A DNA stretch of 64,000 nt, taken from contig SHNJ01000010.1 in NCBI GenBank assembly GCA_004295055.1, positions 2,136 through 66,135 of the forward strand, written 5' to 3'. The translations under genes and the position numbers were made by a program. Origin of the DNA: Alphaproteobacteria bacterium (GTDB lineage: Bacteria; Pseudomonadota; Alphaproteobacteria; SHNJ01). Numbering within the stretch: the stretch's first letter is position 1; every line of letters starts with the position of its first letter. The notes beneath the pieces were generated by a model. The model was given only the letters and a program-made list of their open reading frames with translations, did no database searches and had not been told where the DNA came from. Positions 1 to 64,000 of this stretch are shown piece by piece.

Positions 1-1294
1 GATTTCAACCAAAGGTACTTATTTCGTCGCACGCGACGCAAGCGGCGGCAATACCAACAAAGTTGATATCAATAACAGCGCCATCCGCATTCTGGCTGGC
101 GGCAACCCTGTTGTCGCTATGGGCAATAACGGCGTCATAGAAGCCGGCGCGGTCAATTCGCGCGGTAACGTAATGGGCGCTTATATGTATTCTTCCGGCA
201 ATGTCGATGCGGTTGGCAGTGTCAATTCCGGCAACGCCCGCATGTATGCAACGCCAGGCGCTGGTCAAACGGCTTATTTTTATAATAGCGCGCAAAACCA
301 ATCCAACCTGTCTTTCCAAACCAATGGTTATGTTTCTTTGAATGCCATATCGGGCCAAAGCGTTGGCATCAGCAACAATAACGTCTGGCCACCGGAATTT
401 GCGGTTGCGGCCAACCAAACCACTGTTCGCGGATCATTGGATATTCGCCGCTGGGAAAGAAGCGGCGGAAACGATACCTATCCAAACTATATGATGCGGA
501 TTATGGCTGCGAACAGCTCGGAGGTTATAGAAACAGCCCAACAATTCCCACAATATAATCGGGATAGTATTAATGTTAATAACTTATTCTACTTATATAA
601 TCCGATGCTTAGCAAACATGCTCGTCTTGGCGTAGAGAAAATTTATGCCTATGACGGAATTTCAACCAAACATGCCGGTATCGATATCAATTTCTTCCGT
701 ACCGATGCCGGGCATGAGCATGATTATATTCGCGGTTTCATGTTATACGCACAACCAACCGTGGCGGATGATCCAAACGGCAACTATTCCATCGAATTGA
801 AAGCCAACCGGACGACGCCAATGCATCCAAGCAATACTTTGGTCGTTCGCACCAGAGACGGCTTAGGTGACTTGCGTGTCGCTAACTTGGCCGTCACCGG
901 AAGTATTCAAGGTCCAGGAATGGCTGGCTCGGAATACAGTTCCGTCTCTTCTTTCAACCTATCAGGACCTGCAGGTGGTACAACCGCAAACAGAAATATA
1001 TCGATTGATAGCAGTGTTAAGTTTCTTGCTATCAATGCCGCTTGCAGCGTTTGGTTGAATGACAGTTCGAATGACTATGCTACCGTAACCGTTAATTTCA
1101 ACGCTGGCTATACTCGCAACATCACGGCTTGTAGTGTGGCAAAAAGCGAAAATATTTCGAACGGTACTTATCAAGTCGCAGATACTAAGTTCATTCCAGT
1201 ACCGGCGGGCGCAACATCAGCCACGATTACCATCCAAAGAAGCAGACAAGGTAATGGATACGCCGTGTCTGCCGAAGCCTGGGCGGTACGATAA
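1..1294 (+). CDS. Large repeat-domain surface or fibre-like protein, 5'-partial. The frame is open upstream of the first Met back to window position 2. It has one copy of the ~100-aa module (NNLFYLYN..GVEKIYAYDGISTKH.GIDINFF) that is also found in the next gene.
   Basis: Frame +2 is open from position 2 to the stop at 1294. It shares with ORF 1448-4330 the module NNLFY[LF]YN...HAR[LI]GVEK[IV]YAYDGI[AS]TKH.G[IV]DIN[FY]F...RGF.LYA...LRV.NL.VTG. A rho-independent terminator follows. Confidence 0.6.
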   Translation, partial: ISTKGTYFVARDASGGNTNKVDINNSAIRILAGGNPVVAMGNNGVIEAGAVNSRGNVMGAYMYSSGNVDAVGSVNSGNARMYATPGAGQTAYFYNSAQNQSNLSFQTNGYVSLNAISGQSVGISNNNVWPPEFAVAANQTTVRGSLDIRRWERSGGNDTYPNYMMRIMAANSSEVIETAQQFPQYNRDSINVNNLFYLYNPMLSKHARLGVEKIYAYDGISTKHAGIDINFFRTDAGHEHDYIRGFMLYAQPTVADDPNGNYSIELKANRTTPMHPSNTLVVRTRDGLGDLRVANLAVTGSIQGPGMAGSEYSSVSSFNLSGPAGGTTANRNISIDSSVKFLAINAACSVWLNDSSNDYATVTVNFNAGYTRNITACSVAKSENISNGTYQVADTKFIPVPAGATSATITIQRSRQGNGYAVSAEAWAVR

Positions 1295-1311
1295 TTTCCA
1301 TGCAACTAAGC

Positions 1312-1347
1312 TAGCCCGGCCATTTTGGCCGGGTTTTTTATTTTATT
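1312..1347 (+). terminator. Rho-independent terminator (cccggcc-atttt-ggccggg followed by a T-run).
   Basis: GC hairpin with stem cccggcc/ggccggg, immediately followed by ttttttatttt. Confidence 0.7.
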
Positions 1348-1447
1348 CTTATTCTAATCCAATCATTTCGGCCGGGTTTTTTTATAACTTTTTCCTTGAA
1401 AATAGTGCCCTAAAAAGATATACTTTGCCCCTAATAATAAAGTTAAC

Positions 1448-4330
1448 GTGATAGGGGCAGAAACTATGGTAAAATTACTACGCCGGGATTCAAAATCCCA
1501 GGCCGGATACATTATGGGCGCCGTTTTGGCGGCTGTTGTGGGAATTGGCATCGCCACCACCGTCATGATGACCACGGCCACTAATTCGGCAAAAATCTCT
1601 CAAACCATTACGGCGCGATCGATCACCAATTCGACCATGTCCGGCATTTCCAGCAGCCTGGCTAGAACCGGCCGCATCACCAACGGAAATATTTTGAATC
1701 CGCGCTATGCCGTTACAGATAGTGAAGGCCATACCCCACCTGGCGGCGGCGGTTACGTTCCAGCCGAATTCGGCAGCCAAGTCGATGGCACCGGCAACAA
1801 AATCATATATTGCGCCTTTCATAACGGACCAAACGCCCCGGAAGCGACCGATGGCGAAGAAGTTCCGCCAATTGTATTGCCGGGCAATAATCGCAATACC
1901 CGCGAAGAAATGCCGCGCGCGCCAGCCTATGTTTTAATTGCCCCAAAAGGCGCGCAAGATTTAACCTGCGACAATACGACAGTTACCGAAAATACCGCCT
2001 ATGGCACCTATACCCGTTTGAAAACGGACACTGAAATGCGTGAAGTTGCGGGCAACGACAGTTACAAAGCGGCGGATATCACCACTTTCATCAATGATAA
2101 CGGCCAGGGCGCAGCCAATTTGGTTGGCGGCGAAATTTGCGATTGGAGAACGCAGAAATTGATCTTCGATCGCCTGCCGGACGGCACCACGGAATTCAAC
2201 TGCGTGCCGGAACAAGACCCATTGGTCGAAGGCCGCACCGTTGGTTCGGCCGGCGATGCCGGCAATGTGCCGGCCAATACCGCCCGGGTTTTTAAAGAAA
2301 GCTATAAAGAACCGCATCGCCAAGACGCTTCGGATCCAGATTCGCCGATCAGCGAATTGCGTTTCCGTTCGATCGTGGCTGGCAACAATGTATCGGTTGT
2401 TCAAGACGGTGATAATATCCGTATCAGTTCAAGCGCATCGAGCGGCGGTACCATTACCGGCGGTCAAAACGTCGGCGCTGGCGCTGGCATTTACAAAGAC
2501 ACTACCGGTTCTTTGATGAATTTCCGCAGCTTGGTTTCGGGCGGCGGGATTATTATTCAACCTTTCGGCGATTCCGTTTTAATCACCAACACCGGATCGA
2601 CGGCGGATTTGAACGGAGCCAATATCGGCGATGGCACCGGCGCAGCCGTGGAAACACCATTGGCCGAAGTGTTCAAAGATAAAACCGTTGTCGGCAATAC
2701 CACCTATTTAAACTTCCGTAAAATCAAAGCCGCAGGCACGGTCAGCTTGCAACAACTGGGCACGGACACGATCCAAATCACCGGTTCGGCCATTCCTGGC
2801 CCACAAGGTCCGCAAGGCCCTCCCGGCTCGAACGGCCCACAAGGTCCTCCCGGCCCTCCTGGTCCGCAAGGCCCTCCTGGATCCGGCAGCTGGACTGTGG
2901 TTGGCGACAATCAATACAGCTCGAACGCCGGTAACGTCGGCATCGGCACCTCCACTCCCGGTCAAAAACTGACCGTTGCTGGAAATATCTATGCCGAAGG
3001 CAGCATTCGCGGATCTTATTTTGTACTGGCTTCGAATACCAATCCAACCCAGCATCGCATGGATATGTATCCTGTCAATCCGACGGGCGGCATCGAACAT
3101 GTGGAAACCCAGGATCCGTATGACAATAACAATGCGGCCAATACCAACAACTTGTTTTACTTTTACAACGTTGGTTTAGGCCGCCATGCGCGTATCGGCG
3201 TTGAAAAAGTCTATGCTTATGACGGTATCGCAACCAAGCACAATGGCGTCGATATCAACTATTTCAACGGCCATACTTTCCAGCGCGGGTTTAAATTATA
3301 CGCAACCACTACTGGAACGCAGGAAGGCAATTTCCGCTTGATGGCAAAAACCAGCCGCATGGGCGTATTGCATTCCGCCAATACTTTTGCGTTTACCACG
3401 CGGGGCGACAATAAATTCGCCGATATCCGCGTGGGCGCCGTTGGTATTATGGGCGATAACTGGAATCATCAAATGGCAATCATGCCGTTTGCGGGTGGCG
3501 AAGCGATTGAAACCGCTCCTGGCGGCAATCCAGCCATGAACAACAATAATTTGTTCTGGCTGTTTAACCAGCCGTTAGGCCGCCATGCGCGTTTGGGCGT
3601 AGAAAAACTTTATGCGTATGACGGTATCGCGACCAAGCATAATGGTGTCGATATCAACTATTTCCCAACCACTGGCGATACCAACCAGTTCCGCCGCGGT
3701 TTCCGCCTGTATGCGGTACCGGACAACGGTTCGTCGGATGGCGATTTCCGCATTGAATTGAAAGCGCCGCGTTATGGCCCAATGGATCAACGCAATACTG
3801 TTGCGTTGAAAACCAATGATGGCAATTACGCCGATCTGCGCGTTGGCAATTTGACCGTAACCGGTACGATCACCGGCGGCGGTGGTGGCGGTGGCGGCAG
3901 CAGCTTCCAAGGCGTTACCTTGGGCAGTGAAGTTGCCAATACTTTGACCCGCAACGATGGCGGTGGACAAGGTATTTATAACCAAACCAGCTCGACCAAC
4001 ATGCCAATCAAGCCAGGCGATGCAACCATGTTAAAAGTGACCGCACGCTGCTTTGCCGGCGCCAAAGGCGACAAACCGGCGAATCTTGCCGGTAAAATTT
4101 ACATGAAACGCGCTGATAACAGCGTAATCATGGAATTCGTGCCTTGCCGCGGTTTCTATGCCCCGGAACGGGATGGAACTATTGGTTTTGGCAGCGGCAG
4201 CAACGATGCCGAACCGCAAACCATGATGTACCCAATTCCGACCGCCACTTCCTATGTAACTTTGGAATCCAAAGTTTATTCGGCAAAATGGCAGGCGCAA
4301 GTGGATGTACGCGCTACTTATATGAAGTAA
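1448..4330 (+). CDS. 960-aa membrane-anchored repeat protein. It has an N-terminal TM helix, a collagen-like Gly-X-Y tract ([31 protein letters not shown]), two tandem copies of the ~100-aa [18 protein letters not shown] module, and a poly-Gly run. It is a paralogue of the upstream gene.
   Basis: Intact 2883-nt ORF. A single hydrophobic segment ([17 protein letters not shown]) lies near the N-terminus. The (GPX)n tract is at about nt 2795-2885. Module copies lie at aa ~560-650 and ~690-800. GGGGGGGG is at nt ~3880-3905. A strong terminator lies downstream. Confidence 0.7.
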
Positions 4331-4344
4331 GTGGCATTTATTTG

Positions 4345-4372
4345 AAAAACCCGGCTTCGGCCGGGTTTTTTA
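4345..4372 (+). terminator. Rho-independent terminator (cccggcttcggccggg followed by ttttttat).
   Basis: Perfect GC-rich hairpin followed by a T-run, 15 nt after the stop codon. Confidence 0.8.
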
Positions 4373-4505
4373 TGGACGTAAAGGAACAAATAATGACGGC
4401 AATTTATCCCCGTATAAAGGATACCAAACAACTTCTGGGCTTGACGTTACAGCCATTGTTGCGTACATCCGTAACCTTAGCTCTACAATTAAATAGGACT
4501 TTATC

Positions 4506-5843
4506 ATGACCGCGGGCAGCGACTGGCTTTCTGCATTGACTGACACTGTGTCGATTTTCGGCAAATCGGGCAATACCACCGTTCCGCCAGATGCCAATGC
4601 CGCTTTGGTGTTGGGCGACGGCACCGTATTTTACGGGCGCGGCATCGGCGCGACCGGCGAAGCGGTTGGCGAAGTATGTTTCAATACCGCCATGACCGGA
4701 TATCAGGAAATAATCACCGACCCTTCCTATGCTGGGCAAATTATCACTTTTACATTCCCGCATATTGGAAACGTCGGCACCAATCTGGACGATATTGAAA
4801 CCATAAATCCGGCTTGCCGCGGTATCGTACTGCGCGCCGATATTACCGAACCCGCCAATTACCGCGCCGTTCAGCATTTGGACGCATGGATGAAGGCGCG
4901 CGGCATTCCCGGAATAACGGGGATTGATACTCGCGCTTTAACACAACGTATCCGCGATCATGGCGCTCCGAACGGGGCAATTTTCCATTCCAAGTCCGGC
5001 AAAATCGACATCGATCATTTGAAAAAAGCCGCCAAAGAATGGCCTGGATTGAACGGCATGGATCTGGCCATCGACGTGACTTGCCATCAAACTTATCATT
5101 GGACGGAAACGTCCTGGTACCGCGCCCCCAATGCCGGCGGTGAAGGATACGGCAAATTGGCCGAAGACACACAAGGCCAATTGTTCGGCACAGCCGCGCC
5201 GGCACAAAAAGCCTGGCAGCCCGTGATCAAACCGAAATTCCATGTGGTCGCAATCGATTACGGCGCGAAAAGAAATATTTTGCGCATGCTGGCGGGAACG
5301 GGATGCAAAGTCACCGTGGTTCCAGCCAAAACAACCGCGCAAGAAATTTTATCGCATAAGCCCGATGGCGTGTTTTTATCGAACGGCCCGGGCGATCCCG
5401 CCGCGACTGGCAAATACGCCGTGCCTGTTATTCAGGATTTGATCAAACGCCGCATGCCGATTTTTGGAATTTGCTTGGGCCATCAATTGCTTGGTCTCGC
5501 GCTGGGCGGACGCACTGAAAAAATGCCGCGCGGTCATCGCGGCGCGAATCACCCGGTCAAGGATCATGAAACCGGCAAAGTCGAAATCACCAGCCAAAAT
5601 CACGGCTTTATGGTGGTTCCATCATCCCTGCCGAAGAATGCGAAAATCACGCACACGTCGTTATTCGACAATAGCTGCGAAGGGTTCAAAATGACCGATC
5701 ATCCGGTATTTTGTGTGCAATACCATCCAGAGGCTTCGCCCGGCCCACACGACAGCCATTATTTATTCCACCGTTTCGTTGAAATGATGGACCATGAAAA
5801 ATCGATCACGATGCCAACCGCAAAAACGGCGAATGGGAAATAA
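4506..5843 (+). CDS. carA: Carbamoyl-phosphate synthase small (glutamine amidotransferase) subunit.
   Basis: Conserved CarA N-terminal motifs are present (GATGEAVGEVCFNTAMTGYQEIITDPSY, HIGNVGTN). The class-I glutamine amidotransferase C-terminal domain is present (GICLGHQLL, catalytic Cys-His). Confidence 0.9.
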   Translation: MTAGSDWLSALTDTVSIFGKSGNTTVPPDANAALVLGDGTVFYGRGIGATGEAVGEVCFNTAMTGYQEIITDPSYAGQIITFTFPHIGNVGTNLDDIETINPACRGIVLRADITEPANYRAVQHLDAWMKARGIPGITGIDTRALTQRIRDHGAPNGAIFHSKSGKIDIDHLKKAAKEWPGLNGMDLAIDVTCHQTYHWTETSWYRAPNAGGEGYGKLAEDTQGQLFGTAAPAQKAWQPVIKPKFHVVAIDYGAKRNILRMLAGTGCKVTVVPAKTTAQEILSHKPDGVFLSNGPGDPAATGKYAVPVIQDLIKRRMPIFGICLGHQLLGLALGGRTEKMPRGHRGANHPVKDHETGKVEITSQNHGFMVVPSSLPKNAKITHTSLFDNSCEGFKMTDHPVFCVQYHPEASPGPHDSHYLFHRFVEMMDHEKSITMPTAKTANGK

Positions 5844-5846
5844 AAA

Positions 5847-6755
5847 ATGACAATACCCAAAACAACGCTGTCGTTTTACCTACACATCGCCGTTGTCGCC
5901 GCAATTGTGTTTGCAATTGGTTCTTATTTTTTATCCTCCCAAAACGCGAACGGAACACACAACATATCGTCCAAAGAATCTACTTATGATCGCGTCATGC
6001 GTACCAAAACTTTGCGCTGTGGATTCGCCACATGGTATCCCAATATGGTAATCGATCCTAATACCGGCCAAAAATCCGGCAGTTCTTTCGATGTGATGAA
6101 TAAAATCGGCGAAATTTTGAATCTAAAAGTAGAATGGGCCCAAGAAGCCGGATTCGGCACCGCAGAACAAGATTTATTGAATGGGCGTTACGATGCCCTG
6201 TGCGCTGATGTTTGTTTTGAAGCTAAACGCACTAAATTTACTTATTTCTCCCGTCCTTTTGTTCAATCGCCGCTTTATATAATTGGCCGCAATGGCGACC
6301 ACAGATTCGATAACGATTGGTCTATTGCCAATAGCGGTGATATAAAAGCCGGCGTATTACGCAATACGATTTTAGAACACTTGGCTAATAGATTGGTTCC
6401 GAAAGCCACACAAGTCGACATTAGCGAATTGGGTGCCGACACCGATGTGATGCTGGCGTTAGCGGCCAAAAAAATCGATATTTCGTTTAACAATCTTATT
6501 TCGGTAGACCGATATAACGCCAAAAATCCCGGCAGTGCCAAAACCATCGGCAAGCCGGTAGGCACATGTTATTCAGGTTTCATGTTGCCGCATGGCGATC
6601 AGAAACTGAAGTATATGATTGATGGCGCCATTAATGAAATGATTGCCGAAGGATCGATTGCCCCGATTTATAAAAAGTATTTGCCGGACGATCCGCGATA
6701 TTGGCAAGTGCCGCAAGGGGATATGTTTTCTAAAAATGATTTTAATAATAAGTAG
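5847..6755 (+). CDS. Membrane-anchored periplasmic solute-binding protein, SBP_bac_3-like (amino-acid ABC type), lying between carA and carB.
   Basis: The N-terminal hydrophobic anchor is followed by a domain with SBP family-3 architecture (two lobes, motifs DAL.AD, ISELGADTD..LALAAKKID). Confidence 0.55.
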   Translation: MTIPKTTLSFYLHIAVVAAIVFAIGSYFLSSQNANGTHNISSKESTYDRVMRTKTLRCGFATWYPNMVIDPNTGQKSGSSFDVMNKIGEILNLKVEWAQEAGFGTAEQDLLNGRYDALCADVCFEAKRTKFTYFSRPFVQSPLYIIGRNGDHRFDNDWSIANSGDIKAGVLRNTILEHLANRLVPKATQVDISELGADTDVMLALAAKKIDISFNNLISVDRYNAKNPGSAKTIGKPVGTCYSGFMLPHGDQKLKYMIDGAINEMIAEGSIAPIYKKYLPDDPRYWQVPQGDMFSKNDFNNK

Positions 6756-6767
6756 AACGGAATTGTA

Positions 6768-9700
6768 ATGCCAAAACGTACAGACATTAAATCCATCTTA
6801 ATCATCGGCGCGGGTCCGATTATCATCGGCCAGGCGTGCGAATTCGATTATTCCGGCGCGCAAGCATGCAAGGCGTTACGCGCCGAAGGATACCGCGTGA
6901 TTTTGGTTAATTCCAATCCCGCTACTATCATGACCGATCCTGAAATGGCAGATGCGACTTATATTGAACCGATCACGCCGGAATTTGTCGAACGCGTGAT
7001 CGCCAAAGAAAAACCGGATGCGTTATTGCCTACCATGGGCGGACAAACCGCATTGAATACCGCCGTTGCATTGGCGGAATCCGGCATTCTGGAAAAATAT
7101 GATGTCGAGTTGATCGGCGCGCAACTGGGCCCGATTAAAAAAGCCGAGGACCGCGAATTGTTCCGCGACGCGATGACCAAAATCGGTTTGGAATCGCCGA
7201 AAAGCCGCATGGCCAATTCCATGCAGCAGGCAATCGAACATTTGGAATATGTCGGATTGCCTGCGATCATCCGTCCATCTTTTACCCTTGGCGGCACTGG
7301 CGGCGGCATCGCATACAACAAACAAGAATTTATGGACATTGTCGAAAGCGCGCTGCGCGCTTCGCCGACCCATTCCGCGCTGATCGAAGAATCTGTTCTA
7401 GGTTGGAAAGAATTCGAAATGGAAGTCGTGCGCGACAAGGCCGACAATTCCATCATCATTTGTTCGATTGAAAATATCGATCCGATGGGCGTGCATACTG
7501 GCGATTCGATCACTGTTGCCCCTGCCCTGACGCTGACGGATAAAGAATATCAAATTATGCGCAACGCATCGATCGCGGTATTGCGTGAAATCGGCGTTGA
7601 AACCGGCGGATCGAACGTGCAGTTTGCGATCAATCCCGATAATGGCCGCATGGTCGTTATTGAAATGAACCCACGCGTATCGCGCTCGTCGGCTCTGGCA
7701 TCCAAGGCGACTGGATTCCCGATTGCCAAAATCGCCGCGAAATTGGCGGTTGGATACACGCTGGATGAATTGAAAAACGACATTACCCAGGTCACACCCG
7801 CATCGTTCGAACCGACCATCGATTACGTCGTTACCAAAATCCCGAGATTCGCCTTTGAAAAATTCCCAGGTACCAAGCCGTTATTGACCACCGCGATGAA
7901 ATCGGTTGGCGAAGTGATGGCGATTGGCCGGTGTTTCGCCGAGTCCTTGCAAAAAGGTTTGCGAGGCATTGAAACCGGTTTAACGGGATTAAACGAAATT
8001 GAAATTCCAAATTCCGACAACGGCCAAAACCGCGAGGCGATTGCCGCCGCGCTGTCGACCGCGACGCCAGACCGTTTATTGCTGGTCGCGCAAGCGTTTC
8101 GTTACGGCTGGAGCATTGACGAAGTATACGAACGCTGCTTCATCGACAAATGGTTCTTGCAACAAATCAAGGATCTTGTGGATATCGAAAACAGCATCCG
8201 CAAAAAAGGATTGGACAAGGACGCTGGCGAAATCGCCCGTTTGAAACGGCTGGGTTTCAGCGATGCGCGTTTGGCGGAATTATTAAAAATTCCGGAAGAC
8301 AAATTCCGCAAAATCCGCACCCAGTTGGGCGTTAAGCCCGTTTATAAACGCATCGACACCTGCGCCGCCGAATTTGCATCGAACACCAAATATATGTATT
8401 CGACGTATGAAGGCAATGGATATTCCGCCCCGGTATGTGAATCTGACATTAGCGATAAGCGCAAAGTGATTATTCTGGGCGGCGGTCCGAACCGCATCGG
8501 CCAAGGGATTGAATTCGATTATTGCTGCGTTCACGCCGCCTATGCCTTGCGCGAGACCGGCATTGAAACCATCATGGTTAATTGCAACCCAGAAACCGTA
8601 TCAACCGATTACGACACATCCGACCGGTTATATTTCGAACCGTTGACCGCCGAGGACGTGATCGCGATTGCGCACAAGGAAATGGAAAGCGGCCAATTGC
8701 TGGGCACGATCGTGCAATATGGCGGCCAAACGCCGTTGAAATTGGCGCATGCACTATCCGAAGCCGGAATTCCGATTTTGGGAACATCGGTCGATGCCAT
8801 CGATTTGGCCGAAGACCGCGAACGTTTCCAAAAATTGATTCACGATTTGAAGCTGAAACAGCCGAACAACGGCACGGCGACAAATCTTGAAACCGCCGAA
8901 AAAGTCGCGGAAAAAGTGGGTTTCCCATTGGTCATCCGTCCGTCTTATGTTTTGGGCGGCCGCGCGATGGAAATCGTCGGCGATATGGAAGGTTTGCGCC
9001 GGTATATGTCCAAGGCCGTGCAAGTATCGGGCAAAAATCCGGTATTGCTGGATTCGTTCCTGCGCGACGCGATTGAAATCGACGTCGACGTTATTTGCGA
9101 TGGAACGGACACATATGTCGCAGGTGTCATGGAGCATATTGAGGAAGCCGGGATTCATTCCGGCGATTCTGCCTGTTCCCTGCCCCCATATTCGCTGGAT
9201 GCGGAAACCATTGCCGAGCTTGAAAAACAAGCGTCCGATATGGCAAAGGCCTTGGGCGTTGTCGGGTTGATGAACGTGCAATTCGCGATCCAAGGCAATG
9301 ATATATATGTATTGGAAGTCAACCCGCGCGCATCCCGCACCGTGCCGTTTGTCGCAAAGGCCGTCGGATTGCCGGTTGCAAAAATCGCCGCGCGCGTCAT
9401 GGCTGGCGAGAAATTGCCGTCATTCAATTTAAAACCGATTCAATTGAACCACGTTGCGGTGAAAGAACCCGTGTTCCCATTCAACCGTTTTGCGGGGGTC
9501 GACGTATTGTTAGGGCCAGAAATGAAATCGACCGGCGAGGTCATGGGCATCGATCAAGATTTCGCCCGTGCTTTTGCCAAGGCGATGATTGGCGCATCGG
9601 CGAAATTGCCATTAAAAGGCACGGTGTTTATTTCAGTGAAAAATTCCGACAAACAAACCATGGTGGAACCGGCGCGTCATATGTCGAGCATGGGATTCAC

Positions 9701-10019
9701 CATCATGGCCACGCGCGGCACCGCGAGTTTCCTGCGCCAGAATGGTATTCCAGTGGTTGCGGTGAATAAAGTGTTAGAAGGTCGTCCGCATATTGTGGAT
9801 GCGATTATCGACGGCAAAGTGAATTTGATTTTCAACACCACCGCCGGAAACCAGTCGATCACCGATTCGTTCAGCATCCGCCGCACCGCGTTACAGCAAG
9901 GCGTGCCTTGCTTTACCACCGTGTCGGCCATCTGGGCAACGGTTGCGGCGATTGCCGCGCTGCGCAAAGGTCCGCTTGGCGTGGAATCCATTCAGTCTTA
10001 TTTTAAGAAAGCCGCATAA
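6768..10019 (+). CDS. carB: Carbamoyl-phosphate synthase large subunit.
   Basis: 1083 aa with the two ATP-grasp halves, the oligomerisation domain and the C-terminal MGS-like domain. The N-terminus [30 protein letters not shown] is canonical. Confidence 0.95.
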
Positions 10020-10025
10020 TCGCAA

Positions 10026-11714
10026 TTAGCGCGACTTTTCATGCACAATATAGCGCGCGCTTAATTGAAGGCGGACGGGATTGTCATCGACTTTAAGCGG
10101 AAATATAAGGGCTATTCCCGCTTCAGCTTTGTTGCGATCAAAAACCCTTTGCTCATCCCTGGTTAAATCTGCGCGCAAGGCCTCTAACGGTTGTCTTGGA
10201 ACGCCCTTATATTCATAAGCTGCTGTGGTTAGCATATCAATGCGATTGCGAGTGGGAGAACCTTCGGCAAATTGATTGCCAGCATCCCTTAAAGCTTCTA
10301 CATAATATAGCCGCCAATCAAAGAATCCAACCACCGTTACTGGGTATGCCCGTTGAGGTTGTTTAAGCACGGGCGACACCAGGTCCTCGCCCGAATTTGT
10401 TGTCAATACATCCGCATATAGAGCTTTAGGAGATTGCTTAACTTGCGCCGATACTTTTTCATCCGTTGTTTTCTTAATATTTGCAAGATCTTTTGCAACG
10501 GCTTCTTGCTGTGAAAAATCTTCTCTATATTGTTGCACCGCAGGAACTACAAATTTCTGAAAAAGCGTTTTTGGCGTAATTGGACCGCTATTGCTCTCGG
10601 GCGATAAAAAATCCCTCAACAATTTCGCATCATTTTCCAACAATCGGGATAAAATCGCCGCTGAATCGTAACTTCGTTCTGATGGCTGTAGCACGCTAAG
10701 ATTAAGAAAATCGTTCCAAGTTGCTTCGGCTAAATATTCCCTGGCCTTTTGCAAATCGCGGCGCCATTCCTGCGAATCAGCGCCATGGTTTTGATATGAA
10801 ATCTGCAAAAACCGAGCCACTGCATATGTTTCGGCCCGTTGTTCCGATACATCATCCGATTTATTCTGGGCCGCAGTGCTGGTATTGCCTAAATAATCAT
10901 GACGATGGCCATCTTCGTGCAAAGCAACAAGAACGGAACGATCATAGTCTGTTAATTGCGGAACAAAATTATTGTAAAATACATGATCAACATAAGAATT
11001 TTTGTATTCTTGAACAGAAGTGTATCCAAGGGTGAATAAAGAATTATGCGGAGACAATACCGTGCTTGTATTCATCGCTTCCAGCCAACTGTAAACAATG
11101 CGATTTTCTTCCGCGCCGGTTACTTGATACAAAACGGATGCGTAACTTGTGGTGTTAGTTGTTTGGTTGGCTGCGCCATTCTGAACATCAACATGTATTC
11201 TTGGCCGCATATCCTGCATTAAGAAATAATCTTCGGTGGAGCGATAATCGGCAAAAACATAAACATAATTAGGTTGAACGTCTCTACGGGCGTCGCTAAG
11301 CGCTAGGCGTATATTTCTATAATCATCGGAATTACCGAAACGTAAATATTCCGGTATAAAAGAATCGCGGTAAATAACTGCTGTTGTCGCGCTATACCCC
11401 ACAAAAGCGACTTGATTTTCTTGCCGCAGGAATTCAACGAATTGCCGATCGGACGTTGATAACGATTGCGATCCAAGAATAACATGCGCTGCATTCTTGG
11501 ACGGTTCCGCAGGGGTCGGTTGTGGAGAATCCGCAATTACAGAATTTGACGGTTCAGCAACCGGTGCTGAAGATTGCGTTATGCTTGTCGATGAAGATAT
11601 GGCGATATCGGATAAAGGTTGCGCCGGTTTTTGGACAGCGGTGGCCAATGCCATTAGGCCCAGAGTCATGCCCCAAGCGTATGGAAAATTTGGCCTTTTT
11701 ACAGTTTTTTGCAT
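10026..11714 (-). CDS. Secreted 562-aa hypothetical protein with a signal peptide and an HEDGH (HExxH-like) motif. It may be a Zn-metallopeptidase-like protein.
   Basis: The N-terminus MQKTVKRPNFPYAWGMTLGLMALATA looks like a signal peptide. The motif ALHEDGHRHD lies in mid-protein. No other recognisable family was seen. Confidence 0.55.
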   Translation of the reverse strand: MQKTVKRPNFPYAWGMTLGLMALATAVQKPAQPLSDIAISSSTSITQSSAPVAEPSNSVIADSPQPTPAEPSKNAAHVILGSQSLSTSDRQFVEFLRQENQVAFVGYSATTAVIYRDSFIPEYLRFGNSDDYRNIRLALSDARRDVQPNYVYVFADYRSTEDYFLMQDMRPRIHVDVQNGAANQTTNTTSYASVLYQVTGAEENRIVYSWLEAMNTSTVLSPHNSLFTLGYTSVQEYKNSYVDHVFYNNFVPQLTDYDRSVLVALHEDGHRHDYLGNTSTAAQNKSDDVSEQRAETYAVARFLQISYQNHGADSQEWRRDLQKAREYLAEATWNDFLNLSVLQPSERSYDSAAILSRLLENDAKLLRDFLSPESNSGPITPKTLFQKFVVPAVQQYREDFSQQEAVAKDLANIKKTTDEKVSAQVKQSPKALYADVLTTNSGEDLVSPVLKQPQRAYPVTVVGFFDWRLYYVEALRDAGNQFAEGSPTRNRIDMLTTAAYEYKGVPRQPLEALRADLTRDEQRVFDRNKAEAGIALIFPLKVDDNPVRLQLSARYIVHEKSR

Positions 11715-11900
11715 AGAAAAAGTATATCATATTTTATCCTAAAAGGAAACTATCTTTTATATGATAATATATTGAAAATAAATGATATTTACCTGTTTGC
11801 GCGGGGGCTATAATCGGTTATAGTGAAATTCTGGCGCCGCAAAGCGATTTGTAATCTTTGCGGGCATTTTTTTTGTTTTTCTAAAGAAGGAATAAGAGGC

Positions 11901-12374
11901 ATGGAAAAAGTCCCGATGACTCTGCAAGGTTTTGAAACCTTGGAAAAAGAATTGAAGAATTTGCGTTCGGTTGAACGCCCCGCCGTAATCGCCGCGATTG
12001 CCGAAGCGCGCGCGCACGGCGATTTGTCCGAAAACGCGGAATATCACGCTGCTCGCGAGAAACAAAGTTTTATCGAAGGCCGCATTTTGGAACTCGAAGA
12101 TAAACTCAGCCGCGCAGAAGTGATCGACCCATCTAAATTCGACGGTAAGACGATTAAGTTCGGCGCGCATGTGGTGTTAGAAGACGAAGATTCCGGCGAC
12201 GAAGTCAAATATCAAATCGTCGGCGCTGACGAAGCGAATTTGGAAAAAGGCCGTATTTCGATCATCTCGCCCCTGGGCCGCGCGTTGATTGGCAAAGCAC
12301 AAGGTGATTCGGTCGAAGTCACGACGCCGCGCGGATCGAAATCGTATGAAATCATGCAAGTGAAGTTTGCGTAA
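11901..12374 (+). CDS. greA: Transcription elongation factor GreA.
   Basis: [21 protein letters not shown]...[16 protein letters not shown] matches the GreA N-terminal coiled coil. The start was chosen at the internal Met at 11901, which is preceded by an aagagg RBS. The ORF-track start at 11823 gives a non-conserved extension. Confidence 0.9.
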
Positions 12375-12381
12375 ATAAATA

Positions 12382-13851
12382 TTACGCCACTAATTCTGCT
12401 TCTCTGGTTTTAGCTTTAGCTGCAACTCTGGCCGCGACATCCGAAATACGCGCATTCATGGGCGGCGGTAATGGCCTTGAGTCAACCTTGCTCATGGGAA
12501 CCAGGCCGTCAGGCATTCCCGGGGTTGCGTAAACAACGGGTTCGGAACCAATAGCGGCAATATTCGCAGGCACAGTTACAACACGCACTGTCACAGTCGG
12601 ATCACTAAATTCATTCTCAGAAGCCCGTATCGGTGTTGCGCGCTGTCTTGTTGGCGATGGCGGCGGGAGAATTGGAACCGCCTTAACCGCAGGCACAGAA
12701 GCTGCCACCGCCGCAGCCGGAACAGCTTTGCGGGTTGCGGCAACCGGCACAACCGCTTTTAATGGGGGTCTTTTTACACCAGTTAACTTATGGCTTAATG
12801 CCTCCGCCCATAATCGCTGATGATTTTCAACCGTGGATGGATGCAAAATTGAAACCGATTTTATAACTGGTTTTGGTTCGTCTTTTTTTGCTTTGGCTGT
12901 TCCTTGCGCAGTTGCTTTTTCTTCGGCGTGCGGTTTAATTCCGGCGATAGACTTAATTTCCAATTCCGATTGAAGATCGGCAATACCAGCCAATACCCGG
13001 TCTATTTCTTTTTCTACTTCACCGCCTTCTTTAACGTCTATCTGGCCCTTTCTCCACCGCATTAATGATGCGGCTATTTCCGTGTTCTTTGTGCATGCCT
13101 TGCCATACGCATGGGCAGCCGCCAACATAATCGCATTGTTCGGCGTATTGGTAATCGCAATCAATCGCATGAATCCGCATACGGCATAATTTTCAGCCGC
13201 TGGAAAATTGGCGCGATAAGCCTGCGCAATCTGTTCGTTTTCAAGAATCCGGTGACGCGATACGTATCCTAAAACAGTTAGGCCATTTTGAACAACGCAA
13301 CCGCTGCGGCATTCGCCTTCGGTGGTATTTTGCTTAAATTTATAGGGTGTTGTATACCTGGATGATTCCCCGCCGGCTTTACCATCTTGATTTTTTCCAT
13401 TTTGAGCCAAAAGCCATAATGGTCCGGTTCTTCTTTTTCCACGGACGGGTTTTTCTGTCCCGGCGGCCATGCCCATTATGGCGCGAATTTTTAAAATAGG
13501 AACCGTTAAAACATCTTCTACCGATCCGTCATTTTGCTCGGCTTTTTTCAATTCTCTGCCCGTTTCAGCAACAACAATATCCACGGCCTCGGTCAAACAT
13601 TGGTGAACGAAAATGGCTTTGGCGGATCGATTATAAAAATCAATATTAGATGGCTGGAACAAATTTCGTTTCTGCATATCGTCAATGACTTCTTTGGCCC
13701 ATCCCACAAGTTTGTCGGCATCGTCCATATTGCCGACCAAGCCCTTATTACCGCGAACTTCCGTACGATAACGGTGCAGACGTTGTTGCAAACCCTCAAA
13801 ATGACCCGATCGCATTAATGCGTCGCTACTCTTATTCATACCCATACCCAT
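12382..13851 (-). CDS. 489-aa hypothetical protein with a Pro/Ala/Val-rich C-terminal third. It looks effector-like and has no recognisable domain.
   Basis: Long intact ORF with coding-like composition. A C-terminal low-complexity tract (PPLKAVVPVAATRKAVPAAAVAASVPAVKAVPILPPPSP) is present. Confidence 0.5.
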   Translation of the reverse strand: MGMGMNKSSDALMRSGHFEGLQQRLHRYRTEVRGNKGLVGNMDDADKLVGWAKEVIDDMQKRNLFQPSNIDFYNRSAKAIFVHQCLTEAVDIVVAETGRELKKAEQNDGSVEDVLTVPILKIRAIMGMAAGTEKPVRGKRRTGPLWLLAQNGKNQDGKAGGESSRYTTPYKFKQNTTEGECRSGCVVQNGLTVLGYVSRHRILENEQIAQAYRANFPAAENYAVCGFMRLIAITNTPNNAIMLAAAHAYGKACTKNTEIAASLMRWRKGQIDVKEGGEVEKEIDRVLAGIADLQSELEIKSIAGIKPHAEEKATAQGTAKAKKDEPKPVIKSVSILHPSTVENHQRLWAEALSHKLTGVKRPPLKAVVPVAATRKAVPAAAVAASVPAVKAVPILPPPSPTRQRATPIRASENEFSDPTVTVRVVTVPANIAAIGSEPVVYATPGMPDGLVPMSKVDSRPLPPPMNARISDVAARVAAKAKTREAELVA

Positions 13852-14083
13852 ATATTTTATTGTTTCTGTAAAGGTTATAACATATTGTTACTGTTTTGTG
13901 AAATCTAATATACGTCACTCAGTACAAAAAATTGATGATAAAATCAATATAATTCAATATGTTACATACAATTGAATTTTGGGCTGTTTTATTTCGCCAA
14001 AATAGCGGCCTTTAAAATATCTGAAAAAGAACTGTACAGATCCAGATCATAAAGTTAAGATTTGGAACAAAGGGTACATAATA

Positions 14084-14794
14084 ATGGACAGCAGAGAAAA
14101 GGGTCACAATCCAAGAACCGTCTTTCTTACCTTAAAAGGAAAAGCGTTATCCCCTACCCATTACTTTCCACACCTAAAAGATTCTGTCAGCCTTAACAGT
14201 CTGTCATCGGCCCTGCATACTTGGCGGCAAATGATAACGGATCAATATGACAGGGCTGGATTGCCGGCCGAACTGACAGAAAGATGCCAAAGATTTTATT
14301 TCTTCAGCCCAAAAGAAGTTTTCAACCAAATAAGGCCGGGAATATTCCATGCGGTGGGATTGGACGAAAATTTATTGATCGAAGTGGCTTATCAAGCCGC
14401 CGATAAAAAATCCCAGCGCCAAGTTTGGCATGAAATCTATGCCAAAGCAGCGGCGAAAGTTTTGATACAAAAAGTTCAAGGCGCGGTTATTCCGGTTGTA
14501 GTTTATGGATATGAAGAATACGCGCAACAATGCCTGCCATCCATGCCCGGTCCGGGGGATTGGGCCAATTTCGGTCAGGATTGGTTGCAATTAGACGATT
14601 TAATCCGGCAAAATGGCGATCCAGCCGCGTTCCGGGCATTGACCGAATTTCGAGAAACAATCAAAAGCGCCGGCTGCCGATTGGTGATTATCACCCATAT
14701 GGCTGTTGATACCCCGCCCAGAAACGGCGTTACAATGGCCAGCACCAGTTGGAGTCTAGGCCCATATGCCAGACAAGTAATTCAGATTGAATAA
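14084..14794 (+). CDS. 236-aa hypothetical protein.
   Basis: Intact ORF followed by a perfect hairpin terminator. No family was recognised. Confidence 0.45.
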   Translation: MDSREKGHNPRTVFLTLKGKALSPTHYFPHLKDSVSLNSLSSALHTWRQMITDQYDRAGLPAELTERCQRFYFFSPKEVFNQIRPGIFHAVGLDENLLIEVAYQAADKKSQRQVWHEIYAKAAAKVLIQKVQGAVIPVVVYGYEEYAQQCLPSMPGPGDWANFGQDWLQLDDLIRQNGDPAAFRALTEFRETIKSAGCRLVIITHMAVDTPPRNGVTMASTSWSLGPYARQVIQIE

Positions 14795-14828
14795 ATAAAA
14801 AAGGCGCCGGAAGGCGCCTTTGATATTC
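14795..14828. terminator. Bidirectional rho-independent terminator (ggcgcc-ggaa-ggcgcc flanked by A and T runs) between convergent genes.
   Basis: The sequence is aaaaaaggcgccggaaggcgcctttga. It can serve the + gene ending at 14794 and the minus-strand lrp ending at 14843. Confidence 0.7.
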
Positions 14829-14842
14829 GATTCACAAAACCG

Positions 14843-15337
14843 TTACGCGGCTTTGGAAAAATCTTCTTCATCCACCGGCACGCCCGGAGCATATTTGCTG
14901 GTGCGTACGCACAACATCGACTTAACGTTGGCAACACCCGGAGCGGATGTCAGTTGGGTTGTCAAAAACCGCTGATAGTCATCCCAGTTATGGGCAACGA
15001 TTTTCAAGATAAAATCGGTTTCGCCAGCCATCATGTGGCATTCGCGAACCATTGGCCAGCTGTTGATGCGGGATTCAAACGATTTCAAATCGCCTTCCGA
15101 CTGGCTGGCAAGACCAACCAAGGCAAATACGCATACGCCGTAATTTAACGCTTCGGCCGAAAGATCGGCGTGATAACCTTTGATATAACCGGATTCTTCC
15201 AGGGCGCGAACGCGGCGCAAACACGGCGGCGCGGAAATACCGGCACGTTCGGCCAATTCAACATTGGTCATACGGCCATTGCCCTGCAAATCGCGCAAAA
15301 TTTGGCGATCAATTTTATCTAACTTAATTCTCTTCAT
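14843..15337 (-). CDS. lrp: Lrp/AsnC family transcriptional regulator.
   Basis: An N-terminal HTH (LDKIDRQILRDLQGNGRMTNVELAERAGISAPPCLRRVRALEESGYI) is followed by a RAM/AsnC C-terminal domain. Confidence 0.9.
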   Translation of the reverse strand: MKRIKLDKIDRQILRDLQGNGRMTNVELAERAGISAPPCLRRVRALEESGYIKGYHADLSAEALNYGVCVFALVGLASQSEGDLKSFESRINSWPMVRECHMMAGETDFILKIVAHNWDDYQRFLTTQLTSAPGVANVKSMLCVRTSKYAPGVPVDEEDFSKAA

Positions 15338-15577
15338 AAATGACTCCCAACAAGAAGGATTGCAATGTTATGTTGACACCGCAATTTTTAAACTATTATT
15401 GTTCTCTACCTGATTGATTGAATTACCCACTTCTAAATCAGCAAATTCCATAAGATTTTTATAGGATAAGTCTGATTTTTGAACGGATGTTGCTTTGTTT
15501 TAAACAGATTTACTTGCCTTCGCAAGTAGAAAATTCTAAAAAAAGGCATAGTTTATATACAAGAATAACAAAGGTTA

Positions 15578-16564
15578 ATGAACATGACGGCGGCTAAAAA
15601 ACCTCTAAAACATTCAAAACTATTGATTATTGGCGGTGGCCCTGCGGGGTACACAGCGGCAATCTATGCGGCGCGCGCAGCCCTCGGGCCAGTTTTAGTC
15701 ACGGGTCTTCAACCAGGCGGCCAATTGATGACCACAACCGATGTAGAAAATTATCCCGGCTTTGCCCACGCCGTACAGGGTCCGCAATTGATGGAACAAA
15801 TGTACGAACAGGCCAAAAATGTCGGCACTGAAATTATTACCGACCATATCGCCAGCGTCGATTTTAAATCAAAGCCCTTTACCGCCCACGGAGACGAACA
15901 TACCTATACTGCGGACGCCGTGATCATTTGCACGGGCGCTCAGGCCAAATGGCTGGGCATAGAATCGGAAATGCATTTCCGCGGTTACGGCGTTTCGGGC
16001 TGCGCCACATGTGACGGATTCTTTTTCAAAAATAAAACCGTGGCTATTGTCGGCGGCGGCAACACCGCCATGGAAGAGGCGTTATATCTGACCCACCACG
16101 CCAAGGAAGTAATCATGATTCACCGCCGGGATCAATTCCGCGGCGAGAAAATTTTACAACAACGCATCGCGCAAAATCCAAAAATTAAAGTAATTTGGAA
16201 CAGCGCCGTCGATGCCGTTTTAGGCACAGATAATCCAAAGTCGGTGAATGGATTGACGTTGGTAGACAACAAAACCGGCAAAAAGCAAAATGTTGCCGTC
16301 GATGGATTATTCGTTGCCATCGGCCATGCGCCAGCAACCGAATTATTCAAAGGCCAAATCGATCTGGATAATGACGGGTATATTAAAACGGCTCCCGGTA
16401 CCGTAAAAACCAATATTCCAGGCGTCTACGCCGCCGGCGATGTTATCGATAAAATCTATCGCCAGGCTGTGACCGCCGCCGGTCTTGGATGCATGGCGGC
16501 GCTGGATGCCGAAAAATATCTAAGCCATCAATCGCAAACAACGGTGCCCGCCGCCGCGGAATAG
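15578..16564 (+). CDS. trxB: Thioredoxin-disulfide reductase.
   Basis: FAD-binding GGGPAGYTAA, redox-active CATCDGFF (CxxC) and NADPH-binding GGGNTAMEEA motifs are present. Confidence 0.92.
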   Translation: MNMTAAKKPLKHSKLLIIGGGPAGYTAAIYAARAALGPVLVTGLQPGGQLMTTTDVENYPGFAHAVQGPQLMEQMYEQAKNVGTEIITDHIASVDFKSKPFTAHGDEHTYTADAVIICTGAQAKWLGIESEMHFRGYGVSGCATCDGFFFKNKTVAIVGGGNTAMEEALYLTHHAKEVIMIHRRDQFRGEKILQQRIAQNPKIKVIWNSAVDAVLGTDNPKSVNGLTLVDNKTGKKQNVAVDGLFVAIGHAPATELFKGQIDLDNDGYIKTAPGTVKTNIPGVYAAGDVIDKIYRQAVTAAGLGCMAALDAEKYLSHQSQTTVPAAAE

Positions 16565-16570
16565 GATTTT

Positions 16571-17488
16571 ATGCCAATCAAATCGTCTAATACGTTAGAT
16601 TGGAACCGCCTGAAAATTTTTCACATGGTGGCCGAGGCCGGCAGTTTTACCGAAGCAGGACGCCGGTTACGCCTTAGCCAATCCGCCGTCAGCCGGCAAG
16701 TCAGCGCATTGGAAAAAAGCCTTAGCAATGTTCAATTATTTCACCGCCATGCGCGGGGACTTGCCTTAACCGAACATGGCCAGGCCTTGTTTGAAACGGC
16801 TCAGGAACTTGTGTCTAAATTATCGGCGACGCAAGGCTTGTTGATGGAACAGAAAGACAAAGCCGCAGGCACATTGCGAATTGCCGCGACTATTGGCATG
16901 GGCACAACCTGGCTTTCGTCCAGAATCGGTTTATTTTGCCAACGCTATCCCGAAATTAATCTGGAATTGCGCCTAAGCGATTATCCGGTCGATTTAACCC
17001 GGGCAGAAGCCGATGTCGCCATTCAGATGACCGCGCCCAACCAGCCGGGATTGGTACAGCGCCCGTTTGCCACCATCAACCTGGCGCCTTATGCATCCGA
17101 GGAATATATTCGTAACTATGGCATGCCTCAGCATCCAAAAGATTTGGATAAGCATATTTTAATTGTCTATGGACCGACAACTCCGGCCTTGTTCAATGAC
17201 GCCAATTGGCTTTTGTCGTTAGGCCGCGAAGATGAAGGCGTGCGGCACCCGCGCGTTTATATCAACAGCAATTTAGGCATGTTGAATGCCTGCGCAGGCG
17301 GCGCTGGCATTGCATCCTTGCCAAATTATTTGGCAGCGGAAAGACCAAATTTGATTTGCGTGCTGTCTGGAATTGAAGGGCCAAAAATACCAACCTATTA
17401 CGTCTATCCAGAAGCCTTGAGAAATTCTAAAAGAATTCATGTCTTACGAGAGTTTTTATTAGAGCAAGCGAGCCTTACAGAATTTTAA
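16571..17488 (+). CDS. LysR-family transcriptional regulator.
   Basis: N-terminal HTH_1 (LKIFHMVAEAGSFTEAGRRLRLSQSAVSRQVSALEKSL) followed by a LysR substrate-binding domain. Confidence 0.85.
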   Translation: MPIKSSNTLDWNRLKIFHMVAEAGSFTEAGRRLRLSQSAVSRQVSALEKSLSNVQLFHRHARGLALTEHGQALFETAQELVSKLSATQGLLMEQKDKAAGTLRIAATIGMGTTWLSSRIGLFCQRYPEINLELRLSDYPVDLTRAEADVAIQMTAPNQPGLVQRPFATINLAPYASEEYIRNYGMPQHPKDLDKHILIVYGPTTPALFNDANWLLSLGREDEGVRHPRVYINSNLGMLNACAGGAGIASLPNYLAAERPNLICVLSGIEGPKIPTYYVYPEALRNSKRIHVLREFLLEQASLTEF

Positions 17489-17559
17489 GATATTGATATA
17501 TAATAATTTTATCTATGCGTTTAACGCATGGGCATCCCTTGAATTTAGCTATTTTAAAT

Positions 17560-17735
17560 ATAACAAATTATACATATAACTGTGGTCGATAGTTGTTGTT
17601 CGAAAGGACAATTGGCTTAACTGTCAACCAGACTCCGGTCTGGAGAGTGGGTATCGCTAGATCCCGCTCACATGTCTAGAAGACATGAAGCCTCCCTGTT
17701 CAACTCGCCGGGCTTTGACCCGGCAGTTTTTTTTC
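17560..17735 (+). ncRNA. Candidate structured leader or small RNA. It has three hairpins (ccagac-tccg-gtctgg, catgtct-aga-agacatg, gccgggctttgacccggc) and ends in an intrinsic terminator 13 nt before the start codon of the next gene. It could be an attenuator or riboswitch-like element, or an independent sRNA.
   Basis: Direct observation of the hairpins and of the T8 run at 17727-17734. The terminator sits immediately upstream of the RBS and ATG at 17748. No match to a known RNA family could be made by eye. Confidence 0.3.
17704..17734 (+). terminator. Rho-independent terminator (cgccgggc-tttga-cccggcag followed by tttttttt).
   Basis: GC stem followed by T8. Confidence 0.75.
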
Positions 17736-17747
17736 TAGGGGTTATGA

Positions 17748-18602
17748 ATGCCTCGTCCGGCTCCTCGCGAACAACAAATTTTTAGCGCTTTACGCGAAAC
17801 TTCTTCAACGGATGCTGATCGCGCCAACAAAATTTTCGGGATAATCAAAAGAGACCCTTTACCGCTCAAAACATTTTTTCAAAAAACGGTTTGCAGAGAA
17901 AGCGGAATATCAGAGCAAGAGAGAGAAATTTTATGTTCTGCTATATTGCTATATGTGGAATATATCGGTTCTTTTCCACTTGGCCATACCAGTGCGCCTA
18001 AATATGGCCTGCGCATAGAATCGGACCGTCCAGTGCAAACTGCATCATGGGCGGTAATAGCCCTGCGCAATTCCGAAAAGCAGGAACAGCAGATAAAAGC
18101 AGCACAGATTATTTTGGCGGGCGCAGAAAAGCTGATAGCACCCGTTGCACCAAACACCCCGATCACAACCGATACTCTTAATTTAAAATTGGCAATGAGC
18201 CTTTATTTAGCGGTCACAAATAATACTCCGCCAGAAGAACAATATTATTATTTAGGCATACATAATTTCCGGCGGGTGGCAGAAACCATGTTACAGCAAA
18301 GCCGCACGGATTTCGCCACGACTATGGTTGAATTAAGCCATGGTTGCGATAACAATCCAGCGGCACTGGAATTGGCGACTGAATATTTGCAACGCGCGGT
18401 TCATCACATCATCACAGGAAATCCAGAAACGGCATTGGGTATTATTCCCCAATTACGCGACCGCAATCAAGCGATGCGGCATGAAAGAACATCTTTCCGC
18501 ACCCCACCATCGGATAGTATAGATTTGCAATTAAGCGCTTTAGAAATGTTGGCAACCGCTGTTGTGCAGCACCGGCAGGCTGCAAGCCGTACACCGCGTT
18601 AA
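17748..18602 (+). CDS. 284-aa hypothetical protein.
   Basis: Intact ORF with an RBS-like aggggtt 8 nt upstream. No family was recognised. Confidence 0.5.
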   Translation: MPRPAPREQQIFSALRETSSTDADRANKIFGIIKRDPLPLKTFFQKTVCRESGISEQEREILCSAILLYVEYIGSFPLGHTSAPKYGLRIESDRPVQTASWAVIALRNSEKQEQQIKAAQIILAGAEKLIAPVAPNTPITTDTLNLKLAMSLYLAVTNNTPPEEQYYYLGIHNFRRVAETMLQQSRTDFATTMVELSHGCDNNPAALELATEYLQRAVHHIITGNPETALGIIPQLRDRNQAMRHERTSFRTPPSDSIDLQLSALEMLATAVVQHRQAASRTPR

Positions 18603-19801
18603 GGCACGCAATTCTGATTAACAGGTTTAGGGCCTTGTTTAATCATGCGTTCAATAGCGGGGATAGTTTTCTTACCATAAATATTAAGGCCGCGATCCTT
18701 AGCGACATCAATGTTCTGCATTAATTTATCGGATTCCACATAATCGCTGGATTCTTCATCCATATAGGCCAAGCCAGCTTCTAAAATAGCTTCGTTTAAA
18801 ACAAATCCATCATCTATTTTACCGGGCTGAAAATCGGTGGCTTTGACTTGGTCTTTTAACAAACAGAAATTGGCTTCGTTAATTTGAACATAGGCTTCAA
18901 GCATGCCATCGGCAGAAAATAAATTCGATCCATAAAATAATTGCGGGCGGACCATTTCGGTGCAATTGCAATTTTCAAATGGATAACCGCGCGTTGCCGC
19001 CAAAGCCCTGATAAATTTAATACCGCGCTGTTTCTGGTCTTCAGTCAAGATTTTCCCTTCGCCGCCTTTTAATGAAACGCCGCGCAAACGCACCGATAAA
19101 CGATACGGTTCCGGCACCAGAACTTCGACTTCGATGACGTTTACATCTTTAACATCGACAATACGCACCCAGCCCGGCAATTCCCCATAAGTTTGCAGGA
19201 ATTTTTTCAGTAACAATTCATCGTTATCGCCGCTTTCTGTCGTTTCATTCTGAAACGATAGCGACGCCAACATCCAAGCATAAGACCAGTCGATACTGTT
19301 ATTGGCGGCATCGGCATATAATTTATTAAAATAATCGACGAACAATTCAATGCCGACGCCAGCATAAGTTTCGCCAATATTCATCCGCCGGTCTAAAATG
19401 CCAGCGCGGATATTGCCGGCTTCCTGCCCTTCTAAATACGAAGTTTGGCCTGCCGATGTTTGTCCAATATCGAACCCTTGCAACATAATTTTTCGTTCGG
19501 AATCGGAAAGGGAATTCCAATAAGTGCCGAATTTCGGTTTGTCGCCGCACAATGATTCCGGCAATGTGCACACATCTTGCGACAAAGGCGCTTTTGTTTC
19601 AGCAATTTGATTCCCGCCGGATTTCGCATTTTCTTCGGCCTTTGCTTCGACGGACTTTTTTTCAGCCGCAGCAGGATTTTCGGTTTGCGCAAAAACCAAT
19701 GTGGGGAAATATCCTAAAAACAGGACAACAATAAGAAGAACTATAATCTTACGGGATAGGGTAAAGGAAACGGGCATACTCTCTTTATAGCGGCAATCCA
19801 T
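18599..19801 (-). CDS. 400-aa secreted hypothetical protein with a signal peptide and an acidic, Lys-rich N-terminal region.
   Basis: IVLLIVVLFLGYFPTLVFAQT is signal-peptide-like. Intact ORF. No family was recognised. Confidence 0.5.
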   Translation of the reverse strand: MDCRYKESMPVSFTLSRKIIVLLIVVLFLGYFPTLVFAQTENPAAAEKKSVEAKAEENAKSGGNQIAETKAPLSQDVCTLPESLCGDKPKFGTYWNSLSDSERKIMLQGFDIGQTSAGQTSYLEGQEAGNIRAGILDRRMNIGETYAGVGIELFVDYFNKLYADAANNSIDWSYAWMLASLSFQNETTESGDNDELLLKKFLQTYGELPGWVRIVDVKDVNVIEVEVLVPEPYRLSVRLRGVSLKGGEGKILTEDQKQRGIKFIRALAATRGYPFENCNCTEMVRPQLFYGSNLFSADGMLEAYVQINEANFCLLKDQVKATDFQPGKIDDGFVLNEAILEAGLAYMDEESSDYVESDKLMQNIDVAKDRGLNIYGKKTIPAIERMIKQGPKPVNQNCVP

Positions 19802-19828
19802 GGCCGCCGCTAGAGACTTGCGGAAAAC

Positions 19829-21088
19829 CTAAGCAATCTTGGTCTTTCCGGTATTTTCGCCGCTGGTCAAATCGGCGCAAGCCTTGGCAATCCGCCGGCA
19901 GCCTTCGGCCAGTTTTTCCTCGGACGCGGCATAGGAAATGCGGAAAAAATGCCCATTACCCCCGCCAAAAAATTGGCCCGGCACGGTGGCCACATGCGCG
20001 TGATACAATAAATATTCCACAAATTCTTTGTCGTCTTTTATCGGCTGTCCGTTATCTGGACGTACTTTTCCGATCAATTGGCCGCAATCGACAAACACAT
20101 AAAACGCGCCTTCCGGTTTCGGGCAATCCAAGCCTGGAATTTTATTCAATTCCGTTACCATTAAATCGCGGCGGCGCCGGTAAACTTCTTTTTGTTCCGT
20201 CACATGGTTTTGCGGACCCATCAAAGCTTCGACCGCAGCGGCTTGGGAAATAGTGCTTGCGCCGGTAATTTGCTGAGACTGCAACGTAACCATATCCATG
20301 ATCAATTTCTTTGGACCGCCCGCATACCCTATTCGCCATCCGGTCATACGATAGGCCTTGCTGATTCCATTCAATGTCAATGTGCGCGATTTTAAAGCTG
20401 GCATTACTTGCGCCACCGAACAAAATGGCTCCGTGTCATACGACATATGTTCGTAAATATCGTCAGTCAAAATCATGACGTGAGGATGGCGCAACAATAC
20501 CTCGCCTATCGCGGCCATTTCCTTGCGGCTGTATTTTGCGCCCGTCGGATTGCAACAAGAATTAATCATTACCCATTTGGTTTTTCTGGTAATCGCCTTA
20601 TCCAAATCCGCAGGATTCAATTTAAATCCGCTGGATTTCGGCGTGACGACAAAAACCGGCTGCGCGCCAAACAACGTGACGATATCTTCGTACGACGTCC
20701 AAAATGGGTTTGGAATAACCACTTCATCGCCGTCTTGCAAGGTAGCCATGAAGGCATTGAAAATCACATGCTTGCCGCCGCCGCAGACTATGATCTCTTC
20801 CAGACTGTAATCCAAACCGTTTTCGCGGCGGAATTTTTCGCGGATCGCCTCGCGTAAATCCAAGTCTCCTTGCACAGCGGGATATTTGGTACGGCCTGCT
20901 TGAATCGCCTTAATCGCGGCCTGCTTGATATTTTCCGGCGTGTCGGCATCCGGTTCACCAATCGTGAAATTTACGACCGGCTTGCCTTCGGATGCCAATT
21001 GCTTGGCGATTTTATTCATCGCCATCGTCGGTGAATCGCGCACCGCGCTCATCCGTTTCGCGCGCAAAGCTGAATAGTCAAATTCCAT
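19829..21088 (-). CDS. aatA: Aspartate aminotransferase (class-I PLP aminotransferase).
   Basis: FTIGEPDADTP, an SKAYRMTGWRIGY-type PLP-lysine region, and the overall length (419 aa) are typical of AspAT. Confidence 0.88.
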   Translation of the reverse strand: MEFDYSALRAKRMSAVRDSPTMAMNKIAKQLASEGKPVVNFTIGEPDADTPENIKQAAIKAIQAGRTKYPAVQGDLDLREAIREKFRRENGLDYSLEEIIVCGGGKHVIFNAFMATLQDGDEVVIPNPFWTSYEDIVTLFGAQPVFVVTPKSSGFKLNPADLDKAITRKTKWVMINSCCNPTGAKYSRKEMAAIGEVLLRHPHVMILTDDIYEHMSYDTEPFCSVAQVMPALKSRTLTLNGISKAYRMTGWRIGYAGGPKKLIMDMVTLQSQQITGASTISQAAAVEALMGPQNHVTEQKEVYRRRRDLMVTELNKIPGLDCPKPEGAFYVFVDCGQLIGKVRPDNGQPIKDDKEFVEYLLYHAHVATVPGQFFGGGNGHFFRISYAASEEKLAEGCRRIAKACADLTSGENTGKTKIA

Positions 21089-21338
21089 GATATTTATAAA
21101 GTTTCGAGGGATTAAAATTTTATTAGCCGAATCAAGCTATGCGATTTAGCCATATCCCGCAATATCGATCTTATATATAAAGCGATTATATTCCCTCTAT
21201 TTGTATTATTGCGATTTATTTTTTGCACCTGCTAACGGTATCTTAACCTTTTTCGCCTATTCTGCTGCCAAGGACGGAGTAGAACTCGCAAAAAATTATA
21301 ATTGCGGGAAAGTATCATAACCTACCAAGGAGATACCT

Positions 21339-22097
21339 ATGTCCGTTTCTTATCTATCACTTGGCGCAAAAAGTATGGAAGCCACCCCCTGGCGCAAAGA
21401 CGCGCAAATTCTGCAAGGTAAAATTACTGCCACTGCCGGTGAAGCCGTTAAAGCCGACGAAATCGTATTAAGCGGCCGCGCCAAAGTATTATTGGCTGGC
21501 AACGCCACCCCAATCAAACCAAATTTAGATATTCCTGTTTGTTATGGCCCAAAACCAAAATTATCGAGCGTTGACGCAACCAGATTGGCTGGAAGCGACG
21601 ACATTCCGGTTTGCTACGGTCCAAAAATAGACGCCAAAGCCGATAAACTCGACGGCACATTCGTAGAGCTGGATCCAAAAAAAGCCAAACCTATCGATGG
21701 TGCAACCAAAGGCAATGACGTGATACCTCCACCACGGACCCGTCAAGAAGCGTGGGCTGATGGTTGGAGAAATTTAGGAGCCGCTACTAAACGATTAATG
21801 GAATTAGTGGACATGGCAAAAAATCCTGGCCTTAGTACCGTGGAACGCGCGAAATTAAACGAAGAGTTTAAATCCATTGTCACCCAAGTGGATCAATACG
21901 CTCAATCACTAGTGGAAGAACAAGGTTTGACCGGTGGAGACGCTCAAATTTGGCGCAATTCCGTTGGATCAAGAGAGCTATTTATTGATGGCAATGATAA
22001 CTTATTGAGCGCCGAAGGCGTGCAAACTTTGTCAGACAAGTTAACCAAACGCTCTGAAGTGGTATTCCGTACTATGCAATATTTAGGCGTTGCATAA
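21339..22097 (+). CDS. 252-aa hypothetical protein with an internal duplicated motif (DIPVCYGPKPKL / DIPVCYGPKIDAK).
   Basis: Intact ORF followed by a strong terminator. The repeat is visible directly in the translation. Confidence 0.45.
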   Translation: MSVSYLSLGAKSMEATPWRKDAQILQGKITATAGEAVKADEIVLSGRAKVLLAGNATPIKPNLDIPVCYGPKPKLSSVDATRLAGSDDIPVCYGPKIDAKADKLDGTFVELDPKKAKPIDGATKGNDVIPPPRTRQEAWADGWRNLGAATKRLMELVDMAKNPGLSTVERAKLNEEFKSIVTQVDQYAQSLVEEQGLTGGDAQIWRNSVGSRELFIDGNDNLLSAEGVQTLSDKLTKRSEVVFRTMQYLGVA

Positions 22098-22127
22098 GAT
22101 ATAGCTCCCACACAGAGGCACATAAAA

Positions 22128-22160
22128 TGAAACCCCGCTTTACAGCGGGGTTTTTTTATT
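22128..22160. terminator. Bidirectional rho-independent terminator (aaaccccgct-ttaca-gcggggttttttt) between convergent genes.
   Basis: Perfect hairpin with an A-run 5' and a T-run 3'. It can serve both the + gene ending at 22097 and minus-strand purA. Confidence 0.8.
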
Positions 22161-22174
22161 TTTGACCGAATTTA

Positions 22175-23467
22175 TTATCCAGCAAACGGATCTTTAACGA
22201 GGATTGTATCTTCTCGCTCTGGGCTGGTTGACAGCATCGCGATTGGCGCTTCGATCAGCTCTTCGATACGGCGCGTATATTTTACCGCGCGGGATGGCAA
22301 TGCGCTCCAGGACCTTGCGCCTTTGGTCGAATCGCTCCAACCCGGCCATGTTTCGTATACCGCTTCTAATCTTTTTTGCTGTTCAGCGGATGCTGGCATG
22401 TAATCAATTTCTTTGCCGTCTAATTTATAGGCGGTGCAAATTTTTACTTCTTCCATGCCATCCAATACATCGAGTTTCGTCAGTGCAATACCGTCAATGC
22501 CGTTCACACGCACCGCTTGGCGTACCGCGACCGCATCAAACCAACCGCAACGGCGTTTACGGCCGGTAACGGTGCCGAATTCCTTGCCGCGCTGGCCGAT
22601 GCCTTCGCCAATATCGTCAAACAATTCCGTTGGGAATGGACCGGACCCAACCCGCGTCGTATAAGCTTTGGTAATGCCCAGCACATAATGTACATCGCGC
22701 GGACCAAGACCGGATCCAACCGCCGCCATGCCGGCAACCGTATTAGAACTTGTTACATAAGGGTAAGTGCCGTGATCGACATCCAATAACGATCCTTGCG
22801 CGCCTTCGAATAAAATGCGTTTGCCGGCCGCTTGCGCGTCGTGCAAATGGCGGAAGGTCGGTTTAACAAACGGCAAAACCTTTGGCGTAATTTCAGCCAA
22901 TTGTTTTTCGAACGCAGCACGATCGATTTCCGGCGCGTTTAAACCACGCAGTACCGCATTATGATGGAATAATAAATTATCAATTTTTTCTTTCAGCAAT
23001 TGCGCATCGTTCAAATCGCAGAAACGAATTGCGCGGCGCGCGACTTTGTCTTCATACGCGGGTCCAATGCCGCGGCCGGTCGTGCCGATCTTGCCGCCAG
23101 AACGGGCTTCTTCGCGCGCTTTATCGATTTGCGAATAAAATGGCAAAATCAATACGGCGTTTTCAGCCAGCATCAAATTGTCGGGACCAAGCGATACGCC
23201 TTCTTTGCGTAAACTTTCAATTTCAGTAATCAAATGCCATGGATCGACCACGACACCGTTGCCGATCACCGATAATTTTCCGGCGCGAACGACGCCCGAA
23301 GGCAGCAAGGACAATTTATAAACCTTGCCGTCGATCACCAGCGTATGACCAGCATTATGACCGCCTTGAAAACGAACGATCACTTCGGCGCGCGAAGACA
23401 ACCAATCGACGATTTTGCCTTTACCTTCATCGCCCCACTGGGCGCCGATTACTGCCACGTTACTCAT
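22175..23467 (-). CDS. purA: Adenylosuccinate synthetase.
   Basis: The N-terminus [21 protein letters not shown] (P-loop) and GGHNAGHT are present. 430 aa. Confidence 0.95.
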
Positions 23468-23488
23468 TTAAATCTGCCTCACGAAAAT

Positions 23489-24646
23489 TTAATTTGCTTT
23501 GCTCTTATATAGCGAATACGCCCAATCCAACCAAGGCAATAATTTCTGGATATCGCCGGTTTCCACCATCCCGCCGGCCCATAAGCGGATATTGGGCGGC
23601 GCTTCTTTATGACCCATAATATCGGTAGCCACTTTTTCGGCCATTAATGTATCGGCAATGGAACGGCAAATAGCCCTGGCCTGTTCATCCGGCAGTTCGC
23701 GGTAGCCGGGTTCGATAATTTTTAGACAAACCGAGGTTCGCGACCTGGCGGAAGGCTCTTCGGCTAAAAAATCCGCCCATGGCGTTTTTTCCACCCATTG
23801 ATCGATTGCGGCGAAATTATTCTGGCTGCGCCGGGTCATGGCATCAAGTCCGCCATTCGTTTCGATCCATTTTAATGCATCCAAACAATCTTCGATACAT
23901 AACATCGATGGGGTGTTAATGGTCGATCCATTCCAAACATCTTCATTTACTTTGCCATTTTTTAACAAACGAAATAGGCGCGGCATCGGCCAAGGCGGAT
24001 TCGATTGTGCCAAGCGTTCCATAGCGCGTGGCGAACAGATAATAACTCCATGCGCCCCCTCGCCGCCCAAAACTTTTTGGAAAGAATAAGTGGTTACATC
24101 CAGCAAATCCCACGGCAAGTCATAGGCAAAAGCGGCCGAAGTAGCATCGCAAATAGTCAATCCGCCGCGGTCTGGCGATATCCAATCGGAATTGGGAACG
24201 CAAACGCCAGTGGTGGTGCCATTCCAACAAAAAATCACATCATGCGCAAAATCGATTTCATGCAAATTGGGCAATTGCCCGACCGGCGCGGTTAACACGC
24301 GCGAATTTTTTATTTTTAATTCGGTCATTACATCATGCCGCCATAAATCGCCGAAATGATCGAACACTACCGCATCGACCGGACGCGATCCGCACAAGGA
24401 CCACATCGCCATTTCCATCGCGCCCGTATCCGACCCAGGCGTTAGCGCAATTTTATAATCCGCCGGAATTTTCAGAATTCGCCTGGTACGATCCAGCAAA
24501 TCCCTAATACGTGCCATCGAATCCGCGCTGCGGTGCGAACGGGCAACCAAAGCATTATTCAATACCGACGGCGTCCACCCCGGCCGTTTAGCCGATGGAC
24601 CGGAACCGAAATTAATATTTTTGGGTTTTTGATTGGGTTTTGACAT
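23489..24646 (-). CDS. serC: Phosphoserine aminotransferase, of the short alphaproteobacterial/archaeal type.
   Basis: 385 aa, class-V aminotransferase fold. The N-terminus NFGSGPSAKRPGW and the overall similarity to the short SerC family are present. Confidence 0.85.
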   Translation of the reverse strand: MSKPNQKPKNINFGSGPSAKRPGWTPSVLNNALVARSHRSADSMARIRDLLDRTRRILKIPADYKIALTPGSDTGAMEMAMWSLCGSRPVDAVVFDHFGDLWRHDVMTELKIKNSRVLTAPVGQLPNLHEIDFAHDVIFCWNGTTTGVCVPNSDWISPDRGGLTICDATSAAFAYDLPWDLLDVTTYSFQKVLGGEGAHGVIICSPRAMERLAQSNPPWPMPRLFRLLKNGKVNEDVWNGSTINTPSMLCIEDCLDALKWIETNGGLDAMTRRSQNNFAAIDQWVEKTPWADFLAEEPSARSRTSVCLKIIEPGYRELPDEQARAICRSIADTLMAEKVATDIMGHKEAPPNIRLWAGGMVETGDIQKLLPWLDWAYSLYKSKAN

Positions 24647-24794
24647 AAGATTATTTCGTTCGATATAGCCACTTTGCCGTAATATAAGCCCAAATCAAGG
24701 GTTATTTTTTATTATAAATCAACAATTTAATTATATTGACATAAGTATTCTTTAAGGATATTATCGACACGCAATTAACAGGAAAAGCTTATTT

Positions 24795-26270
24795 ATGAGC
24801 AATTTAAACCAGGTTACACTTTCGAATCTCGCGGAAAACATCATGCCACTGGTCCGCGCCCAGTATCTTGGTCGAATGACTTATCAAAAAATTCGCTCCT
24901 TACAAACGCTGGTTGATCAGTTCTTTACCCTAGAACATTGCCCAGAAACCAAAGCTCAATTGGAGCCGTTACGCGAGTCTAAGAAAATTACCGCTGCTTT
25001 GTTATTGCAAGCCGTTCTAACGGCCAGAGAAGAAATGAAGCGCGCTCAAGGCAAGGCGCCTGAAATAAGAAATACGGTTTCCAGTGTTATTGGCTCGCAA
25101 CCAGATCTGGTAGATTTCTGCACTGAGCAGGCACGGAAGGTTTCAACTATTGATGTTGATAACCCATTAAACCGCGCCCTTTTGGTGGCAAGCGCACTAT
25201 TATCCGATAAACAGCTAAAAGAAGCACATACTAAATGTACTTTGGGTTCACAGACCAAAGTGCCGGACTATGATGCTGAACTGGCAATAGAAGAAGCAAG
25301 ATTAAAAAAATTAGAAGAATCCAAACCTTGGTCTTACGGTATCAAGGGAATTGCCAGACGTATTAGGAATTCTTTGGATACTGGTTATTTTTTTAAATCG
25401 TTGTTATTGGACGATCCCTTTTCCGATATTCAGCAAAAAATTAACTTGCAGCAAAGTGTGGTTAAACACGCCCAAGAAAAAGTAGCGAAAAAAGCCGAGT
25501 TAGCGGCCGCGATTGAAAAACAAAATCAAGCAAACGATTCGGCTTCAAAAATTTTTGGCCAGCTATTTGCCAACCGCATGCATAAAAAAGCTCAAACAGA
25601 AGCTAAGCGCCGATTGCCGCCAGACTCGGCAAGGCCTATCGACCAGCCCACGGCTTTGGCGTTAGTACGCCTAGAATCCGACATGCCGGAAGTTAAACTG
25701 GCCTTTGATGAGATTGTTACCGGTAAAAAACAGCTATCGCCAGCCGATATGTTTAAATATTTGCGGAACATTAAACAGCTGGCTTCATCCAGCGAGCACG
25801 CATCAATTTTAAATCAAATGCAATTATGGATTGTACAATCTATTGATCAGGGATTACTAGATACCTATGCCCAGGCGATGGCTACAGAAAAACAAGCTTT
25901 ACAAGACAGCATCCAAGCACATAAAAATGACTTAAAGTCGTTCGAAACTCGTTCCACAATTGGTTATGCGATATCAGAAATAATCCGGGGCAATAGACGT
26001 AGCGCCGAACAACGCACGTACGAGCGCCGGGCGATATTGGAAACCAGCAATTACATTAAAGTTTTAGAAAATGGACCGGCTACAGTGGAAATGAATGCCA
26101 TAGCGGATTTATTTACAACTGAAGTCCAAAGACGCGCTTCGACTGGAACGCCATACATATTCCATCCCGCCAATAATGCAGCGCCAAGGAAATCCAGAAC
26201 GGCAAGGAAAATTTCTCACCATCCTAGCGTTCTTCAAAGAATATTTGCAACGGCTTGTAAAGTTATTTAA
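24795..26270 (+). CDS. 491-aa predicted alpha-helical hypothetical protein (effector-like).
   Basis: Intact ORF rich in charged and Gln residues. No domain was recognised. Confidence 0.45.
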   Translation: MSNLNQVTLSNLAENIMPLVRAQYLGRMTYQKIRSLQTLVDQFFTLEHCPETKAQLEPLRESKKITAALLLQAVLTAREEMKRAQGKAPEIRNTVSSVIGSQPDLVDFCTEQARKVSTIDVDNPLNRALLVASALLSDKQLKEAHTKCTLGSQTKVPDYDAELAIEEARLKKLEESKPWSYGIKGIARRIRNSLDTGYFFKSLLLDDPFSDIQQKINLQQSVVKHAQEKVAKKAELAAAIEKQNQANDSASKIFGQLFANRMHKKAQTEAKRRLPPDSARPIDQPTALALVRLESDMPEVKLAFDEIVTGKKQLSPADMFKYLRNIKQLASSSEHASILNQMQLWIVQSIDQGLLDTYAQAMATEKQALQDSIQAHKNDLKSFETRSTIGYAISEIIRGNRRSAEQRTYERRAILETSNYIKVLENGPATVEMNAIADLFTTEVQRRASTGTPYIFHPANNAAPRKSRTARKISHHPSVLQRIFATACKVI

Positions 26271-26794
26271 TAATCATTCGATTGTGCGCGGGATGGGGTA
26301 AGGGTAAAAATCGCCTCCACTTCAACCGCGGCATTTAATGGCAAAGCATTGACCCCAACGGCGGCGCGCGCATGTTTGCCAATATCGCCCAATACATCCA
26401 CCATTAAATTCGATGCGCCATTGATGACTTTCGGCTGATCGGCAAAACCATCGATGCAATTTACGAATCCCGTCAATTTGACGCAACGTTCGATCCGGCC
26501 CCAATCGCCGCGGCAAGCGGTTTTAATTTGCGCCAGAATATTGATCGCGCATAATTTTGCCGCTTCCGCCGCTTGTTCCACCGTGAAATCCTTGCCCACT
26601 TTTCCTTGAAACGCGATTTTACCGTCCTGCATCGGCAATTGGCCGGAAATGTAAACCATATCGTTGATCACAACGAACGGCACATAACTCGCTACCGGGG
26701 CGGCCGGCTGCGGCAACACAACACCCAGCGATTTTAATTTGGCTTCGATAATATCGCCAGCTTGCGGCATGGCGGATGGTTGGGACATGGGCAT
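26267..26794 (-). CDS. ridA: RidA/YjgF family (reactive-intermediate deaminase-like) protein.
   Basis: VVINDMVYISGQLP...GKVG...EQAAEAAKLCAINILAQ...ARAAVGVNALPLNAAVEVEAIF is typical of YjgF/RidA. The start was set at MPMSQ (26794), which is preceded by an aaggag RBS. Confidence 0.8.
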   Translation of the reverse strand: MPMSQPSAMPQAGDIIEAKLKSLGVVLPQPAAPVASYVPFVVINDMVYISGQLPMQDGKIAFQGKVGKDFTVEQAAEAAKLCAINILAQIKTACRGDWGRIERCVKLTGFVNCIDGFADQPKVINGASNLMVDVLGDIGKHARAAVGVNALPLNAAVEVEAIFTLTPSRAQSNDY

Positions 26795-27277
26795 TGGAAA
26801 CTCCTTTTTACAATAAACGAAATGTAATCGATCTGACCCATTACACAAAAGAAAAAGGGGCCGAGTAAAACTCAGACCCCAAGTTAGGAGGCAGGGTAAA
26901 CTAAACGACCGCTAAGTGGCGCAATGGCCAGCGGACGAAACTTTGGAGGAAAAAATTCTTTTGGAAGCGATATGGTGGGAAGCCGAATTCATTATAATTT
27001 TGTAATCCCCGAAGAAAAAATATCTATATATTCTTACTCTATAACTTATCTGTAGACCGATTCGTCGGCAAAATATTCGAAAAGCGTGTATAACCTTACC
27101 AATATTTTGCAGTTTGTGGTCTTTTAACCACTATGGATAGTTGCACTATCCATAATTTGATGATTAACACGGGTTAAAACCTATGTATAGCCTAAAACCG
27201 GCCCTGGGGATGAATTTCTGTGGACGAACAAGGGGATAACATGAGTGCGCCGCACTCAATGCGCTATCCACCGCATT

Positions 27278-27748
27278 TTAGGCAATGCGCGCATCGTGCA
27301 AAGTAAAATAATAGTCTTCAGGATCGGAATCTTGAAAATCAAACTTACCGGTTAGCGCGACCAATTGATCCGTCGCCGGCAAATGTTTTTCCGATTCAAT
27401 TAACGCCAAAGAAGCGCGCCCACCAGCATAGCAAAACGCGCAATGAAATGGGGCGCGAGACAATAAATACAATTTTTTACCCGGCGATGGAATCGATTGC
27501 AGATAACCTTCTAGCGTGACGTCCTGCCCTTTCAATTTGCGGATATCGCCGCTTATTTTTGGCAGTGCCGTGATTGCAGTGCTGGGATCGGTGCCTTCGG
27601 TGGCCTTTGCCAAAATATTCCAAGCGCCTTGCGGAATTTTAAGACCGGCATCTTGCGCCTTGGCCAATGTCGACGCCTCGCTGCGTTTGGCGAAAGCAAA
27701 AACCGGCAAGCCAATCCCGAAAGCGGTGAGAAAATTTCTTCTTTTCAT
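27278..27748 (-). CDS. Periplasmic hypothetical protein (DUF3299-like) with a Tat/Sec signal.
   Basis: MKRRNFLTAFGIGLPVFAFAKRSEA looks like a Tat-type signal. 156 aa. Confidence 0.5.
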   Translation of the reverse strand: MKRRNFLTAFGIGLPVFAFAKRSEASTLAKAQDAGLKIPQGAWNILAKATEGTDPSTAITALPKISGDIRKLKGQDVTLEGYLQSIPSPGKKLYLLSRAPFHCAFCYAGGRASLALIESEKHLPATDQLVALTGKFDFQDSDPEDYYFTLHDARIA

Positions 27749-27936
27749 GCGGCACCTTTGAAAGCGTGAAGTTTGAAAGCGTAAGGTTAGGGAAATACTA
27801 TAGCAAACATGTTATAGTATAACAACTATGGCTTTTTATAGGCGATTTAGGTGGATATTAAAACACTTGAAATATCGCGTGATTTTTTAGACAATGCGCC
27901 ATCGCCATCATCGGCCCATATCTCAGGATTTTCTTA

Positions 27937-28296
27937 ATGACCATCGGCACCAGAATTCATACGTTTTTATTCGGCAAAAAAGTCGGCCAAGATGAATTTG
28001 GCAATATATATTATACCGAAAAAAGAATGGCTAAAAATCGCCGCACCAAACGTTGGGTAATTTATTATGGCGATGCCGAAGCCACCCGCGTGCCGCCCGA
28101 TTGGCATGGGTGGTTGCATTACACGGTTGATGCGCCGCCGCCATCGACGGGTCTTGTTACACGCAAGCCATGGATTCGTCCGCACCAAGCCAATCAAAGC
28201 GGTACGCCCAATGCATATTTGCCGCATGGCCATCTGTTAAAGGGTGACACGCGCGCCAAGGCCACCGGCGATTATGAACCGTGGACACCCGTATAA
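27937..28296 (+). CDS. NDUFA12-family protein (NADH:ubiquinone oxidoreductase 17.2-kDa subunit-like).
   Basis: IHTFLFGKKVGQDEFGNIYY...KRWVIY...VPPDWHGWLHYTVD is the conserved NDUFA12 signature seen in alphaproteobacterial homologues. Confidence 0.8.
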   Translation: MTIGTRIHTFLFGKKVGQDEFGNIYYTEKRMAKNRRTKRWVIYYGDAEATRVPPDWHGWLHYTVDAPPPSTGLVTRKPWIRPHQANQSGTPNAYLPHGHLLKGDTRAKATGDYEPWTPV

Positions 28297-28326
28297 AATA
28301 ATCATTTATATTTTAAAGGAACAATT

Positions 28327-28824
28327 ATGAGTCAGCATCAAAATACGATCGAAGCCGTTTTAGGCGCCGTTGTCTTGGCCGCCGCCGCCATGTTTTTATG
28401 GTTTGCCTATACGATGGCGGATTTGCGGTCAGAAAGCGGATACGATGTAAGTGCGCGGTTCGATAAAATTGGCGGACTTAAAATAGGATCTGACGTTCGC
28501 CTTAGCGGCATCAAAGTAGGCACCATCAGCGGACTCAGCCTCGACGATAAAAATTTCATGGCCAATGTGCGTATGACCATTCAAGAAAATATTCACTTGC
28601 CATCGGATACTGTCGCCGAAGTCGCCAGCGAAGGTTTGCTGGGTGGAAATTACTTGTCACTAGTGCCCGGCAGCGAAGATCAAACCATTCCCGCGGGCGG
28701 ACAAATTAAATATACCCAAAGCCCAGTGGATTTAGTGCAATTATTGGGACGGTTTATATTCAGCGGCGCCGATAAAGCCAAAGAAGAAACCACAACCGCG
28801 CATCCGGGCGCCAGCGCCAATTAA
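28327..28824 (+). CDS. mlaD: MlaD-like MCE-domain protein (outer-membrane lipid asymmetry maintenance).
   Basis: N-terminal TM anchor followed by an MCE domain (GLKIGSDVRLSGIKVGTISGLSLD). 165 aa. Confidence 0.7.
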   Translation: MSQHQNTIEAVLGAVVLAAAAMFLWFAYTMADLRSESGYDVSARFDKIGGLKIGSDVRLSGIKVGTISGLSLDDKNFMANVRMTIQENIHLPSDTVAEVASEGLLGGNYLSLVPGSEDQTIPAGGQIKYTQSPVDLVQLLGRFIFSGADKAKEETTTAHPGASAN

Positions 28825-28826
28825 AC

Positions 28827-29624
28827 ATGGTCGATATTTCTGTTTCCCGGCTGCAAATATTTGCAGACGAATTGCATAATATTGCCTTTACCTTGGGACA
28901 AGAATTACTGTCGTTGCGCGTTGCCGGGCTGAAGGAAACCAAAAAATCCGACAACAGTATCGTGACCAACGCCGATTTTTATTCCGATAAAATTCTGCGC
29001 CAGCATATTTCGGCCATGGAACGTCAAATTCCGATTGTCACCGAAGAAACTTACGATGCCGATCCGGCATCTGCGCCAAAAGGCATGCCTCTATACTGGT
29101 GCATCGATCCCATCGACGCCACCAGCAATTTTGTCAAAGGCGGCAGTTATTTTGCCATTAATATTGCTTTGATTAGCGCGGGGAAGCCGATTCTGGGCTT
29201 CATTCATTTCCCGGCTCTGCATATCAGTTATGGCGGAATCGCAGGCCATAATGCCTGGCGGCAAAATGCCAGCGGCCGTCTGGAAATTATTCAAGCCAAA
29301 CCATATCCCGAAAAGAATTTACGTGTAATAGTTTCTTCTCATGGTCACGCAAAGCCGGAACGGCTGGGTGCGATTGCGCCCCATGAAAACATCGGCACAG
29401 TCGAACGTATCGACGGCCCGATTAAATTCGCGCATATTGCCGAAGGCAGAGCGGATTTATATCCGCGCTTTACCCATTTGCGCGAATGGGACTTGGCGGC
29501 CGGCCACGCCATTGTAATGGCGGCCGGCGGAAACATTCGCGATACGTCTGAAAATGAAATTCTGTATGGAAAAAATGCGGACTTTACATGTCCGCATTTT
29601 GTAGCGCGTGGAAAAACCGTTTAA
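28827..29624 (+). CDS. cysQ: Inositol-monophosphatase-family protein / 3'(2'),5'-bisphosphate nucleotidase (CysQ-like).
   Basis: The IMPase motifs WCIDPIDATSNFVKGG and the metal-binding EE..D pattern are present. Confidence 0.78.
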   Translation: MVDISVSRLQIFADELHNIAFTLGQELLSLRVAGLKETKKSDNSIVTNADFYSDKILRQHISAMERQIPIVTEETYDADPASAPKGMPLYWCIDPIDATSNFVKGGSYFAINIALISAGKPILGFIHFPALHISYGGIAGHNAWRQNASGRLEIIQAKPYPEKNLRVIVSSHGHAKPERLGAIAPHENIGTVERIDGPIKFAHIAEGRADLYPRFTHLREWDLAAGHAIVMAAGGNIRDTSENEILYGKNADFTCPHFVARGKTV

Positions 29625-30316
29625 GCGGCGCGTGCGGTAACCGTTTTTTTCGATCCGGCTTTAGCCCGGCGCAATACTTCTTTGGCCAGCGTTTCGATTT
29701 CTTTTGCCGCTTCGGAACTTGGATGGCTTTCAACCACACCCTTGCCTTCGGCAAGGCTGGCTTGGAAAGCAACCCGGCTGCCGATGGTCGCATCGGAAAC
29801 CTCGGCACCCAGCAATTGCGCTTCTTCGATCATTTTTGCAGCCAAGTTCGTGCGCAAATTGATCCGATTCATAACCAGCAAGGCTGGCACTTTTTCACGG
29901 AAGCAAAATTGCAATGTTGGTTTGGTTGCCCATAAATCCATCGGGCTTGCTTGCAATGGAACAACCACAATGTCGGACGAACGGACGGCGATCGATACCT
30001 CAGCTTCGGCGCGGGGCGGCGAGTCGATCATAATAATGTCAAATCCAAATTGCTTTAGGCGCGATAGCTCGCCGACCATGCGCCAGCCGGTAATCGCAAC
30101 CACTTCCGGTCCTTCATAAGCATCGGCCAGAACGCGAGCGCGCATATGACTCCATGCGCCGGCGCTGCCTTGCGGATCAATATCGATCAAGGCGACCTTA
30201 TACCCCTGTTTTTGCCAAGCCACTGCCAGTTGCAAAGCCATTGTGGTTTTGCCGGCACCGCCCTTTTGTTGGGCGACAGTGACGATAATTGGGTCTTTGG
30301 TCGAATCGGAACGCAT
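29621..30316 (-). CDS. Orphan ParA/MinD-family P-loop ATPase (no adjacent parB).
   Basis: The deviant Walker A IVTVAQQKGGAGKTTMA, IDIDPQGS and a basic C-terminal tail are present. No ParB-like neighbour is seen. Confidence 0.8.
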   Translation of the reverse strand: MRSDSTKDPIIVTVAQQKGGAGKTTMALQLAVAWQKQGYKVALIDIDPQGSAGAWSHMRARVLADAYEGPEVVAITGWRMVGELSRLKQFGFDIIMIDSPPRAEAEVSIAVRSSDIVVVPLQASPMDLWATKPTLQFCFREKVPALLVMNRINLRTNLAAKMIEEAQLLGAEVSDATIGSRVAFQASLAEGKGVVESHPSSEAAKEIETLAKEVLRRAKAGSKKTVTARAA

Positions 30317-30457
30317 GAGGCACCTCGATAAAAAGAATGGAAATATCCATAAAACTTAAGATAAGCTATCATAATAATAATCCCCAGCTTTAGCAGCGGC
30401 CAAAGATACACGCCGCTATTTCATACACAGGTTTTTTGTGGCAGAAGTAAAGGCATA

Positions 30458-31435
30458 ATGACTCAAATTTTACCCCCTATCCCTCCGAATATCGCGCTTT
30501 GCGCGGAAACATTGCGCCAAGGCGACCTGGTTGGAATTCCTACTGAAACTGTATACGGTCTTGCAGGAAATGCGCTGGACGAACGGGCGGTGGCACGCAT
30601 TTTTGCCGCTAAAACCCGTCCCAGCTTTAATCCTTTAATCGTACACGTGGTTAATCTTGCCGCAGCGAAACGATATGCCGAATTCGGGCCGGAGGCGGAA
30701 AAAATAGCCTCGATCTTTTGGCCTGGCCCATTAACGCTGGTTTTACCAGCAAAGAAAAACAGCGGCATCGCCCGTCTGGCCACCGCCAACTTGCCCACCA
30801 TCGCCATACGCGTGCCCGCCCACCCTATTGCCCAACAATTATTGCAATATTCCGGCCTGCCACTTGCGGCGCCATCGGCCAATCAATCCGGCCATATCAG
30901 TCCAACCAAGGCGCAACACGTCATTGAATCGCTGGATGGAAAATTGCCTTACGTGTTGAATGGCGGCGATTGCCGCGTTGGTTTAGAGTCGACTATCGTC
31001 GATTTGTCCGAATCAAAACCAACCATTCTGCGTTTGGGCGGTTTGGACATTGAACCGATCGAAGCCATCCTGGGCAAAGTCACCGTTCATCAAAAAACCG
31101 ACGGTGGCGCCGTCAAGGCCCCCGGCATGTTATTGCGCCATTATGCGCCAAAAATCCCATTGCGCCTGGGATGCGATAATCCTCGCCCAAACGAAGCTTT
31201 ATTGGCTTTTGGCATGGATATACCGAATGGATTCGCCAAAGTTTTGAACCTAAGCGCGATCGGCGATCCGATTGAAGCCGCAGCCAATTTATATTCACAT
31301 TTGCATGACTTGGACCTGGGCGGTTTTTCCAGCATTGCCGTAATGCCGATTCCGGAAACCGGTCTTGGACTTGCGATCAACGATCGTTTGCGGCGCGCAT
31401 GTGAAAGCCAAAAGGAATTGTCGTGCGCGAGTTGA
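30458..31435 (+). CDS. tsaC: L-threonylcarbamoyladenylate synthase (Sua5/YwlC/YrdC family, long form with the Sua5 C-terminal domain).
   Basis: The YrdC fold motif VGIPTETVYGLAGNALDERAVARIFAAKTRPSFNPLIVHV is present. 325 aa. Confidence 0.85.
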   Translation: MTQILPPIPPNIALCAETLRQGDLVGIPTETVYGLAGNALDERAVARIFAAKTRPSFNPLIVHVVNLAAAKRYAEFGPEAEKIASIFWPGPLTLVLPAKKNSGIARLATANLPTIAIRVPAHPIAQQLLQYSGLPLAAPSANQSGHISPTKAQHVIESLDGKLPYVLNGGDCRVGLESTIVDLSESKPTILRLGGLDIEPIEAILGKVTVHQKTDGGAVKAPGMLLRHYAPKIPLRLGCDNPRPNEALLAFGMDIPNGFAKVLNLSAIGDPIEAAANLYSHLHDLDLGGFSSIAVMPIPETGLGLAINDRLRRACESQKELSCAS

Positions 31436-32808
31436 CGCAAATTTTCGGCGCTGAGAACGTGATCGGCTCAGGTGTTTTATTTGATTCGGCATTACAGGAT
31501 TGGCGCCGCCGTTATCGCGGCAAGGCAGAAGCGTTAATTTATCCATCCAGTACCGCCCAGGTCGTGCAATTAGTTTTATTTTGCCGCCAGCATGGTTTTA
31601 AAATTGTCCCGCAAGGCGGAAATACAAGCATGTGCGGGGCGGCTACTCCGGATCAGAACGATCGCAACATTCTGGTTAATTTTAAAAAGATGAATAAAAT
31701 TTTGGAATGCAGCGCCTCCGGTTTCAGCATGACGGTGGAATCTGGATGCAGCCTTGCGCAAGTACAGGATTTTGCGGCAAAGCAAGATAGGCTATTTCCA
31801 TTAATGTTAACGCCACGTGAAAACGTACAAATCGGCGGCGCGGTTGCCACCAACGCGGGGGGACTGAATGTCATTAAATACGGCATGATGCGGAATTTAA
31901 CCTTGGGCATCGAAGCAGTAATGGCCGATGGCAGCATTTGGAATAATTTGTATCAGCTGACCAAAAACAATGCCGGATACGATTTAAAGCAATTACTGAT
32001 CGGCAGCGAAGGAACCTTGGGAATTATTACCAAGGTTGCGTTAAAATTATTTCCACTGCCCAAACAGCGATTGGTTGCGATATTGGCTGTCGATAGCTTT
32101 AAAAATTGTCTTGCCGCCTTGTCATCGGCGCAAAATGAATTTGGACAGCAATTATCGGCTTTTGAATATATTTCTGCGCCGACTTGGAATCTAACCCATG
32201 AATATGACGCAAGTTTAATCAAACCTGTGCGCGCCGCCGAACATTATATTTTGATCCAATTGGAAAGTCTGTTGCCGTCGCCCGGAATAGAGTCCGAATT
32301 TATATTGGCTGCAAAAAAATGGGCGGGCGTCTTGGATTGCAACGCCACAATTGATCGGCATAAAGCCGCACAATTATGGCAAATCCGCAAATCCATTCCA
32401 TTGGCGGAACGCCAAGCAGGACCAAGCATTAAGCACGATATTTCTATACCGCCAAATTGTTGGGAAGAATTTTTGCGCGCGGTTCCGGATAAAATCCGCC
32501 GGCAATATCCAACTTCGCAAATAATCACTATGGGACATTTGGGTGATGGCAACCTGCATTTTAACGTCACATTGCCGGGATTGACGGCGGATACCCTGGC
32601 AACGATAGAACCTGTAATTAATGATATCGTCTATGCGGAAATTACCCGCCTGCGCGGATCGATTTCCGCCGAACATGGCATCGGTCAGTTAAAGGGATCT
32701 TATTTAAAAAGATTGTCCGATCCAAATCATTACGAATTATTGCAGAAAATAAAACATGCCCTTGACCCGGATAATATTTTAAATCCGGGCAAGATCTTTA
32801 TTTGCTGA
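31423..32808 (+). CDS. FAD-linked oxidase (GlcD / D-lactate dehydrogenase family).
   Basis: An FAD_binding_4 domain is followed by the FAD-oxidase C-terminal domain (SISAEHGIG). It overlaps the tsaC stop by 13 nt, consistent with an operon. Confidence 0.85.
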   Translation: MRELTQIFGAENVIGSGVLFDSALQDWRRRYRGKAEALIYPSSTAQVVQLVLFCRQHGFKIVPQGGNTSMCGAATPDQNDRNILVNFKKMNKILECSASGFSMTVESGCSLAQVQDFAAKQDRLFPLMLTPRENVQIGGAVATNAGGLNVIKYGMMRNLTLGIEAVMADGSIWNNLYQLTKNNAGYDLKQLLIGSEGTLGIITKVALKLFPLPKQRLVAILAVDSFKNCLAALSSAQNEFGQQLSAFEYISAPTWNLTHEYDASLIKPVRAAEHYILIQLESLLPSPGIESEFILAAKKWAGVLDCNATIDRHKAAQLWQIRKSIPLAERQAGPSIKHDISIPPNCWEEFLRAVPDKIRRQYPTSQIITMGHLGDGNLHFNVTLPGLTADTLATIEPVINDIVYAEITRLRGSISAEHGIGQLKGSYLKRLSDPNHYELLQKIKHALDPDNILNPGKIFIC

Positions 32809-32841
32809 TTCAAACTGCGCACAATAATATCGGCCATTATT

Positions 32842-33828
32842 CTATTTATGACAGGCGGATTCCGTGCAACTATTGACTTCGATCGATAAGTGAACAAGTT
32901 CCGAAAATTGGCTTAGAAGATTTTTATAATACTCTGGCTGTTGCGGCGTGTGAGTGACAATTGAAATAATGGCCGCGTAATGTTGTGGCCCCACTTGCCA
33001 AACATGGAAATCCGCAATCCGATTATCATTATTGCTTTCAATGGTGTTGCGGATTTCTTCCAGCCGCTTTGGTTCTATATTTTTGTCCATCAATATGGAT
33101 GCGGTCTGAACCGTCAATTGATAGGCCCAAATCAACATTAGAATCGCGCCGACGACACCTGCCATGGAATCCAAGAATCCCAAATCATAATAATATCCCG
33201 CCGCCAAAGCAATAATCGCAAACACAGATGTCATCGCGTCGGCAATCACATGAATATAGGCGGAACGGTGATTCAAATCGACAGGATCCGGCAAGTGGAC
33301 ATGATGATGGTCGTGATGGCCATGATCGTGCGAGCAACCTATCCCATGAGAATGATGATTGTGGCCCTGTTTCTTAGAGTGCAGCATAACGGCCGAGATT
33401 GCGTTGACCAAAAGCCCTATTACCGCGATTACTAAAGCATCTTTATAATTCACCTCGGCAGGGCGGACAAACCGCGATAAAGATTCCACCATCACGTTCG
33501 CCCCAATGACTGCCAATAATACTGCGCTGGCAAACCCAGCAAGAACCCCGGCCTTCCAGGTGCCAAAACTGTATTTTTCATGGGTTGCAAATTTCTTGGC
33601 ATATATATAGGCAAAAACGCTAATGCCAAACGCAACGCTGTGCGATGCCATGTGCCATCCATCCGCCAGCAAGGCCATGGATCCAAACCAATAGCCGCAA
33701 GCAATCTCCACCCCCATGAAAATAGAGGTTAACCACAGCACGGCACGCATTTGCCGTTCCGCCAGATCATGATGATCGCCGATATAATCGTGGTTATAAC
33801 GCAGCCGGTGCAATTGTTTGTTATGCAT
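32842..33828 (-). CDS. czcD: Cation diffusion facilitator (CzcD-like Zn/Co/Cd efflux transporter) with a His-rich cytoplasmic loop.
   Basis: Six TM segments, and a His-rich region (HSKKQGHNHHSHGIGCSHDHGHHDHHHVH). It is divergent from copA. Confidence 0.85.
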   Translation of the reverse strand: MHNKQLHRLRYNHDYIGDHHDLAERQMRAVLWLTSIFMGVEIACGYWFGSMALLADGWHMASHSVAFGISVFAYIYAKKFATHEKYSFGTWKAGVLAGFASAVLLAVIGANVMVESLSRFVRPAEVNYKDALVIAVIGLLVNAISAVMLHSKKQGHNHHSHGIGCSHDHGHHDHHHVHLPDPVDLNHRSAYIHVIADAMTSVFAIIALAAGYYYDLGFLDSMAGVVGAILMLIWAYQLTVQTASILMDKNIEPKRLEEIRNTIESNNDNRIADFHVWQVGPQHYAAIISIVTHTPQQPEYYKNLLSQFSELVHLSIEVNSCTESACHK

Positions 33829-33948
33829 GTAATGGAACTATTTGATAAATAATACTGTAATTTTCCAAGTTTCGAAGATCAAGGTTATTCCCACCAAACG
33901 GGAACATTTTGATTTGCTTTTCGGGGCCGTGCCGCCTAGATATTATAT

Positions 33949-36285
33949 ATGCCTAATCTAGCTGTAAATACCGGGAAAACAAGCCTTCCTAGAATGCCTC
34001 AATCCGCATCCTTGCAAAAATCCGGCGACGCTTCGGATCGGCATCAAGAATTTTCCATTCAAGGCATGCATTGCGTCAATTGCGCGCAAAATATTGAACG
34101 GGCTTTATCGGGAATTCCTGAAATTGAAAATGTGAATGTGCATTTTGCCATGCAGTCCGCCGATATCACATGGCGGCAATTGGATCACCATCCCGAAGAT
34201 AAGATTATCGATACCATCACCGCCTTAGGATATAAGGCCGAGCCAAAGGCAACTGCCAAGCCGTCATTGACCATGACAACATGGCGGGATGCCAGCGCGT
34301 TTTTACTGGCGATCATTTTTGTCGCCGATATGATTCTTGGCTGGACTGGATCGGCGTTGCGATTAAATGTGCTGTCTTCTTTTGTTCTGGCCAGTTTTTG
34401 TCAATTTCTGTTAGGCGGATTTTTTTACCGCAATGCCTGGAATGCCCTAAAAGCCGGATTTTTCACGATGGATAGTTTAATTGCCATCGGCACCAGCGCG
34501 GCATATGCCCTAAGCCTGTTTCATATGAATTGGAACGGCTTATTAGCGGATACCCAATTATGGGCTGCCGTTGCCCCGCATAATTATTTTGAAGCTTCGG
34601 TATTGGTCATTTGCTTTGTGTATATCGGCCAATATTTTGAAAAAAAATCCACCGCCAGGGTGCGCAAAGATCTGAACGATTTAAGCCTGTTGTTGGGAAC
34701 CCGCGTAATCATTGAATCGGATGGCGTGCAGAAAAAAATTCCATTGCGCCAATTAAGACCGGACCAGATCGTTATTGTTGAACCCGGGTCCCGCATTCCT
34801 GTGGATGGTATCATCCTATCGGGGCAAAGCGATATTGATCAAAGTTTATTAACAGGCGAAGTTGCCCCAATCACCGCGCAAACTGGCGACAAAGTTTTTG
34901 CCGGCACTATCAGTCTGACCCATGTTCTTAGAATTAAGGCATTAAATGTCGGAATGGCCACCCGGCTGGGATACATCAGTAAATTGGTGCAAAATGCCGC
35001 CAGCAGCAAACCGGAAATCGCCAAACGGGTCGATCAAATATGCAATTACTTTGTACCGATGGTTCTTGGCTTTGCGGCCATCACCTTTGTTTTATGGGCC
35101 GGATATGATCTTAGCCAAAATCAATCAATCGCCCGCGCTGTGCTGAATGCGGTTTCAGTTTTAGTCATCGCCTGCCCTTGCGCCCTTGGGCTTGCCACGC
35201 CGATTGTGGTTATGTCGTCTATCAGCCTTGCTGCAAAACAAAATCTTTTGATCAAGAATGCCAATGTTTTAGAATCTGTGCCAGCGATTGACACAATGGT
35301 GCTGGATAAAACCGGAACATTGACTTTCGGCAGACCGGCGGTTACCGATATCATCGCACCAGGCAAAGATACTCATGCAATTTTGCGCTTGGCGGCCTCT
35401 GCCGCGCAAAACAGCAACCACCCCATGTCTAAGGCGATTGTCAAAGCGGCTTTGGATCAGTCCATTCCAATCTGGAGCCCAAAAATGGTCCAAGAAATCG
35501 CGGGGCAAGGATTGATCGCCGATTTTATTACCGGAAAAACCAACCCGGCAAATCCGCTTGCGGAAACGGATACCATCCATCAACGGATTTATGTCGGCAA
35601 TCGCCGGTTATTGAACGCGCATTTTTTTGATTTAACCCCGCTTGAAGGCGGCGCGGAAGAACTTGCCCTGGATGGCAAAAGCATGGTGTTTGTTGGTCAG
35701 CATGTATTTGGCCATGGCGATAAAAAACAAATATTGGGCGTTATTGGCCTGAACGATCAATTGCGGCCCAAAAGCCGCGAGTTCATTCAATCCCTTAAAG
35801 CAAGGAAAATTAAAATTCTATTGCTGACTGGCGATACCAAGGCATCGGCCACGCGCGTTGCACAGTCTTTGAGCATTGACGATGTACAAGCCGATATTAT
35901 TCCGGAAGAAAAAGCCGGACGAATACAATCGTTGAAAAATCGTGGCCGCAAAGTCGCCATGCTGGGCGATGGAATTAACGATGCCGCGGCTCTTGCCACT
36001 GCCGAGGTAGGAATCGCGATTGCAGGCGGATCTGATCTTGCCATGGAAGCGGCGAATGTCGGGTTATTGCAGCCTGATCCCTGGCAGGTAATGAAACTAT
36101 TCCAACTGGGCGATTTATTCCGCCGCAAGGTAAAAGAAAATCTGTTTTGGGCCTTTGGATTCAATATTATCGGCATTCCGCTTGCGGCGGCAGGATTGTT
36201 ACATCCCGCTTTGGCTGGCGCCATGATGTCGGCATCCAGCATTTTAGTCGTCAGCAACGCTTTTCGCATGCGGCTGCGAAAATAA
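33949..36285 (+). CDS. copA: Heavy-metal (copper) translocating P1B-type ATPase.
   Basis: The HMA domain (GMHCVNCAQ), CPC motif (ACPCALGLATP), DKTGTLT phosphorylation site and GDGINDAAAL hinge are present. Confidence 0.9.
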   Translation: MPNLAVNTGKTSLPRMPQSASLQKSGDASDRHQEFSIQGMHCVNCAQNIERALSGIPEIENVNVHFAMQSADITWRQLDHHPEDKIIDTITALGYKAEPKATAKPSLTMTTWRDASAFLLAIIFVADMILGWTGSALRLNVLSSFVLASFCQFLLGGFFYRNAWNALKAGFFTMDSLIAIGTSAAYALSLFHMNWNGLLADTQLWAAVAPHNYFEASVLVICFVYIGQYFEKKSTARVRKDLNDLSLLLGTRVIIESDGVQKKIPLRQLRPDQIVIVEPGSRIPVDGIILSGQSDIDQSLLTGEVAPITAQTGDKVFAGTISLTHVLRIKALNVGMATRLGYISKLVQNAASSKPEIAKRVDQICNYFVPMVLGFAAITFVLWAGYDLSQNQSIARAVLNAVSVLVIACPCALGLATPIVVMSSISLAAKQNLLIKNANVLESVPAIDTMVLDKTGTLTFGRPAVTDIIAPGKDTHAILRLAASAAQNSNHPMSKAIVKAALDQSIPIWSPKMVQEIAGQGLIADFITGKTNPANPLAETDTIHQRIYVGNRRLLNAHFFDLTPLEGGAEELALDGKSMVFVGQHVFGHGDKKQILGVIGLNDQLRPKSREFIQSLKARKIKILLLTGDTKASATRVAQSLSIDDVQADIIPEEKAGRIQSLKNRGRKVAMLGDGINDAAALATAEVGIAIAGGSDLAMEAANVGLLQPDPWQVMKLFQLGDLFRRKVKENLFWAFGFNIIGIPLAAAGLLHPALAGAMMSASSILVVSNAFRMRLRK

Positions 36286-36326
36286 GCTATTTCGGTTTTA
36301 TGGTAAAAAATGATATAGTGCCGGAC

Positions 36327-37448
36327 ATGAAACGATTTTTCTTGTGCCTGACAATTCTTTGCGCCATCAGCCTGCCGGCTTTTGCCGACACTATTATATG
36401 CGATATGAATGCGGCAACAATTCAGTCCCCCCTATTGCAACAAGGATTTCAGGATGCCAGCGATGATATTCTGGGCAATGAAACCGAAGCACGCAAGGCG
36501 CGGCAAGTTTTAACCAATGTCCAACGGATTTTTCTTCATCCTGGCAGCCAGTCGATTTTAATGTATGGCTGGAGTCAATTGCCGGATCCGTTAACACGCG
36601 ATGCCGAAAAAAATAGTTTCTTACTGCAACGGATGGAACGATTAAAACGCGAAGCGGCTTCTGGCGGACATAAGTTCGATTATCAATTGCAGTCCGGCCA
36701 GCCTATAACGGTGGCGTTTCAAATCGCTTACGCTAACAAGCCATGGCCAAAACGCGAAGAAGGGATAGAAATCGTCGCTGGAGATCAATGCTGGGTCACT
36801 GTAAAGCTCGGGGGCAACGCTATTTCAAACAAAAAGGCGGATTCCGAGTTCATAGACCGCATCCATGACGAATTTTCGCGGATACGAAAGTCCTTTCAAC
36901 CAAATACATCGGCTGTTTCCACCAGCAGCAATATATTCCAAATGCACCAATTGCCGGATTTCGATTTCGAGAATTTTTGGGCCTTCACACTGCCCACTTT
37001 GATTCTGGCCTTTTTATGCGGAGTGATTATTGTCAGAGCCGCCGCGCCATTGGAAAATATCCACGTGGCTATTTATTTTAAAGCTATGACAGGATTATGG
37101 ATTGTTTACGCTTTACTGATTTCCGTATTCCAACCTGTATTTGTGCAGAACGGTTTTATTCCGCATCTAGAGCATTATATATACGCCGCAATGATGATTG
37201 TCATTCATGGTCTTGGAATTTTATTTGGCCCGGTTATGGCGGTACCTAGTGTTGCCATCGCATTGGGGCATGCCTTGCGCACCATTTGTTTTCTGTTCCT
37301 GAATTATCAATTGGCGCCGCGCATTTTATGGTTTGATGTCGGAATCATGATATTAATCAGCCTGTATGTATTGTTCGCGGGATTTCGCCGGCGCGGTCCA
37401 ATGGCAAGGTCGATCGGCAATCGCCCTAACGTAATTGACCGTTCTTGA
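36327..37448 (+). CDS. Hypothetical protein with a signal peptide and a multi-TM C-terminal half, immediately downstream of copA.
   Basis: The start was taken at MKRFFLCLTILCAISLPAFA (signal-like) at 36327, because the ORF-track start at 36147 overlaps copA. Hydrophobic helices lie in the C-terminal 150 aa. Confidence 0.5.
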   Translation: MKRFFLCLTILCAISLPAFADTIICDMNAATIQSPLLQQGFQDASDDILGNETEARKARQVLTNVQRIFLHPGSQSILMYGWSQLPDPLTRDAEKNSFLLQRMERLKREAASGGHKFDYQLQSGQPITVAFQIAYANKPWPKREEGIEIVAGDQCWVTVKLGGNAISNKKADSEFIDRIHDEFSRIRKSFQPNTSAVSTSSNIFQMHQLPDFDFENFWAFTLPTLILAFLCGVIIVRAAAPLENIHVAIYFKAMTGLWIVYALLISVFQPVFVQNGFIPHLEHYIYAAMMIVIHGLGILFGPVMAVPSVAIALGHALRTICFLFLNYQLAPRILWFDVGIMILISLYVLFAGFRRRGPMARSIGNRPNVIDRS

Positions 37449-37575
37449 TACATACCATTTTAGGTTGCATCCAATCGCCGCGGGACGAAGCGCTGTAAGT
37501 TATTGAAACTAGGCATTAAATTTTTTGCCGAAAGCGCCATCAAATACTTGAAAAATAACGATAAATTAACGCACA

Positions 37576-39765
37576 ATGCGTATTCTAGAACCTGACTCAA
37601 TCTCGTGTTTTAGAATTATGCTTACTCAAATTCGTTTTTTTCGACACGCTTATATTGCCGCCCTAATTATTGGGATCGTGGTTACTTTATGGCTGTGTTA
37701 TCACATGAACCGCCAATATGAACAAGTATCCCGCCAGGCATTAGAAAAAAAATCTCTGTTATTGCGCGAATCTTTGCGCCAGGAATTAGACAGCTACGAT
37801 AACAGCGTTCAAAGCATAGCCGCATTCTTCAAATCCAGCCAAATTGTCGATCATGAGGAATGGGACAGTTTTATTGAGGGATTAAATTTAAAAATACGCC
37901 ACGAAGGAATAGTGAGCGTTTATTACATCAACCAAATCAATAAAAACAATATCAGCTCTTCTGATTCTCCATGCTCGATTGTCTATCAAAGCATTATTAA
38001 ACAGCACAACACTAATACGGAAACGTCAATCTGTAATGATGACAATATCCGCACCGCGATGAAATTATCCAAAATAACGGGGCGGTCCGTTTTAATACCG
38101 TCTAATTCAAATGCGCCAACGACAGACTTGGCCGATGCGTTCCTGGTTCACCCAATATACAGCGCAAAGCAAAAATTTATAGGCTGGGTATCCATGGCTT
38201 TAAACTATCCTAGCCTATTCTCGTCCTTGATTGATGATACATTAGCAGTCAACTTTCGAGTTTCCATCCTCAATAAAGACGCGGGATTATCGGATGACGA
38301 TATTTACAATTATCACTACGCGTCTATTAACAGTACGACCACTCAAAATGATGTTCAACAAACGGAAAACTTCGAATTTGGGCAACGGCAATGGGTATTG
38401 ATAACCAGCGCCCCGCTTGGCGGAGCTGGGACATGGATGCCTTTATTTTTAATAGGGTTGACTATTACATTATTGGTTTCAGGAATATTATATTCACTGA
38501 CTATAACGGGCTTGCGAGCGCAACGCCTTGCCGATCAAATGACCGTGGATTTACGGCAAACAGCTCAGCAACTGGAAGGGGCTATGGAGCAAGCAAAGCT
38601 TGGCAATAAAGCCAAATCCGATTTTCTGGCCACTATGAGTCACGAAATCCGCACACCGATGAATGGCATCATCGGCGTAGCGGATATTATGCTTGGCACC
38701 CCGCTTAATACCAGCCAGCAAGATTATATCCAAACAATTAAGTCTTCCGCGCAATCCTTGATCGTCATCATCAATGACATTTTGGATTTCTCAAAAATGG
38801 AAGTAGGAAAGCTTAGCATTGAACATCTGCCCTTCTCGCTGCTGGATCCATTGCACAGAGTGATGCATTTATTGGAAAGTCCGGCATCGGATAAAAATAT
38901 TCGCTTACTAGTCAACGTCGATCCTAATTTGCCGAAATATGTTATCGGGGATCCTATTCGTATTCAGCAGATCTTATTTAACCTGATCGGCAACGCCATT
39001 AAATTCACAGAACAAGGCCATATTACGACTTGTATAAGCTTGGTAAGCGGCGACAACAAAATCGCCAAAATAAAATTTGAGGTTATTGATACGGGGATCG
39101 GCATACCAATCGAGGCCCAAGGAAATCTTTTTAATCGTTTTACCCAATCCGACAGCTCGATAAGCCGTAAATATGGTGGAAGCGGCCTGGGATTATCCAT
39201 TTGCCGCCAATTGGTTGAATTGATGGGTGGCACAATTAATTTCACCAGCGCGCCAAATCAAGGCAGTACATTCTGGTTTGAAATTGTTTTAGAAATAACT
39301 ACCCCAACCGATGATAAAGCCAGAATAATAGAATCATCATCTAAACAAATCGCGGTAGATGATCCAGCAGCCGCAACAATACACCACCCGATGAAACCAT
39401 TAACTATATTGGTAGCCGAAGATAACCGCGTCAACCAAATGGTTATTATAGCCATGCTAAAAAAATTGGGCCATTCCATCGACCTAGTAAGCAACGGAAT
39501 AGAAGCGGTGAACGCGGTACAGAATAAAAAATATGATGTTGTATTGATGGACGTGCAAATGCCGGAAATGGATGGCATTACCGCCACCCGCAAAATTCGC
39601 GAAACACAAAAAGAAGGGTCCAAGGTTCCGATCATCGCAATTACCGCAAATGCCATGCGCGGAGACAGAGAGAATTATTTGCGCGCTGGGATGAATGATT
39701 ACGTTTCAAAACCAATCAATTTGCCCAGCCTGATCGAGGCCATCCACCGCGTTTGCACCATATAA
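37576..39765 (+). CDS. Hybrid sensor histidine kinase / response regulator, with a periplasmic sensor region flanked by TM helices, a HisKA domain, a HATPase_c domain and a C-terminal REC domain.
   Basis: H-box ATMSHEIRTPMNGIIG, N/G boxes (GNAIKFT, DTGIGI, GGSGLGLSI), and a receiver domain (ILVAEDNRVNQ...VLMDVQMPEMDG...K) are present. The start could be at Met15 (37618). Confidence 0.85.
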   Translation: MRILEPDSISCFRIMLTQIRFFRHAYIAALIIGIVVTLWLCYHMNRQYEQVSRQALEKKSLLLRESLRQELDSYDNSVQSIAAFFKSSQIVDHEEWDSFIEGLNLKIRHEGIVSVYYINQINKNNISSSDSPCSIVYQSIIKQHNTNTETSICNDDNIRTAMKLSKITGRSVLIPSNSNAPTTDLADAFLVHPIYSAKQKFIGWVSMALNYPSLFSSLIDDTLAVNFRVSILNKDAGLSDDDIYNYHYASINSTTTQNDVQQTENFEFGQRQWVLITSAPLGGAGTWMPLFLIGLTITLLVSGILYSLTITGLRAQRLADQMTVDLRQTAQQLEGAMEQAKLGNKAKSDFLATMSHEIRTPMNGIIGVADIMLGTPLNTSQQDYIQTIKSSAQSLIVIINDILDFSKMEVGKLSIEHLPFSLLDPLHRVMHLLESPASDKNIRLLVNVDPNLPKYVIGDPIRIQQILFNLIGNAIKFTEQGHITTCISLVSGDNKIAKIKFEVIDTGIGIPIEAQGNLFNRFTQSDSSISRKYGGSGLGLSICRQLVELMGGTINFTSAPNQGSTFWFEIVLEITTPTDDKARIIESSSKQIAVDDPAAATIHHPMKPLTILVAEDNRVNQMVIIAMLKKLGHSIDLVSNGIEAVNAVQNKKYDVVLMDVQMPEMDGITATRKIRETQKEGSKVPIIAITANAMRGDRENYLRAGMNDYVSKPINLPSLIEAIHRVCTI

Positions 39766-39800
39766 TAAATTTAGAAAATTCCAGCCGGTAAAGGCAATGA

Positions 39801-40002
39801 TGGTGCGGGGCCGGGATCTTCCTTCGCTGAAGCTTCGGAAGACGAGACTTGTACAATTTTGGAATCATAATCACTTGCCATCCGAAGCCTTGGCGTAGGA
39901 TGGTGCCCGGAGCCGGGATCTTCCTTCGCTGAAGCTTCGGAAGACGAGACTTGTACAATTTTGGAATCATAATGACTTGCCATCCGAAGCCTTGGCGTAG
40001 GA
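39801..40002. repeat. Two tandem ~102-bp repeat units. Each begins with a 16-18-nt copy of the tRNA-Phe 3' end (tggtgc[cc]gg[g/a]gccggga), followed by an identical 84-bp spacer containing two imperfect palindromes. They are att-site-like scars abutting the genuine tRNA-Phe.
   Basis: Direct comparison of 39801-39900 and 39901-40002 with the tRNA at 40003 onward. The spacer copies differ at one base (c/g). The copy nearest the tRNA has one mismatch in the tRNA-derived part and the farther one also has a 2-nt deletion, showing progressive decay. Confidence 0.8.
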
Positions 40003-40077
<75 letters not shown>

Positions 40078-40294
40078 AATTTAAACGAACATCGTATCTA
40101 TAAGAAAATAAGCCTTCTGTCCAGAATTCCTTTTTATTGCTGGAAATACAAAATTATAACCAGAACTGTGGAATAATATTTTTGTGCGCCGCACAACGCC
40201 TCTTAGATATTTACTTTCTATAATATCAGCGATATAGATTGTATATAACAAAAAATAATTCGGGTAGCAGGACACCGATTAACAGGAGAGTTTT

Positions 40295-41218
40295 GTGAGC
40301 GCTTTTTCAGAGCCTCGACCCCAGTCTATAGAGCGTTCTGCGCTGGGAATAGCTACGTCCGGCTCTCCGTCCTCGCAGGCCGTTGTTCCCGTTCCTAAGG
40401 CATATTTTAACTATATTACCAGTCAACTCGCTCCATGGGAACACTCCGAATCGCCACGCATGATGGAAATGATTGGACATGCCTGTAAATTGGAAAATGC
40501 GCGCGTCTATCAACATGGCGAATTAAATTGGCAATTAAATTTGGCGCATTGTGTTTTATTATTTGATCACCAGCCGACACCAGAAGAAGCAAAACCATTA
40601 GAAAGCCGAATCATTCTCGCCGCCAATACCGCCCAGCGAATACTGCGTATGGCTGAAGGTTCTCTTTCAACCGATCCGGCTTTAGCGCAGAATTTACATG
40701 GCATTGCCGCTGCCATGATATTGATTGTCTGTCATGCACAGCAAGGGTGTCCTTCGCTGCATTTACTGCATGATTTTATGATGCAATATGTTTATCGGGA
40801 TGTATCGCATGGTGAAACATCAACCTACCAGTTCCGTGCGCCAGGATTAATCGGAGAATTGCACGGCATCGCACAAGAGCAGATTAGATTTAGCCTGGAG
40901 CGGCAACAAGCAACCAACTTGTTTTCTAACAATCATTATGCCGGCTTAAGACAACATGATTTAAAGCAGGTAATTGACGCCCAATGCCGGGCGATGCCTT
41001 CCGATCGTATCATCGCAATGCTGGACAATATTCGTACTGGCAAAACTCAAGAACCATTGCCCGATAAGCCAAATCCCGGCATATGCCTCACCACATTGTT
41101 TTATCATAGCGGCAAAGACGAACTGTTTGGCCGGGACTTGCGGGTAAATAAAAATTACGGCTTGAAAAGCGCGCGCGCCGCATTTGAAGCCAGGTTCGGT
41201 TGTGTACATACGCTTTAA
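40295..41218 (+). CDS. 307-aa hypothetical protein (GTG start).
   Basis: Intact ORF. No family was recognised. It is convergent with, and overlaps by 4 nt, the next gene. Confidence 0.45.
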   Translation: MSAFSEPRPQSIERSALGIATSGSPSSQAVVPVPKAYFNYITSQLAPWEHSESPRMMEMIGHACKLENARVYQHGELNWQLNLAHCVLLFDHQPTPEEAKPLESRIILAANTAQRILRMAEGSLSTDPALAQNLHGIAAAMILIVCHAQQGCPSLHLLHDFMMQYVYRDVSHGETSTYQFRAPGLIGELHGIAQEQIRFSLERQQATNLFSNNHYAGLRQHDLKQVIDAQCRAMPSDRIIAMLDNIRTGKTQEPLPDKPNPGICLTTLFYHSGKDELFGRDLRVNKNYGLKSARAAFEARFGCVHTL

Positions 41219-41940
41219 ATAGCCACAGCCGATAACAAACCCGGATGAGTTTCAGGAATAGTTTGGCCGGATGCCGCAAGCGCCATCGTTTGTTCTATGC
41301 GTGCGGCAATCAATTCAGCCAGTTTAACATTGGCCCTTGATTCGCATTCAATCGCGCTTTGCGGCTGCATAAAAATATTGGTAACGATGCGGTTGGAATT
41401 ATATCCGCGCGGACGCACCGATGGATCGCGTTCTTGATGCACCAGTAACGCCAAATTATTTTGCAGCCGATTGATATTGTAAAGACTCCAATCAGCGTTC
41501 TCGCAAAACAGAACTTTGGCCAAATAACCAAAACCTCTGCCGCTATCCGCCGCTATTTTCATTTCTGCAATCAGGCTCGGCAGTTTTTTTATCAATTCCA
41601 TTAATGGGGATTTTAATTTGGCAATTGCCGCCTCTTCTAATTGATGACTGTCCCCCGAATCCGTTTGGAACTGTCGTCCGGTTTCTAAAATAATATTGCC
41701 CAAGGTAATGCGTAAAGTCCGGCATTGTTGGGAGCGCACGATATTGCATTGCGCGCCGGCACTATCTTCGTATTGAATTTCGGCTATTGCCAAAATCTGG
41801 CATGCGTCGGCGGTGACAGTATTATATTCGATAAAGCCTGGTTTCATGAAATGACAAAGGATTGATCGATTTAGTGTAGAAGAAAATGGTGAAGAATTGA
41901 CAAACGGACAGTGATTGAAATATGCCACGAATTGAAACAA
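41215..41940 (-). CDS. 241-aa hypothetical protein.
   Basis: Intact ORF. No family was recognised. Confidence 0.4.
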   Translation of the reverse strand: MFQFVAYFNHCPFVNSSPFSSTLNRSILCHFMKPGFIEYNTVTADACQILAIAEIQYEDSAGAQCNIVRSQQCRTLRITLGNIILETGRQFQTDSGDSHQLEEAAIAKLKSPLMELIKKLPSLIAEMKIAADSGRGFGYLAKVLFCENADWSLYNINRLQNNLALLVHQERDPSVRPRGYNSNRIVTNIFMQPQSAIECESRANVKLAELIAARIEQTMALAASGQTIPETHPGLLSAVAI

Positions 41941-42131
41941 AATTCTATTTTTATGAAATTTAATATATAAATAACAAAGAATTGAATTTTAAAATTATAT
42001 AAATATCCTAAATGGATACATGCTCATATTGCTTTTTTACCGGCCATAGAATACACTTTTTACTGTAAAGGGATTATTTGTGCGCTGAGTGCCAAAACCC
42101 AAGAAGTGCAGGAATCAGTAAGGAGAATTTG

Positions 42132-42359
42132 ATGTCTGGTTTAGAAATTGCCGCTTATATCGGTTTATATGCATTGATCGTTCTGGTTGGTTTTGCCGCC
42201 ATTAATGCAAAAATGGCGAAAAATGCCGATGCCAAGCAGGAATCGTATATCGCGTTTGCAAATGAAAACATGGAACGTCCGCGCTTGGGAACTGGTCTAG
42301 GCCAGTCGCGCCCACAAAGCACATATGTAAAATTATCGTCGCAGCGTAAAGCCGGCTAG
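42132..42359 (+). CDS. 75-aa small membrane protein (one TM helix).
   Basis: MSGLEIAAYIGLYALIVLVGFAAINA is preceded by an aaggag RBS 7 nt upstream. A strong terminator lies 35 nt downstream. Confidence 0.4.
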   Translation: MSGLEIAAYIGLYALIVLVGFAAINAKMAKNADAKQESYIAFANENMERPRLGTGLGQSRPQSTYVKLSSQRKAG

Positions 42360-42392
42360 GAACGACAGGTTCGCTTGGTGGCGGACTATTTG

Positions 42393-42427
42393 TAAAAGCT
42401 GACCGATTTTTGGTCAGCTTTTTTGTT
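42393..42427. terminator. Rho-independent terminator (aaaagctgacc-gattttt-ggtcagctttttt), potentially bidirectional (serving yacG on the minus strand).
   Basis: 11-bp perfect stem flanked by A and T runs. Confidence 0.8.
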
Positions 42428-42429
42428 AT

Positions 42430-42606
42430 TTATTCTTCATCATCTGTTTGTTCCGACTCTACGGCGGGAATTGCATATACCTCACCCAGCCAGCGTCCCA
42501 AGTCAACATCGGCACAACGCTTGGAACAGAACGGCGCATGCGCCGCCGCCGCCGATTGGCCACAGATAGGGCAACTTTTTGATGATTTTGTTTTGGATTT
42601 AGCCAT
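42430..42606 (-). CDS. yacG: DNA gyrase inhibitor YacG (Zn-ribbon), 58 aa. It is absent from the ORF track because it is under 60 aa.
   Basis: The minus-strand translation is MAKSKTKSSKSCPICGQSAAAAHAPFCSKRCADVDLGRWLGEVYAIPAVESEQTDDEE. It carries the C-P-x-C ... F-C-S-x-R-C ... DLGRW signature of YacG. Its start overlaps the rng stop by 8 nt. Confidence 0.8.
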   Translation of the reverse strand: MAKSKTKSSKSCPICGQSAAAAHAPFCSKRCADVDLGRWLGEVYAIPAVESEQTDDEE

Positions 42607-43702
42607 TATTTTCTATTGAAAGCATTTGACCGCGGCGGGGACGAGTAATCTCGCACAGGCCAGCCTTAGTAAAGCCCAGCACTCGCGGCCGCAGAGGATC
42701 CAGTGCCATATCCGATTCCAATTTCTGTTGTATCATTAATCGATCGGAATTTTGTTTCATTTTCAGAAAATCAATCACAATAAGACCGCCGATATTCTTC
42801 AAGGCTATCAAACGCGCCAGCTCGGCAGTAATGGACCGATTAATTTCAGCAGCATCCATCAATGATCCAGAAGAATCTACGTCGATTGCCGTCAAAGTTG
42901 AAGTGATATCAAAACGCAAGCGCACACCATTAGGCAAATGTATATTTGTTTCACAAGCTTGATGCCAAGCATCCAAAATGTCATGTTCTAAGAATATATT
43001 ATCGCCTTTATACATTGATAATTTATTTTTCAAATCCGGCATTAAAACAAATTCTGATTCCAGTTCTTTGAAATAAATTCCCTGATCAACATAAACCTTG
43101 TCAATTTTGTCTAAAGTCTGGAAAAACCGGTTTAGATCAGTCCCGCCCGACCGCAATAAACCAGCATGATTTTGTTGTTCATAAGAAGTCTGTAAATCCA
43201 ACCATTCTTTTTGCTGCAATCGCGCTGTTTCCAACAAAATCGATGCATCGGCATATCTAGCTTGAGGGTTAACCTCGCCATTCCATCCCATATTCTTGAG
43301 AGCCTCAACAGAGGCAGAGAAGCTTTTTTCCATTCCCGGCGGCACGATAATATTATCTGCGTTCGGTTGGCATACTAAATACCGGTTTCGCAAATAAATG
43401 TCGGTCGTTAATGTTGGATCTTTCCCGTCAAAAGCCTGACGGCGGATTTGGGCCAGTATCCATGCGCCTTCTGGCGCAGATTTCGCGGATGCTTCCAAAA
43501 AACCGGTTCTTCCCTGTAAATCGCAAATGGCATGAAGCGGGGACAAACGTTTTATGACCTTAGTTTTATATATCGCCCCAATATCATTCGGACCGGGATT
43601 CGGCATACTTTGTCTTACCAATTGCCATAGCCCGCCATCATAACATAATGCAGCTTCGACAATAGTATCGGTCACATGAATGTAAACTTCAGCCGACGCC
43701 AT
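42599..43702 (-). CDS. rng: Ribonuclease E/G-family protein, short form (367 aa). The S1 and catalytic core are present but it ends before the Zn-link and small domain.
   Basis: The N-terminus aligns with RNase G S1 (NDIGAIYKTKVIKRLSPLHAICDLQGRTGFL). The DNase-I-like region is present (LTAIDVDSSGS...IARLIALKNIGGLIVIDFLKM). The start was chosen at MASAEV, whose ATG overlaps the maf stop (ATGA). Confidence 0.8.
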   Translation of the reverse strand: MASAEVYIHVTDTIVEAALCYDGGLWQLVRQSMPNPGPNDIGAIYKTKVIKRLSPLHAICDLQGRTGFLEASAKSAPEGAWILAQIRRQAFDGKDPTLTTDIYLRNRYLVCQPNADNIIVPPGMEKSFSASVEALKNMGWNGEVNPQARYADASILLETARLQQKEWLDLQTSYEQQNHAGLLRSGGTDLNRFFQTLDKIDKVYVDQGIYFKELESEFVLMPDLKNKLSMYKGDNIFLEHDILDAWHQACETNIHLPNGVRLRFDITSTLTAIDVDSSGSLMDAAEINRSITAELARLIALKNIGGLIVIDFLKMKQNSDRLMIQQKLESDMALDPLRPRVLGFTKAGLCEITRPRRGQMLSIENNG

Positions 43703-44268
43703 TATTTCACCAATCCCGCATGCTGTAACCATGGATAAATGTGTGCCAACGGCAAGCCCACAACGTTGTTATAACACCCGTTAATCCAAGGAATAAATCC
43801 TGCTGCACTACCCTGAATAGCGTATCCACCAGCCTTTCCATGCCATTCTTTACCGTCTAGGTATTGCTTTATTTCCTGCGGCTGCAAGCGTCTGAATTTC
43901 AATTTTGTGGTTGCTATATCCAAACTTATCTTTCCATCTGGATGCAATAAGCAAACTCCGCCCAATACGGTGTGACGGCGGCCAGATAATTTCTTCAAGC
44001 AATACTCCGCGGTCGCTATATCCTCCGCCTTAGGCAATATTTGATTGCCGCAAACCACCACTGTATCCGCTGATAAAATAAACGCTTTGGGATGGAGTTT
44101 TTGAACTTCTTGTGCCTTTTCCTTGGCCATGCGCCTGGCATATGTGGCTGGCCGCTCCCCATTCTCGGGGGATTCGTCAATTTGTGCAGGCACCACAAGA
44201 TCGGGTTTAACCCCTATTTGCTGCAACAATTGCAGGCGTCTTGGACTGGCGGAAGCAAGAATCAGCAT
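43702..44268 (-). CDS. maf: Maf-like nucleoside triphosphate pyrophosphatase.
   Basis: MLILASASPRRLQLLQQIGV...RHTVLGGVCLL...GKAGGYAIQG are Maf motifs. The start was set at the conserved Met (44268). Confidence 0.85.
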   Translation of the reverse strand: MLILASASPRRLQLLQQIGVKPDLVVPAQIDESPENGERPATYARRMAKEKAQEVQKLHPKAFILSADTVVVCGNQILPKAEDIATAEYCLKKLSGRRHTVLGGVCLLHPDGKISLDIATTKLKFRRLQPQEIKQYLDGKEWHGKAGGYAIQGSAAGFIPWINGCYNNVVGLPLAHIYPWLQHAGLVK

Positions 44269-44335
44269 TGAGTATATGGGGTTACCGTTATAGTTTAATT
44301 CCATAAAAATTAGGTGTATTATATACCATAAAACC

Positions 44336-46174
44336 ATGAATCAACAAAACCTGCAAAAATTCCAGCAAATATTAAAAACCGTAAATTGGCGCTTTGTGCT
44401 GAAAATGACGGTGGTTCTTGCCACTTTAATTATTTTTTTAGTCAGCTTGCTGTTTTTCTTGAATGATGACACATCGCAAAAAGACATAACGGAAGCAAGA
44501 TTGGCATTACGCACCAGCCTTAGTGGGTTGGCCACATTTGCATCCGATTATGATGGTGATAAAGTTCTAGAACCGCCATTCGCATCGGATTTAGACGGTA
44601 AAGTAACCGATACGATTGGTTATTTCATTCCGCCTTCCATTAATGTTAAACGCCATAATGCCCAGAAAAAACCTTATGTATATTGCGCCTGGGATTACGG
44701 GGCCAAAACCAATCCCGCCCGGTATTACATGTATAAAAACGAACATGGCGCAGCAGAAATTCTTGCTAACCCGGCACCAACTGCCATTTTAATGGCGTTG
44801 GTAGATCCTGGTCCCAATGGAAAGTACGAAACCAGATGTGAAAATATTCTGACGCCAAAGTCCTCAATAGGCGACGATATTGTTGAAACATTTAACCGAA
44901 CAGAAACTGAGCGGCTTGCTACGCAAAAGACAGCAACACCGCGCAAAAGTAATCGCAACTGCGCCTTCGGACAAATTTATATTTGGAATGAAGTGAAGCA
45001 GCAGTGGGAATGCAAAACACCTGCTGCGGAGCAAACAGCATCTATTCCAGCCGGATGTCCAACGGGTCAAGTACTGGTGGAGCGCAGTAAAAAAGTGCGT
45101 TGTGAAGCAATTGATAAAGTAGATCCGGAAATCGCCGCAGAAATGTCTTCTGCTGGCAGCGATAGTTCCATATCCAATAGCAATGTAAGTTCTACAGTAA
45201 CGGACAATACATCTAAAGATAAAACCAAAAACCAGAATTTAGCAGATAATGTAGTTTTACCATCGGCAGCAGGAAACAATACAGATACTGGCGATACAAA
45301 AACCACTAATAACGAACCTAATAACACCGAAACGACTTTTGTGGACCAGCAACCTTCTCGTATCTTGACCGGCCAGCACAATAGTTCATCCGGCATTCAG
45401 GATCCGAACACCGCCGTCCAACAAAAAATTCAAAACGCCAGGAACAGAAAAAATCTTATAGTGAGAACTCCTAGCCCAGGAGAAAGCATTAATGCTGCTT
45501 TTGAAGAAGATTTTAATGATGATCAGGATAAAGGAACTATAAGTGCCTCGGGCCAGAAAGGCAGCAATTTAATCGCTGGACAGGCAAACCAAGACGGCCA
45601 AACAGAAGAATCATCCGTTGAAATGGAAATCAAAAAACGTAAAAGGAATTTTAAATTAAAAAGCTGCAATCCGTGGCTGTACCTGCCACGTTCTACGGGT
45701 GTCGTAAATCAATGTATTCGCTCTAATGCCTTTGGGGACTTTTTTGGTAATGTCGCCCGAACGACATCTTGGCCGGCGGCGCGCACTTTTTTACAAGGAG
45801 CATTCTTATTCTGCCCTGTAGGCAATTATGGGGAGAAAAGACCTTGCCAGTTGATGGCTTTCGATAAGAATTTGTTTGTTACCAGAACCCCGCCCAGTGT
45901 GTTTAATCAAGACGGCTATATTTGCGCGCGGATGTTCAATCCCCTACCCGCGCCATGGCCACAATTCGAATCATTTATCTATAGCGAATCCATCCCAAAT
46001 GGACCACGCTGCCGGTATGATCAAGTGCCATTTATGGATCACTCCACTAATCCTCCATCGATTATGTGCATGAATCTGCCGGAACTGATCGATGCCTATA
46101 ACCACAATGGTTATTGTGGATGCGGCTGGTCCCTAATTTGGAATCCAAGCACCTCCAAGCTGGAGTGTTCTTAA
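44336..46174 (+). CDS. 612-aa hypothetical membrane-anchored protein with an N-terminal TM helix, a central Ser/Thr/Asn-rich low-complexity region and a Cys-rich C-terminal domain.
   Basis: TM segment MTVVLATLIIFLVSLLFFL. Low-complexity region SSAGSDSSISNSNVSSTVTDNTSKDKTKNQN...NNTDTGDTKTTNNEPNNTETT. About 14 Cys in the last 200 aa. Confidence 0.5.
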   Translation: MNQQNLQKFQQILKTVNWRFVLKMTVVLATLIIFLVSLLFFLNDDTSQKDITEARLALRTSLSGLATFASDYDGDKVLEPPFASDLDGKVTDTIGYFIPPSINVKRHNAQKKPYVYCAWDYGAKTNPARYYMYKNEHGAAEILANPAPTAILMALVDPGPNGKYETRCENILTPKSSIGDDIVETFNRTETERLATQKTATPRKSNRNCAFGQIYIWNEVKQQWECKTPAAEQTASIPAGCPTGQVLVERSKKVRCEAIDKVDPEIAAEMSSAGSDSSISNSNVSSTVTDNTSKDKTKNQNLADNVVLPSAAGNNTDTGDTKTTNNEPNNTETTFVDQQPSRILTGQHNSSSGIQDPNTAVQQKIQNARNRKNLIVRTPSPGESINAAFEEDFNDDQDKGTISASGQKGSNLIAGQANQDGQTEESSVEMEIKKRKRNFKLKSCNPWLYLPRSTGVVNQCIRSNAFGDFFGNVARTTSWPAARTFLQGAFLFCPVGNYGEKRPCQLMAFDKNLFVTRTPPSVFNQDGYICARMFNPLPAPWPQFESFIYSESIPNGPRCRYDQVPFMDHSTNPPSIMCMNLPELIDAYNHNGYCGCGWSLIWNPSTSKLECS

Positions 46175-46175
46175 A

Positions 46176-46430
46176 CTATTGAACGGAACCGGTTGGACCG
46201 CCACTGCTACCCGGTTTGTGACGGAAAGTAATGCGCCCTTTGGTTAAATCATAGGGCGTCATTTCAATCGTAACGCGATCCTCTAATAAAACGCGAATTC
46301 TATTTTTGCGCATTTTACCTGAAGCATGCGCCAAAATATCGTGACCATTGTCCAGCTTCACCCGGTACATAGCGCTGGGCAAAATTTCGGTTACAGTTCC
46401 TTGAAACTCAATTGGCTCTTCTTTTGCCAT
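46176..46430 (-). CDS. infA: Translation initiation factor IF-1 (with a ~12-aa C-terminal extension).
   Basis: [70 protein letters not shown] is near-identical in pattern to bacterial IF-1. Confidence 0.9.
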
Positions 46431-46490
46431 TTTATCCTCTTTTGATAGGCGCAAGTTAGGCAAAATCGCGGATTTTTGCAAGTCCCAAGA

Positions 46491-46937
46491 TTAATATTTA
46501 GGAAGGGCATAAAAGAAGCGTGACTTGATACGTTTTTCCAGATCATCCCGGCAGGCCCGAAAAGCCATCATAATTTGCTGTCTAGTGCCTTCTTCCCGGC
46601 TTGGGTCTTCAACAAACCAGAATTCTAACTCTGGCCTGTGATTGGATAATTCCGCAATTTTTGCACGGGCCATTCCCGCAGCTTCTTGAGACAGCGCGAT
46701 CACAAGATCATATTGCGATACATCAACATCTTCAAAAGTCTTGGCAAAATGTGGGATTAGGTTCAGTCCAACTTCTTCACAAACCCCAAAAGCAAATGGA
46801 TTTAATTCATCTTTCTCAATTCCGCAAGCATCGGCTTGTACATTCCCTTCCAATTTCTGGCGCACTAATGCAGCCGCAATTGGAGAGCGAATCGAGTTTT
46901 TATTACAAGCAAACAATACAGATTTTGGTTGGGCCAT
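46491..46937 (-). CDS. Low-molecular-weight protein-tyrosine phosphatase / arsenate-reductase-family protein.
   Basis: A C-x5-R P-loop (VLFACNKNSIRSPIAAAL) lies near the N-terminus and a DP motif later. 148 aa. Confidence 0.72.
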   Translation of the reverse strand: MAQPKSVLFACNKNSIRSPIAAALVRQKLEGNVQADACGIEKDELNPFAFGVCEEVGLNLIPHFAKTFEDVDVSQYDLVIALSQEAAGMARAKIAELSNHRPELEFWFVEDPSREEGTRQQIMMAFRACRDDLEKRIKSRFFYALPKY

Positions 46938-47008
46938 AACGCAAACAATTATTTATTAGTGTAAGACACTGATATTCATAATATTATTTAGAATTATTGC
47001 AAGGTTTT

Positions 47009-47527
47009 TCAAGATGATCTGTGGATAGTAGAAAGCAATGCAAAGAGATGCCTTGCCGTCATGAAATCAATCTCCATGGCTGGCTTTAGCATAGAAATTA
47101 ATTGATCTGCCGCATCATTATGCAGTCCCCGGCGGCCCATATCGATAGACTCTAGCCGGGCCTGACCGCCTTCCTTTAAGGCCGATTTGTAACTATCGCA
47201 GATTTTTAAGTAGTCAGAAAGAATAGGTTTAATAACCGCGTACGGGATGGAGCACTGGCATATTACATCCTCTCCATTCTCATTTTCTACCGCCAATCCA
47301 TAATGATCAGCCCCAGCGGTTATTTTAAAGTGACAGTTTTTAAAAAAACTAGACTGCGAAACAGGTAAATGAATATTCTGATCCGCCAATAGATCACTTT
47401 TTAGAATCTCAATTTCTTGGGCAATCGTCAAAACATCGCTATCTCTAACTGAAGGCGTATAAAAAACCTCCATAGTAACAATATGCAATTTACTTTTTAG
47501 AATTTTAGATTGGGCTACAGAAGGCAT
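47009..47527 (-). CDS. Conserved hypothetical protein, 172 aa (possibly UPF0262-like).
   Basis: Intact ORF co-oriented with murA and neighbours. The family assignment is tentative. Confidence 0.45.
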   Translation of the reverse strand: MPSVAQSKILKSKLHIVTMEVFYTPSVRDSDVLTIAQEIEILKSDLLADQNIHLPVSQSSFFKNCHFKITAGADHYGLAVENENGEDVICQCSIPYAVIKPILSDYLKICDSYKSALKEGGQARLESIDMGRRGLHNDAADQLISMLKPAMEIDFMTARHLFALLSTIHRSS

Positions 47528-47529
47528 GG

Positions 47530-47997
47530 TTATGCGATCTTATGGCTGGGTACAAATTTAGTTGGCCATGGCTCTGCCATGTCTTGCAATACACAAGAAA
47601 GACAATCAATTTCAATTTTTACTACACCGTCACCCGCAAAAAATAATGAAATGTTTTTTTCATTATCCGCGAAAATAGTCAGCAAGGATAAGATCAGGTT
47701 CTTATCCTCTCTATCAATTCCTTTGTATTGTACCGATTTTACATTGCCAATAACAAAGGCCGTATGTCTACGGGCTGCGGAATGAGTTTTATCTATATTC
47801 TGGCAGGATTTTTCCCAGCAAAACCGGCTTGCGATTAGAGCAAATTGATGAGTGTTGGTACTGGGAGAAGGCAAAAAAGCCATATCAACCACAGGAACCA
47901 GAGCATCCTGCAACAACATTGCAACCACCGATAAGTCTTCCACATCCTCGACGCGAAGTTTAAGAATGGTATCGTTATTGGTTGTTTCTGTCATCAA
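47530..47997 (-). CDS. Conserved hypothetical protein, 155 aa (possibly DUF2948-like), translationally coupled to murA.
   Basis: Intact ORF. Its start overlaps the murA stop by 4 nt. Confidence 0.45.
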
Positions 47998-49280
47998 CCT
48001 CTGATCCGCTCAATACTCGCGCCGCAGGCTGACAGTTTTTCTTCCAGATGCTCATAACCGCGGTCTAGATGATAAATGCGATTCACGACCGTTTCACCAT
48101 TTGCGGCAAGTCCCGCAAGAACCAAGGATACCGAAGCGCGTAAGTCGGTGGCCATTACTTGCGCCCCTTTTAATTGTTTAACGCCTTTTACAATAGCCTT
48201 GGAACCATCGACTTTGATATCTGCACCCATGCGCATTAATTCTGGAACATGCATGAAGCGATTTTCAAAAATAGTTTCAGTAATCTCGGACTCACCCTCG
48301 GCCAAAGTCATCAGCGTCATCATTTGCGCCTGCAGATCCGTTGGAAACCCAGGAAATGGTGCAGTGGTTATATGCGTTGCTTTTATATGGCCATCTTTCT
48401 TGACTGTAATGTTATTGTTGGAAGCCGTAATTTTTACGCCGCAATCTTTTAATTTGGATACCAAGGCCTCTATATCGGATTCATTGATTCCTTGCAGCGT
48501 TAATTCGCCACCGCAAATTGCCGCCGCAACAGCATAAGTGCCAGCTTCAATACGATCCGCACAAATATTATGAATGGCCTTATGTAATTTGGAAACACCA
48601 TCGATAATTAATGTATCAGAATTAACACCAAAGATCTTGGCACCCATAGCATTCAAACATCTAACCAAATCGGTTATTTCCGGTTCACGCGCCGCATTAT
48701 GAATAATAGTGCGGCCTTTGGCCAAACTTGCGGCCATTAATGCGTTTTCTGTTGCACCTACTGATACAAAGGGAAATTCTATTTCAGAACCAATCAAACC
48801 GTTCGGAGCATTTGCGTGCATATACCCGTCTTGTAACTCAATCTTAGCGCCTAAAGCTTCCATCGCTTGAATGTGAAGATCCACTGGACGGGTTCCAATC
48901 GCACAACCACCAGGCAAAGAAACCATTGCCTTACCACAGCGTGCCAATAAAGGACCAAGAACTAAAACACTGGCGCGCATTTTACGCACCAGTTCGTAGT
49001 CCGCCTTAGTAAAGGCAATGTTGCCGGCGTCTAAACTTAGCACTCTACCATGGTGGCCGTTATCATTGGTTTCGCTGCCATCCATGCCAATGACAACGCC
49101 CAGAGAAGCCAGCAATGTAGCCATGGTTGTGACGTCCGCCAAATGCGGAACATTGGTAAGTGTCAAGGGCTGCTCTGATAATAAGCAAGCAGTCATCAGC
49201 GGCAAAGTTGCATTCTTAGCACCGCTGATTTTTACAGTACCATGCAATTCTTTCCCACCGATAATACGTATTTTATCCAT
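47994..49280 (-). CDS. murA: UDP-N-acetylglucosamine 1-carboxyvinyltransferase.
   Basis: [29 protein letters not shown]... and the catalytic Cys region ([14 protein letters not shown]) are present. 428 aa. Confidence 0.95.
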
Positions 49281-49288
49281 GGTTCCAA

Positions 49289-49843
49289 CTATAGTTTAGG
49301 CAAAGTGACGCCTTGTTGTTTCATATATTTTCCAGAACGATCTTTGTATGAAATTTCACACGGCTTATCGCCCTGGAAAAACAAAAATTGGCAAATACCT
49401 TCATTGGCATAAATTTTGGCCGGTAATGGAGTAGTATTAGAAATCTCAATAGTCACATGCCCTTCCCATTCTGGCTCTAGAGGCGTGACGTTCACAATGA
49501 TACCGCACCGCGCATACGTACTTTTACCAAGGCAGACCACCAGCACATCGCGCGGAATGCGGAAATATTCAATGGTCCTTCCCAACGCAAAAGAATTTGG
49601 AGGAATAGTGCAAATATTGGTATTTTTATCGACAAAGCTGCTAGGCGAAAAATCTTTTGGATCGACCACAGCCGATTCTAAATTGGTAAAAATTTTAAAT
49701 TCTGGGGCAATGCGCGCATCGTATCCATAAGATGACAAACCATAAGATATCATACCCTCGCGTTTTTGCGCCTCTACAAACGGTTCAATCATTTTTTGCT
49801 GAGTCGCCAAGCGACGGATGCTGGCATCGGATAAAATCGACAT
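49289..49843 (-). CDS. dcd: dCTP deaminase.
   Basis: [12 protein letters not shown]...[11 protein letters not shown]...the dUTPase-like fold signature. 184 aa. Confidence 0.9.
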
Positions 49844-49905
49844 ATTTGCCCCTATTACTATAGATCTAAGGCTTATATATATCGATAGGTTTTAGAGCAA
49901 GTATT

Positions 49906-50175
49906 TTAAGCGTGAGCTGTTTTGGAGCGAGTTGATCGCCTTATTAAAGTAAGCCAAAACATAAAAGAAAGTACGCCGGATAGCCAGCCGCCATAATATC
50001 TTGAGGAAAATTCTAGAAAGTCAATCAATGGATCCATGCCCAGACTGAGGCAGATTTTGATAAAGAAATCACCTGGATAGAAATATAACCAATGAATCCA
50101 AGCACTAACATCGTCCGGCGTCACAATACCGTCCGCATTCATGTCCTTAGTGAAAAACCACAGCCTTGATTCCAT
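49906..50175 (-). CDS. 89-aa hypothetical small membrane protein.
   Basis: ORF with two hydrophobic segments. There is no homology evidence and it lies in an AT-rich region beside the tRNA. Confidence 0.3.
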   Translation of the reverse strand: MESRLWFFTKDMNADGIVTPDDVSAWIHWLYFYPGDFFIKICLSLGMDPLIDFLEFSSRYYGGWLSGVLSFMFWLTLIRRSTRSKTAHA

Positions 50176-50485
50176 CCTAGCACCATCACGTCAGCCTTTA
50201 TGCTTATTTATATTTTGCTGCGTTGTAAGAATATAATATCAAGTAAAGAATAATAGTTTGATAATTAAACATAAAATTCAAGGCAATTTTATAATTTGCT
50301 CTGTTTTTACAGATCTTTGCTTTTTCTGATTTTTTCTTTTCTTGATATTTTGCTGCAAAGCCGTCGCTAGGCGTTGTTTTTGCTTTTCTTTATGAGTTTT
50401 CTTCATGAACTGAATTAATGAATATTGGCCTTGCCAAATCAAGTAAGAAATGGCATGTTGCCCCAGCTTTTTAGAAGCCCTAGAA

Positions 50486-50560
50486 GCTGCCGTAGCTCAG
50501 TGGTAGAGCACCATCTTGGTAAGGTGGGGGTCGGAAGTTCAATCCTTCTCGGCAGCACCA
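50486..50560 (+). tRNA. tRNA-Thr (anticodon GGT), 75 nt including the encoded CCA.
   Basis: Cloverleaf: acceptor stem GCTGCCG/CGGCAGC, D-arm GCTC-AGTGGTA-GAGC, anticodon arm CCATC-TTGGTAA-GGTGG, T-arm CGGAA-GTTCAAT-CCTTC (4 bp with one mismatch), then CCA. Confidence 0.88.
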
Positions 50561-50793
50561 GTTTCCCAAATATTACTTAAGTGTATGATATATCAATATT
50601 ATTGCTATGCACCATGATTTTGCATCGCAAGGCTGATTGGCTATTGCCAAATTCATTCCAGGTATTATAAATTACATTTAACAGATTATACGTTTCGATT
50701 ATTTGTTAAAATATCGATTTTTGATTGTAGTAACTAAAAATGAAAAAGTGAGTTGAACAGAGATTTTTGCCCTTATTCCTCTAGCATTTTAAA

Positions 50794-50826
50794 AACCCAG
50801 CCAATTTAACAGCTGGGTTTTTTATT
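50794..50826. terminator. Rho-independent terminator (aaaaacccagc...gctgggtttttta) at the distal end of the phage lysis module.
   Basis: GC stem cccagc/gctggg with an A-run 5' and a T-run 3'. Confidence 0.6.
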
Positions 50827-51000
50827 GGTCATGAAATGGCAAGACAAGCACGAATTTGCTGACGCAAAACAAAATAATCCTTCATCATTTTTTTTAAAAT
50901 ATTTTTTGCTGGTAAAATTCGTAATTGTTTTACCGCGCTTTCCTCTTCGATGTGAGAATAAATTACTAAGGAAGGACAATAATTTAACGGATGCACATTA

Positions 51001-51219
51001 TCAGAATTTATGGTCGTACAACTGTTTATACAAATCGTCATCATCAATAGAACCATGATTCTGAATATCTGCGTATTTTTTTTGTAATTCCAAAGCTTGC
51101 TGTAATTCTCTGTTCGCTTGCCGGGTCTGAACATATTTAGATATAAAAACTAAATTGATTATAGATTTAACCACAAGCTGAATGAAATCTATAATAATTT
51201 GCATCCAGCCCATGGCCAA
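51001..51219 (-). CDS. 72-aa phage lysis-cassette small membrane protein (spanin/holin-like).
   Basis: An N-terminal TM helix is followed by a charged coiled region. It lies downstream of the endolysin. Confidence 0.35.
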   Translation of the reverse strand: MAMGWMQIIIDFIQLVVKSIINLVFISKYVQTRQANRELQQALELQKKYADIQNHGSIDDDDLYKQLYDHKF

Positions 51220-51227
51220 GATTTACG

Positions 51228-51410
51228 TTAAGAATTTGAATTGCGCGCGTGCCCAATATTAAGGGCTAATACGTCTACGATTGATTTTACTTTATCTACA
51301 ACATAGTTATCCGTAGACGTTGGTGTTAATGCAGAAATAGCCGATGCCGCAGCAATCACGGATGTAACAACCTGCAATAACAATTCATAATTTTGTAATA
51401 ACCAATTCAT
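51228..51410 (-). CDS. 60-aa phage small membrane protein (holin/antiholin-like).
   Basis: Single TM segment. It lies immediately downstream of the endolysin. Confidence 0.35.
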   Translation of the reverse strand: MNWLLQNYELLLQVVTSVIAAASAISALTPTSTDNYVVDKVKSIVDVLALNIGHARNSNS

Positions 51411-51419
51411 TTGCTCTCC

Positions 51420-52004
51420 TTAAGAATAGGCACGATTTAACCAACCGGTCAAAAATTTATCTTGACCGGGATTTAACCGCGCGATTAATCTGTAAAAACC
51501 CGCTGCTTCCGCACGCAAAGCGGCCAGCAATGCATCACGATTAGCATTATTGGCGGCACGGAAGGTAGCCGTCCCTAATTTTCCATCAATAATAATTTTT
51601 ATTCCTAAAGCCAAAAGCGCCTGTTGTAACAGGCAATGCGCCTGGCTTGGTCCCATATTGACGGCAAGATCGAAGACTTTAGTGGCCAAGCACCAATCGT
51701 TAAATTTACCATATTGAAACTTATTCCAGAATTCCCGCCAATAAAAATCGATAGCCTGATCGCGAGTCAACAATTCCACATCTCGGCGATCAACCATGCC
51801 ATCTTTATTGATGTCCCCTTCCGGAAATAGTTCTAAAAATTTTAGTGATATGCCAAAATTGGTTGGTCCGCCGCGATCGCCTTTTTTATCCGCAAAACCG
51901 CCTTCATGGGAAAGTACGATATCAACAGCCCTTGCGAAACTATCATCAATCACCAATGGCATAAACACCTCATTCTGTCTTGTTGTTCCACATATATTTT
52001 GCAT
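51420..52004 (-). CDS. Phage endolysin: glycoside hydrolase family 108 lysozyme with a C-terminal PG_binding_3 domain.
   Basis: The GH108 motif (VLSHEGGFADKKGDRGGPTNFGIS, with catalytic Glu in HEGG) and the PG_binding_3 region (DFYWREFWNKFQYGKF...KVFDLAVNMG) are present. Confidence 0.85.
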   Translation of the reverse strand: MQNICGTTRQNEVFMPLVIDDSFARAVDIVLSHEGGFADKKGDRGGPTNFGISLKFLELFPEGDINKDGMVDRRDVELLTRDQAIDFYWREFWNKFQYGKFNDWCLATKVFDLAVNMGPSQAHCLLQQALLALGIKIIIDGKLGTATFRAANNANRDALLAALRAEAAGFYRLIARLNPGQDKFLTGWLNRAYS

Positions 52005-52281
52005 AACAATGCTCGATTGCCGCTGGACCTAAATACGATACCGCGGCAACCAACCCAATGGTCGATCGCCCAGTTAAATGGATCCAATCCGCAAGACCAC
52101 TGCCAACAAAACCCATAAATATTGCTACAGGCAGCTCCAACAGCAAATGTACGCCCCAAAACTGCCGCAAGCCTTTTTGTACTAAAAGAACATGCTTTGC
52201 TAATCTTCCTATAAAAGCTGCGCTGAGGGCAGCTGCGAAACTAGTCAAAGTTTCGCGGACAGTGTCTATGTCAAAAATCAT
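51970..52281 (-). CDS. Putative holin (103 aa, 2-3 TM helices) immediately upstream of the endolysin.
   Basis: Hydrophobic helices. Its position overlaps the start of the endolysin by 35 nt. Confidence 0.45.
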   Translation of the reverse strand: MIFDIDTVRETLTSFAAALSAAFIGRLAKHVLLVQKGLRQFWGVHLLLELPVAIFMGFVGSGLADWIHLTGRSTIGLVAAVSYLGPAAIEHCYAKYMWNNKTE

Positions 52282-53144
52282 AGAAATCCAAACAGACTGC
52301 TGCCTAAATTGGCGATCGATTGTAAAGACTGACGCTGTTGCGCCAAGCGGTTATTATAAGAATTCAATTGCCCTGCGTAATTATTGTTAATTGTCCCAAG
52401 CACATCCACGCCAGGAGTTTGAATGCCGCCATAAAACTGGCTTGGTGTAAATTGCTGTCCGCCTAACAAACTGGCCAACTCCTGCAGCATGCTAGACCTT
52501 GCAGAATTGTTCAGGCCCAAGGATTGCAGTTGATCATTAACCTGAGCTTGGCGCGCGGCCATGGCATTGGCAAACAAGCGCTGCTGTTCTGCACGCCCAG
52601 CCGCAACGGCATCTTGTGCCGCCGATTGCAAGGTTTCATTTTCATTGTCAGTTAAAGCATCAAATTCCTTGCCATATGCGTCAGACCCCATAGGAATGCC
52701 TTGATTAACCAAATCATTTTCTCTTTTAGTGCGGCGCTTTTCAAATTCCGGTCGCAGCAAATTGGCGATTTTATTGTAAGTGGCATCTTCTACTTGCTTC
52801 GCATCGCGTGAAAAGTCATCAATTGTTGGAATGCGGTTTATACCAGAAAAATCGATAGAACTCTGAATTTTAGGCAAGTTCAAATTACCTCCGCCTAATA
52901 AGTTTGCTAACTGCAATGAAAGCTGTTCGCTTACTTCGCGGCTTCTTTTCTGATAGGGACTTTCCAACAATTGCACTGCATTATGATCATAATCTGGCAT
53001 GAAATTACCGCCCGCATCATATTGACCGTACAGCAAACTGCCGCCCCCTGGAAAGAATTGATTTAATCTATTGACCTGCGCTTGTGCTTCTGCCGACTGC
53101 ATCGGATCAGGTGCCGCCGGTGCCTTTGGTGCTTTTTTGCCCAT
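52278..53144 (-). CDS. 288-aa phage protein with Gln/Ala/Gly-rich low complexity (possible internal virion or ejection protein).
   Basis: Intact ORF within the structural block. The composition is like pilot or internal-core proteins. No family was recognised. Confidence 0.45.
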   Translation of the reverse strand: MGKKAPKAPAAPDPMQSAEAQAQVNRLNQFFPGGGSLLYGQYDAGGNFMPDYDHNAVQLLESPYQKRSREVSEQLSLQLANLLGGGNLNLPKIQSSIDFSGINRIPTIDDFSRDAKQVEDATYNKIANLLRPEFEKRRTKRENDLVNQGIPMGSDAYGKEFDALTDNENETLQSAAQDAVAAGRAEQQRLFANAMAARQAQVNDQLQSLGLNNSARSSMLQELASLLGGQQFTPSQFYGGIQTPGVDVLGTINNNYAGQLNSYNNRLAQQRQSLQSIANLGSSLFGFL

Positions 53145-53156
53145 ATTAATCCTTAT

Positions 53157-53576
53157 TTAGTTTTTGTTTATCCAAATACATTCAGACTTAATCATGCCGA
53201 AAACTAGTGCAGCTTCATTGCCATACCATTGCCGCAATACGCCTTCCTGCTTAAATCCTAATCTTTTTAAAAAATCTATAGCTTCACTATTATTTTCCCG
53301 CGTTTGCGCAGTTATTCGTTGACATTGCAACTGCAAGAATGGGTATGAAAATATTTTTCCTAGAATTTTTCTACTAGCCCAGTACGGCGAAATAGATGCA
53401 ATAGTTGCCTGAATATCTGTGCCGTAATAATGATTGAATATTACTCCAGCAATTAATTTATCGTCATCAATTATGCCAATAGTGCTGCATGGGCCAAAAT
53501 CGTCGACATCTGGTTGCAATAGATTTATTGCAAATTTAGCGACTAAACTGTCGGCTCCATACAATATTTTCCGCAT
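53157..53576 (-). CDS. GNAT-family N-acetyltransferase (139 aa) embedded in the phage tail region (moron).
   Basis: A GNAT-fold pattern (acetyl-CoA binding region Q/R-x-x-G-x-G/A-like: RITAQTRENNSEAIDFLKRLGF) and a typical length are present. It sits between tail-fibre and internal-protein genes. Confidence 0.55.
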   Translation of the reverse strand: MRKILYGADSLVAKFAINLLQPDVDDFGPCSTIGIIDDDKLIAGVIFNHYYGTDIQATIASISPYWASRKILGKIFSYPFLQLQCQRITAQTRENNSEAIDFLKRLGFKQEGVLRQWYGNEAALVFGMIKSECIWINKN

Positions 53577-53582
53577 TATTTT

Positions 53583-54002
53583 CTAGCTAACAACAATAGA
53601 CACATAATCATATTGGATTCTGTATGCAAAAGTTGCGGCGGATGCCGCTCCGGCATTTTTGCAAGTCACGGCCAGCGATAACGCGGTATTCGGTCCGCAC
53701 TTGAATACGCCTGACGCCGCGGAACGTTCGTTTGTTCCATCGATTTGAATACCCACAGCGGATCCCGTACTGCCGGAACTGGAATATCCCAGTGCCCCGG
53801 GAATCGTAATTGCCGCGTGGTTTAAATTATTGGTTGATGCGGTAGATGCGGTAACTTGGTAATTTACAATAAATATGGCATTTGCTGTGTTGGGTGTGGT
53901 GAAGACACTGATCCCGCCGCTGCCAATACCATTGGCCGTAGAAACTGAATTTGTAAAAGTTCCGGTAACCACGTTTGAAGAACCGGCTGTTGTAATTGGC
54001 AT
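53583..54002 (-). CDS. 139-aa Gly/Ser/Thr/Ala-rich phage tail-fibre-associated protein.
   Basis: The composition is typical of fibre tips. It lies adjacent to the tail fibre gene. Confidence 0.45.
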   Translation of the reverse strand: MPITTAGSSNVVTGTFTNSVSTANGIGSGGISVFTTPNTANAIFIVNYQVTASTASTNNLNHAAITIPGALGYSSSGSTGSAVGIQIDGTNERSAASGVFKCGPNTALSLAVTCKNAGAASAATFAYRIQYDYVSIVVS

Positions 54003-54011
54003 TACTATCTC

Positions 54012-55010
54012 CTAAATTTGCAATAATGAAAAAATTAATGCGGATTCATCCGCATGTTGGCGTGTTGCCATAGGCGATGATGTAAAACTGGCTACCCCGC
54101 CTGTCGTAAAACTCAATCCTGCTCCTGCTGTGGAAGGCAATGCATTAGGCATCGTCAAATCAAAACTGGCCGTAATACTGTCAGGTGCCTTTACACGAAC
54201 AACTTGTACGCCATTAGCCGCCAGTTCTTGCAATTGAATGCGACCGGCATCTCCCGGATTAATTCCAATTGAGCCAAAGGTGGAACCTGGCGATTGCCAG
54301 GTCAGTAATCCCGTTCCATCATTCGTCAAAGTTGTACCGGCACTGCCCTGAATATTCGGTAAAGTAACCGAATAACCGGTACCGATTGCATCTGGTGCAC
54401 GAAAAGTAATCTGTTCCGTTCCATTTGTGGCCAATTCTTTCAGTCGAATAGCGCCAGCTTGACCAGCCCCTACACCATCCGGTGCAAAAGTTTTGTTGCT
54501 AATATCTTGCATGGCGCTATCCAAAATTATAGTTCCGGAACTATCCGGAATAACAACGGTTCTGGCCGCAGAAAGACTTTGCGGCTGCAACACCGATTCA
54601 TAACCGCTGTTTTTAAAAGCAGCACCGGAGGATTCTCTGATAATTTGCGTACCGTCTTGTAAAACTACATTACCACTGTAATCCGGTAACGTATAAGTAC
54701 GGGTTGCAGTCAATGGGCCGGTCTGTAAATCACCATAATTTGTGGCTCCATTAAATAATCTTACCCCACCAGAGACGAAGGCTTGCAGCCACCGCAAACT
54801 GGCGGATCCAAGATTATAAGTTGCATCCACATGAGGTTTAAAGTCCGCTGTCGGCTTGCTTTCATTATTTTTGGTCAAGCAAGCCTGAATCCCTGCGGCC
54901 AAATTGTCATCTTCCTGATCGTGCAGCGAAGCTACAATTTTAATTCCATTATTCTTGTCTGTTACCCAATTTCGTAAGCGCGTGTATATACCGCTGCCAT
55001 TCCAAGGCAT
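54012..55010 (-). CDS. Phage tail fibre protein (332 aa).
   Basis: Repetitive Gly-rich beta-type sequence (TFRAPDAIGTGYSVTLP... / VKAPDSITASFDLTMP internal repeat). It lies downstream of the tail tubular genes. Confidence 0.6.
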   Translation of the reverse strand: MPWNGSGIYTRLRNWVTDKNNGIKIVASLHDQEDDNLAAGIQACLTKNNESKPTADFKPHVDATYNLGSASLRWLQAFVSGGVRLFNGATNYGDLQTGPLTATRTYTLPDYSGNVVLQDGTQIIRESSGAAFKNSGYESVLQPQSLSAARTVVIPDSSGTIILDSAMQDISNKTFAPDGVGAGQAGAIRLKELATNGTEQITFRAPDAIGTGYSVTLPNIQGSAGTTLTNDGTGLLTWQSPGSTFGSIGINPGDAGRIQLQELAANGVQVVRVKAPDSITASFDLTMPNALPSTAGAGLSFTTGGVASFTSSPMATRQHADESALIFSLLQI

Positions 55011-55035
55011 TCTAATCTCCTAATTTTACCGATGT

Positions 55036-56547
55036 TTATACGTATCCAGCTGGTTCGAACAAATATTCGAGACTGAACCATTTACAGGACTGCTGACCTA
55101 AAGCGGCGATTACCCGAGTAGATACATTAAGCCCAATTCCGGCGACCGATACCCATGGGCGGATTATCGTATTTTCGCCTGCCCAGGCACTAAGATCCCA
55201 AGGACTATTATCCCATTCCGGCGCATTGCCGGAAAAATTGGATACACTATAAGTTGCGGCCGGGGTTTCAAAATCAAATGCCAGCGCAAGCGAAATTGGT
55301 AAGGCCCCTTCACTTTCAAAAACCGGTTTCAACGCCGTAAATCGTTTAATTTGTCCACGAGAGTTTAAATAATTCCATGCAGTCTGTGCGGAAAATGTAA
55401 TGGGATTGCCGTTATCGTTATGTCCTTCATCTGCCAAGTACACATTCCCGTCTATGCCTCCAAAATATAATTTATCATTATACAGGGACCAGCATATTCC
55501 ATTTAGACCTTCGAATTTGGTCCATGTATTGGTCAGAGTATTAAAAATATGCTGATCGAATCGCGTTTCCGATACTGGCACATTAAATAGTAAATAATTG
55601 CCCTGCGGATACATCAAAGCCTGCCAACCAAAATTACCGGCATATAAATTGGCCGCTTCTTTGACTGCGCCATTAATTTTATCGGAAATGGCACGGGCAC
55701 TGGCAGCGCGCCCGGCATCCAACACTTTAGATAACGGCACATATCCATCTTTGGTCATTACCACTACTTCAGAGCCTACCTTTAAGGCTCCGCGGGAAGA
55801 TAGCGGTGCGCCAAGGCGGAAAATACCGACCAACGCCCAGTCGGCAGCCGAACCAGGATCGCTGCCTTGATAAATTATTACATCCCCGCTCGACATAATG
55901 AAAATGGCCAGATCATCTACACCGTCCCCGCCATCCACAGTCCAAGATTGAATTGCAATCAAATTCCCGCCAAATCCGGAAACACGGCCTAGTGGAAATT
56001 TATTTAAACTGCCGCCTAGCGCACCAGTGGCGCTGTACCAGAAATCCTGGCTGTCTTTTTCCCAAAAATAGGATCGATTTTTAAATGTAAATACGCCAAT
56101 CAAATTATTGATGGTCAAATCTGTGCCTGAAACTGTCAAGGCAGAAACTGCCATTCCATCATACATTTGTGGCGGATCAATACCATTGACTAGCGCCATT
56201 CGTGCACCGCCACTGGCATCGTCAAATTGCGAAAATGACCAGCGATCATTTTGAAATCCACTGGCAAGGGCGATACCAACCGCGCCGGGTGTGGAAATAT
56301 CGTAAATAGCATTATTGCTAGCGGCGATAAACTTGCGCGATGCTCCGGCATTAAATTCCGCTAATGTTTCCACTGGTCCAGGCATATCCGATGCATAAGT
56401 CACATACCCTTTGCGGGTTTGCACCCGGCCAACAGTTGGAAACCAATTGGTTAATATCACCGCATCTTCCGGAGGCATTTGATCCAAAGCGTCTCGCGTG
56501 TTCCACCCGCCAACAGGAGACACTATTTGTATTGCTTTTGCTGTCAT
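55036..56547 (-). CDS. Phage tail protein (503 aa), podovirus tail tubular protein B-like.
   Basis: Its size and its position after a ~200-aa tubular-A-like gene match the podovirus arrangement. Beta-rich sequence. Confidence 0.55.
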   Translation of the reverse strand: MTAKAIQIVSPVGGWNTRDALDQMPPEDAVILTNWFPTVGRVQTRKGYVTYASDMPGPVETLAEFNAGASRKFIAASNNAIYDISTPGAVGIALASGFQNDRWSFSQFDDASGGARMALVNGIDPPQMYDGMAVSALTVSGTDLTINNLIGVFTFKNRSYFWEKDSQDFWYSATGALGGSLNKFPLGRVSGFGGNLIAIQSWTVDGGDGVDDLAIFIMSSGDVIIYQGSDPGSAADWALVGIFRLGAPLSSRGALKVGSEVVVMTKDGYVPLSKVLDAGRAASARAISDKINGAVKEAANLYAGNFGWQALMYPQGNYLLFNVPVSETRFDQHIFNTLTNTWTKFEGLNGICWSLYNDKLYFGGIDGNVYLADEGHNDNGNPITFSAQTAWNYLNSRGQIKRFTALKPVFESEGALPISLALAFDFETPAATYSVSNFSGNAPEWDNSPWDLSAWAGENTIIRPWVSVAGIGLNVSTRVIAALGQQSCKWFSLEYLFEPAGYV

Positions 56548-56557
56548 AAATTTGTCT

Positions 56558-57271
56558 TTAGAAATTCGCTTCTGGTAAATTTAATGCAATATCTTGCATA
56601 CAATTAGACTGTAAATTTAACTTGGGCATTCCACCATCACGGGCTATAGCTTGCGAGACTTCGCGTTCATATTCCTGCAACGCCATGGCGTAATCCAATC
56701 CTTTTGCCAGCAAAAACCTCCAGACCACACCCATAATCACAAGATTTTCCGGCAGTATAGATTCATCACTATCGTCTTGCCAAACATTGCTGGTTTGTGT
56801 GCCTGCTAAATTGCGCACCCAATTTTGGGAAACATATTCCAATATCAACGCATCGCCATTTATGGGTGGCACAGGATCAATATAAATCTGATTTATAATA
56901 TCAGCACCGCGCTTAATACGAAAATTTCTTTTAATGCCCACCGATCCAATTAAACCGGATTTTTTTTGTTGCCATTGTTGCGGACTTAATGGTCCGCGCA
57001 TGGATTGGTATGCGCTGCGATCCCATAATGTATTGTCGATCAATCGATCAAAATCGTCTGGTAAATCATAATTTTCTTGGCCACCGACTGTAGTAATATC
57101 ATATTCTTTCTGCAGCATGGTCCAATTATGTCGCCGTGCCAATATTTTGCCTTCCCGATTGCACAGCGCCAGGATTTGCCGCGCCGTAGCATCGGTATTA
57201 CCATATAAAAAAGCGGGCGGTTCAAAACCAACCTCATACGCCACATTCTGCGCAATGGATAATAAATTCAT
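56558..57271 (-). CDS. Phage tail protein (237 aa), tail tubular protein A-like.
   Basis: Position and size only. There is no motif-level confirmation. Confidence 0.45.
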   Translation of the reverse strand: MNLLSIAQNVAYEVGFEPPAFLYGNTDATARQILALCNREGKILARRHNWTMLQKEYDITTVGGQENYDLPDDFDRLIDNTLWDRSAYQSMRGPLSPQQWQQKKSGLIGSVGIKRNFRIKRGADIINQIYIDPVPPINGDALILEYVSQNWVRNLAGTQTSNVWQDDSDESILPENLVIMGVVWRFLLAKGLDYAMALQEYEREVSQAIARDGGMPKLNLQSNCMQDIALNLPEANF

Positions 57272-57288
57272 AATAATGTCCCTTTAAT

Positions 57289-57690
57289 TTATTCGGGAAG
57301 CGTTTGCCACCAGTCAATACGCTGTTGTGCAGTATCGGGGTTGCCATCTTCGTTGCCGTCAAATTCCGGCGCTTGAGCCTCTAACCAGCGCCAACGAATA
57401 TTGTCATCTGCTTCAAGGCCCTGCTGCAAAGGGCGGAATAATAAATCATTAATCCAGTCTCTTTGTTGCTGCCATGCTTCGTCTCCGTTTGCTACTTTGA
57501 TCAAACGCTCGTTACCGCTCCATGAAAATACTTCGGAGAGCTCGGAACCAGGAGAGTTTAAAGTGTGTCTAAGAGCACATTCATCTCTGATTGATTGTAT
57601 GTCCGCGTGATTGTTGCCGATTAAAAAATACCAGTTTTTTGTCACTGTCCTTCTCCCGATACTGGTAAATCCAGTACCATTTGATTGCAT
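57289..57690 (-). CDS. 133-aa phage hypothetical protein.
   Basis: ORF within the co-oriented structural block. It overlaps the upstream gene by 49 nt, so its true start may be internal. Confidence 0.4.
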   Translation of the reverse strand: MQSNGTGFTSIGRRTVTKNWYFLIGNNHADIQSIRDECALRHTLNSPGSELSEVFSWSGNERLIKVANGDEAWQQQRDWINDLLFRPLQQGLEADDNIRWRWLEAQAPEFDGNEDGNPDTAQQRIDWWQTLPE

Positions 57691-58454
57691 GGGCCTGCGA
57701 CAGCGCTAAGTGCCCCAACTACCGCGAAATTTCCTCCGAAACCATCGTTAATTCCATAGTCAACAACGGAGTTCTTCAAATATATTATTGGGGCACTACC
57801 GCTAGCCCACCCACTATTGCGGCTATACCGCAAATCACAAGTTGGTTTCTTACCGGCAGTAATAAATGCGCGCCTATTATTATCCAAACTTATATCAAGA
57901 AAATTTGAATTGCTCAGATAGAATCCTGCCAAATCGCCGTTAAAACGATGGGAAGCATTTGCGCCCCCAATACTGTGAAAGCTGTCCGTATAATCAATAT
58001 TAAATGGGCCAGATGCATCACTAACGATTGTTGTGCTTAGCGCATCATTGACATAAATCATCCCTATTTTATTTCCTGCCGAGTAATTAGTATCCCACGA
58101 TGCAATTATGTGCGTATAGTCTGTTGTTACCGCCGGCCCAAAATTAGCTACGGTTTCAAAAATAAACTGGTCTGTTCCATTACTGGCCTGTAATTGAACA
58201 CGGATTTTATAAGCACTTGTTCTATAAATACGCACGTGCTGATTCTGCGTACTGTAAATGTCGCGATCAACAGCCCCTATTCCATTTAATCTGAACCAAA
58301 AGCTAATAATGCCTTGAGGTCCATCCAAATTTGCCGATAAATCCGTACTGACTTTTAGGTAATCGTTTGTGCCATCAAAATTTGCGGCATTAGCCAGACA
58401 ATTAACGGCACAATATGGATTAGATAATCGATGTTGGGTAATAAACATGATCAA
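57642..58454 (-). CDS. 270-aa phage protein with a concanavalin-A-like lectin/glucanase (LamG-like) fold signature. It may be a virion adhesin or receptor-binding protein.
   Basis: The beta-sandwich-type sequence FDGTNDYLKV...GIISFWFRL...GDLAGFYL resembles LamG-like domains. Confidence 0.5.
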   Translation of the reverse strand: MIMFITQHRLSNPYCAVNCLANAANFDGTNDYLKVSTDLSANLDGPQGIISFWFRLNGIGAVDRDIYSTQNQHVRIYRTSAYKIRVQLQASNGTDQFIFETVANFGPAVTTDYTHIIASWDTNYSAGNKIGMIYVNDALSTTIVSDASGPFNIDYTDSFHSIGGANASHRFNGDLAGFYLSNSNFLDISLDNNRRAFITAGKKPTCDLRYSRNSGWASGSAPIIYLKNSVVDYGINDGFGGNFAVVGALSAVAGPCNQMVLDLPVSGEGQ

Positions 58455-58778
58455 TTACAATATGCATTCGCTTACATTCAATTTACCGCCCCCAGTATCT
58501 TGAATAACGGCAATCTTCTCCCCTGGTGAAATTTCAGTAAATTCAACGACGTTTGCCGGTAAAAATGTGCTTGTACTGGTTGCAGTTGGATTTGTACCCA
58601 ATGCAATGCGGCAAGCAGTTGTGGATACCAGCCGGATAATTTTGTTTGGTGTTTGACCTGCGGTGCCAATTGCGGCGGACTGCGCACTGCTGGCGCCAAC
58701 CGTCACGTCTTGCGATGTACTTAGCTTAACAGTGGGCAGGAAATTCCCGCCATTTAATATCAATGCCATTATGGTCAT
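58455..58778 (-). CDS. 107-aa phage structural hypothetical protein.
   Basis: ORF in the structural block with Ala/Thr/Gly-rich composition. Confidence 0.4.
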   Translation of the reverse strand: MTIMALILNGGNFLPTVKLSTSQDVTVGASSAQSAAIGTAGQTPNKIIRLVSTTACRIALGTNPTATSTSTFLPANVVEFTEISPGEKIAVIQDTGGGKLNVSECIL

Positions 58779-58788
58779 CCTCTTTCTC

Positions 58789-59388
58789 TTATTCAGTTTT
58801 CAATTTTAATTTTTCTTTCTTTTTATCTTGGATCAGGCTTTTTAATTCTTTGATCTGAGATAAAAAGAACTCATTTTTTTGATGCAATTCTGCGATTTGT
58901 TCCTGCAATCTTAGATTTTCGGCGGCAATACGTTCTACCGCACCATTATCTTTGGATGCTTCCAAGAATGCTTTTGCCTTAGCCTGCAATTCACGCGCAC
59001 CCATACCGATGCGTTGCAACCCTTGGTCCGATAGTTCCGCCAATACTTCTACGGTTGGTACGTGCATGGCGCGCAATTCCGCGATCTGAGATACCGACAA
59101 GGCTGGCCATTGCTCTAGTGGGGTGCCTTCTACCGGCTGCGCCGCATTTTCTGTATAAGCTTTCCATTGATCCGCCCAGCGCGCACGGTCATCATCGCGA
59201 ACTTTCCGATCAATAATTGTGTTCTTATCTCCAGGAATATGTATCTGGATATAATCTTCTTCACGAAAAATCGGCCGACCTTGCTGTTCACTGGCCAATT
59301 TATCTTGTACCGCGCGCCTGTAAAACATGGGCACCAAAATATCTTTGGTGGCATTAGAAGTCTTAGGTAACGATAATTCCGGCAGCAT
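58789..59388 (-). CDS. 199-aa phage hypothetical protein with a C-terminal coiled coil.
   Basis: ORF in the structural block. The Lys/Glu-rich C-terminus LQEQIAELHQKNEFFLSQIKELKSLIQDKKKEKLKLKTE looks coiled-coil. Confidence 0.45.
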   Translation of the reverse strand: MLPELSLPKTSNATKDILVPMFYRRAVQDKLASEQQGRPIFREEDYIQIHIPGDKNTIIDRKVRDDDRARWADQWKAYTENAAQPVEGTPLEQWPALSVSQIAELRAMHVPTVEVLAELSDQGLQRIGMGARELQAKAKAFLEASKDNGAVERIAAENLRLQEQIAELHQKNEFFLSQIKELKSLIQDKKKEKLKLKTE

Positions 59389-59397
59389 TTATTGGTC

Positions 59398-59442
59398 CTT
59401 TCAAGAAAAGGACAGAGGATGAAACCATCCTCTGTCTTAGAT
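59398..59442 (-). terminator. Intragenic-cluster rho-independent terminator (gacagaggatg-gtttc-atcctctgtc followed by a U-rich tract on the minus strand) after the capsid and decoration genes.
   Basis: 10-bp perfect stem seen in the sequence. The minus-strand transcript follows it with cttttcttg. Confidence 0.65.
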
Positions 59443-59443
59443 A

Positions 59444-59914
59444 TTAAGCGTTCACGGTGCCGCGAATCACCGATGGACTCACGGAAGCGCGCAATGTTTG
59501 CGTGGCATTACTGCCACTGGTCGTCGTTGCGCAAACACCATGAACCATGGTTTGCGATGTCGACACATGACTGAGATGCCCGGCCGTTCCAGTAGTATAC
59601 AATGGAACGTTTACCGTGGTGTTGGCGAGCATGTTGCCGCGCACACCGACGCCACGCCGTGCCACCCACCCCCAATTGCCTGATGTAAATGCCGCTTGGG
59701 CAAAGCCCACGATCGGCAACGTATCGGCCAGAGTTTTGGTAATGGCTTGCGCGGAAAAGCTGGAATCAACCGCGACACAATCGCCACTGTTGATTGTTGC
59801 ACCAGCCTGAACATAAATATATTCAGCGCCAGTGCTGTCCATGCCCACACTACCCGCCTTATGAAGGGGTGTAGCGGAACGATCAGTCGGATCAAGACCT
59901 ATGATATAACTCAT
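59444..59914 (-). CDS. 156-aa phage head-associated protein (possible decoration or minor capsid protein).
   Basis: Lies immediately downstream of the capsid gene. Gly/Thr/Ala-rich beta-type sequence. It is followed by a terminator. Confidence 0.45.
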   Translation of the reverse strand: MSYIIGLDPTDRSATPLHKAGSVGMDSTGAEYIYVQAGATINSGDCVAVDSSFSAQAITKTLADTLPIVGFAQAAFTSGNWGWVARRGVGVRGNMLANTTVNVPLYTTGTAGHLSHVSTSQTMVHGVCATTTSGSNATQTLRASVSPSVIRGTVNA

Positions 59915-59930
59915 CTTTGTTCTCCTATAA

Positions 59931-60905
59931 TTACGGAATCAACACGCCTTGCAGAGATGCATTCGACAAAGTCAAATTGCCTGCAAAAGCGATCAGTTTT
60001 ACCATCGCATCTTGATTCATCGAGAAGCGATCCGGTTCTAGCGGAACAAAATTGCGATCTTTGTGCGGACGGAAATAAATGTAATTCGTGTTTAAGAAAT
60101 ACATTTTATTCGCCGGCGCGCCGCCACCGAGGCCGCCATCGAACATCACATCGGCATTCATGAATTTCAGGCTGGTAAAGCCCAAATTCGCTTCTTTTTC
60201 CGAGGTGACGCGTTGAATCGCCTGCAAGCTTTCCCAATAAAAGCGAAACATGTTATTGTCCGCCACAATCAGATCAGGCGCGTCATTGCCACGCGAGCAA
60301 GCCAGATACAAACGGTTCATCGCCGTTTGAATATTGCTGGTCGATGGGGCGCCCAAACCGGCATTGGACATATCCAACACTTGATTGCGCCAGAATGACC
60401 AGGAAGCGCGGTTGATACCGCCGACGGTGCCGGTAGTCGGATCATCCGCGACCAGCAATTGCAAGCCGCCGATTTGTTTGCCGCTGTCGGCTGTGCCGTC
60501 CGAATAAACGTCCAATGAGATGTTGTTAATCAAAGTGCGTTCAGCATTATCGATACGTTTTTCCAATAATGGAATAATCGCTTCTTCGCCGCTATTTTGC
60601 AGCATTTCGAGACCAGAAATACTGACCACAACCGCTGCTTGACGAATATCAAATTCCGCCGCCGTAAAAACATCGGACGGTTGGATATTTAATACTTCGT
60701 AACCTGTATAGCGGCGGAAAGTGGTATTTTCCGCGTATTCTAATTCTTCAACGATGGTACGGCCACCTGCAAAGGGGCGCATTTTTCCTTTTTCACGCAA
60801 GCGATTCAACAATGCGTTGTTTTTGCTTACGTTGTCGGACAAAGCCCCAGAGCGATTGCGCAACGTCGTTGTAATAATCTCCGATAGATTTGGAGAAATT
60901 GGCAT
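59931..60905 (-). CDS. Phage major capsid protein (324 aa).
   Basis: Position after portal and scaffold. The size and composition are typical of podovirus major capsid proteins. There is an RBS-like ggag upstream. Confidence 0.65.
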   Translation of the reverse strand: MPISPNLSEIITTTLRNRSGALSDNVSKNNALLNRLREKGKMRPFAGGRTIVEELEYAENTTFRRYTGYEVLNIQPSDVFTAAEFDIRQAAVVVSISGLEMLQNSGEEAIIPLLEKRIDNAERTLINNISLDVYSDGTADSGKQIGGLQLLVADDPTTGTVGGINRASWSFWRNQVLDMSNAGLGAPSTSNIQTAMNRLYLACSRGNDAPDLIVADNNMFRFYWESLQAIQRVTSEKEANLGFTSLKFMNADVMFDGGLGGGAPANKMYFLNTNYIYFRPHKDRNFVPLEPDRFSMNQDAMVKLIAFAGNLTLSNASLQGVLIP

Positions 60906-60967
60906 AATCTACTCCTTAAATAGTTTAATGATAATGTGCGTGGAGTGGATGAGCGCTGCTCTGCCCG

Positions 60968-61903
60968 TTACGCTTGCGCGTTACGGTAAGCCGCTTCCAA
61001 TTCTTCGCGTAGCGATTGCGCGGGTTTTCTTTGTACCGCATTGGCGCCCGGGGTGCCGTAAATGCTGGCCCCGGCCCGTTTTGCGATTTCAACCTTAGCC
61101 CGATCTTCGTCCTGTTTCCTTTTTTCTGCCGATTTTAAATGGCCGGACAAAAATTCTTCGCGCAGATTGGGATGAGCCCAACCGGCGCGTTCATACAAGT
61201 CTTTTAGATCGGGCTGTTTACCCTGCAACAAATCCGCATGGGCCAGCATAGTGATATGCGGCAATAATGTATCGAAATGCGGATACATGTTTTTGCCGGT
61301 AACGTCCTTGGCTTCAATCATATCTTTGATTCTTTGCTGGCCGATGCGGATGGCGCCGGCGGCTTGTTGCATTTGTTGCTGCGCCAAAACGCCTTTTAAT
61401 TGATCAATTTCTTTTTTAATATCGGATGGTTCGTTATTTTTAACTGGCGGCACAGCTTCCGCATTATATCCATATAAATCGGAAATATGTTTGATGGTCG
61501 CCTGCGGGTTTCTTTTTAAATTGCGGTAAACGCCAAACAATTCTGCCACCGCTGCGGCCTCGTCGACCCCTGCGCGCGATAAGTCGTCTTTGTACTCATC
61601 AAATATCTTTTGCAAATCTCCGTATCGTTTGCGTTCTTTGGAAATATCGGTGGTCTTTTTGGTGTAATCCGCTTCCATGGATTTGTGCCGGCGCATAACC
61701 CAGGATTTGGTTCTGTCATCCAGGCTTGAAAAAGTCGCTTTATCCTCATCCGACCAATGTTCCGGCGCGGTGGCATAGGCTGTTTTTTCATTCTGAAACG
61801 CCGTTTTTAAATCGGCCGCAACGCTGCCTTTTGGATATGGATTATTATCTGAAGTCGCCGTACCATTATTTTCAGGCACGGAATTTTGTTCCGAAAGATT
61901 CAT
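60968..61903 (-). CDS. Phage scaffolding protein (311 aa, highly charged and alpha-helical).
   Basis: It lies between portal and capsid. The Lys/Glu/Gln-rich helical sequence is typical of scaffold proteins. Confidence 0.55.
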   Translation of the reverse strand: MNLSEQNSVPENNGTATSDNNPYPKGSVAADLKTAFQNEKTAYATAPEHWSDEDKATFSSLDDRTKSWVMRRHKSMEADYTKKTTDISKERKRYGDLQKIFDEYKDDLSRAGVDEAAAVAELFGVYRNLKRNPQATIKHISDLYGYNAEAVPPVKNNEPSDIKKEIDQLKGVLAQQQMQQAAGAIRIGQQRIKDMIEAKDVTGKNMYPHFDTLLPHITMLAHADLLQGKQPDLKDLYERAGWAHPNLREEFLSGHLKSAEKRKQDEDRAKVEIAKRAGASIYGTPGANAVQRKPAQSLREELEAAYRNAQA

Positions 61904-61924
61904 TTTTTTCTCCGGTTAGGTCAA

Positions 61925-61960
61925 AATAAAACCGGCTGTTTTTTAAACAGCCGGTTTACA
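61925..61960. terminator. Hairpin terminator (aaaccggctgttt-tttaa-acagccggttt) between the portal and scaffold genes.
   Basis: 12-bp stem with A and T runs on both sides. It may attenuate the portal-to-scaffold transcript. Confidence 0.6.
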
Positions 61961-62045
61961 GAATTTTTTGATTGTATCGAATCGTACCACAATTTTTTTC
62001 ACAAATCAATAGATCTGGAAAATATTTTTAAAAAAAATTAGAAAT

Positions 62046-62237
62046 TTAATCTCCAACTTCGATGCACCCATGTTGCCGCAAATGCGCGCGGTGTGCGGCG
62101 CGGCCATCGATGGTCTCGCCGGTAACCATGCTTTTATATGGTTTCAAATCGGCAATTATATTCGGACTGTTTGGGATCATATCTTCTTCATTTTTCAATT
62201 GCAGCTTTCCATTGCGATAAACATAGGTTTTGCGCAT
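62046..62237 (-). CDS. 63-aa phage hypothetical protein between the portal and scaffold genes.
   Basis: Small ORF whose start is adjacent to the portal stop. No homology evidence. Confidence 0.3.
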   Translation of the reverse strand: MRKTYVYRNGKLQLKNEEDMIPNSPNIIADLKPYKSMVTGETIDGRAAHRAHLRQHGCIEVGD

Positions 62238-63874
62238 TACGTTGGACTTTCAATTTGGCCCAATGATTCCAGCGACGATTCCAATTCCCGTCCGATTTTG
62301 AATCCCCGAGCGCCGAACAATAACATCGATCGTGCCACCGATAATGGCAATGCGCCTGATTGTACCAATGGCGCGGCTTCTTTGACGAATCCGGTAACCG
62401 CGTTTAAAAATTCGATGCGGGTTTGTTTTTCCTGGATTTCATCCATAGCAATGGTGGAATCGGTTTCGATATCCAAACGCCAGTGGAAAATCTGTTCGTT
62501 CCGAAATAAATCCATCATTTCCGGCACGACCGCGAGGCCCGTCATAGACGACAAGGTTTCTGGCGAGAAATGTTCCGCCATCACTTCGGCCATTATACGA
62601 ATCAAATCGCGGCTGAACCGCGCCACCGATTTTTGTCGTTCGGATAAACGTAGCGTCGCAAAACGGCCTTTTAATTGCTGCGCGGTTGCGGTTTCCGATG
62701 CCACCGTTGCGCCGCGCAAAATATCGGCGATGCCGGTGATTTCATAAAGATCGTTTTTAACTCGGTCGCGCGCCTGATATAATTCGCGTAATACCTGCAC
62801 CATGCGTTCAATCGGCATCCAGGCGACAACCCCATCGAGGCCGCCCTTTTGTGCAATCGCCGACCATTGATCGACCGGGATCAATTGGCTTTCTTCGCCA
62901 AATTCGCTTAACAAACGCTGAATTGGTTCTGCCGAGGCATCATACACGCCTCGCAGACGAATCATGCGGGACAATGCTGTGATACGCGATGTTAAAACAT
63001 CCAATTCTGTTGCTTGATCTTGATACAACAAATAATCCGGTACCGGCAGCATGTCATCGCTGGTCGTCGTGGCCAGCAGCGGTTGTGGGCATGGGAAAAA
63101 TCCGGACAAACGCAATGGATCATCCTGAATTTCCAGAATCTGTGATTTTTTGCGATTCGCGCCATGCGTTAACCACAGTACCTGGCGAGAGGATTTATCC
63201 CAAATTTCCCAAATCATCGCCTTGCCAGCTTGCGCCTTGATATCGGCACTGCCTTCGCAATCATAATCGATATTCCAATCATCTACCTTGTCGCCGAATC
63301 TGTTTTTCATTTCTTCGCGCGATAAGTAATTGCGGAATGCAACCCAATCGACATCATTCCAACGCCGCGCCGGTGCATGCAGAAAATCTTTCCAATGCAC
63401 ATAATCGCAAATGGCTTTCTCGCTTTTTAATTTTTGAATCTCAGTTTGTTCCTCATCGGCCGAATAGGCCGATTCAAATTCCGGCACATATCGAATGCGG
63501 GCAACACCGCGCCCAGCCAACAAATAATCCTGCACACAAGAACGCATGACCGTATCGAAATCATAGACATCGATATTGGTGGTCAGCGCGCGTTCCAGCA
63601 CCATCGATGCCTGACGTGTGAATGGATCGTTATCTTTATATCTTCGTTCGATTTGCGGTTTCGGCGCGCTGTAATACAAAGCCGGTTTCAAGGTTTCGAC
63701 ATTCGACCACAAAATATTGAATTTACCTCCGCGATCAGCATCGCCCCGTTCATCACGGTACCTTCGAACAATTTTATCGGCCCTGGCGCGATAAGTGGCT
63801 TCGCGCTTTTCAGCTTTATCCAAAACCGCCAACCAATATCCCAATAATGGGTTATTTGTATCTTTTTCGATCAT
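62237..63874 (-). CDS. Phage portal (head-tail connector) protein, 545 aa.
   Basis: Its size and its position at the head of a portal-scaffold-capsid module match a portal. The acidic C-terminus is typical. The upstream packaging genes presumably lie beyond the window. Confidence 0.65.
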   Translation of the reverse strand: MIEKDTNNPLLGYWLAVLDKAEKREATYRARADKIVRRYRDERGDADRGGKFNILWSNVETLKPALYYSAPKPQIERRYKDNDPFTRQASMVLERALTTNIDVYDFDTVMRSCVQDYLLAGRGVARIRYVPEFESAYSADEEQTEIQKLKSEKAICDYVHWKDFLHAPARRWNDVDWVAFRNYLSREEMKNRFGDKVDDWNIDYDCEGSADIKAQAGKAMIWEIWDKSSRQVLWLTHGANRKKSQILEIQDDPLRLSGFFPCPQPLLATTTSDDMLPVPDYLLYQDQATELDVLTSRITALSRMIRLRGVYDASAEPIQRLLSEFGEESQLIPVDQWSAIAQKGGLDGVVAWMPIERMVQVLRELYQARDRVKNDLYEITGIADILRGATVASETATAQQLKGRFATLRLSERQKSVARFSRDLIRIMAEVMAEHFSPETLSSMTGLAVVPEMMDLFRNEQIFHWRLDIETDSTIAMDEIQEKQTRIEFLNAVTGFVKEAAPLVQSGALPLSVARSMLLFGARGFKIGRELESSLESLGQIESPT

Positions 63875-64000
63875 AATTTACTCCAAATCCCTCAAAATAT
63901 AAGGTTAATTTTTCTATTTATTTCAAATTTATGAAATAAAATAAAATCATATAGATAAAATTTATATAATTATTTTATATGAAATATTATTACTTTTTAA

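Follow-up and report, generated by a model that had tools for sequence, protein, structure and literature searches.

A probable family of mosaic adhesive fibre proteins, with a conserved ∼135-aa module, in one alphaproteobacterial lineage

The first 4372 nucleotides of the window, as we call the whole 64,000-nucleotide stretch of alphaproteobacterial DNA analysed here, carry two neighbouring, related genes, A and B, and the question that they raise is what kind of protein they encode and whether it serves the cell or a phage. An earlier note had described them as encoding giant proteins built from a module of no recognisable family, and had likened their architecture to that of phage tail fibres or collagen-like adhesins. 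Our preferred answer, to which we give a probability of roughly 0.6, is that A and B belong to a lineage-restricted family of adhesive fibres, mosaic in build, probably homotrimeric and of the phage-tail-fibre type, and that the closest characterised relatives of this family are the MAT fibres of Bdellovibrio. The features on which this answer draws are collected in Table 1.

Table 1. Features of genes A and B and their control signals (window coordinates)
Feature	Position	Strand	Details
Gene A, 3′ part only	2..1294	+	ORF and translation: 430 aa visible plus stop codon (1292–1294)
Gene A module, single copy	467..925	+	HMM E 1.5e-71
Gene A C-terminal tip, type 3	926..1291	+	∼122 aa, 2 conserved Cys
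Gene A intrinsic terminator	1313..1345	+	Stem 1313–1335, 10 bp with 7 GC pairs, then T-run
Promoter-like site, gene B	1396..1424	+	TTGAAA-17-TATACT; 10/12 consensus match, no proof of function
Gene B ribosome-binding site	1452–1456	+	AGGGG
Gene B	1466..4330	+	954 aa (P0001) from ATG 1466; mechanical ORF 960 aa from GTG 1448
Gene B family-defining N-terminal domain	1466..2236	+	∼255 aa: predicted 56-residue helix, alpha/beta domain, 4 invariant Cys, APAyvliSpGKNG motif
Gene B leader	1466..1570	+	Basic, ends at invariant Gly (GTG-numbered G20), then Tyr and ∼21 mostly hydrophobic residues; from 11-paralogue alignments
Gene B, three ∼55-aa repeats	2300..2782	+	..vFKd....L.FR.l..G......GD.I.I..; present also in A-type paralogues
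Gene B collagen-like tract	2798..2887	+	10 uninterrupted G-X-Y triplets, residues 451–480
Gene B beta-helix unit, one	2888..3040	+	SW..G.N.Y...GNVGIGT..P..KL.V.G, motif at residue 495
Gene B module copy 1	3041..3445	+	HMM E 1.2e-64
Gene B module copy 2	3446..3874	+	HMM E 3.9e-72
Gene B Gly8 linker	3875..3898	+	Residues 810–817
Gene B C-terminal tip, type 1	3899..4327	+	∼140 aa, 2 Cys, predicted beta-sandwich
Gene B intrinsic terminator	4345..4371	+	AAAAA CCCGGC TTCG GCCGGG TTTTTT; hairpin and T-run 4350–4371

Gene A is the orthologue of L001_1490, the first fibre gene of locus L001 (1490 aa), and its full-length product is probably ∼1500 aa, the 5′ end of the gene lying beyond the window edge. 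On a near-identical contig (L005) it encodes 1022 aa, with 58% identity to L001_1490 and 42% to L001_1343; this BLAST comparison ruled out the latter as the orthologue.

What ties A to B is a common module, reported earlier as occurring once in A and twice in B. That count, and the quoted core, were confirmed by BLASTP, by alignment and by an HMM scan, which returned exactly one and two copies. Residues 162–348 of A aligned with 673–868 of B (E = 3.6e-37) and residues 158–332 with 539–700 (E = 5.9e-29). Across the three copies 51 columns are invariant, including the core NNLF...HAR.GVEK.YAYDGI.TKH.G.DIN.F...RGF.LYA...RV, and many of the invariant residues are polar (His, Arg, Lys, Tyr, Asp and Asn among them). 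The unit is, however, ∼135 aa long (its period in B is 135) rather than ∼100 aa, and the proteins are not built from it: they are mosaics, mostly of fibre elements seen elsewhere, with one or two module copies that account for ∼28% of B and, in A-type proteins of full length, for roughly 10%. Within B, constraint is strongest on the module, for which dN/dS against the 84%-identical orthologue is 0.025 in copy 1 and 0.07 in copy 2, compared with 0.10 for the whole gene.

The module's place outside known families was borne out by the absence of any match in Pfam, PHROGs or PDB sequences, no consistent family emerging from Pfam or PHROGs for any copy at E values up to 10. When 1.84 billion representative proteins were searched with a profile, only 10 module matches came back, of which 8 were members of the same small family. 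The weak matches P0077 and P0078 were rejected as module relatives; these are Ig-like repeat surface proteins whose 9–15 short matching stretches we judged spurious and compositional. Judged from these sequence searches, the module essentially does not occur beyond this lineage, a restriction that the earlier note had proposed to test; within the lineage its conservation is strong. A library-wide search did pick up a diverged form of the module core ahead of a Peptidase_S74 domain in paralogues (E = 1e-8 and 5e-6). In a monomer AlphaFold model of B residues 667–960, made from a 10-sequence alignment, the module had a pLDDT of 30–50 and was unusable, and the tip alone could be interpreted.

Around the module the paralogues follow one order: an N-terminal domain of ∼250 aa, the ∼55-aa repeats, a collagen tract or GNVGIGT beta-helix, the module, and finally a tip or Peptidase_S74. 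The collagen-like tract of B is as first described, real but short: it scores 21.3 against Pfam Collagen (PF01391), under the cut-off of 27.2, five orthologues retain 9–11 G-X-Y triplets in which X and Y vary, and it matches PHROG tail-fibre families (phrog_10972, E = 2e-6). A beta-helix unit after the collagen tract is also found in many Collagen+S74 proteins, and the GNVGIGT unit is repeated in A-type proteins, where it matches Bd2133. The poly-Gly8 linker of B is likewise present.

At least three types of tip occur in the family, and the three were mutually unrelated in hhalign comparisons. The type 3 tip of A (winA) is conserved in L001_1490, L001_1343, P0072 and L009_732. The C-terminal domain of B, whose Cys content had been pointed out before and comes to two residues, was modelled by AlphaFold as a beta-sandwich; the model is similar to carbohydrate-binding domains, to receptor-binding domains of phages and to the tip domains of Bdellovibrio fibres, and resembles XepA, YomS and lambda J. 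Peptidase_S74, an intramolecular chaperone of tail fibres, absent from both A and B by Pfam and present solely in paralogues from related genomes, forms the C-terminus of L007_1169, L011_1517 and L011_760 (E ∼1e-16 to 1e-17), with SD.RLK motifs and matches to PDB entries 6f45, 3gw6 and 3gud. Read from their alignments, the family proteins are mosaics with a breakpoint at the module end. B (winB) and P0004 are homologous over residues 9–810 and differ in their tips, the homology stopping exactly where module copy 2 ends, while P0004 and P0006 have the N-terminal part and the tip in common and differ in the shaft.

The resemblance to phage tail fibres and collagen adhesins thus fits, given Peptidase_S74 in syntenic paralogues, a gene A shaft similar to MAT structures and a B tip that models as a beta-sandwich. 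In the bacterial collagen-like surface proteins Bacillus BclA, Streptococcus Scl1/Scl2 and Legionella Lcl, globular domains that trimerise lie on either side of a short Gly-X-Y triple helix, and BclA carries a C-terminal beta-sandwich head. Gene B has a comparable short segment and a predicted tip like the BclA head, but its 10 triplets contribute little to the shaft, it is anchored differently, and beyond the triplets the sequences are not similar.

A closer parallel is provided by the mosaic adhesive trimeric (MAT) fibres of Bdellovibrio bacteriovorus (Bd2133, Bd2439, Bd1334 and Bd3182), first described in 2024 as prey-recognition devices; these are trimers of ∼1000 aa that keep one invariant N-domain, swap their tips and fall into S74 and non-S74 subfamilies, and they include the structures 8OND (Bd2133), 8OL4 (Bd2439) and 8OML (Bd1334) (Caulton et al. 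2024, PMC10769870). In phmmer searches against the PDB, the shaft of L001_1343 matched 8OND (E = 3.5e-6), 8OL4 (7e-4) and 8OML (0.05), and the upstream part of gene A from the same strain (L005), a stretch that lies upstream of the window, matched 8OND with E = 3e-8. Gene B alone, with its one beta-helix unit, gave no MAT fibre match in the PDB. Like the MATs, the family is chromosomal and non-phage, with paralogues of ∼800–1500 aa, one invariant N-terminal domain, a shaft whose GN(V/L)G(I/L)GT..P..L.V beta-helix repeat is a direct sequence match, subfamilies in which the C-terminal S74 chaperone/protease (SDxxxK) is either present or absent, and small beta-sandwich tips exchanged between otherwise homologous fibres. 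It differs in that only two to three paralogues sit in one locus of an alphaproteobacterium, and that gene B adds a collagen tract. The module is presumably absent from Bdellovibrio, since it was not found outside the lineage among the 1.84 billion representatives. The N-domains also differ: compared by description only, that of the MATs is beta-rich, ∼130 aa long and follows a cleaved signal peptide (PMC10769870), whereas that of the present family spans ∼250 aa and combines a hydrophobic tract that looks uncleaved with a predicted 56-residue helix and an alpha/beta part that contains Cys.

A fibre of this kind would work as follows. The conserved N-terminal domain would hold each chain at the cell, and three chains would zip into a shaft of ∼55-aa repeats, collagen triple helix and/or GNVGIGT beta-helix repeats. 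The module would form a distal neck carrying an exchangeable tip of ∼120–140 aa (the S74 chaperone instead in some paralogues), which would bind a ligand on some other surface or cell. Several binding specificities could then be available to the cell from its two or three tandem paralogues, whose tips differ, and the conserved module may double as a recombination junction for tip swaps. We infer trimer formation purely from the logic of the collagen and S74 elements; surface display, adhesion, contact with a host or prey and the nature of the target are likewise inferred.

How such a fibre is anchored is the point at which the strongest rival enters. The earlier note had assigned B an N-terminal membrane anchor; the N-terminus is indeed hydrophobic, but instead of a plain TM helix it is the start of the conserved ∼250-aa domain, common to all paralogues and with pilin-like features. 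In 11/11 paralogues a leader of 11–27 aa ends at an invariant Gly, followed by F/Y and ∼21 hydrophobic residues, so that all 11 agree with the leader of a class III signal peptide, which is hydrophilic, ends in Gly or Ala and precedes ∼21 predominantly hydrophobic residues (PMC8179133). A cleaved Sec signal peptide is less likely, as the hydrophobic tract is ∼21 residues long, the predicted helix continues to 56 residues and positions −3/−1 are inconsistent. Modular type IV pilins (Streptococcus sanguinis PilB/PilC; GspK; Raynaud et al. 2021, PMC8179133) likewise have a leader ending in Gly before ∼21 hydrophobic residues, and a large functional part joined on at the C-terminal side; their ∼50-residue alpha-1 helix, packed on an antiparallel beta-sheet, may have a counterpart in the predicted helix and alpha/beta domain of the family. 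Glu5 is absent from the paralogues (A, Y, S, G or T stands at position 5), as it is from tip pseudopilins such as GspK (PMC8179133). The N_methyl motif (IPR012902) gave no PF07963 or TIGR02532 match even at E values up to 1–10, no prepilin peptidase or filament assembly gene was seen among the scanned window ORFs, and a metagenome scan with a narrower N-domain alignment re-found known contigs only.

That the N-domain derives its form from type IV pilins, as a divergent pilin-like module, with the fibre presented by a type IV filament or a type II secretion-like machine, is a serious possibility that we put somewhat short of even odds. The fuller claim makes the proteins modular type IV (pseudo)pilins outright: the N-domain, a true pilin module, would be cleaved behind the invariant Gly and would cap a type IV pilus or a type II secretion pseudopilus, carrying the fibre outward. 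This appears rather unlikely; it overlaps the preferred reading and differs from it solely in the mechanism of anchoring or export. Equally speculative is a novel mode of displaying phage-type trimeric fibres, in which a divergent, Glu5-less pilin-like module fused to collagen, beta-helix or S74 fibres would let a type IV filament or secretion machine display them, and the ∼135-aa module would adopt a trimeric fold not seen before, acting as universal adaptor or binding head for the swappable tips.

The genomic setting bears on whether the fibres belong to a phage. The order dnaG-yqeY, two to three fibre genes, carA-carB-greA is kept in at least six related metagenome-assembled genomes, no phage structural, lysis or integrase gene stands beside the fibre genes at any locus examined, and 2.9 million viral contigs (IMG/VR) held no relative of the module or N-domain. 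Orthologues of gene B at 84%, 60% and 52% identity are all intact, and dN/dS for the gene is ∼0.1, indicating purifying selection; for these reasons A and B are not pseudogenes, the alternative that the earlier note had left to be checked. A prophage occupies 51–64 kb of the same window, 46 kb from the fibre genes, and contains no family member.

That a prophage, a tailocin or a gene-transfer agent, whether intact or recently reduced to a remnant, has A and B as its tail fibres is in our view quite improbable; the proteins would then bind the bacterium's own kind as receptors and would not be cellular adhesins. The S74 chaperone of the paralogues, the phrog_10972 match, the predicted likeness of the B tip to XepA, YomS and lambda J and the prophage in the same window all speak for such an origin. 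S74-bearing phage tail fibres and tailspikes (endosialidase K1F, the T5 L-shaped fibre, T4-like long tail fibre tips) share that domain with the paralogues, collagen-like phage fibres (the PHROG tail-fibre families) share Gly-X-Y tracts, and phage fibres of both sorts show the mosaic evolution by tip exchange seen in the family. Unlike phage tail fibres, however, the window genes lack S74 and any virion-attachment context, their neighbours are always dnaG, yqeY, carA, carB and greA, and B proteins 44–84% identical across genomes have been kept at the locus under purifying selection. Every paralogue, moreover, has the basic leader and a 21-residue hydrophobic tract, which is not normal for virion-attached fibres, and the prophage is distant and without a family member. 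Descent from a domesticated phage fibre, as had been suggested, holds in a distant evolutionary sense only.

About as doubtful is a functional head, ligand-binding or catalytic and depolymerase-like, in place of a structural neck, with the C-terminal tips as accessory caps replacing the S74 chaperone: the strong constraint on the module, its invariant polar residues, the MAT Bd2133 beta-sandwich said to stand in for that chaperone (PMC10769870) and the diverged core directly before the SD.RLK cleavage site, which would make it the distal end after autoproteolysis, favour this role, but the module resembles no enzyme or lectin family, its two tandem copies in B are more typical of shaft elements, and the C-terminal domains, which vary and are swapped, act as receptor-binding tips classically do.

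If the preferred reading, a family of cellular adhesive fibres, is right, the design principle of the MATs (an invariant N-domain, a mosaic and putatively trimeric shaft, S74 or swapped tips) recurs in an unrelated, uncultured alphaproteobacterium, with a different N-terminal domain whose type IV pilin outline points to a route of anchoring or export that can be tested. For structure determination the 135-aa module is a good choice, and it may serve as a portable junction for engineering fibre tips. Were the lineage predatory or host-associated, A and B would be obvious candidates for contact specificity.

Direct reading of the sequence confirmed two neighbouring plus-strand genes, each with its own terminator as first noted; that of gene B had been missed by a simple terminator scan. 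The 960-aa ORF of gene B exists, but ATG 1466 is a likelier start than GTG 1448, because AGGGG lies 9 nt upstream of it and its position is common to the orthologues, and 954 aa is accordingly the likelier product.

Genes A and B, the neighbouring fibre-like genes at the start of the window, share a repeat module (BLASTP of A against B, E = 3.6e-37 and 5.9e-29), and 51 columns are invariant when the three copies of A and B are aligned. By HMM, the six-frame translation of the window holds one copy in A, two in B and no others. These were the counts in the earlier note, which put the unit at ~100 aa; its length is instead ~135 aa, beginning near '..H.M.I.P...E.(I/V)ET' and ending at '[10 protein letters not shown]'. 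A profile of 10 module copies, searched with no prefilter against 1.84 billion representative proteins (E <= 1e-3), returned 10 proteins: five strong matches, three weaker ones (one fragment and two paralogues of the Peptidase_S74 chaperone type with a diverged core) and two judged spurious. The module had no Pfam or PHROGs match, either within the whole proteins or as single copies at E up to 10, the profile matched no PDB sequence, and the module was absent from 2.9 million viral contigs. Because of these results, calling the module previously unseen is fair at the level of sequence, and none of the families described in Pfam, PHROGs or the PDB sequences accounts for it. When AlphaFold modelled the module as a monomer from a shallow alignment, its pLDDT was 30-50.

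Each gene has, as first proposed, its own clear intrinsic terminator at the 3' end. The 960-aa ORF of gene B is present from its GTG, although ATG 1466, giving 954 aa, is the likelier start, with AGGGG 9 nt before it and the position shared by orthologues. A half-terminator motif, GGCCGGG plus a T-run, occurs three times; the middle copy has no clear 5' arm and falls after the terminator of gene A and ahead of the promoter-like site of gene B.

Features of the window, with positions in window coordinates
Feature	Position	Strand	Remark
Gene A	2-1294	+	3' 1.3 kb only; ORF and translation
Terminator, gene A	1313-1335 plus T-run	+	intrinsic
GGCCGGG + T-run	1328-1339, 1370-1384, 4360-4371		
Promoter-like site	1396-1424	+	
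Gene B	ORF from GTG 1448	+	complete, within first 4.4 kb; ORF and translation
Terminator, gene B	4350-4371	+	intrinsic
SBP_bac_3 gene	5847-6755		302 aa
ORFs without Pfam match	10026-11714, 12382-13851, 14084-14794, 17748-19801, 21339-22097, 23489-26270, 36147-37448, 40295-41940, 44336-46174		
Prophage	50486-63874		
tRNA-Thr	50486-50560	+	
Endolysin, GH108 + PG_binding_3	51420-52004	-	prophage
Amidase	55036-56547	-	prophage
Tail/SU10 adaptor protein	56558-57271	-	prophage
Major head protein	59931-60905	-	prophage; E 2e-130
Portal	62237-63874	-	prophage; E 7e-184

To describe the proteins as built from the repeat was an overstatement, since one or two copies stand beside other elements; judged by their sequences, they are mosaics not made from the module alone. 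The near-identical contig L005 lengthens gene A to 1022 aa, and shows it to be orthologous to the 1490-aa first gene of the related locus L001, at 58% identity. All paralogues begin with an N-terminal domain of ~250 aa (28-82% identity, four invariant Cys), after which come ~55-aa repeats. Next, the A-type has repeats of two kinds, the Cys-containing 'DPVF..RP..AC' and 'GNVGIGT..P..KL.V.G', and the B-type a collagen tract of 10 triplets with one GNVGIGT unit. One or two modules follow, and the C-terminal end is either Peptidase_S74 (E about 1e-16 to 1e-17), a chaperone of the intramolecular kind, or a tip of ~120-140 aa. The tips are of three types, none related to another (hhalign probability <= 1.7%). 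Domain exchange can be seen directly: homology between B and the related protein P0004 runs over residues 9-810, beyond which their tips differ, whilst P0004 and P0006 have an N-part (41%) and a tip (58%) in common on unrelated shafts. In A-type fibres (L001 1133-5605; L005 1-3069) a Cys-pair unit, 'E(T/S)DP(V/I)F.A.RP..AC......(K/T)W(N/D)G..F.C', is repeated 2-3 times, and there are long low-complexity linkers of poly-Gly/Ala-Pro. In L005, a ~170-aa insert between a Gly run and the GNVGIGT region is unlike its L001 counterpart.

The GNVGIGT region of the A-type, which in gene A lies upstream of the window, matches solved Bdellovibrio fibres by plain phmmer: Bd2133 (8OND; E = 3.5e-6 and 3e-8), Bd2439 (8OL4; 7e-4) and Bd1334 (8OML; 0.05). 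These proteins were defined as mosaic adhesive trimeric (MAT) fibres: trimers of ~1000 aa that the predator displays to recognise its prey, in which the N-domain is invariant, tips are swapped and subfamilies exist with and without S74; further tip domains may serve other bacteria (Caulton et al. 2024, PMC10769870). The shaft matches, together with S74 in the paralogues, bear out the earlier fibre and tail-fibre-like reading, and by sequence A and B are placed among the MAT/tail-fibre-like mosaic adhesins, to which the 135-aa module and a pilin-like N-domain are new.

We put at roughly 60% the probability that A and B encode adhesive fibres that are homotrimeric and carried by the cell itself. 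On this reading the conserved N-domain would hold the fibre at the envelope, the module and the collagen or beta-helix elements would make up its shaft and neck, and ligand binding would fall to the variable tips. Paralogues could widen the range of specificity, and tips may be exchanged through recombination at the conserved module boundary.

In every paralogue a basic leader of 11-27 aa, whose terminal Gly is the only invariant residue of the leader region, is followed by F or Y and ~21 hydrophobic residues. The AlphaFold model, with pLDDT 84-94 for residues 50-210, has one 56-residue helix leading into an alpha/beta domain of seven strands. The proposed membrane anchor survives as a hydrophobic tract, but one that belongs to a ~250-aa domain and is more than a transmembrane helix. 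Leader, tract, long helix and modelled domain resemble the type IV pilin outline (PMC8179133), and a variant of the main reading, in which the proteins are true modular pilins displayed by a type IV filament, is conceivable but unlikely. The domain lacks the pilin motif and Glu5. Prophage or tailocin fibres are more doubtful still: the S74 ends match chaperones of phage fibres and endosialidase, but such an origin is contradicted by the conservation and context of the locus, by the lack of relatives in the 2.9 million viral contigs and by a hydrophobic N-terminus. That the module itself is a binding or catalytic head is similarly improbable.

The fibre-like genes occupy a syntenic chromosomal locus, in which two or three large paralogous genes stand between dnaG-yqeY and carA-carB-greA, on contigs from metagenomes or uncultured Alphaproteobacteria MAGs. 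Relatives of B beyond the collagen tract form only six clusters among 5.8 billion proteins, all of which map to this locus. Orthologues are all intact and dN/dS over the whole of B is 0.10 against an 84%-identical orthologue, which argues against the pseudogenes that the earlier note had considered; from these comparisons the genes appear real and functional. The lowest values in B, 0.025 and 0.07, are those of its two modules. The Gly-X-Y register is held at 9-11 triplets among orthologues, with X and Y varying.

Downstream of gene B lie carA, the SBP_bac_3 gene, carB and greA. The SBP_bac_3 gene, for a periplasmic solute-binding protein, is inserted between carA and carB here and in L005 and L008, and is absent in L001 and L009. 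L008, which bears P0006, has a set like a diversity-generating retroelement (13255-15914) between greA and an asnC-type regulator, comprising a reverse transcriptase (RVT_1, 376 aa), bAvd (119 aa) and a 230-aa ORF; the set is missing from the same position in the window and L001.

Elsewhere in the window, an unusually large share of the ORFs of ~240-610 aa lacks any Pfam match; these stand among ordinary housekeeping genes and are read as a lineage-specific gene pool. The prophage, which contains no member of the fibre family, adjoins tRNA-Thr; its - strand also encodes virion structural proteins, and GC falls to 0.37 at 50-52 kb.

Follow-up and report, generated by a model that had tools for sequence, protein, structure and literature searches.

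A probable trans-acting small RNA gene downstream of trxB and an LsrB/VtlR ortholog in an alphaproteobacterial genome

Gene organization of the locus

The 64-kb window (i.e., the whole stretch of DNA that was analyzed) contains an lrp/asnC gene on the minus strand, followed by trxB, a LysR-type regulator gene, an intergenic spacer, and a variable gene (Table 1). The trxB and LysR genes are separated by 6 nt, and trxB is the first gene of a conserved trxB-LysR-sRNA module. The gene that begins at position 17748 had no Pfam or NCBIfam match. A 37-aa ORF (17672 to 17785) spans the terminator at the end of the spacer and was dismissed. Neither an hfq gene nor a second copy of the spacer RNA or of its seed was found in the window.

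The best match of the LysR protein among solved structures was A. tumefaciens LsrB (9hh1; 262 bits; E = 7e-77), and the next LTTR scored 97 bits. The N-terminal HTH regions of the LysR protein and 9hh1 are closely similar in the alignment. A protein that is 95% identical to 9hh1 is named VtlR by NCBI, and the cysteines of Agrobacterium tumefaciens LsrB, as described previously (PMC11975290), match those of 9hh1 (i.e., C144, C236, C244, and C273). On the basis of the match to 9hh1 and the linkage to trxB, we assign the LysR protein as an LsrB/VtlR ortholog. It carries valine at both of the conserved LsrB redox cysteines (i.e., C144 and C273) and keeps only the equivalent of C236; thus, its signal sensing may differ from that of the characterized LsrB. 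The order trxB-vtlR-abcR and the direct activation of abcR1 by VtlR/LsrB have been established experimentally in Agrobacterium, Brucella, and Sinorhizobium (PMC7486931, PMC8844928). By analogy, the LysR protein is presumed to be the activator of the promoter of the sRNA.

TABLE 1 Features of the trxB-LysR-sRNA locus (positions in the window)
Feature	Position	Strand	Evidence or description
trxB (thioredoxin-disulfide reductase)	15578-16564	+	TIGR01292, 407 bits (cutoff, 343)
LysR-type regulator, LsrB/VtlR ortholog by similarity	16571-17488	+	Pfam HTH_1 and LysR_substrate
Dyad ATGCGTTTAACGCAT, conserved core ATGC-N7-GCAT; putative LsrB/VtlR operator	17515-17529	.	Conservation across loci
Predicted promoter	17552-17580	+	-35 TTTTAA (17552-17557), 17-nt spacer, -10 TATAAC (17575-17580)
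Probable sRNA gene, ~147 nt	17588-17734	+	5' end predicted; 3' end, terminator U-run
P1 and P2	17588-17625	+	P1, 17588-17594 paired with 17619-17625; P2, 17595-17612, GAAA loop
Hairpin P3 (CCAGAC UCCG GUCUGG)	17628-17643	+	Compensatory changes
Hairpin P4 (GAGUGGG-U-AUC GCUA GAU CCCGCUC)	17645-17669	+	Compensatory changes
Hairpin P5 (CAUGUCU AGA AGACAUG)	17671-17687	+	Stem invariant in the clade, loop variable
Single-stranded seed AAGCCUCCCUGUUCAACUC, CCUCCC at 17691-17696	17688-17706	+	Putative anti-Shine-Dalgarno pairing region
Intrinsic terminator GCCGGG CUUUGA CCCGGC AG UUUUUUUU	17707-17734	+	Terminator scan
Hypothetical gene, 284 aa	17748-18602	+	Variable neighbor, outside the conserved element

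Distribution and synteny of the spacer RNA

We scanned metagenome contigs for exact matches to the 27-nt stretch that runs from the seed into the terminator (i.e., GAAGCCTCCCTGTTCAACTYGCCGGGC). It recurred in 69 contigs, in which the LysR proteins are 40 to 51% identical to that of the window. The DNA upstream of the motif was long enough to be informative in 58 loci, of which 50 carried the motif 187 to 430 nt downstream of the LysR ortholog and on the same strand. Wherever the sequence of a related locus extended far enough, trxB was found ahead of the LysR gene. A contig search with the LysR protein as the query returned one close relative. Seven distinct relatives fall in the clade of the window; as in the window, their RNA follows the trxB-LysR pair, their LysR proteins are 69 to 88% identical to that of the window, the mean column identity of the spacer RNA is ~76%, and the changes in the RNA are concentrated in stems and loops. 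Metagenome-assembled genomes (MAGs) of Thalassobaculaceae, Stellaceae, and Rhodospirillaceae carry a slightly diverged RNA in the same slot, with the core CCUCCCUGU kept. Copies of the dyad and the RNA also occur at a distance from any LysR gene (L058, L087, and L110).

Structure and covariation of the RNA

The region from 17575 to 17740 folded with a minimum free energy (MFE) of -67.3 kcal/mol, compared with -45.6 ± 4.4 kcal/mol for shuffled sequences (z = -5.0; 0 of 200 shuffles as good). A preliminary description of this DNA had counted three stable hairpins in the spacer. That count is too low: five stem-loops precede the terminator (P1/P2, P3, P4, and P5), with P1 enclosing P2 and a conserved internal loop, UGGCUU, at 17613 to 17618. 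The same architecture was obtained when each of the eight distinct clade sequences (i.e., the window and its seven relatives) was folded alone. A hairpin at 17576 to 17596 could rival P1 in read-through transcripts; it was not treated as a switch, since it is absent in three relatives (L048, L070, and L099).

A MAFFT alignment analyzed with RNAalifold dropped P3 and P4, where indels were misaligned. For this reason, a covariance model (R1) was built with a hand-written structure, and the sequences were realigned to it. Since the eight clade sequences were fitted to the R1 structure, which biases the alignment toward that structure, the single-sequence folds provide the independent support. In this structure-fitted alignment, 98.8% of the cells were paired (28 to 41% in slid controls), and double (i.e., compensatory) changes were found in 15 of the 42 pairs, a level reached by 0 of 500 shuffles. 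In the window, R1 had a single match (17588 to 17733; 164 bits).

The compensatory changes are located in P1 (2 of 7 pairs), P2 (5 of 7), P3 (3 of 6), and P4 (5 of 10), while the stems of P5 and the terminator are invariant and their loops variable. The length and sequence of P2 differ in every lineage, with pairing always kept, and P3 has an A-U pair in the window where the relative L001 has G-C. A comparison between clades revealed one double change in P5 as well (U-A to C-G; CAUGUC/GACAUG to CACGUC/GACGUG).

The seed was unpaired in the MFE folds of all eight clade sequences and is the most conserved segment of the RNA. It aligns with the CCUCCCUGUU core of the Rfam families SorX and SorY; SorY pairs with takP in an Hfq-dependent manner, and the core is predicted to be part of the pairing region (PMC4615379). 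By analogy, we infer that the seed is an anti-Shine-Dalgarno pairing region. An unpaired seed adjoining a terminator with a U-tail is an architecture that fits an Hfq-dependent sRNA. A comparison of the seed with the start regions of the ORFs in the window gave only weak or spurious matches on doubtful ORFs.

The terminator reported in front of the ATG is present as described, with a stem of six G-C pairs (GCCGGG/CCCGGC; 17707 to 17724), a 6-nt loop (CTTTGA), AG, and a run of eight T residues (17727 to 17734). The reported 13-nt gap was likewise found: it comprises positions 17735 to 17747, between the T-run and the ATG at 17748, and contains a Shine-Dalgarno-like run, AGGGG. A terminator scan detected none between the LysR stop codon (17488) and position 17707; therefore, read-through from trxB-LysR and SorX-like processing are possible additional routes to the RNA, and read-through may account for part or even all of it.

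Putative operator and promoter

The preliminary description had also reported a perfect LysR-box-like palindrome. The palindrome (ATGCGTT-T-AACGCAT; 7-bp arms and one central base) is present and fits T-N11-A, and its position is 17515 to 17529 rather than 17517 to 17531. By itself, it is no better than chance: the window contains nine palindromes of the 7+1+7 form, compared with 3.7 ± 2.1 in shuffled sequences, and three ATGC-N7-GCAT sites, compared with 3.6 expected. The two other ATGC-N7-GCAT sites (29056 and 53642) were rejected as operators, since they lie inside ORFs and their number is at the level of chance. The sole demonstration that the palindrome is real comes from its position-fixed conservation in related loci. 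One perfect ATGC-N7-GCAT lies 5' of the RNA in 54 of the 59 distinct informative loci (expected, 0.007 per locus), two more loci have the dyad with one mismatch, and the last three loci hold partial copies next to an integrase. The conservation is confined to the outer 4 to 5 bp of each arm, and the center varies freely, as is typical of a dyad bound by protein and not of an RNA hairpin. The palindrome thus behaves as a LysR-type box, as had been remarked.

Throughout the related loci, a -10-like element is kept in a fixed register ~55 nt 3' of the dyad. The variants in the clade are TATAAC, TATAAT, TATAGT, and TATAAG, accompanied by a conserved TTTTCA-like -35 element, and distant, G+C-rich loci carry a CTATCT-like -10 element in the same alignment columns. 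A scan for strict consensus promoters found nothing on the plus strand of the spacer, and only 3 of the 6 bases in the -35 element of the window agree with the consensus. Since an activator-dependent promoter is expected to deviate from the consensus, a strict scanner would miss it. The conservation of these elements, on which the assignment is based, suggests that the sRNA has its own promoter.

The same dyad is found in Sinorhizobium (L124), where it is centered at -65 from the 5' end of ar15 (AbcR1), with GCAT at -61; the LsrB box in the LsrB-dependent abcR1 promoter of Sinorhizobium meliloti extends from -61 to -49 (PMC8844928). When the L124 spacing is applied to the window, the predicted start is 17587/17588 (i.e., 7 to 8 nt after the -10 element), the center of the dyad is at about -65/-66, and its GCAT is at the predicted -61. 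Judged from the sequences, the LsrB/VtlR box has this same geometry in the abcR1 promoter of Sinorhizobium, and the dyad is a putative LsrB/VtlR operator. The dyad includes the GCAT of the published VtlR/LsrB box (i.e., GCAT-N3-TG-N3-T; PMC7486931, PMC8844928). The TG-N3-T half is unmatched from the GCAT of the dyad, and the nearest match in the window (i.e., GCATCCCTTGAAT) starts from a second GCAT 6 nt downstream.

Relationship to known small RNAs

The preliminary description had called for an Rfam or Infernal scan. The scan provided a weak match to SorX and nothing at gathering thresholds, either in the spacer of the window or in 17 related loci. The SorX match (RF02784; 37.0 bits; E = 5.5e-7; gathering score, 46.6) covers 17661 to 17731, and the 3' 71 nt of the RNA align end to end with the 73-position model, starting at AUCCC. 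SorX was the best Rfam match of every family member tested (27 to 40 bits). SorY (RF02651; 19.6 bits; gathering score, 111) and BjrC1505 matched weakly via a common CCUCCCUG core. The RNA family is widespread in Alphaproteobacteria and, on the basis of these searches, uncatalogued in public RNA libraries.

The likeness to SorX and SorY is that of a 3' module consisting of AUCCC, a hairpin, (A)CCUCCCUGUU, 6 to 7 nt, and a GCCGGGC...GCCCGGC terminator. The window RNA has the SorX feature of a single-stranded CCUCCCUGUU between a hairpin and a GCCGGGC-type terminator. In Rhodobacter (Cereibacter) sphaeroides, SorX and SorY act in oxidative stress as Hfq-dependent sRNAs and repress the mRNAs of transporters (PMC9438474, PMC4615379). 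SorX is cut from the 3' untranslated region (UTR) of ompR-1 (RSP_0847) and is driven by the ompR-1 promoter (PMC6238624, PMC8625941); RNase E cuts a 116-nt precursor to give the mature form of 75 nt (PMC6238624, PMC9438474). In contrast, the window RNA follows a LysR gene, has its own conserved dyad and predicted promoter, and carries ~75 extra nt at the 5' end (P1 to P4).

The biogenesis of SorX suggests a different origin for the window RNA, namely, that it is real and promoterless, is cut by RNase from the trxB-LysR mRNA, and lies next to a dyad that serves otherwise. A transcript of the operon must traverse the RNA, given that no terminator intervenes, and both the end-to-end alignment with the SorX model and the silence of the promoter scanner in the spacer agree with such an origin. 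However, the register of the dyad and the -10 element is fixed across lineages whose LysR proteins are only 40 to 51% identical and matches that of the experimentally LsrB-dependent abcR1 promoter (PMC8844928). Moreover, the copies of the dyad and RNA that are remote from any LysR gene cannot be a LysR 3' UTR. We therefore regard an exclusive 3'-UTR origin as unlikely, and note that 3'-UTR processing and an own promoter are routes that are not mutually exclusive.

The locus resembles that of AbcR1/AbcR2 in gene order, with a divergent lrp, trxB, lsrB/vtlR, and then a same-strand sRNA (PMC7486931). The likeness includes an upstream GCAT-containing dyad centered near -65 and a terminator-ended sRNA with exposed C-rich anti-Shine-Dalgarno motifs. 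When 176 nt were searched with lax filters, the ar15 model (RF02345; gathering score, 40 bits) gave no hit at E ≤ 10. As a positive control, it scored 75 to 117 bits in three Rhizobiaceae loci (L123 to L125), downstream of vtlR and on the same strand, and R1 found nothing in these control loci. The two RNAs share the slot and the upstream control region, but neither model detects the other family and no homology in sequence or structure was detected; the window RNA therefore belongs to a different sequence family. The window RNA is 147 nt long, compared with 110 to 120 nt for AbcR, is present as a single copy and not in tandem, and has five stem-loops before the terminator instead of two. AbcR motif M1 is the hexamer CUCCCA (PMC5461406), located in the first hairpin loop, and motif M2 is GUUCCC, located between the hairpins; neither occurs in 17588 to 17734. 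M1 is present in the P5 loop of the G+C-rich relatives of the window RNA, and the comparison of these sequences indicates that the CUCCCA loop is lost in the window clade.

OxyR-OxyS of enterobacteria is another case in which a redox-linked LysR-type gene adjoins the sRNA gene that it activates directly (PMC11975290). OxyS is transcribed divergently from oxyR and is not an anti-Shine-Dalgarno mimic. The likeness to the window is one of logic only, as the OxyS sequence is unrelated.

Independence from the downstream gene

The position of the terminator had suggested a riboswitch, attenuator, or other cis-acting leader, in which the structured region would sense a ligand or the translation state and the terminator (17707 to 17734) would attenuate the gene at 17748. 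The arrangement has some appeal: only 13 nt lie between the end of the terminator and the ATG, with no room for a separate promoter, and homologs of gene 17748 begin directly after the terminator in two relatives (L001 and L046). However, the RNA is kept whatever follows it. Gene 17748 is absent from L045 and L048/L070; no co-directional gene is found downstream there, and the neighbor is instead a convergent gene whose end lies directly behind the terminator. Crude calls of the downstream ORFs in 64 loci gave 30 unrelated clusters, and 34 of the ORFs are convergent. A comparison of the window with L001 shows ~95% identity in the RNA and 85 to 98% identity in the flanking genes, whereas identity drops to 24% in the gene that follows the terminator. 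Neither the MFE nor the centroid folds, computed for the window and its seven relatives, contained an antiterminator pairing that competes with the terminator stem, no riboswitch or leader family in Rfam matched, and the strongest conservation lies in the unpaired seed and not in a ligand pocket. We consider a leader function highly improbable, and the independence of the conservation from the downstream gene favors the other option named in the preliminary description, i.e., the 3' end of an independent sRNA. Given the lack of room for a promoter before the ATG, gene 17748 is probably dependent on read-through; its transcripts may come from RNA polymerase that passes the sRNA terminator, which would be a property of the clade and not the cause of the conservation of the element.

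Elsewhere, the 3' part of the RNA serves as an integration site.

It is hardly credible, finally, that the element is just a structured 3' end with no role in trans (i.e., one that terminates or stabilizes the trxB-LysR mRNA or is an attachment site of integrative elements): it contains the sole terminator after the operon and its 3' part is used for integration elsewhere, but attachment sites exploit conserved genes and do not create conservation, and such a reading leaves unexplained the identity of 27 nt of unpaired seed plus stem across distant lineages, the four covarying upstream helices, and the conserved operator and promoter.

Discussion

Our analyses lead us to propose, with considerable confidence, that positions 17515 to 17734 constitute a self-contained gene for a trans-acting sRNA in the regulon of the LsrB/VtlR ortholog encoded upstream. 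The proposed mechanism is modeled on AbcR1/2 (PMC8844928, PMC5461406), SorX (PMC9438474), and SorY (PMC4615379). The regulator would bind the dyad ATGCGTTTAACGCAT, whose center lies ~65 nt upstream of the start, and would activate a weak sigma-70-type promoter with TATAAC (17575 to 17580) as its -10 element. Transcription would start near 17588 and stop at the U-run of the terminator (17727 to 17734), yielding an RNA of ~147 nt. This RNA would fold into P1/P2, P3, P4, and P5, leaving AAGCCUCCCUGUUCAAC single stranded just before the terminator hairpin. The C-rich stretch would mimic an anti-Shine-Dalgarno sequence and pair with the ribosome-binding sites of target mRNAs, thereby lowering their translation or stability, probably with Hfq.

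A wider reading, which we offer tentatively and hold to be somewhat less probable than its negation, is that the RNA represents an old, uncatalogued family by which LsrB/VtlR is generally partnered in Alphaproteobacteria other than the Rhizobiales. As corollaries of this reading, ar15/AbcR may have replaced the RNA in the Rhizobiales or may be a strongly diverged form of it that occupies the same locus, and SorX and SorY may be relocated derivatives of the seed-terminator module of the family. Integrase-borne islands may also use the sRNA gene as an attachment site, in the way that they use tRNA and tmRNA genes. The circuit of the window clade, in which the regulator no longer has either of the conserved redox cysteines and the CUCCCA loop is gone from the RNA, may have been rewired.

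For genome annotation, the locus is a warning against reading every terminator that closely precedes a start codon as a sign of attenuation. The sequences now assembled, more than 60 of them distinct, define a family that is open to curation. The LsrB/VtlR operator would be refined to the dyad ATGC-N7-GCAT, which is usable for regulon prediction, and a common seed-terminator module would tie SorX and SorY, stress sRNAs of Rhodobacter, to the AbcR locus. The trxB-lsrB/vtlR-sRNA circuit, studied only in pathogens and symbionts of the Rhizobiales, appears to reach distant, mostly uncultured Alphaproteobacteria with a different RNA, and it may provide a handle on how an sRNA is exchanged while the regulator, the operator, and the genomic slot stay fixed.

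Regulator and LysR-unlinked sRNA versions

In Agrobacterium, where thiol-based sensing has been described, the two conserved redox cysteines of LsrB are C144 and C273 (PMC11975290). The LsrB/VtlR orthologue of the window (16571 to 17488) carries valine in place of both, and only the equivalent of C236 is retained. Judged from these residues, Agrobacterium-type thiol-based sensing may not apply to this orthologue.

Shortened versions of the sRNA (about 100 nt) with no LysR gene nearby were found at four related loci (L050, L058, L087, and L110) and also at L073/L079. These versions keep the dyad (i.e., ATGCGGTTTTTGCAT) and the promoter, and they look like unlinked paralogues within the same regulon, a situation paralleled by Brucella abcR1, which is located on chromosome II. 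Among the Rhizobiaceae controls, Hoeflea sp. G2-23 (L125, 3546 to 4418) carries four tandem copies of ar15 (AbcR) 3' of vtlR, the usual number being two.

Internal loop, upstream repeat, and other matches

The internal-loop stretch UGGCUUAAC (17613 to 17621), situated between P2 and the P1 3' strand, is nearly invariant within the clade (i.e., GGCU.AAC) and is not present in the G+C-rich relatives; this stretch could be a second functional site of the sRNA. Upstream, the P1 3' strand recurs as AACTGT (in 17576 to 17596), a repeat that overlaps the -10 element and the discriminator. The window shares this repeat with L001, L045, and L049, but it is not retained in L048, L070, or L099. Pairing of the repeat with GAUAGUU could occur solely in transcripts that read through from the LysR gene.

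At the Rfam gathering level, the sole match across 17 related loci was a terC RNA (RF03067; L063, 626 to 680; 53 bits), which is unrelated to the sRNA finding. A phage origin is suggested for another region of the window (about 52278 to 56547) by minus-strand ORFs with repetitive, glycine/serine/threonine-rich, tail-fibre-like sequences, together with a small ORF resembling an acetyltransferase; the ATGC-N7-GCAT site at 53642 falls within one of these ORFs.

Variability and possible integration at the 3' end of the sRNA

The product of the hypothetical gene that follows the sRNA matched no family. Its identity between the window and L001 is only 24%, whereas all neighbours share 85 to 98%. A counterpart is absent from L045 and L048/L070, and different short ORFs take its place in L049 and L099. 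On these sequence comparisons, the position immediately 3' of the sRNA is a hypervariable slot.

Gene 3' of the sRNA in the window, and sRNA copies and integrase in L106 (oriented locus coordinates for L106)
Feature	Location	Strand	Remarks
Hypothetical gene (window)	17748-18602		284 aa; starts 13 nt past the sRNA terminator
L106 sRNA copy A	about 14-127		partial 3' copy with a substitute terminator
L106 integrase	8836-10068	minus	P4-type tyrosine integrase
L106 sRNA copy B	10153-10282		partial 3' copy

At three related loci (L106, L084, and L100), partial 3' sRNA copies, whose 5' limit lies within the P5 loop, adjoin divergent P4-type tyrosine integrases (domains Arm-DNA-bind_3, Phage_int_M, and Phage_integrase). 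The two partial copies in L106 are spaced about 10 kb apart. Integrative elements appear to use the sRNA gene, at its 3' end, as an attachment site, as they likewise use tRNA and tmRNA genes.

Follow-up and report, generated by a model that had tools for sequence, protein, structure and literature searches.

A podovirus-derived head-tail-lysis cluster fixed in alphaproteobacterial chromosomes is a candidate for a new kind of gene transfer agent

The window analysed here, a 64,000-nt stretch of alphaproteobacterial DNA, carries about 20 co-oriented head, tail and lysis genes between positions 50794 and 63874 of its minus strand, on which all features described below lie unless noted otherwise. 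They form part of an element of about 17.7 kb whose remaining 4.5 kb or so lie beyond the window end, its first gene being a small regulator just outside the window. The window's own genome carries the same upstream part, as L009 and L099 are 100% identical to the window where they overlap it. Family searches bear out the podovirus-type head-tail-lysis module proposed in the preliminary description, and the portal-scaffold-capsid order and ORF sizes hold as well, with portal and capsid assigned through PHROG families. The portal (545 aa, 62237-63874) matches phrog_12082 (E 7.5e-184), is 35% identical to the portal p45 of Myxococcus phage Mx8 and has a dN/dS of 0.043 relative to L001. The 63-aa ORF behind it (62046-62237) found no match in Pfam or PHROG searches and is syntenic and intact in L001, L050, L042, L037, L043 and L002 (dN/dS 0.26). 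The 311-aa product of the next gene (60968-61903, dN/dS 0.14) is probably the scaffolding protein, given its position between portal and capsid; it, too, matched no Pfam or PHROG family, and it shows weak homology (24-83%) to the syntenic gene of relatives. The major capsid protein (324 aa, 59931-60905; phrog_9953, major head protein, E 2e-130) has a dN/dS of 0.012 and is 87-99% conserved among the chromosomal clusters. A 156-aa virion protein (59444-59914; phrog_29386, virion structural protein, 7e-8) is syntenic with and equivalent to Mx8 p49, gave no PDB relative in a profile search and may serve in capsid decoration.

The tail genes open with a 199-aa protein carrying a C-terminal coiled coil (58789-59388; phrog_20268, 2e-28), the equivalent of Mx8 p50, which lies between the head genes and the adaptor in all Mx8-like loci. 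A 107-aa protein (58455-58778) follows that matched no family; homologs turned up only in L001, L002, L050, L042, L037, L043 and L053, so that chromosomal clusters including that of the Dongiaceae have it, whereas it was not detected in the phage relatives compared. The next ORF (57642-58448), 270 aa as annotated and about 268 aa from the start suggested by relatives, encodes the least conserved structural protein (65.7% identical to L001). It combines an N-terminal FDGTNDYL motif and a conserved C terminus with a variable centre, has two paralogs in L002 and has no family or PDB match; this hypervariable protein is a candidate for receptor binding. Its gene is also the end point of four metagenome contigs. 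A 133-aa ORF without a family match (57289-57645) probably yields a protein of about 118 aa, the size of its L001 homolog, with which the alignment begins at residue 16.

The 237-aa head-to-tail adaptor (56558-57271; Pfam SU10_adaptor, 8e-12; phrog_6013, tail protein, 1e-54) corresponds to Mx8 p51, and the 503-aa protein after it (55036-56547) is predicted to be the nozzle or tail hub. Its AF2 model (pLDDT 87, pTM 0.87) matches the Pa223 tail (9nwi_Y, E 3e-20, TM 0.73) and P22 gp10 (TM 0.62-0.65) in Foldseek searches of the PDB, with further matches to Sf6 gp8, SU10 and T7 gp12. The two had been described as tubular A- and B-like, which the adaptor family and the nozzle fold now support. The label "amidase" that phrog_5107 attaches to the 503-aa protein is a misnomer. 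The 332-aa product at 54012-55010 is a probable tail fibre. Over its first 57 residues it matches the N termini of phrog_13989/14100. In phage L051 these families are represented by a 218-aa protein in the corresponding slot, with a tail-fibre-family gene two positions further on. By tblastn the fibre is also 41% identical to a 373-aa protein located at the L023 end. A 139-aa protein (53583-54002) adjoins the fibre gene here and in L001, L048, L050 and L053 and has no family match. In phage L051 the slot is taken by an ORF that corresponds in size, 139 aa, and in position. Then come a GNAT-like acyltransferase, likewise 139 aa (53157-53576; phrog_4470, 8e-36), and a 288-aa virion protein, p288 (52278-53144; phrog_6121, 2e-18), equivalent to Mx8 p54, whose stop overlaps the holin start. 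The acyltransferase corresponds to Mx8 p53 by PHROG family and position and occurs in most Mx8-like tail modules compared; Pfam GNAT families score below cut-off on it, and its homolog in phage L046 matches Acetyltransf_1.

The nearest relatives are Bradyrhizobium phage ppBjS10J-1 (capsid 63% identical to its MCP), Mx8 (55% to p48) and the Brucella Tb/Pr group, all placed, together with Ruegeria 45A6, in an Mx8/Pr-like podovirus lineage (Hardies et al., 2023, PMC10386132). The T7-like affiliation proposed earlier thus gives way to an Mx8/Brucella-Pr-like module with a P22-type nozzle. That the lineage is poorly described proved correct: no phage record gave a megablast match, SU10_adaptor is the only Pfam family above gathering cut-off among the head and tail proteins, and portal, capsid, adaptor and nozzle have no PDB sequence relative.

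The lysis cassette is as previously described, with a LydA-type holin of 103 aa (51970-52281; Pfam Phage_holin_3_3, 3.4e-13), a GH108 and PG_binding_3 endolysin (51420-52004; Pfam 2.5e-20 and 5.8e-12) and two tiny membrane proteins. The endolysin ORF is 194 aa long, and a likely start at 51962 gives 180 aa, as in its homologs. The first tiny protein (60 aa, 51228-51410; phrog_9685, 1.4e-14) has one hydrophobic segment and is conserved in L001, L050 and L048. The second, of about 70 aa (72-aa ORF, 51001-51219), aligns with counterparts in L001 and L050 and resembles an i-spanin in its N-terminal TM segment and charged helix. The cluster extends further downstream than first described, through an overlapping, o-spanin-like lipoprotein ORF (50829-51134; phrog_26778, 1e-12), in which four lineages all keep the lipobox Cys and two other Cys, to a terminal intrinsic terminator, Tc (50794-50826; AAAAAACCCAGC...GCUGGGUUUUU; fold z -2.96).

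Both hairpins reported inside the cluster are present. Ta (61922-61957; fold z -4.15), a 13-bp stem at 61957-61929 followed by a U tract at 61928-61922, ends about 10 nt ahead of the scaffold RBS, and Tb (59411-59436; fold z -3.66), with an 11-bp stem, follows the pair of genes for the capsid and the 156-aa protein. Terminator-like sites are not enriched in the region (17 found against 17.0 expected by chance), so the case for these hairpins rests on stem length and on positional conservation in relatives. At the Ta position L001, L050, L042, L037, L043 and the Dongiaceae relative L002 have a GC-rich hairpin and U tract with different stems; the Tb position is kept, again with different stems, in L001, L050, L042, L043, L002 and the free phage L051, and in L037 with a weak U tract. 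Directly upstream of Ta lies a conserved promoter-like motif, P2 (61966-62021), made up of TTCCAGAT at 62020-62013, a -35 element TTGATT (62009-62004), a -10 element TACGAT (61986-61981) and a second -10-like hexamer TACAAT (61976-61971), with invariant blocks in an alignment of six lineages. An nhmmer search with an HMM built from nine of the aligned instances found the motif twice in L001/L036, L042 and L043 and once in L037 and L050, while the free phages gave no match. An element has two copies in those lineages for which the scan covered both positions and detected the motif at each, the second promoter and terminator unit lying ahead of the packaging genes, and the upstream half of the motif co-varies between the two copies of one genome.

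The hairpins had been taken to attenuate transcription for stoichiometry control. This fits Tb, but not Ta, which follows a promoter-like motif of its own and as a plain attenuator would lower scaffold and capsid relative to portal, the wrong direction. A promoter and leader-terminator unit read by an antiterminator would be a better account of the hairpin between portal and scaffold. The proposed antiterminator is o165, the regulator at the head of the element. Phage UFOVP413 encodes a homolog of this family, whose profile retrieves 230 proteins. Of the 70 sampled, 56 match Pfam DUF6456 and no other family, although single-sequence matches stay below the Pfam cut-off (14-24 bits against 26.3). 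The regulator would thus belong by affinity to the DUF6456 (GafA) family used by known alphaproteobacterial gene transfer agents (GTAs), DUF6456 being the GafA domain (PMC9638019). Within GafA, DUF6456 may represent the GafY-like half or the GafZ-like one. In the Caulobacter agent CcGTA, GafZ acts as an antiterminator through which transcription gets past internal terminators (PMC11150451). At the sequence level the regulator shows no similarity to Q families, and its predicted fold resembles Q21 only non-significantly (E>1, TM 0.39-0.43).

The cluster is chromosomally fixed between nadCBA and tRNA-Thr-dcd-murA in divergent hosts, with nadCBA adjoining it in at least four divergent lineages and tRNA-Thr-dcd-murA in three. 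A tRNA-Thr gene (GGU; 50486-50560, plus strand) marks a conserved boundary at the lysis end, where it is also found in L001/L054 and L048. Behind it lie dcd, a murA-type gene of the EPSP-synthase family, DUF2948, UPF0262 and an LMW phosphatase (46491-49843, minus strand, by Pfam), an order shared with the host flank of L048, where Dcd is 86% and the murA-type protein 72% identical. On the other side, nadC-nadB-nadA lie 2.6-5.8 kb upstream of TerL in L036, L042, L037/38/39 and L043, whose TerL proteins are 62-69% identical to that of L001, and both flanks occur together on the single contig JACCDG012077496.1. The genes flanking the upstream side differ in the Dongiaceae relative (L002/L040), which indicates that some mobility or rearrangement has happened. 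NadABC and the concatenated element proteins give the identical four-taxon topology, and element and host protein distances correlate with r=0.95 at an element/host distance ratio of 0.87, one flank being represented by four lineages and the other by three, all of them from metagenomes. Selection is purifying, with dN/dS of 0.012-0.26 in the 13 of 19 genes for which dS could be estimated (0.6 up to about 2.2); dS is saturated in the other six, where dN is 0.075-0.33.

The gene set is conspicuous for what it lacks. Integrase, replication and repressor or immunity families were detected neither in the flanks nor in the small upstream ORFs of the window, L036, L042, L037, L043 and L099, and a search for a tRNA-derived att repeat found none. 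These small ORFs, which have no recognisable function, might hide novel recombination or replication functions. In addition, the p288 homolog of free relatives is separated from the lysis genes by genes for proteins of about 400-700 aa (in L051, 412 and 684 aa; in Mx8, p56/p57, of which p56 falls in phrog_917, "released upon infection"), whereas p288 is followed directly by the holin in the window, L001, L002, L048, L050 and L053. The absence of these two large ejection proteins could mean that the particles are unable to deliver DNA.

We consider it rather more likely than not that the locus is a domesticated, vertically inherited particle cluster of podoviral origin, most plausibly a GTA with DUF6456-controlled expression. 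Judged from its genes, it is a candidate for a new kind of such agent. Its ancestor would have been a temperate podovirus of the Mx8/Brucella-Pr lineage that retained the packaging, capsid, adaptor, nozzle, fibre and lysis genes and lost the integrase, replication and immunity genes along with the two large DNA-ejection proteins. Expression would probably be all-or-none. The DUF6456 protein, encoded about 4.5 kb beyond the window end, would act at two promoter and leader-terminator units, one ahead of the packaging genes and one at 62021-61922 ahead of the genes for scaffold, capsid and the 156-aa protein, allowing RNA polymerase to read through the leader terminators and Tb into the tail and lysis genes, as GafZ does in the Caulobacter agent. 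Particles, presumably filled with host DNA by a headful mechanism, would be set free when holin, endolysin and spanin-type proteins lyse the cell.

It is possible, if clearly less probable, that the cluster was domesticated for something other than transfer, be it a PBSX-like defective-phage particle that would kill or bind competitors yet inject no DNA, or a device for programmed lysis and DNA release. The fixation and selection evidence applies equally here, the loss of ejection proteins fits particles that adsorb without delivering DNA to the cytoplasm, and an antagonistic role fits the hypervariable putative receptor-binding protein. However, purifying selection acts strongly on terminase, portal and scaffold (dN/dS 0.04-0.14; TerL 62-71% conserved), indicating that DNA packaging matters, and the regulator family is that of known GTAs. 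A PBSX-like role is compatible with both points, since PBSX also packages DNA.

An inducible prophage, as initially assumed, is very hard to reconcile with the locus. The element adjoins a tRNA gene, its virion and lysis gene set looks complete and free phages with related modules exist (L051, L046), but against an ordinary temperate prophage of a poorly described podovirus lineage at tRNA-Thr stand its total size of about 17.7 kb, the searches that found no att repeat and no integrase, repressor or replication gene, and the housekeeping genes on both sides in divergent hosts, with parallel protein divergence. A helper-dependent, satellite-like mobile element that relies on a co-resident phage for integrase, replication and ejection proteins would explain why exactly these functions are missing, and related free phages occur in the same kinds of samples; yet both flanks are fixed, the cluster co-diverges with host genes, it encodes its own tail and lysis genes and no att sites were found, making this quite improbable. 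We likewise give very little credence to a decaying remnant without present function. Early genes and ejection proteins are gone, and reverse-strand insertions separate TerS, TerL and portal in the window/L001 lineage, but all 19 genes are intact in every lineage examined, the window, L001 and L050 showing no disruption, dN/dS is low while synonymous sites are near saturation, and regulatory motifs and terminators are conserved.

The cluster has its gene order in common with Mx8 (Myxoctovirus) and the Mx8/Pr-like lineage. Homology is seen by tblastn for the portal, capsid, p50-like, adaptor, nozzle and p54-like proteins, and PHROG family and position link the p49-like and GNAT proteins to their counterparts. 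Mx8 differs in being a temperate phage of 49.5 kb that carries integrase, replication and immunity genes as well as the ejection proteins p55-p57, none of which were detected in the element, while the element has three extra genes before the adaptor, a fibre between nozzle and GNAT and the promoter/leader-terminator units. Uncultured UFOVP413-like contigs (L051, ~35 kb) are the closest free-phage relative found, with a nozzle 60% identical and fibre genes between nozzle and GNAT. They also share a p288 homolog and a LydA-type holin, a terminator follows their capsid/decoration pair, and a DUF6456-like o165 homolog is encoded upstream of packaging. L051 differs by the two large proteins that precede its holin and by an HTH_3 protein encoded downstream of lysis, and has neither an intergenic promoter/terminator unit before scaffold nor a leader terminator after the o165 homolog. 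Late control in lambdoid phages (Q/pR'/tR') likewise combines a regulator gene with a promoter that lies shortly downstream of it, has another -10-like hexamer a few bases past the -10 and is followed by an intrinsic terminator, and more terminators inside the operon, whereas the element has two such units and a regulator whose fold is not significantly similar to Q21. PBSX-type defective phages of Bacillus are clusters of phage origin at a fixed chromosomal place, whose particles are set free by lysis of the producing cell. The element's absent ejection proteins would agree with particles that may be unable to inject DNA, but PBSX has a long contractile tail and belongs to another host phylum.

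The type I agents RcGTA and CcGTA (Rhodogtaviriformidae) are built from unrelated structural genes, RcGTA being siphovirus-like, and no RcGTA-type families were detected in the element, which is short-tailed with adaptor and nozzle and has lysis genes within the cluster. Its head is probably not miniaturised: with a capsid 55% identical to that of Mx8 (49.5 kb), it is probably large enough for the whole 17.7-kb cluster, so that the classical mark of a GTA, a head too small for its own genes, would probably not apply. What the element and these agents have in common is a head-tail cluster of about 14-18 kb that lacks integrase and replication genes and is vertically inherited, a regulator of the GafA (DUF6456) family, and terminators inside the cluster, which in CcGTA are bypassed by antitermination (PMC9662315, PMC9638019, PMC11150451).

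The phage-derived genes form an unbroken run of some 20 tightly packed, co-oriented ORFs that occupies the minus strand between 63874 and ~50794, and their sizes agree with those given in the preliminary description. The cluster continues past the end of the window on two contigs of the same sequencing study, L009 and then L099, which overlap that end at 100% identity and add ~5.7 kb. The added stretch holds a ~320-aa ORF on the reverse strand, the 477-aa TerL, a pair of small ORFs also in reverse, a probable TerS of 109 aa and two ORFs of 99 and 161 aa, the latter called o165 (L099 1246-1731). Measured from o165 as far as the final terminator, the cluster is ~17.7 kb long. Within the window it encodes a portal (phrog_12082, E 7.5e-184), a major capsid protein (phrog_9953, E 2e-130), a 156-aa protein recognised as a virion protein by profile search, a 199-aa conserved protein (phrog_20268), a head-to-tail adaptor (Pfam SU10_adaptor, 8e-12), a 503-aa protein assigned to phrog_5107, a GNAT-like protein (53157-53576, minus strand; phrog_4470, 8e-36), a 288-aa virion protein (phrog_6121), a LydA-type holin (Pfam Phage_holin_3_3) and an endolysin (Pfam Glyco_hydro_108 and PG_binding_3). 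The 63-, 311-, 107-, 270- and 133-aa proteins, the first 139-aa protein and the small upstream ORFs have no Pfam or PHROG match. The lysis cassette had been described as holin, endolysin and two tiny membrane proteins; the Pfam families found support the holin and the muralytic enzyme. A spanin-like pair had been overlooked. Past the endolysin lie a gene for a 60-aa protein, one for a ~70-aa protein with an N-terminal membrane segment and a helix (candidate i-spanin) and an overlapping, out-of-frame lipoprotein ORF (candidate o-spanin) whose lipobox cysteine is invariant in four lineages. The latter two are probably a spanin pair, as judged from their sequence features; the related chromosomal cluster L048 has no detectable i-spanin homolog. 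The terminator Tc (50826-50794) closes the cluster, 230 nt from a tRNA-Thr(GGU) gene (50486-50560). The host region of the window has another tRNA gene, for tRNA-Phe(GAA) (40003-40077, minus strand).

The preliminary description placed this module in a poorly described lineage of T7-like podoviruses. The first part of that assignment is fair. Megablast of the whole module against phage records gave no nucleotide match. No head or tail protein save the adaptor belongs to a Pfam family above the gathering cut-off, although the holin and endolysin do match Pfam. Searches against PDB sequences, with single sequences of portal, capsid, adaptor and nozzle and with profiles of the 270-, 288-, 156- and 199-aa proteins and o165, returned no usable match; the first four have no sequence relative among solved structures. 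The T7-like class itself does not hold, since no Pfam T7 family is matched and the nearest relatives are Mx8-like. By protein, the closest is Bradyrhizobium phage ppBjS10J-1 (capsid 63%, portal 37.5% identity), followed by the Myxococcus phages Mx8 and Mx9, with 55% identity in the capsid and 35% in the portal (tblastn, full length, Mx8 p48/p45); Stenotrophomonas phage BUCT555 and, more distantly, the Brucella Tb/Pr group are also related. Gene order is collinear with Mx8 p45-p54 (portal, small ORF, scaffold, capsid, p49, p50, adaptor, nozzle, GNAT, p54), with insertions in the window of the 107-, 270- and 133-aa genes and of the fibre and 139-aa genes. A GNAT-like acyltransferase directly follows the nozzle, or the fibre genes behind it, in most Mx8-like tail modules compared, a position common to free phages and chromosomal clusters (the window, Mx8 p53, L046, L051, L007).

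The identity of the 503-aa protein bears on the same issue. Its AlphaFold model (pLDDT 87, pTM 0.87) matches solved podovirus nozzle or tail-hub proteins, best that of Pa223 (E 3e-20, TM 0.73) and further those of Pan3, VP1, P22 gp10, Sf6 gp8, SU10 and T7 gp12. Because of these matches, the protein is taken as a beta-propeller nozzle, the 'amidase' label of phrog_5107 is dropped and the earlier naming of the adaptor and the 503-aa protein as a tubular A- and B-like pair proves correct. Target-normalised TM-scores are 0.65-0.72 against the 445-520-aa class (Pa223, P22 gp10) and 0.39-0.41 against T7 gp12, which puts the nozzle in the P22 gp10 size class; a T7-like phage should have a gp12-type nozzle of ~790 aa and the gp14-16 core proteins, of which there are none. 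The module is a packaging-head-tail-lysis cluster of the 'Mx8/Pr' podovirus lineage, which Hardies et al. 2023 (PMC10386132) derive from an ancient ancestor shared with P22, as they do LUZ24/phiEco32 and T7.

The cluster departs from that lineage after the 288-aa gene. Most canonical Mx8-like loci, where the sequence is long enough, have downstream of their homolog of this gene (Mx8 p54) a small gene followed by one or two that encode proteins of ~400-700 aa; Mx8 p56 falls in phrog_917, a family annotated 'released from the phage upon host infection', and the nearest free phage (L051, UFOVP413-like) has 412- and 684-aa proteins at that position. In the window and in L001, L002, L048, L050 and L053 the holin gene comes directly after the 288-aa gene, and in the window the stop codon of the one overlaps the start codon of the other. 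Neither a homolog of the large ejection or internal virion proteins nor an ORF of that size was found in any part of the 64-kb window. What the chromosomal clusters do carry, between the 199-aa gene and the adaptor, is three additional genes (107, ~268 and ~118 aa). The ~268-aa protein (57642-58448, minus strand) is the most variable structural protein, with 66% identity to L001 and a variable centre; there are two paralogs in L002 and an extra 1.6 kb before the homolog in L053, and four independent metagenome contigs (L037, L038, L042, L043) end inside or at this gene. Such a pattern suggests population-level hypervariability, and the protein behaves as expected of a receptor-binding protein.

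Is the cluster simply a prophage? An ordinary temperate prophage should carry integration, immunity and replication genes between attachment sites. No integrase, repressor or immunity protein, or replication protein was detected at any of the chromosomal loci compared, with the caveat that several of their small ORFs belong to no recognised family, and on the nadA side no att repeat derived from the tRNA was found beyond chance-level matches; we reject this explanation. Free-phage relatives, by contrast, have the early functions to be expected: the 41-kb contig L046 encodes RecT, YqaJ, SSB, NinB, NinG and Terminase_2, and the ~35-kb contigs of L051 an HTH_3 protein. The location is also shared. 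In the closest public relative (L001, identical to L054, and L036; ~79% nucleotide identity to the window) a single 96.6-kb contig has nadC-nadB-nadA and an oxidoreductase gene directly upstream of the cluster and tRNA-Thr downstream. The nadCBA flank is found again in three more lineages (L042, L037/38/39 and L043), where TerL is only 62-69% identical, and the tRNA-Thr-dcd-murA-DUF2948-UPF0262-LMWPc flank of the window is repeated in L048, whose nozzle is 72% identical. At least six lineages, in a small sampling, thus have the locus in common.

Repeated independent integration at this site is very unlikely. Distances between concatenated NadA, NadB and NadC and between concatenated element proteins (TerL, portal, scaffold, capsid and the 156-, 199- and 107-aa proteins) give an identical four-taxon topology for L036, L042, L037 and L043 and are nearly proportional (r=0.95, element/host ratio 0.87). 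Between the window and L048, identities are 86% (dcd), 72% (murA-type protein) and 72% (LMWPc) in the host flank and 72% (nozzle), 67% (fibre) and 66% (288-aa protein) in the element. A dead relic, the outcome that the preliminary description set against its own reading, is excluded because all 19 genes compared between the window and L001 are intact, and dN/dS is 0.012-0.26 in the 13 for which it could be estimated; dS is saturated in the other six. The cluster is therefore fixed at one chromosomal locus, co-diverges with host genes and is under purifying selection. Values of dS over the window interval 51420-63874 are bimodal (0.6-1.0 from portal to the 156-aa gene; 1.8 or more, or saturated, from the 107-aa gene to the lysis genes), and either lineages have exchanged the head half more recently or codon constraint on it is stronger. 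Base composition (GC 45.5 in the element versus 47.3% in the host; GC3 42.5 versus 47.5%, with overlapping ranges) does not tell element from host and so is not counted as evidence, although it would fit long residence.

The lineages differ in what surrounds these genes. The ~320-aa reverse ORF between TerL and portal, which has no family match (window 63875-64000 onwards; L009 1-551; L099 4735-5487; L001 5849-6829), and the two small reverse-strand ORFs between TerS and TerL, with apparent signal peptides in L001, occur in the window/L001 lineage only; in other lineages TerL and portal are adjacent. The interval from nadA to the regulator (L036 5469-6369 and its equivalents in L042, L037 and L043) holds a conserved Pro-rich lipoprotein of ~200-235 aa and a conserved reverse-strand ORF of 74-77 aa (50-70% identical), which may belong to host or element. 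A cluster in a Dongiaceae MAG (L002/L040; JBFXCK010000005.1), with a capsid 85% identical, has another upstream flank without nadCBA, ~4.6 kb of extra genes between TerL and portal, including two DUF6973 proteins, and another ~3.2 kb separating the scaffold gene from the 63-aa homolog; this cluster, too, has leader terminators and no large ejection proteins. The records behind L036, L046, L053 and L057 (JACCDG01, JACCDY01, JACCDT01 and JACCDP01) are very large assemblies whose contig numbering exceeds one million, in an accession series that resembles eukaryote or bulk-sample projects, and their hosts may be eukaryote-associated or abundant contaminants.

How the cluster is controlled is suggested by its hairpins. 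The two noted earlier, Ta between the 63-aa ORF and the scaffold gene and Tb after the capsid/156-aa pair, are real: they have GC-rich stems of 13 and 11 bp with U tracts (z -4.2 and -3.7), and hairpins with quite different stem sequences occur at both positions in every related cluster. A counterpart of Tb is also present in the free phage L051. They had been read as setting the stoichiometry of the gene products. Tb may indeed attenuate transcription of the tail genes, but stoichiometry cannot be the sole explanation, because Ta lies downstream of a promoter-like motif of its own and upstream of the genes for the most abundant proteins. Ta is placed ~13 nt downstream of this motif, P2, and ~10 nt upstream of the scaffold ribosome-binding site; P2 consists of TTCCAGAT, N3, a -35 element TTGATT, 17 nt, a -10 element TACGAT, 4 nt and a second -10-like TACAAT. 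A second copy of the motif, again with a U-tract hairpin and a ribosome-binding site, precedes the 99-aa ORF, TerS and TerL in every lineage, and for the window's own genome it lies on L099. A profile of the motif finds two copies each in L001/L036, L042 and L043 and one each in L037 and L050, recoveries that are partly by construction as the profile was built from nine of these instances; it finds none in free phages or Mx8. Leader terminators exist at both positions in the Dongiaceae cluster and at neither in L051. The upstream half of the motif varies between genomes and is identical in both copies within a genome, as co-evolution with a genome-specific DNA-binding factor would produce. Q/GafZ-type antitermination would call for a promoter followed by intrinsic terminators in front of the operon and within it, and the cluster shows this arrangement.

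Immediately upstream of the first of these units, in all clusters, is the o165 gene (161-170 aa), with homologs in phage UFOVP413 (L051) and the Dongiaceae cluster. Pfam DUF6456 matches three of the six members co-linearly, at 23.6, 17.8 and 14.2 bits, below the cut-off of 26.3. A family profile retrieved 230 proteins from 1.84 billion representatives, and among 70 sampled, 56 match DUF6456 alone (best E 9e-13); the names of these matches are uninformative, and tblastn of o165 against cultured phages gave no match. The o165 model (pLDDT 72) has no significant PDB match in Foldseek, and the highest, non-significant TM-scores (0.39-0.43) are to six chains of the Q21 transcription antiterminator, a resemblance that we treat as a lead only. 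GafA, which activates RcGTA directly, is annotated as DUF6456 (PMC9638019; PMC9765227). Caulobacter has a split GafA, made up of GafY and GafZ; the latter, an anti-terminator, binds the GTA promoter between its -35 and -10 elements and enables RNA polymerase to pass the terminators within the GTA cluster (PMC11150451).

The cluster lacks self-propagation genes and large ejection proteins, and its two promoter-terminator units accompany a probable DUF6456-family gene. That it is domesticated, vertically inherited and functional we regard as highly probable; that it is a true GTA is a serious possibility, a little short of an even chance. We propose tentatively, and with rather less than even confidence, that it represents a GTA family domesticated independently from a podovirus ancestor of Mx8/P22 type, whose hosts are uncultured and mostly freshwater Alphaproteobacteria, with a GafA/GafZ-family antiterminator acting at two promoter/leader-terminator units and DNA delivery across the outer membrane only. 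The DUF6456-like protein would serve as activator or antiterminator, keeping a lethal cluster silent unless it is made; particles would then be produced and released by lysis. The terminase, of the Pfam Terminase_6N family, would package host DNA, by a headful mechanism that we assume by analogy with P22-type enzymes; Mx8 is a generalised transducer (PMC10386132).

The main rival is a PBSX-like or other function of particles and lysis. Delivery of DNA to other cells is uncertain because the ejection proteins are missing: without the inner ejection proteins, DNA may reach only the recipient's periplasm. In the GTA reading, the particle would bring DNA only across the outer membrane and leave uptake to the recipient, as in RcGTA. 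Endogenised caudovirus-like genes and vertical inheritance with co-diversification, the genomic GTA criteria of PMC9662315, are both present here, in a small sampling of lineages. The capsid is 55% identical to that of the 49.5-kb Mx8, which suggests a full-size head, and a head too small for the GTA gene set, here ~17.7 kb, is probably not a feature of the cluster.

If the GTA reading is true, GafA-type control would predate, and be common to, GTAs with unrelated structural genes, and the regulator family would by implication be an ancestral phage late-gene antiterminator. A second alphaproteobacterial cluster, with unrelated structural genes, would matter in three ways if it has the hallmarks of GTAs: vertical inheritance, absence of genes for self-propagation, purifying selection, and control by the GafA family with terminators inside the cluster. 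Domestication of phages into particle-producing host organelles would prove to be recurrent and able to start from podoviruses; DUF6456 proteins would be indicated as a general family of phage late-gene antiterminators from which GafA and GafYZ were recruited; and nature would have provided a test of how a podovirus particle performs when it has no ejectosome. A practical warning is that prophage-finding tools and human readers alike will label such clusters prophages.

Among papers found by full-text searches that linked GTAs with podoviruses, Mx8 or vertically inherited podovirus-type prophages, no title or abstract describes such an element. We know of no GTA with genes traced to a short-tailed phage. 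Few GTA groups have an established genetic basis (PMC9662315 names three). Both GTAs and defective-phage particles are already known; a podovirus-derived one under GafA-family control would be a new variety. By Pfam and PHROG families and by tail type, its structural genes are not homologous to g1-g15 of RcGTA: no RcGTA-associated family is matched, and the RcGTA-like type I GTAs (Rhodogtaviriformidae) have a siphovirus-type tail, the present cluster an adaptor plus a nozzle.
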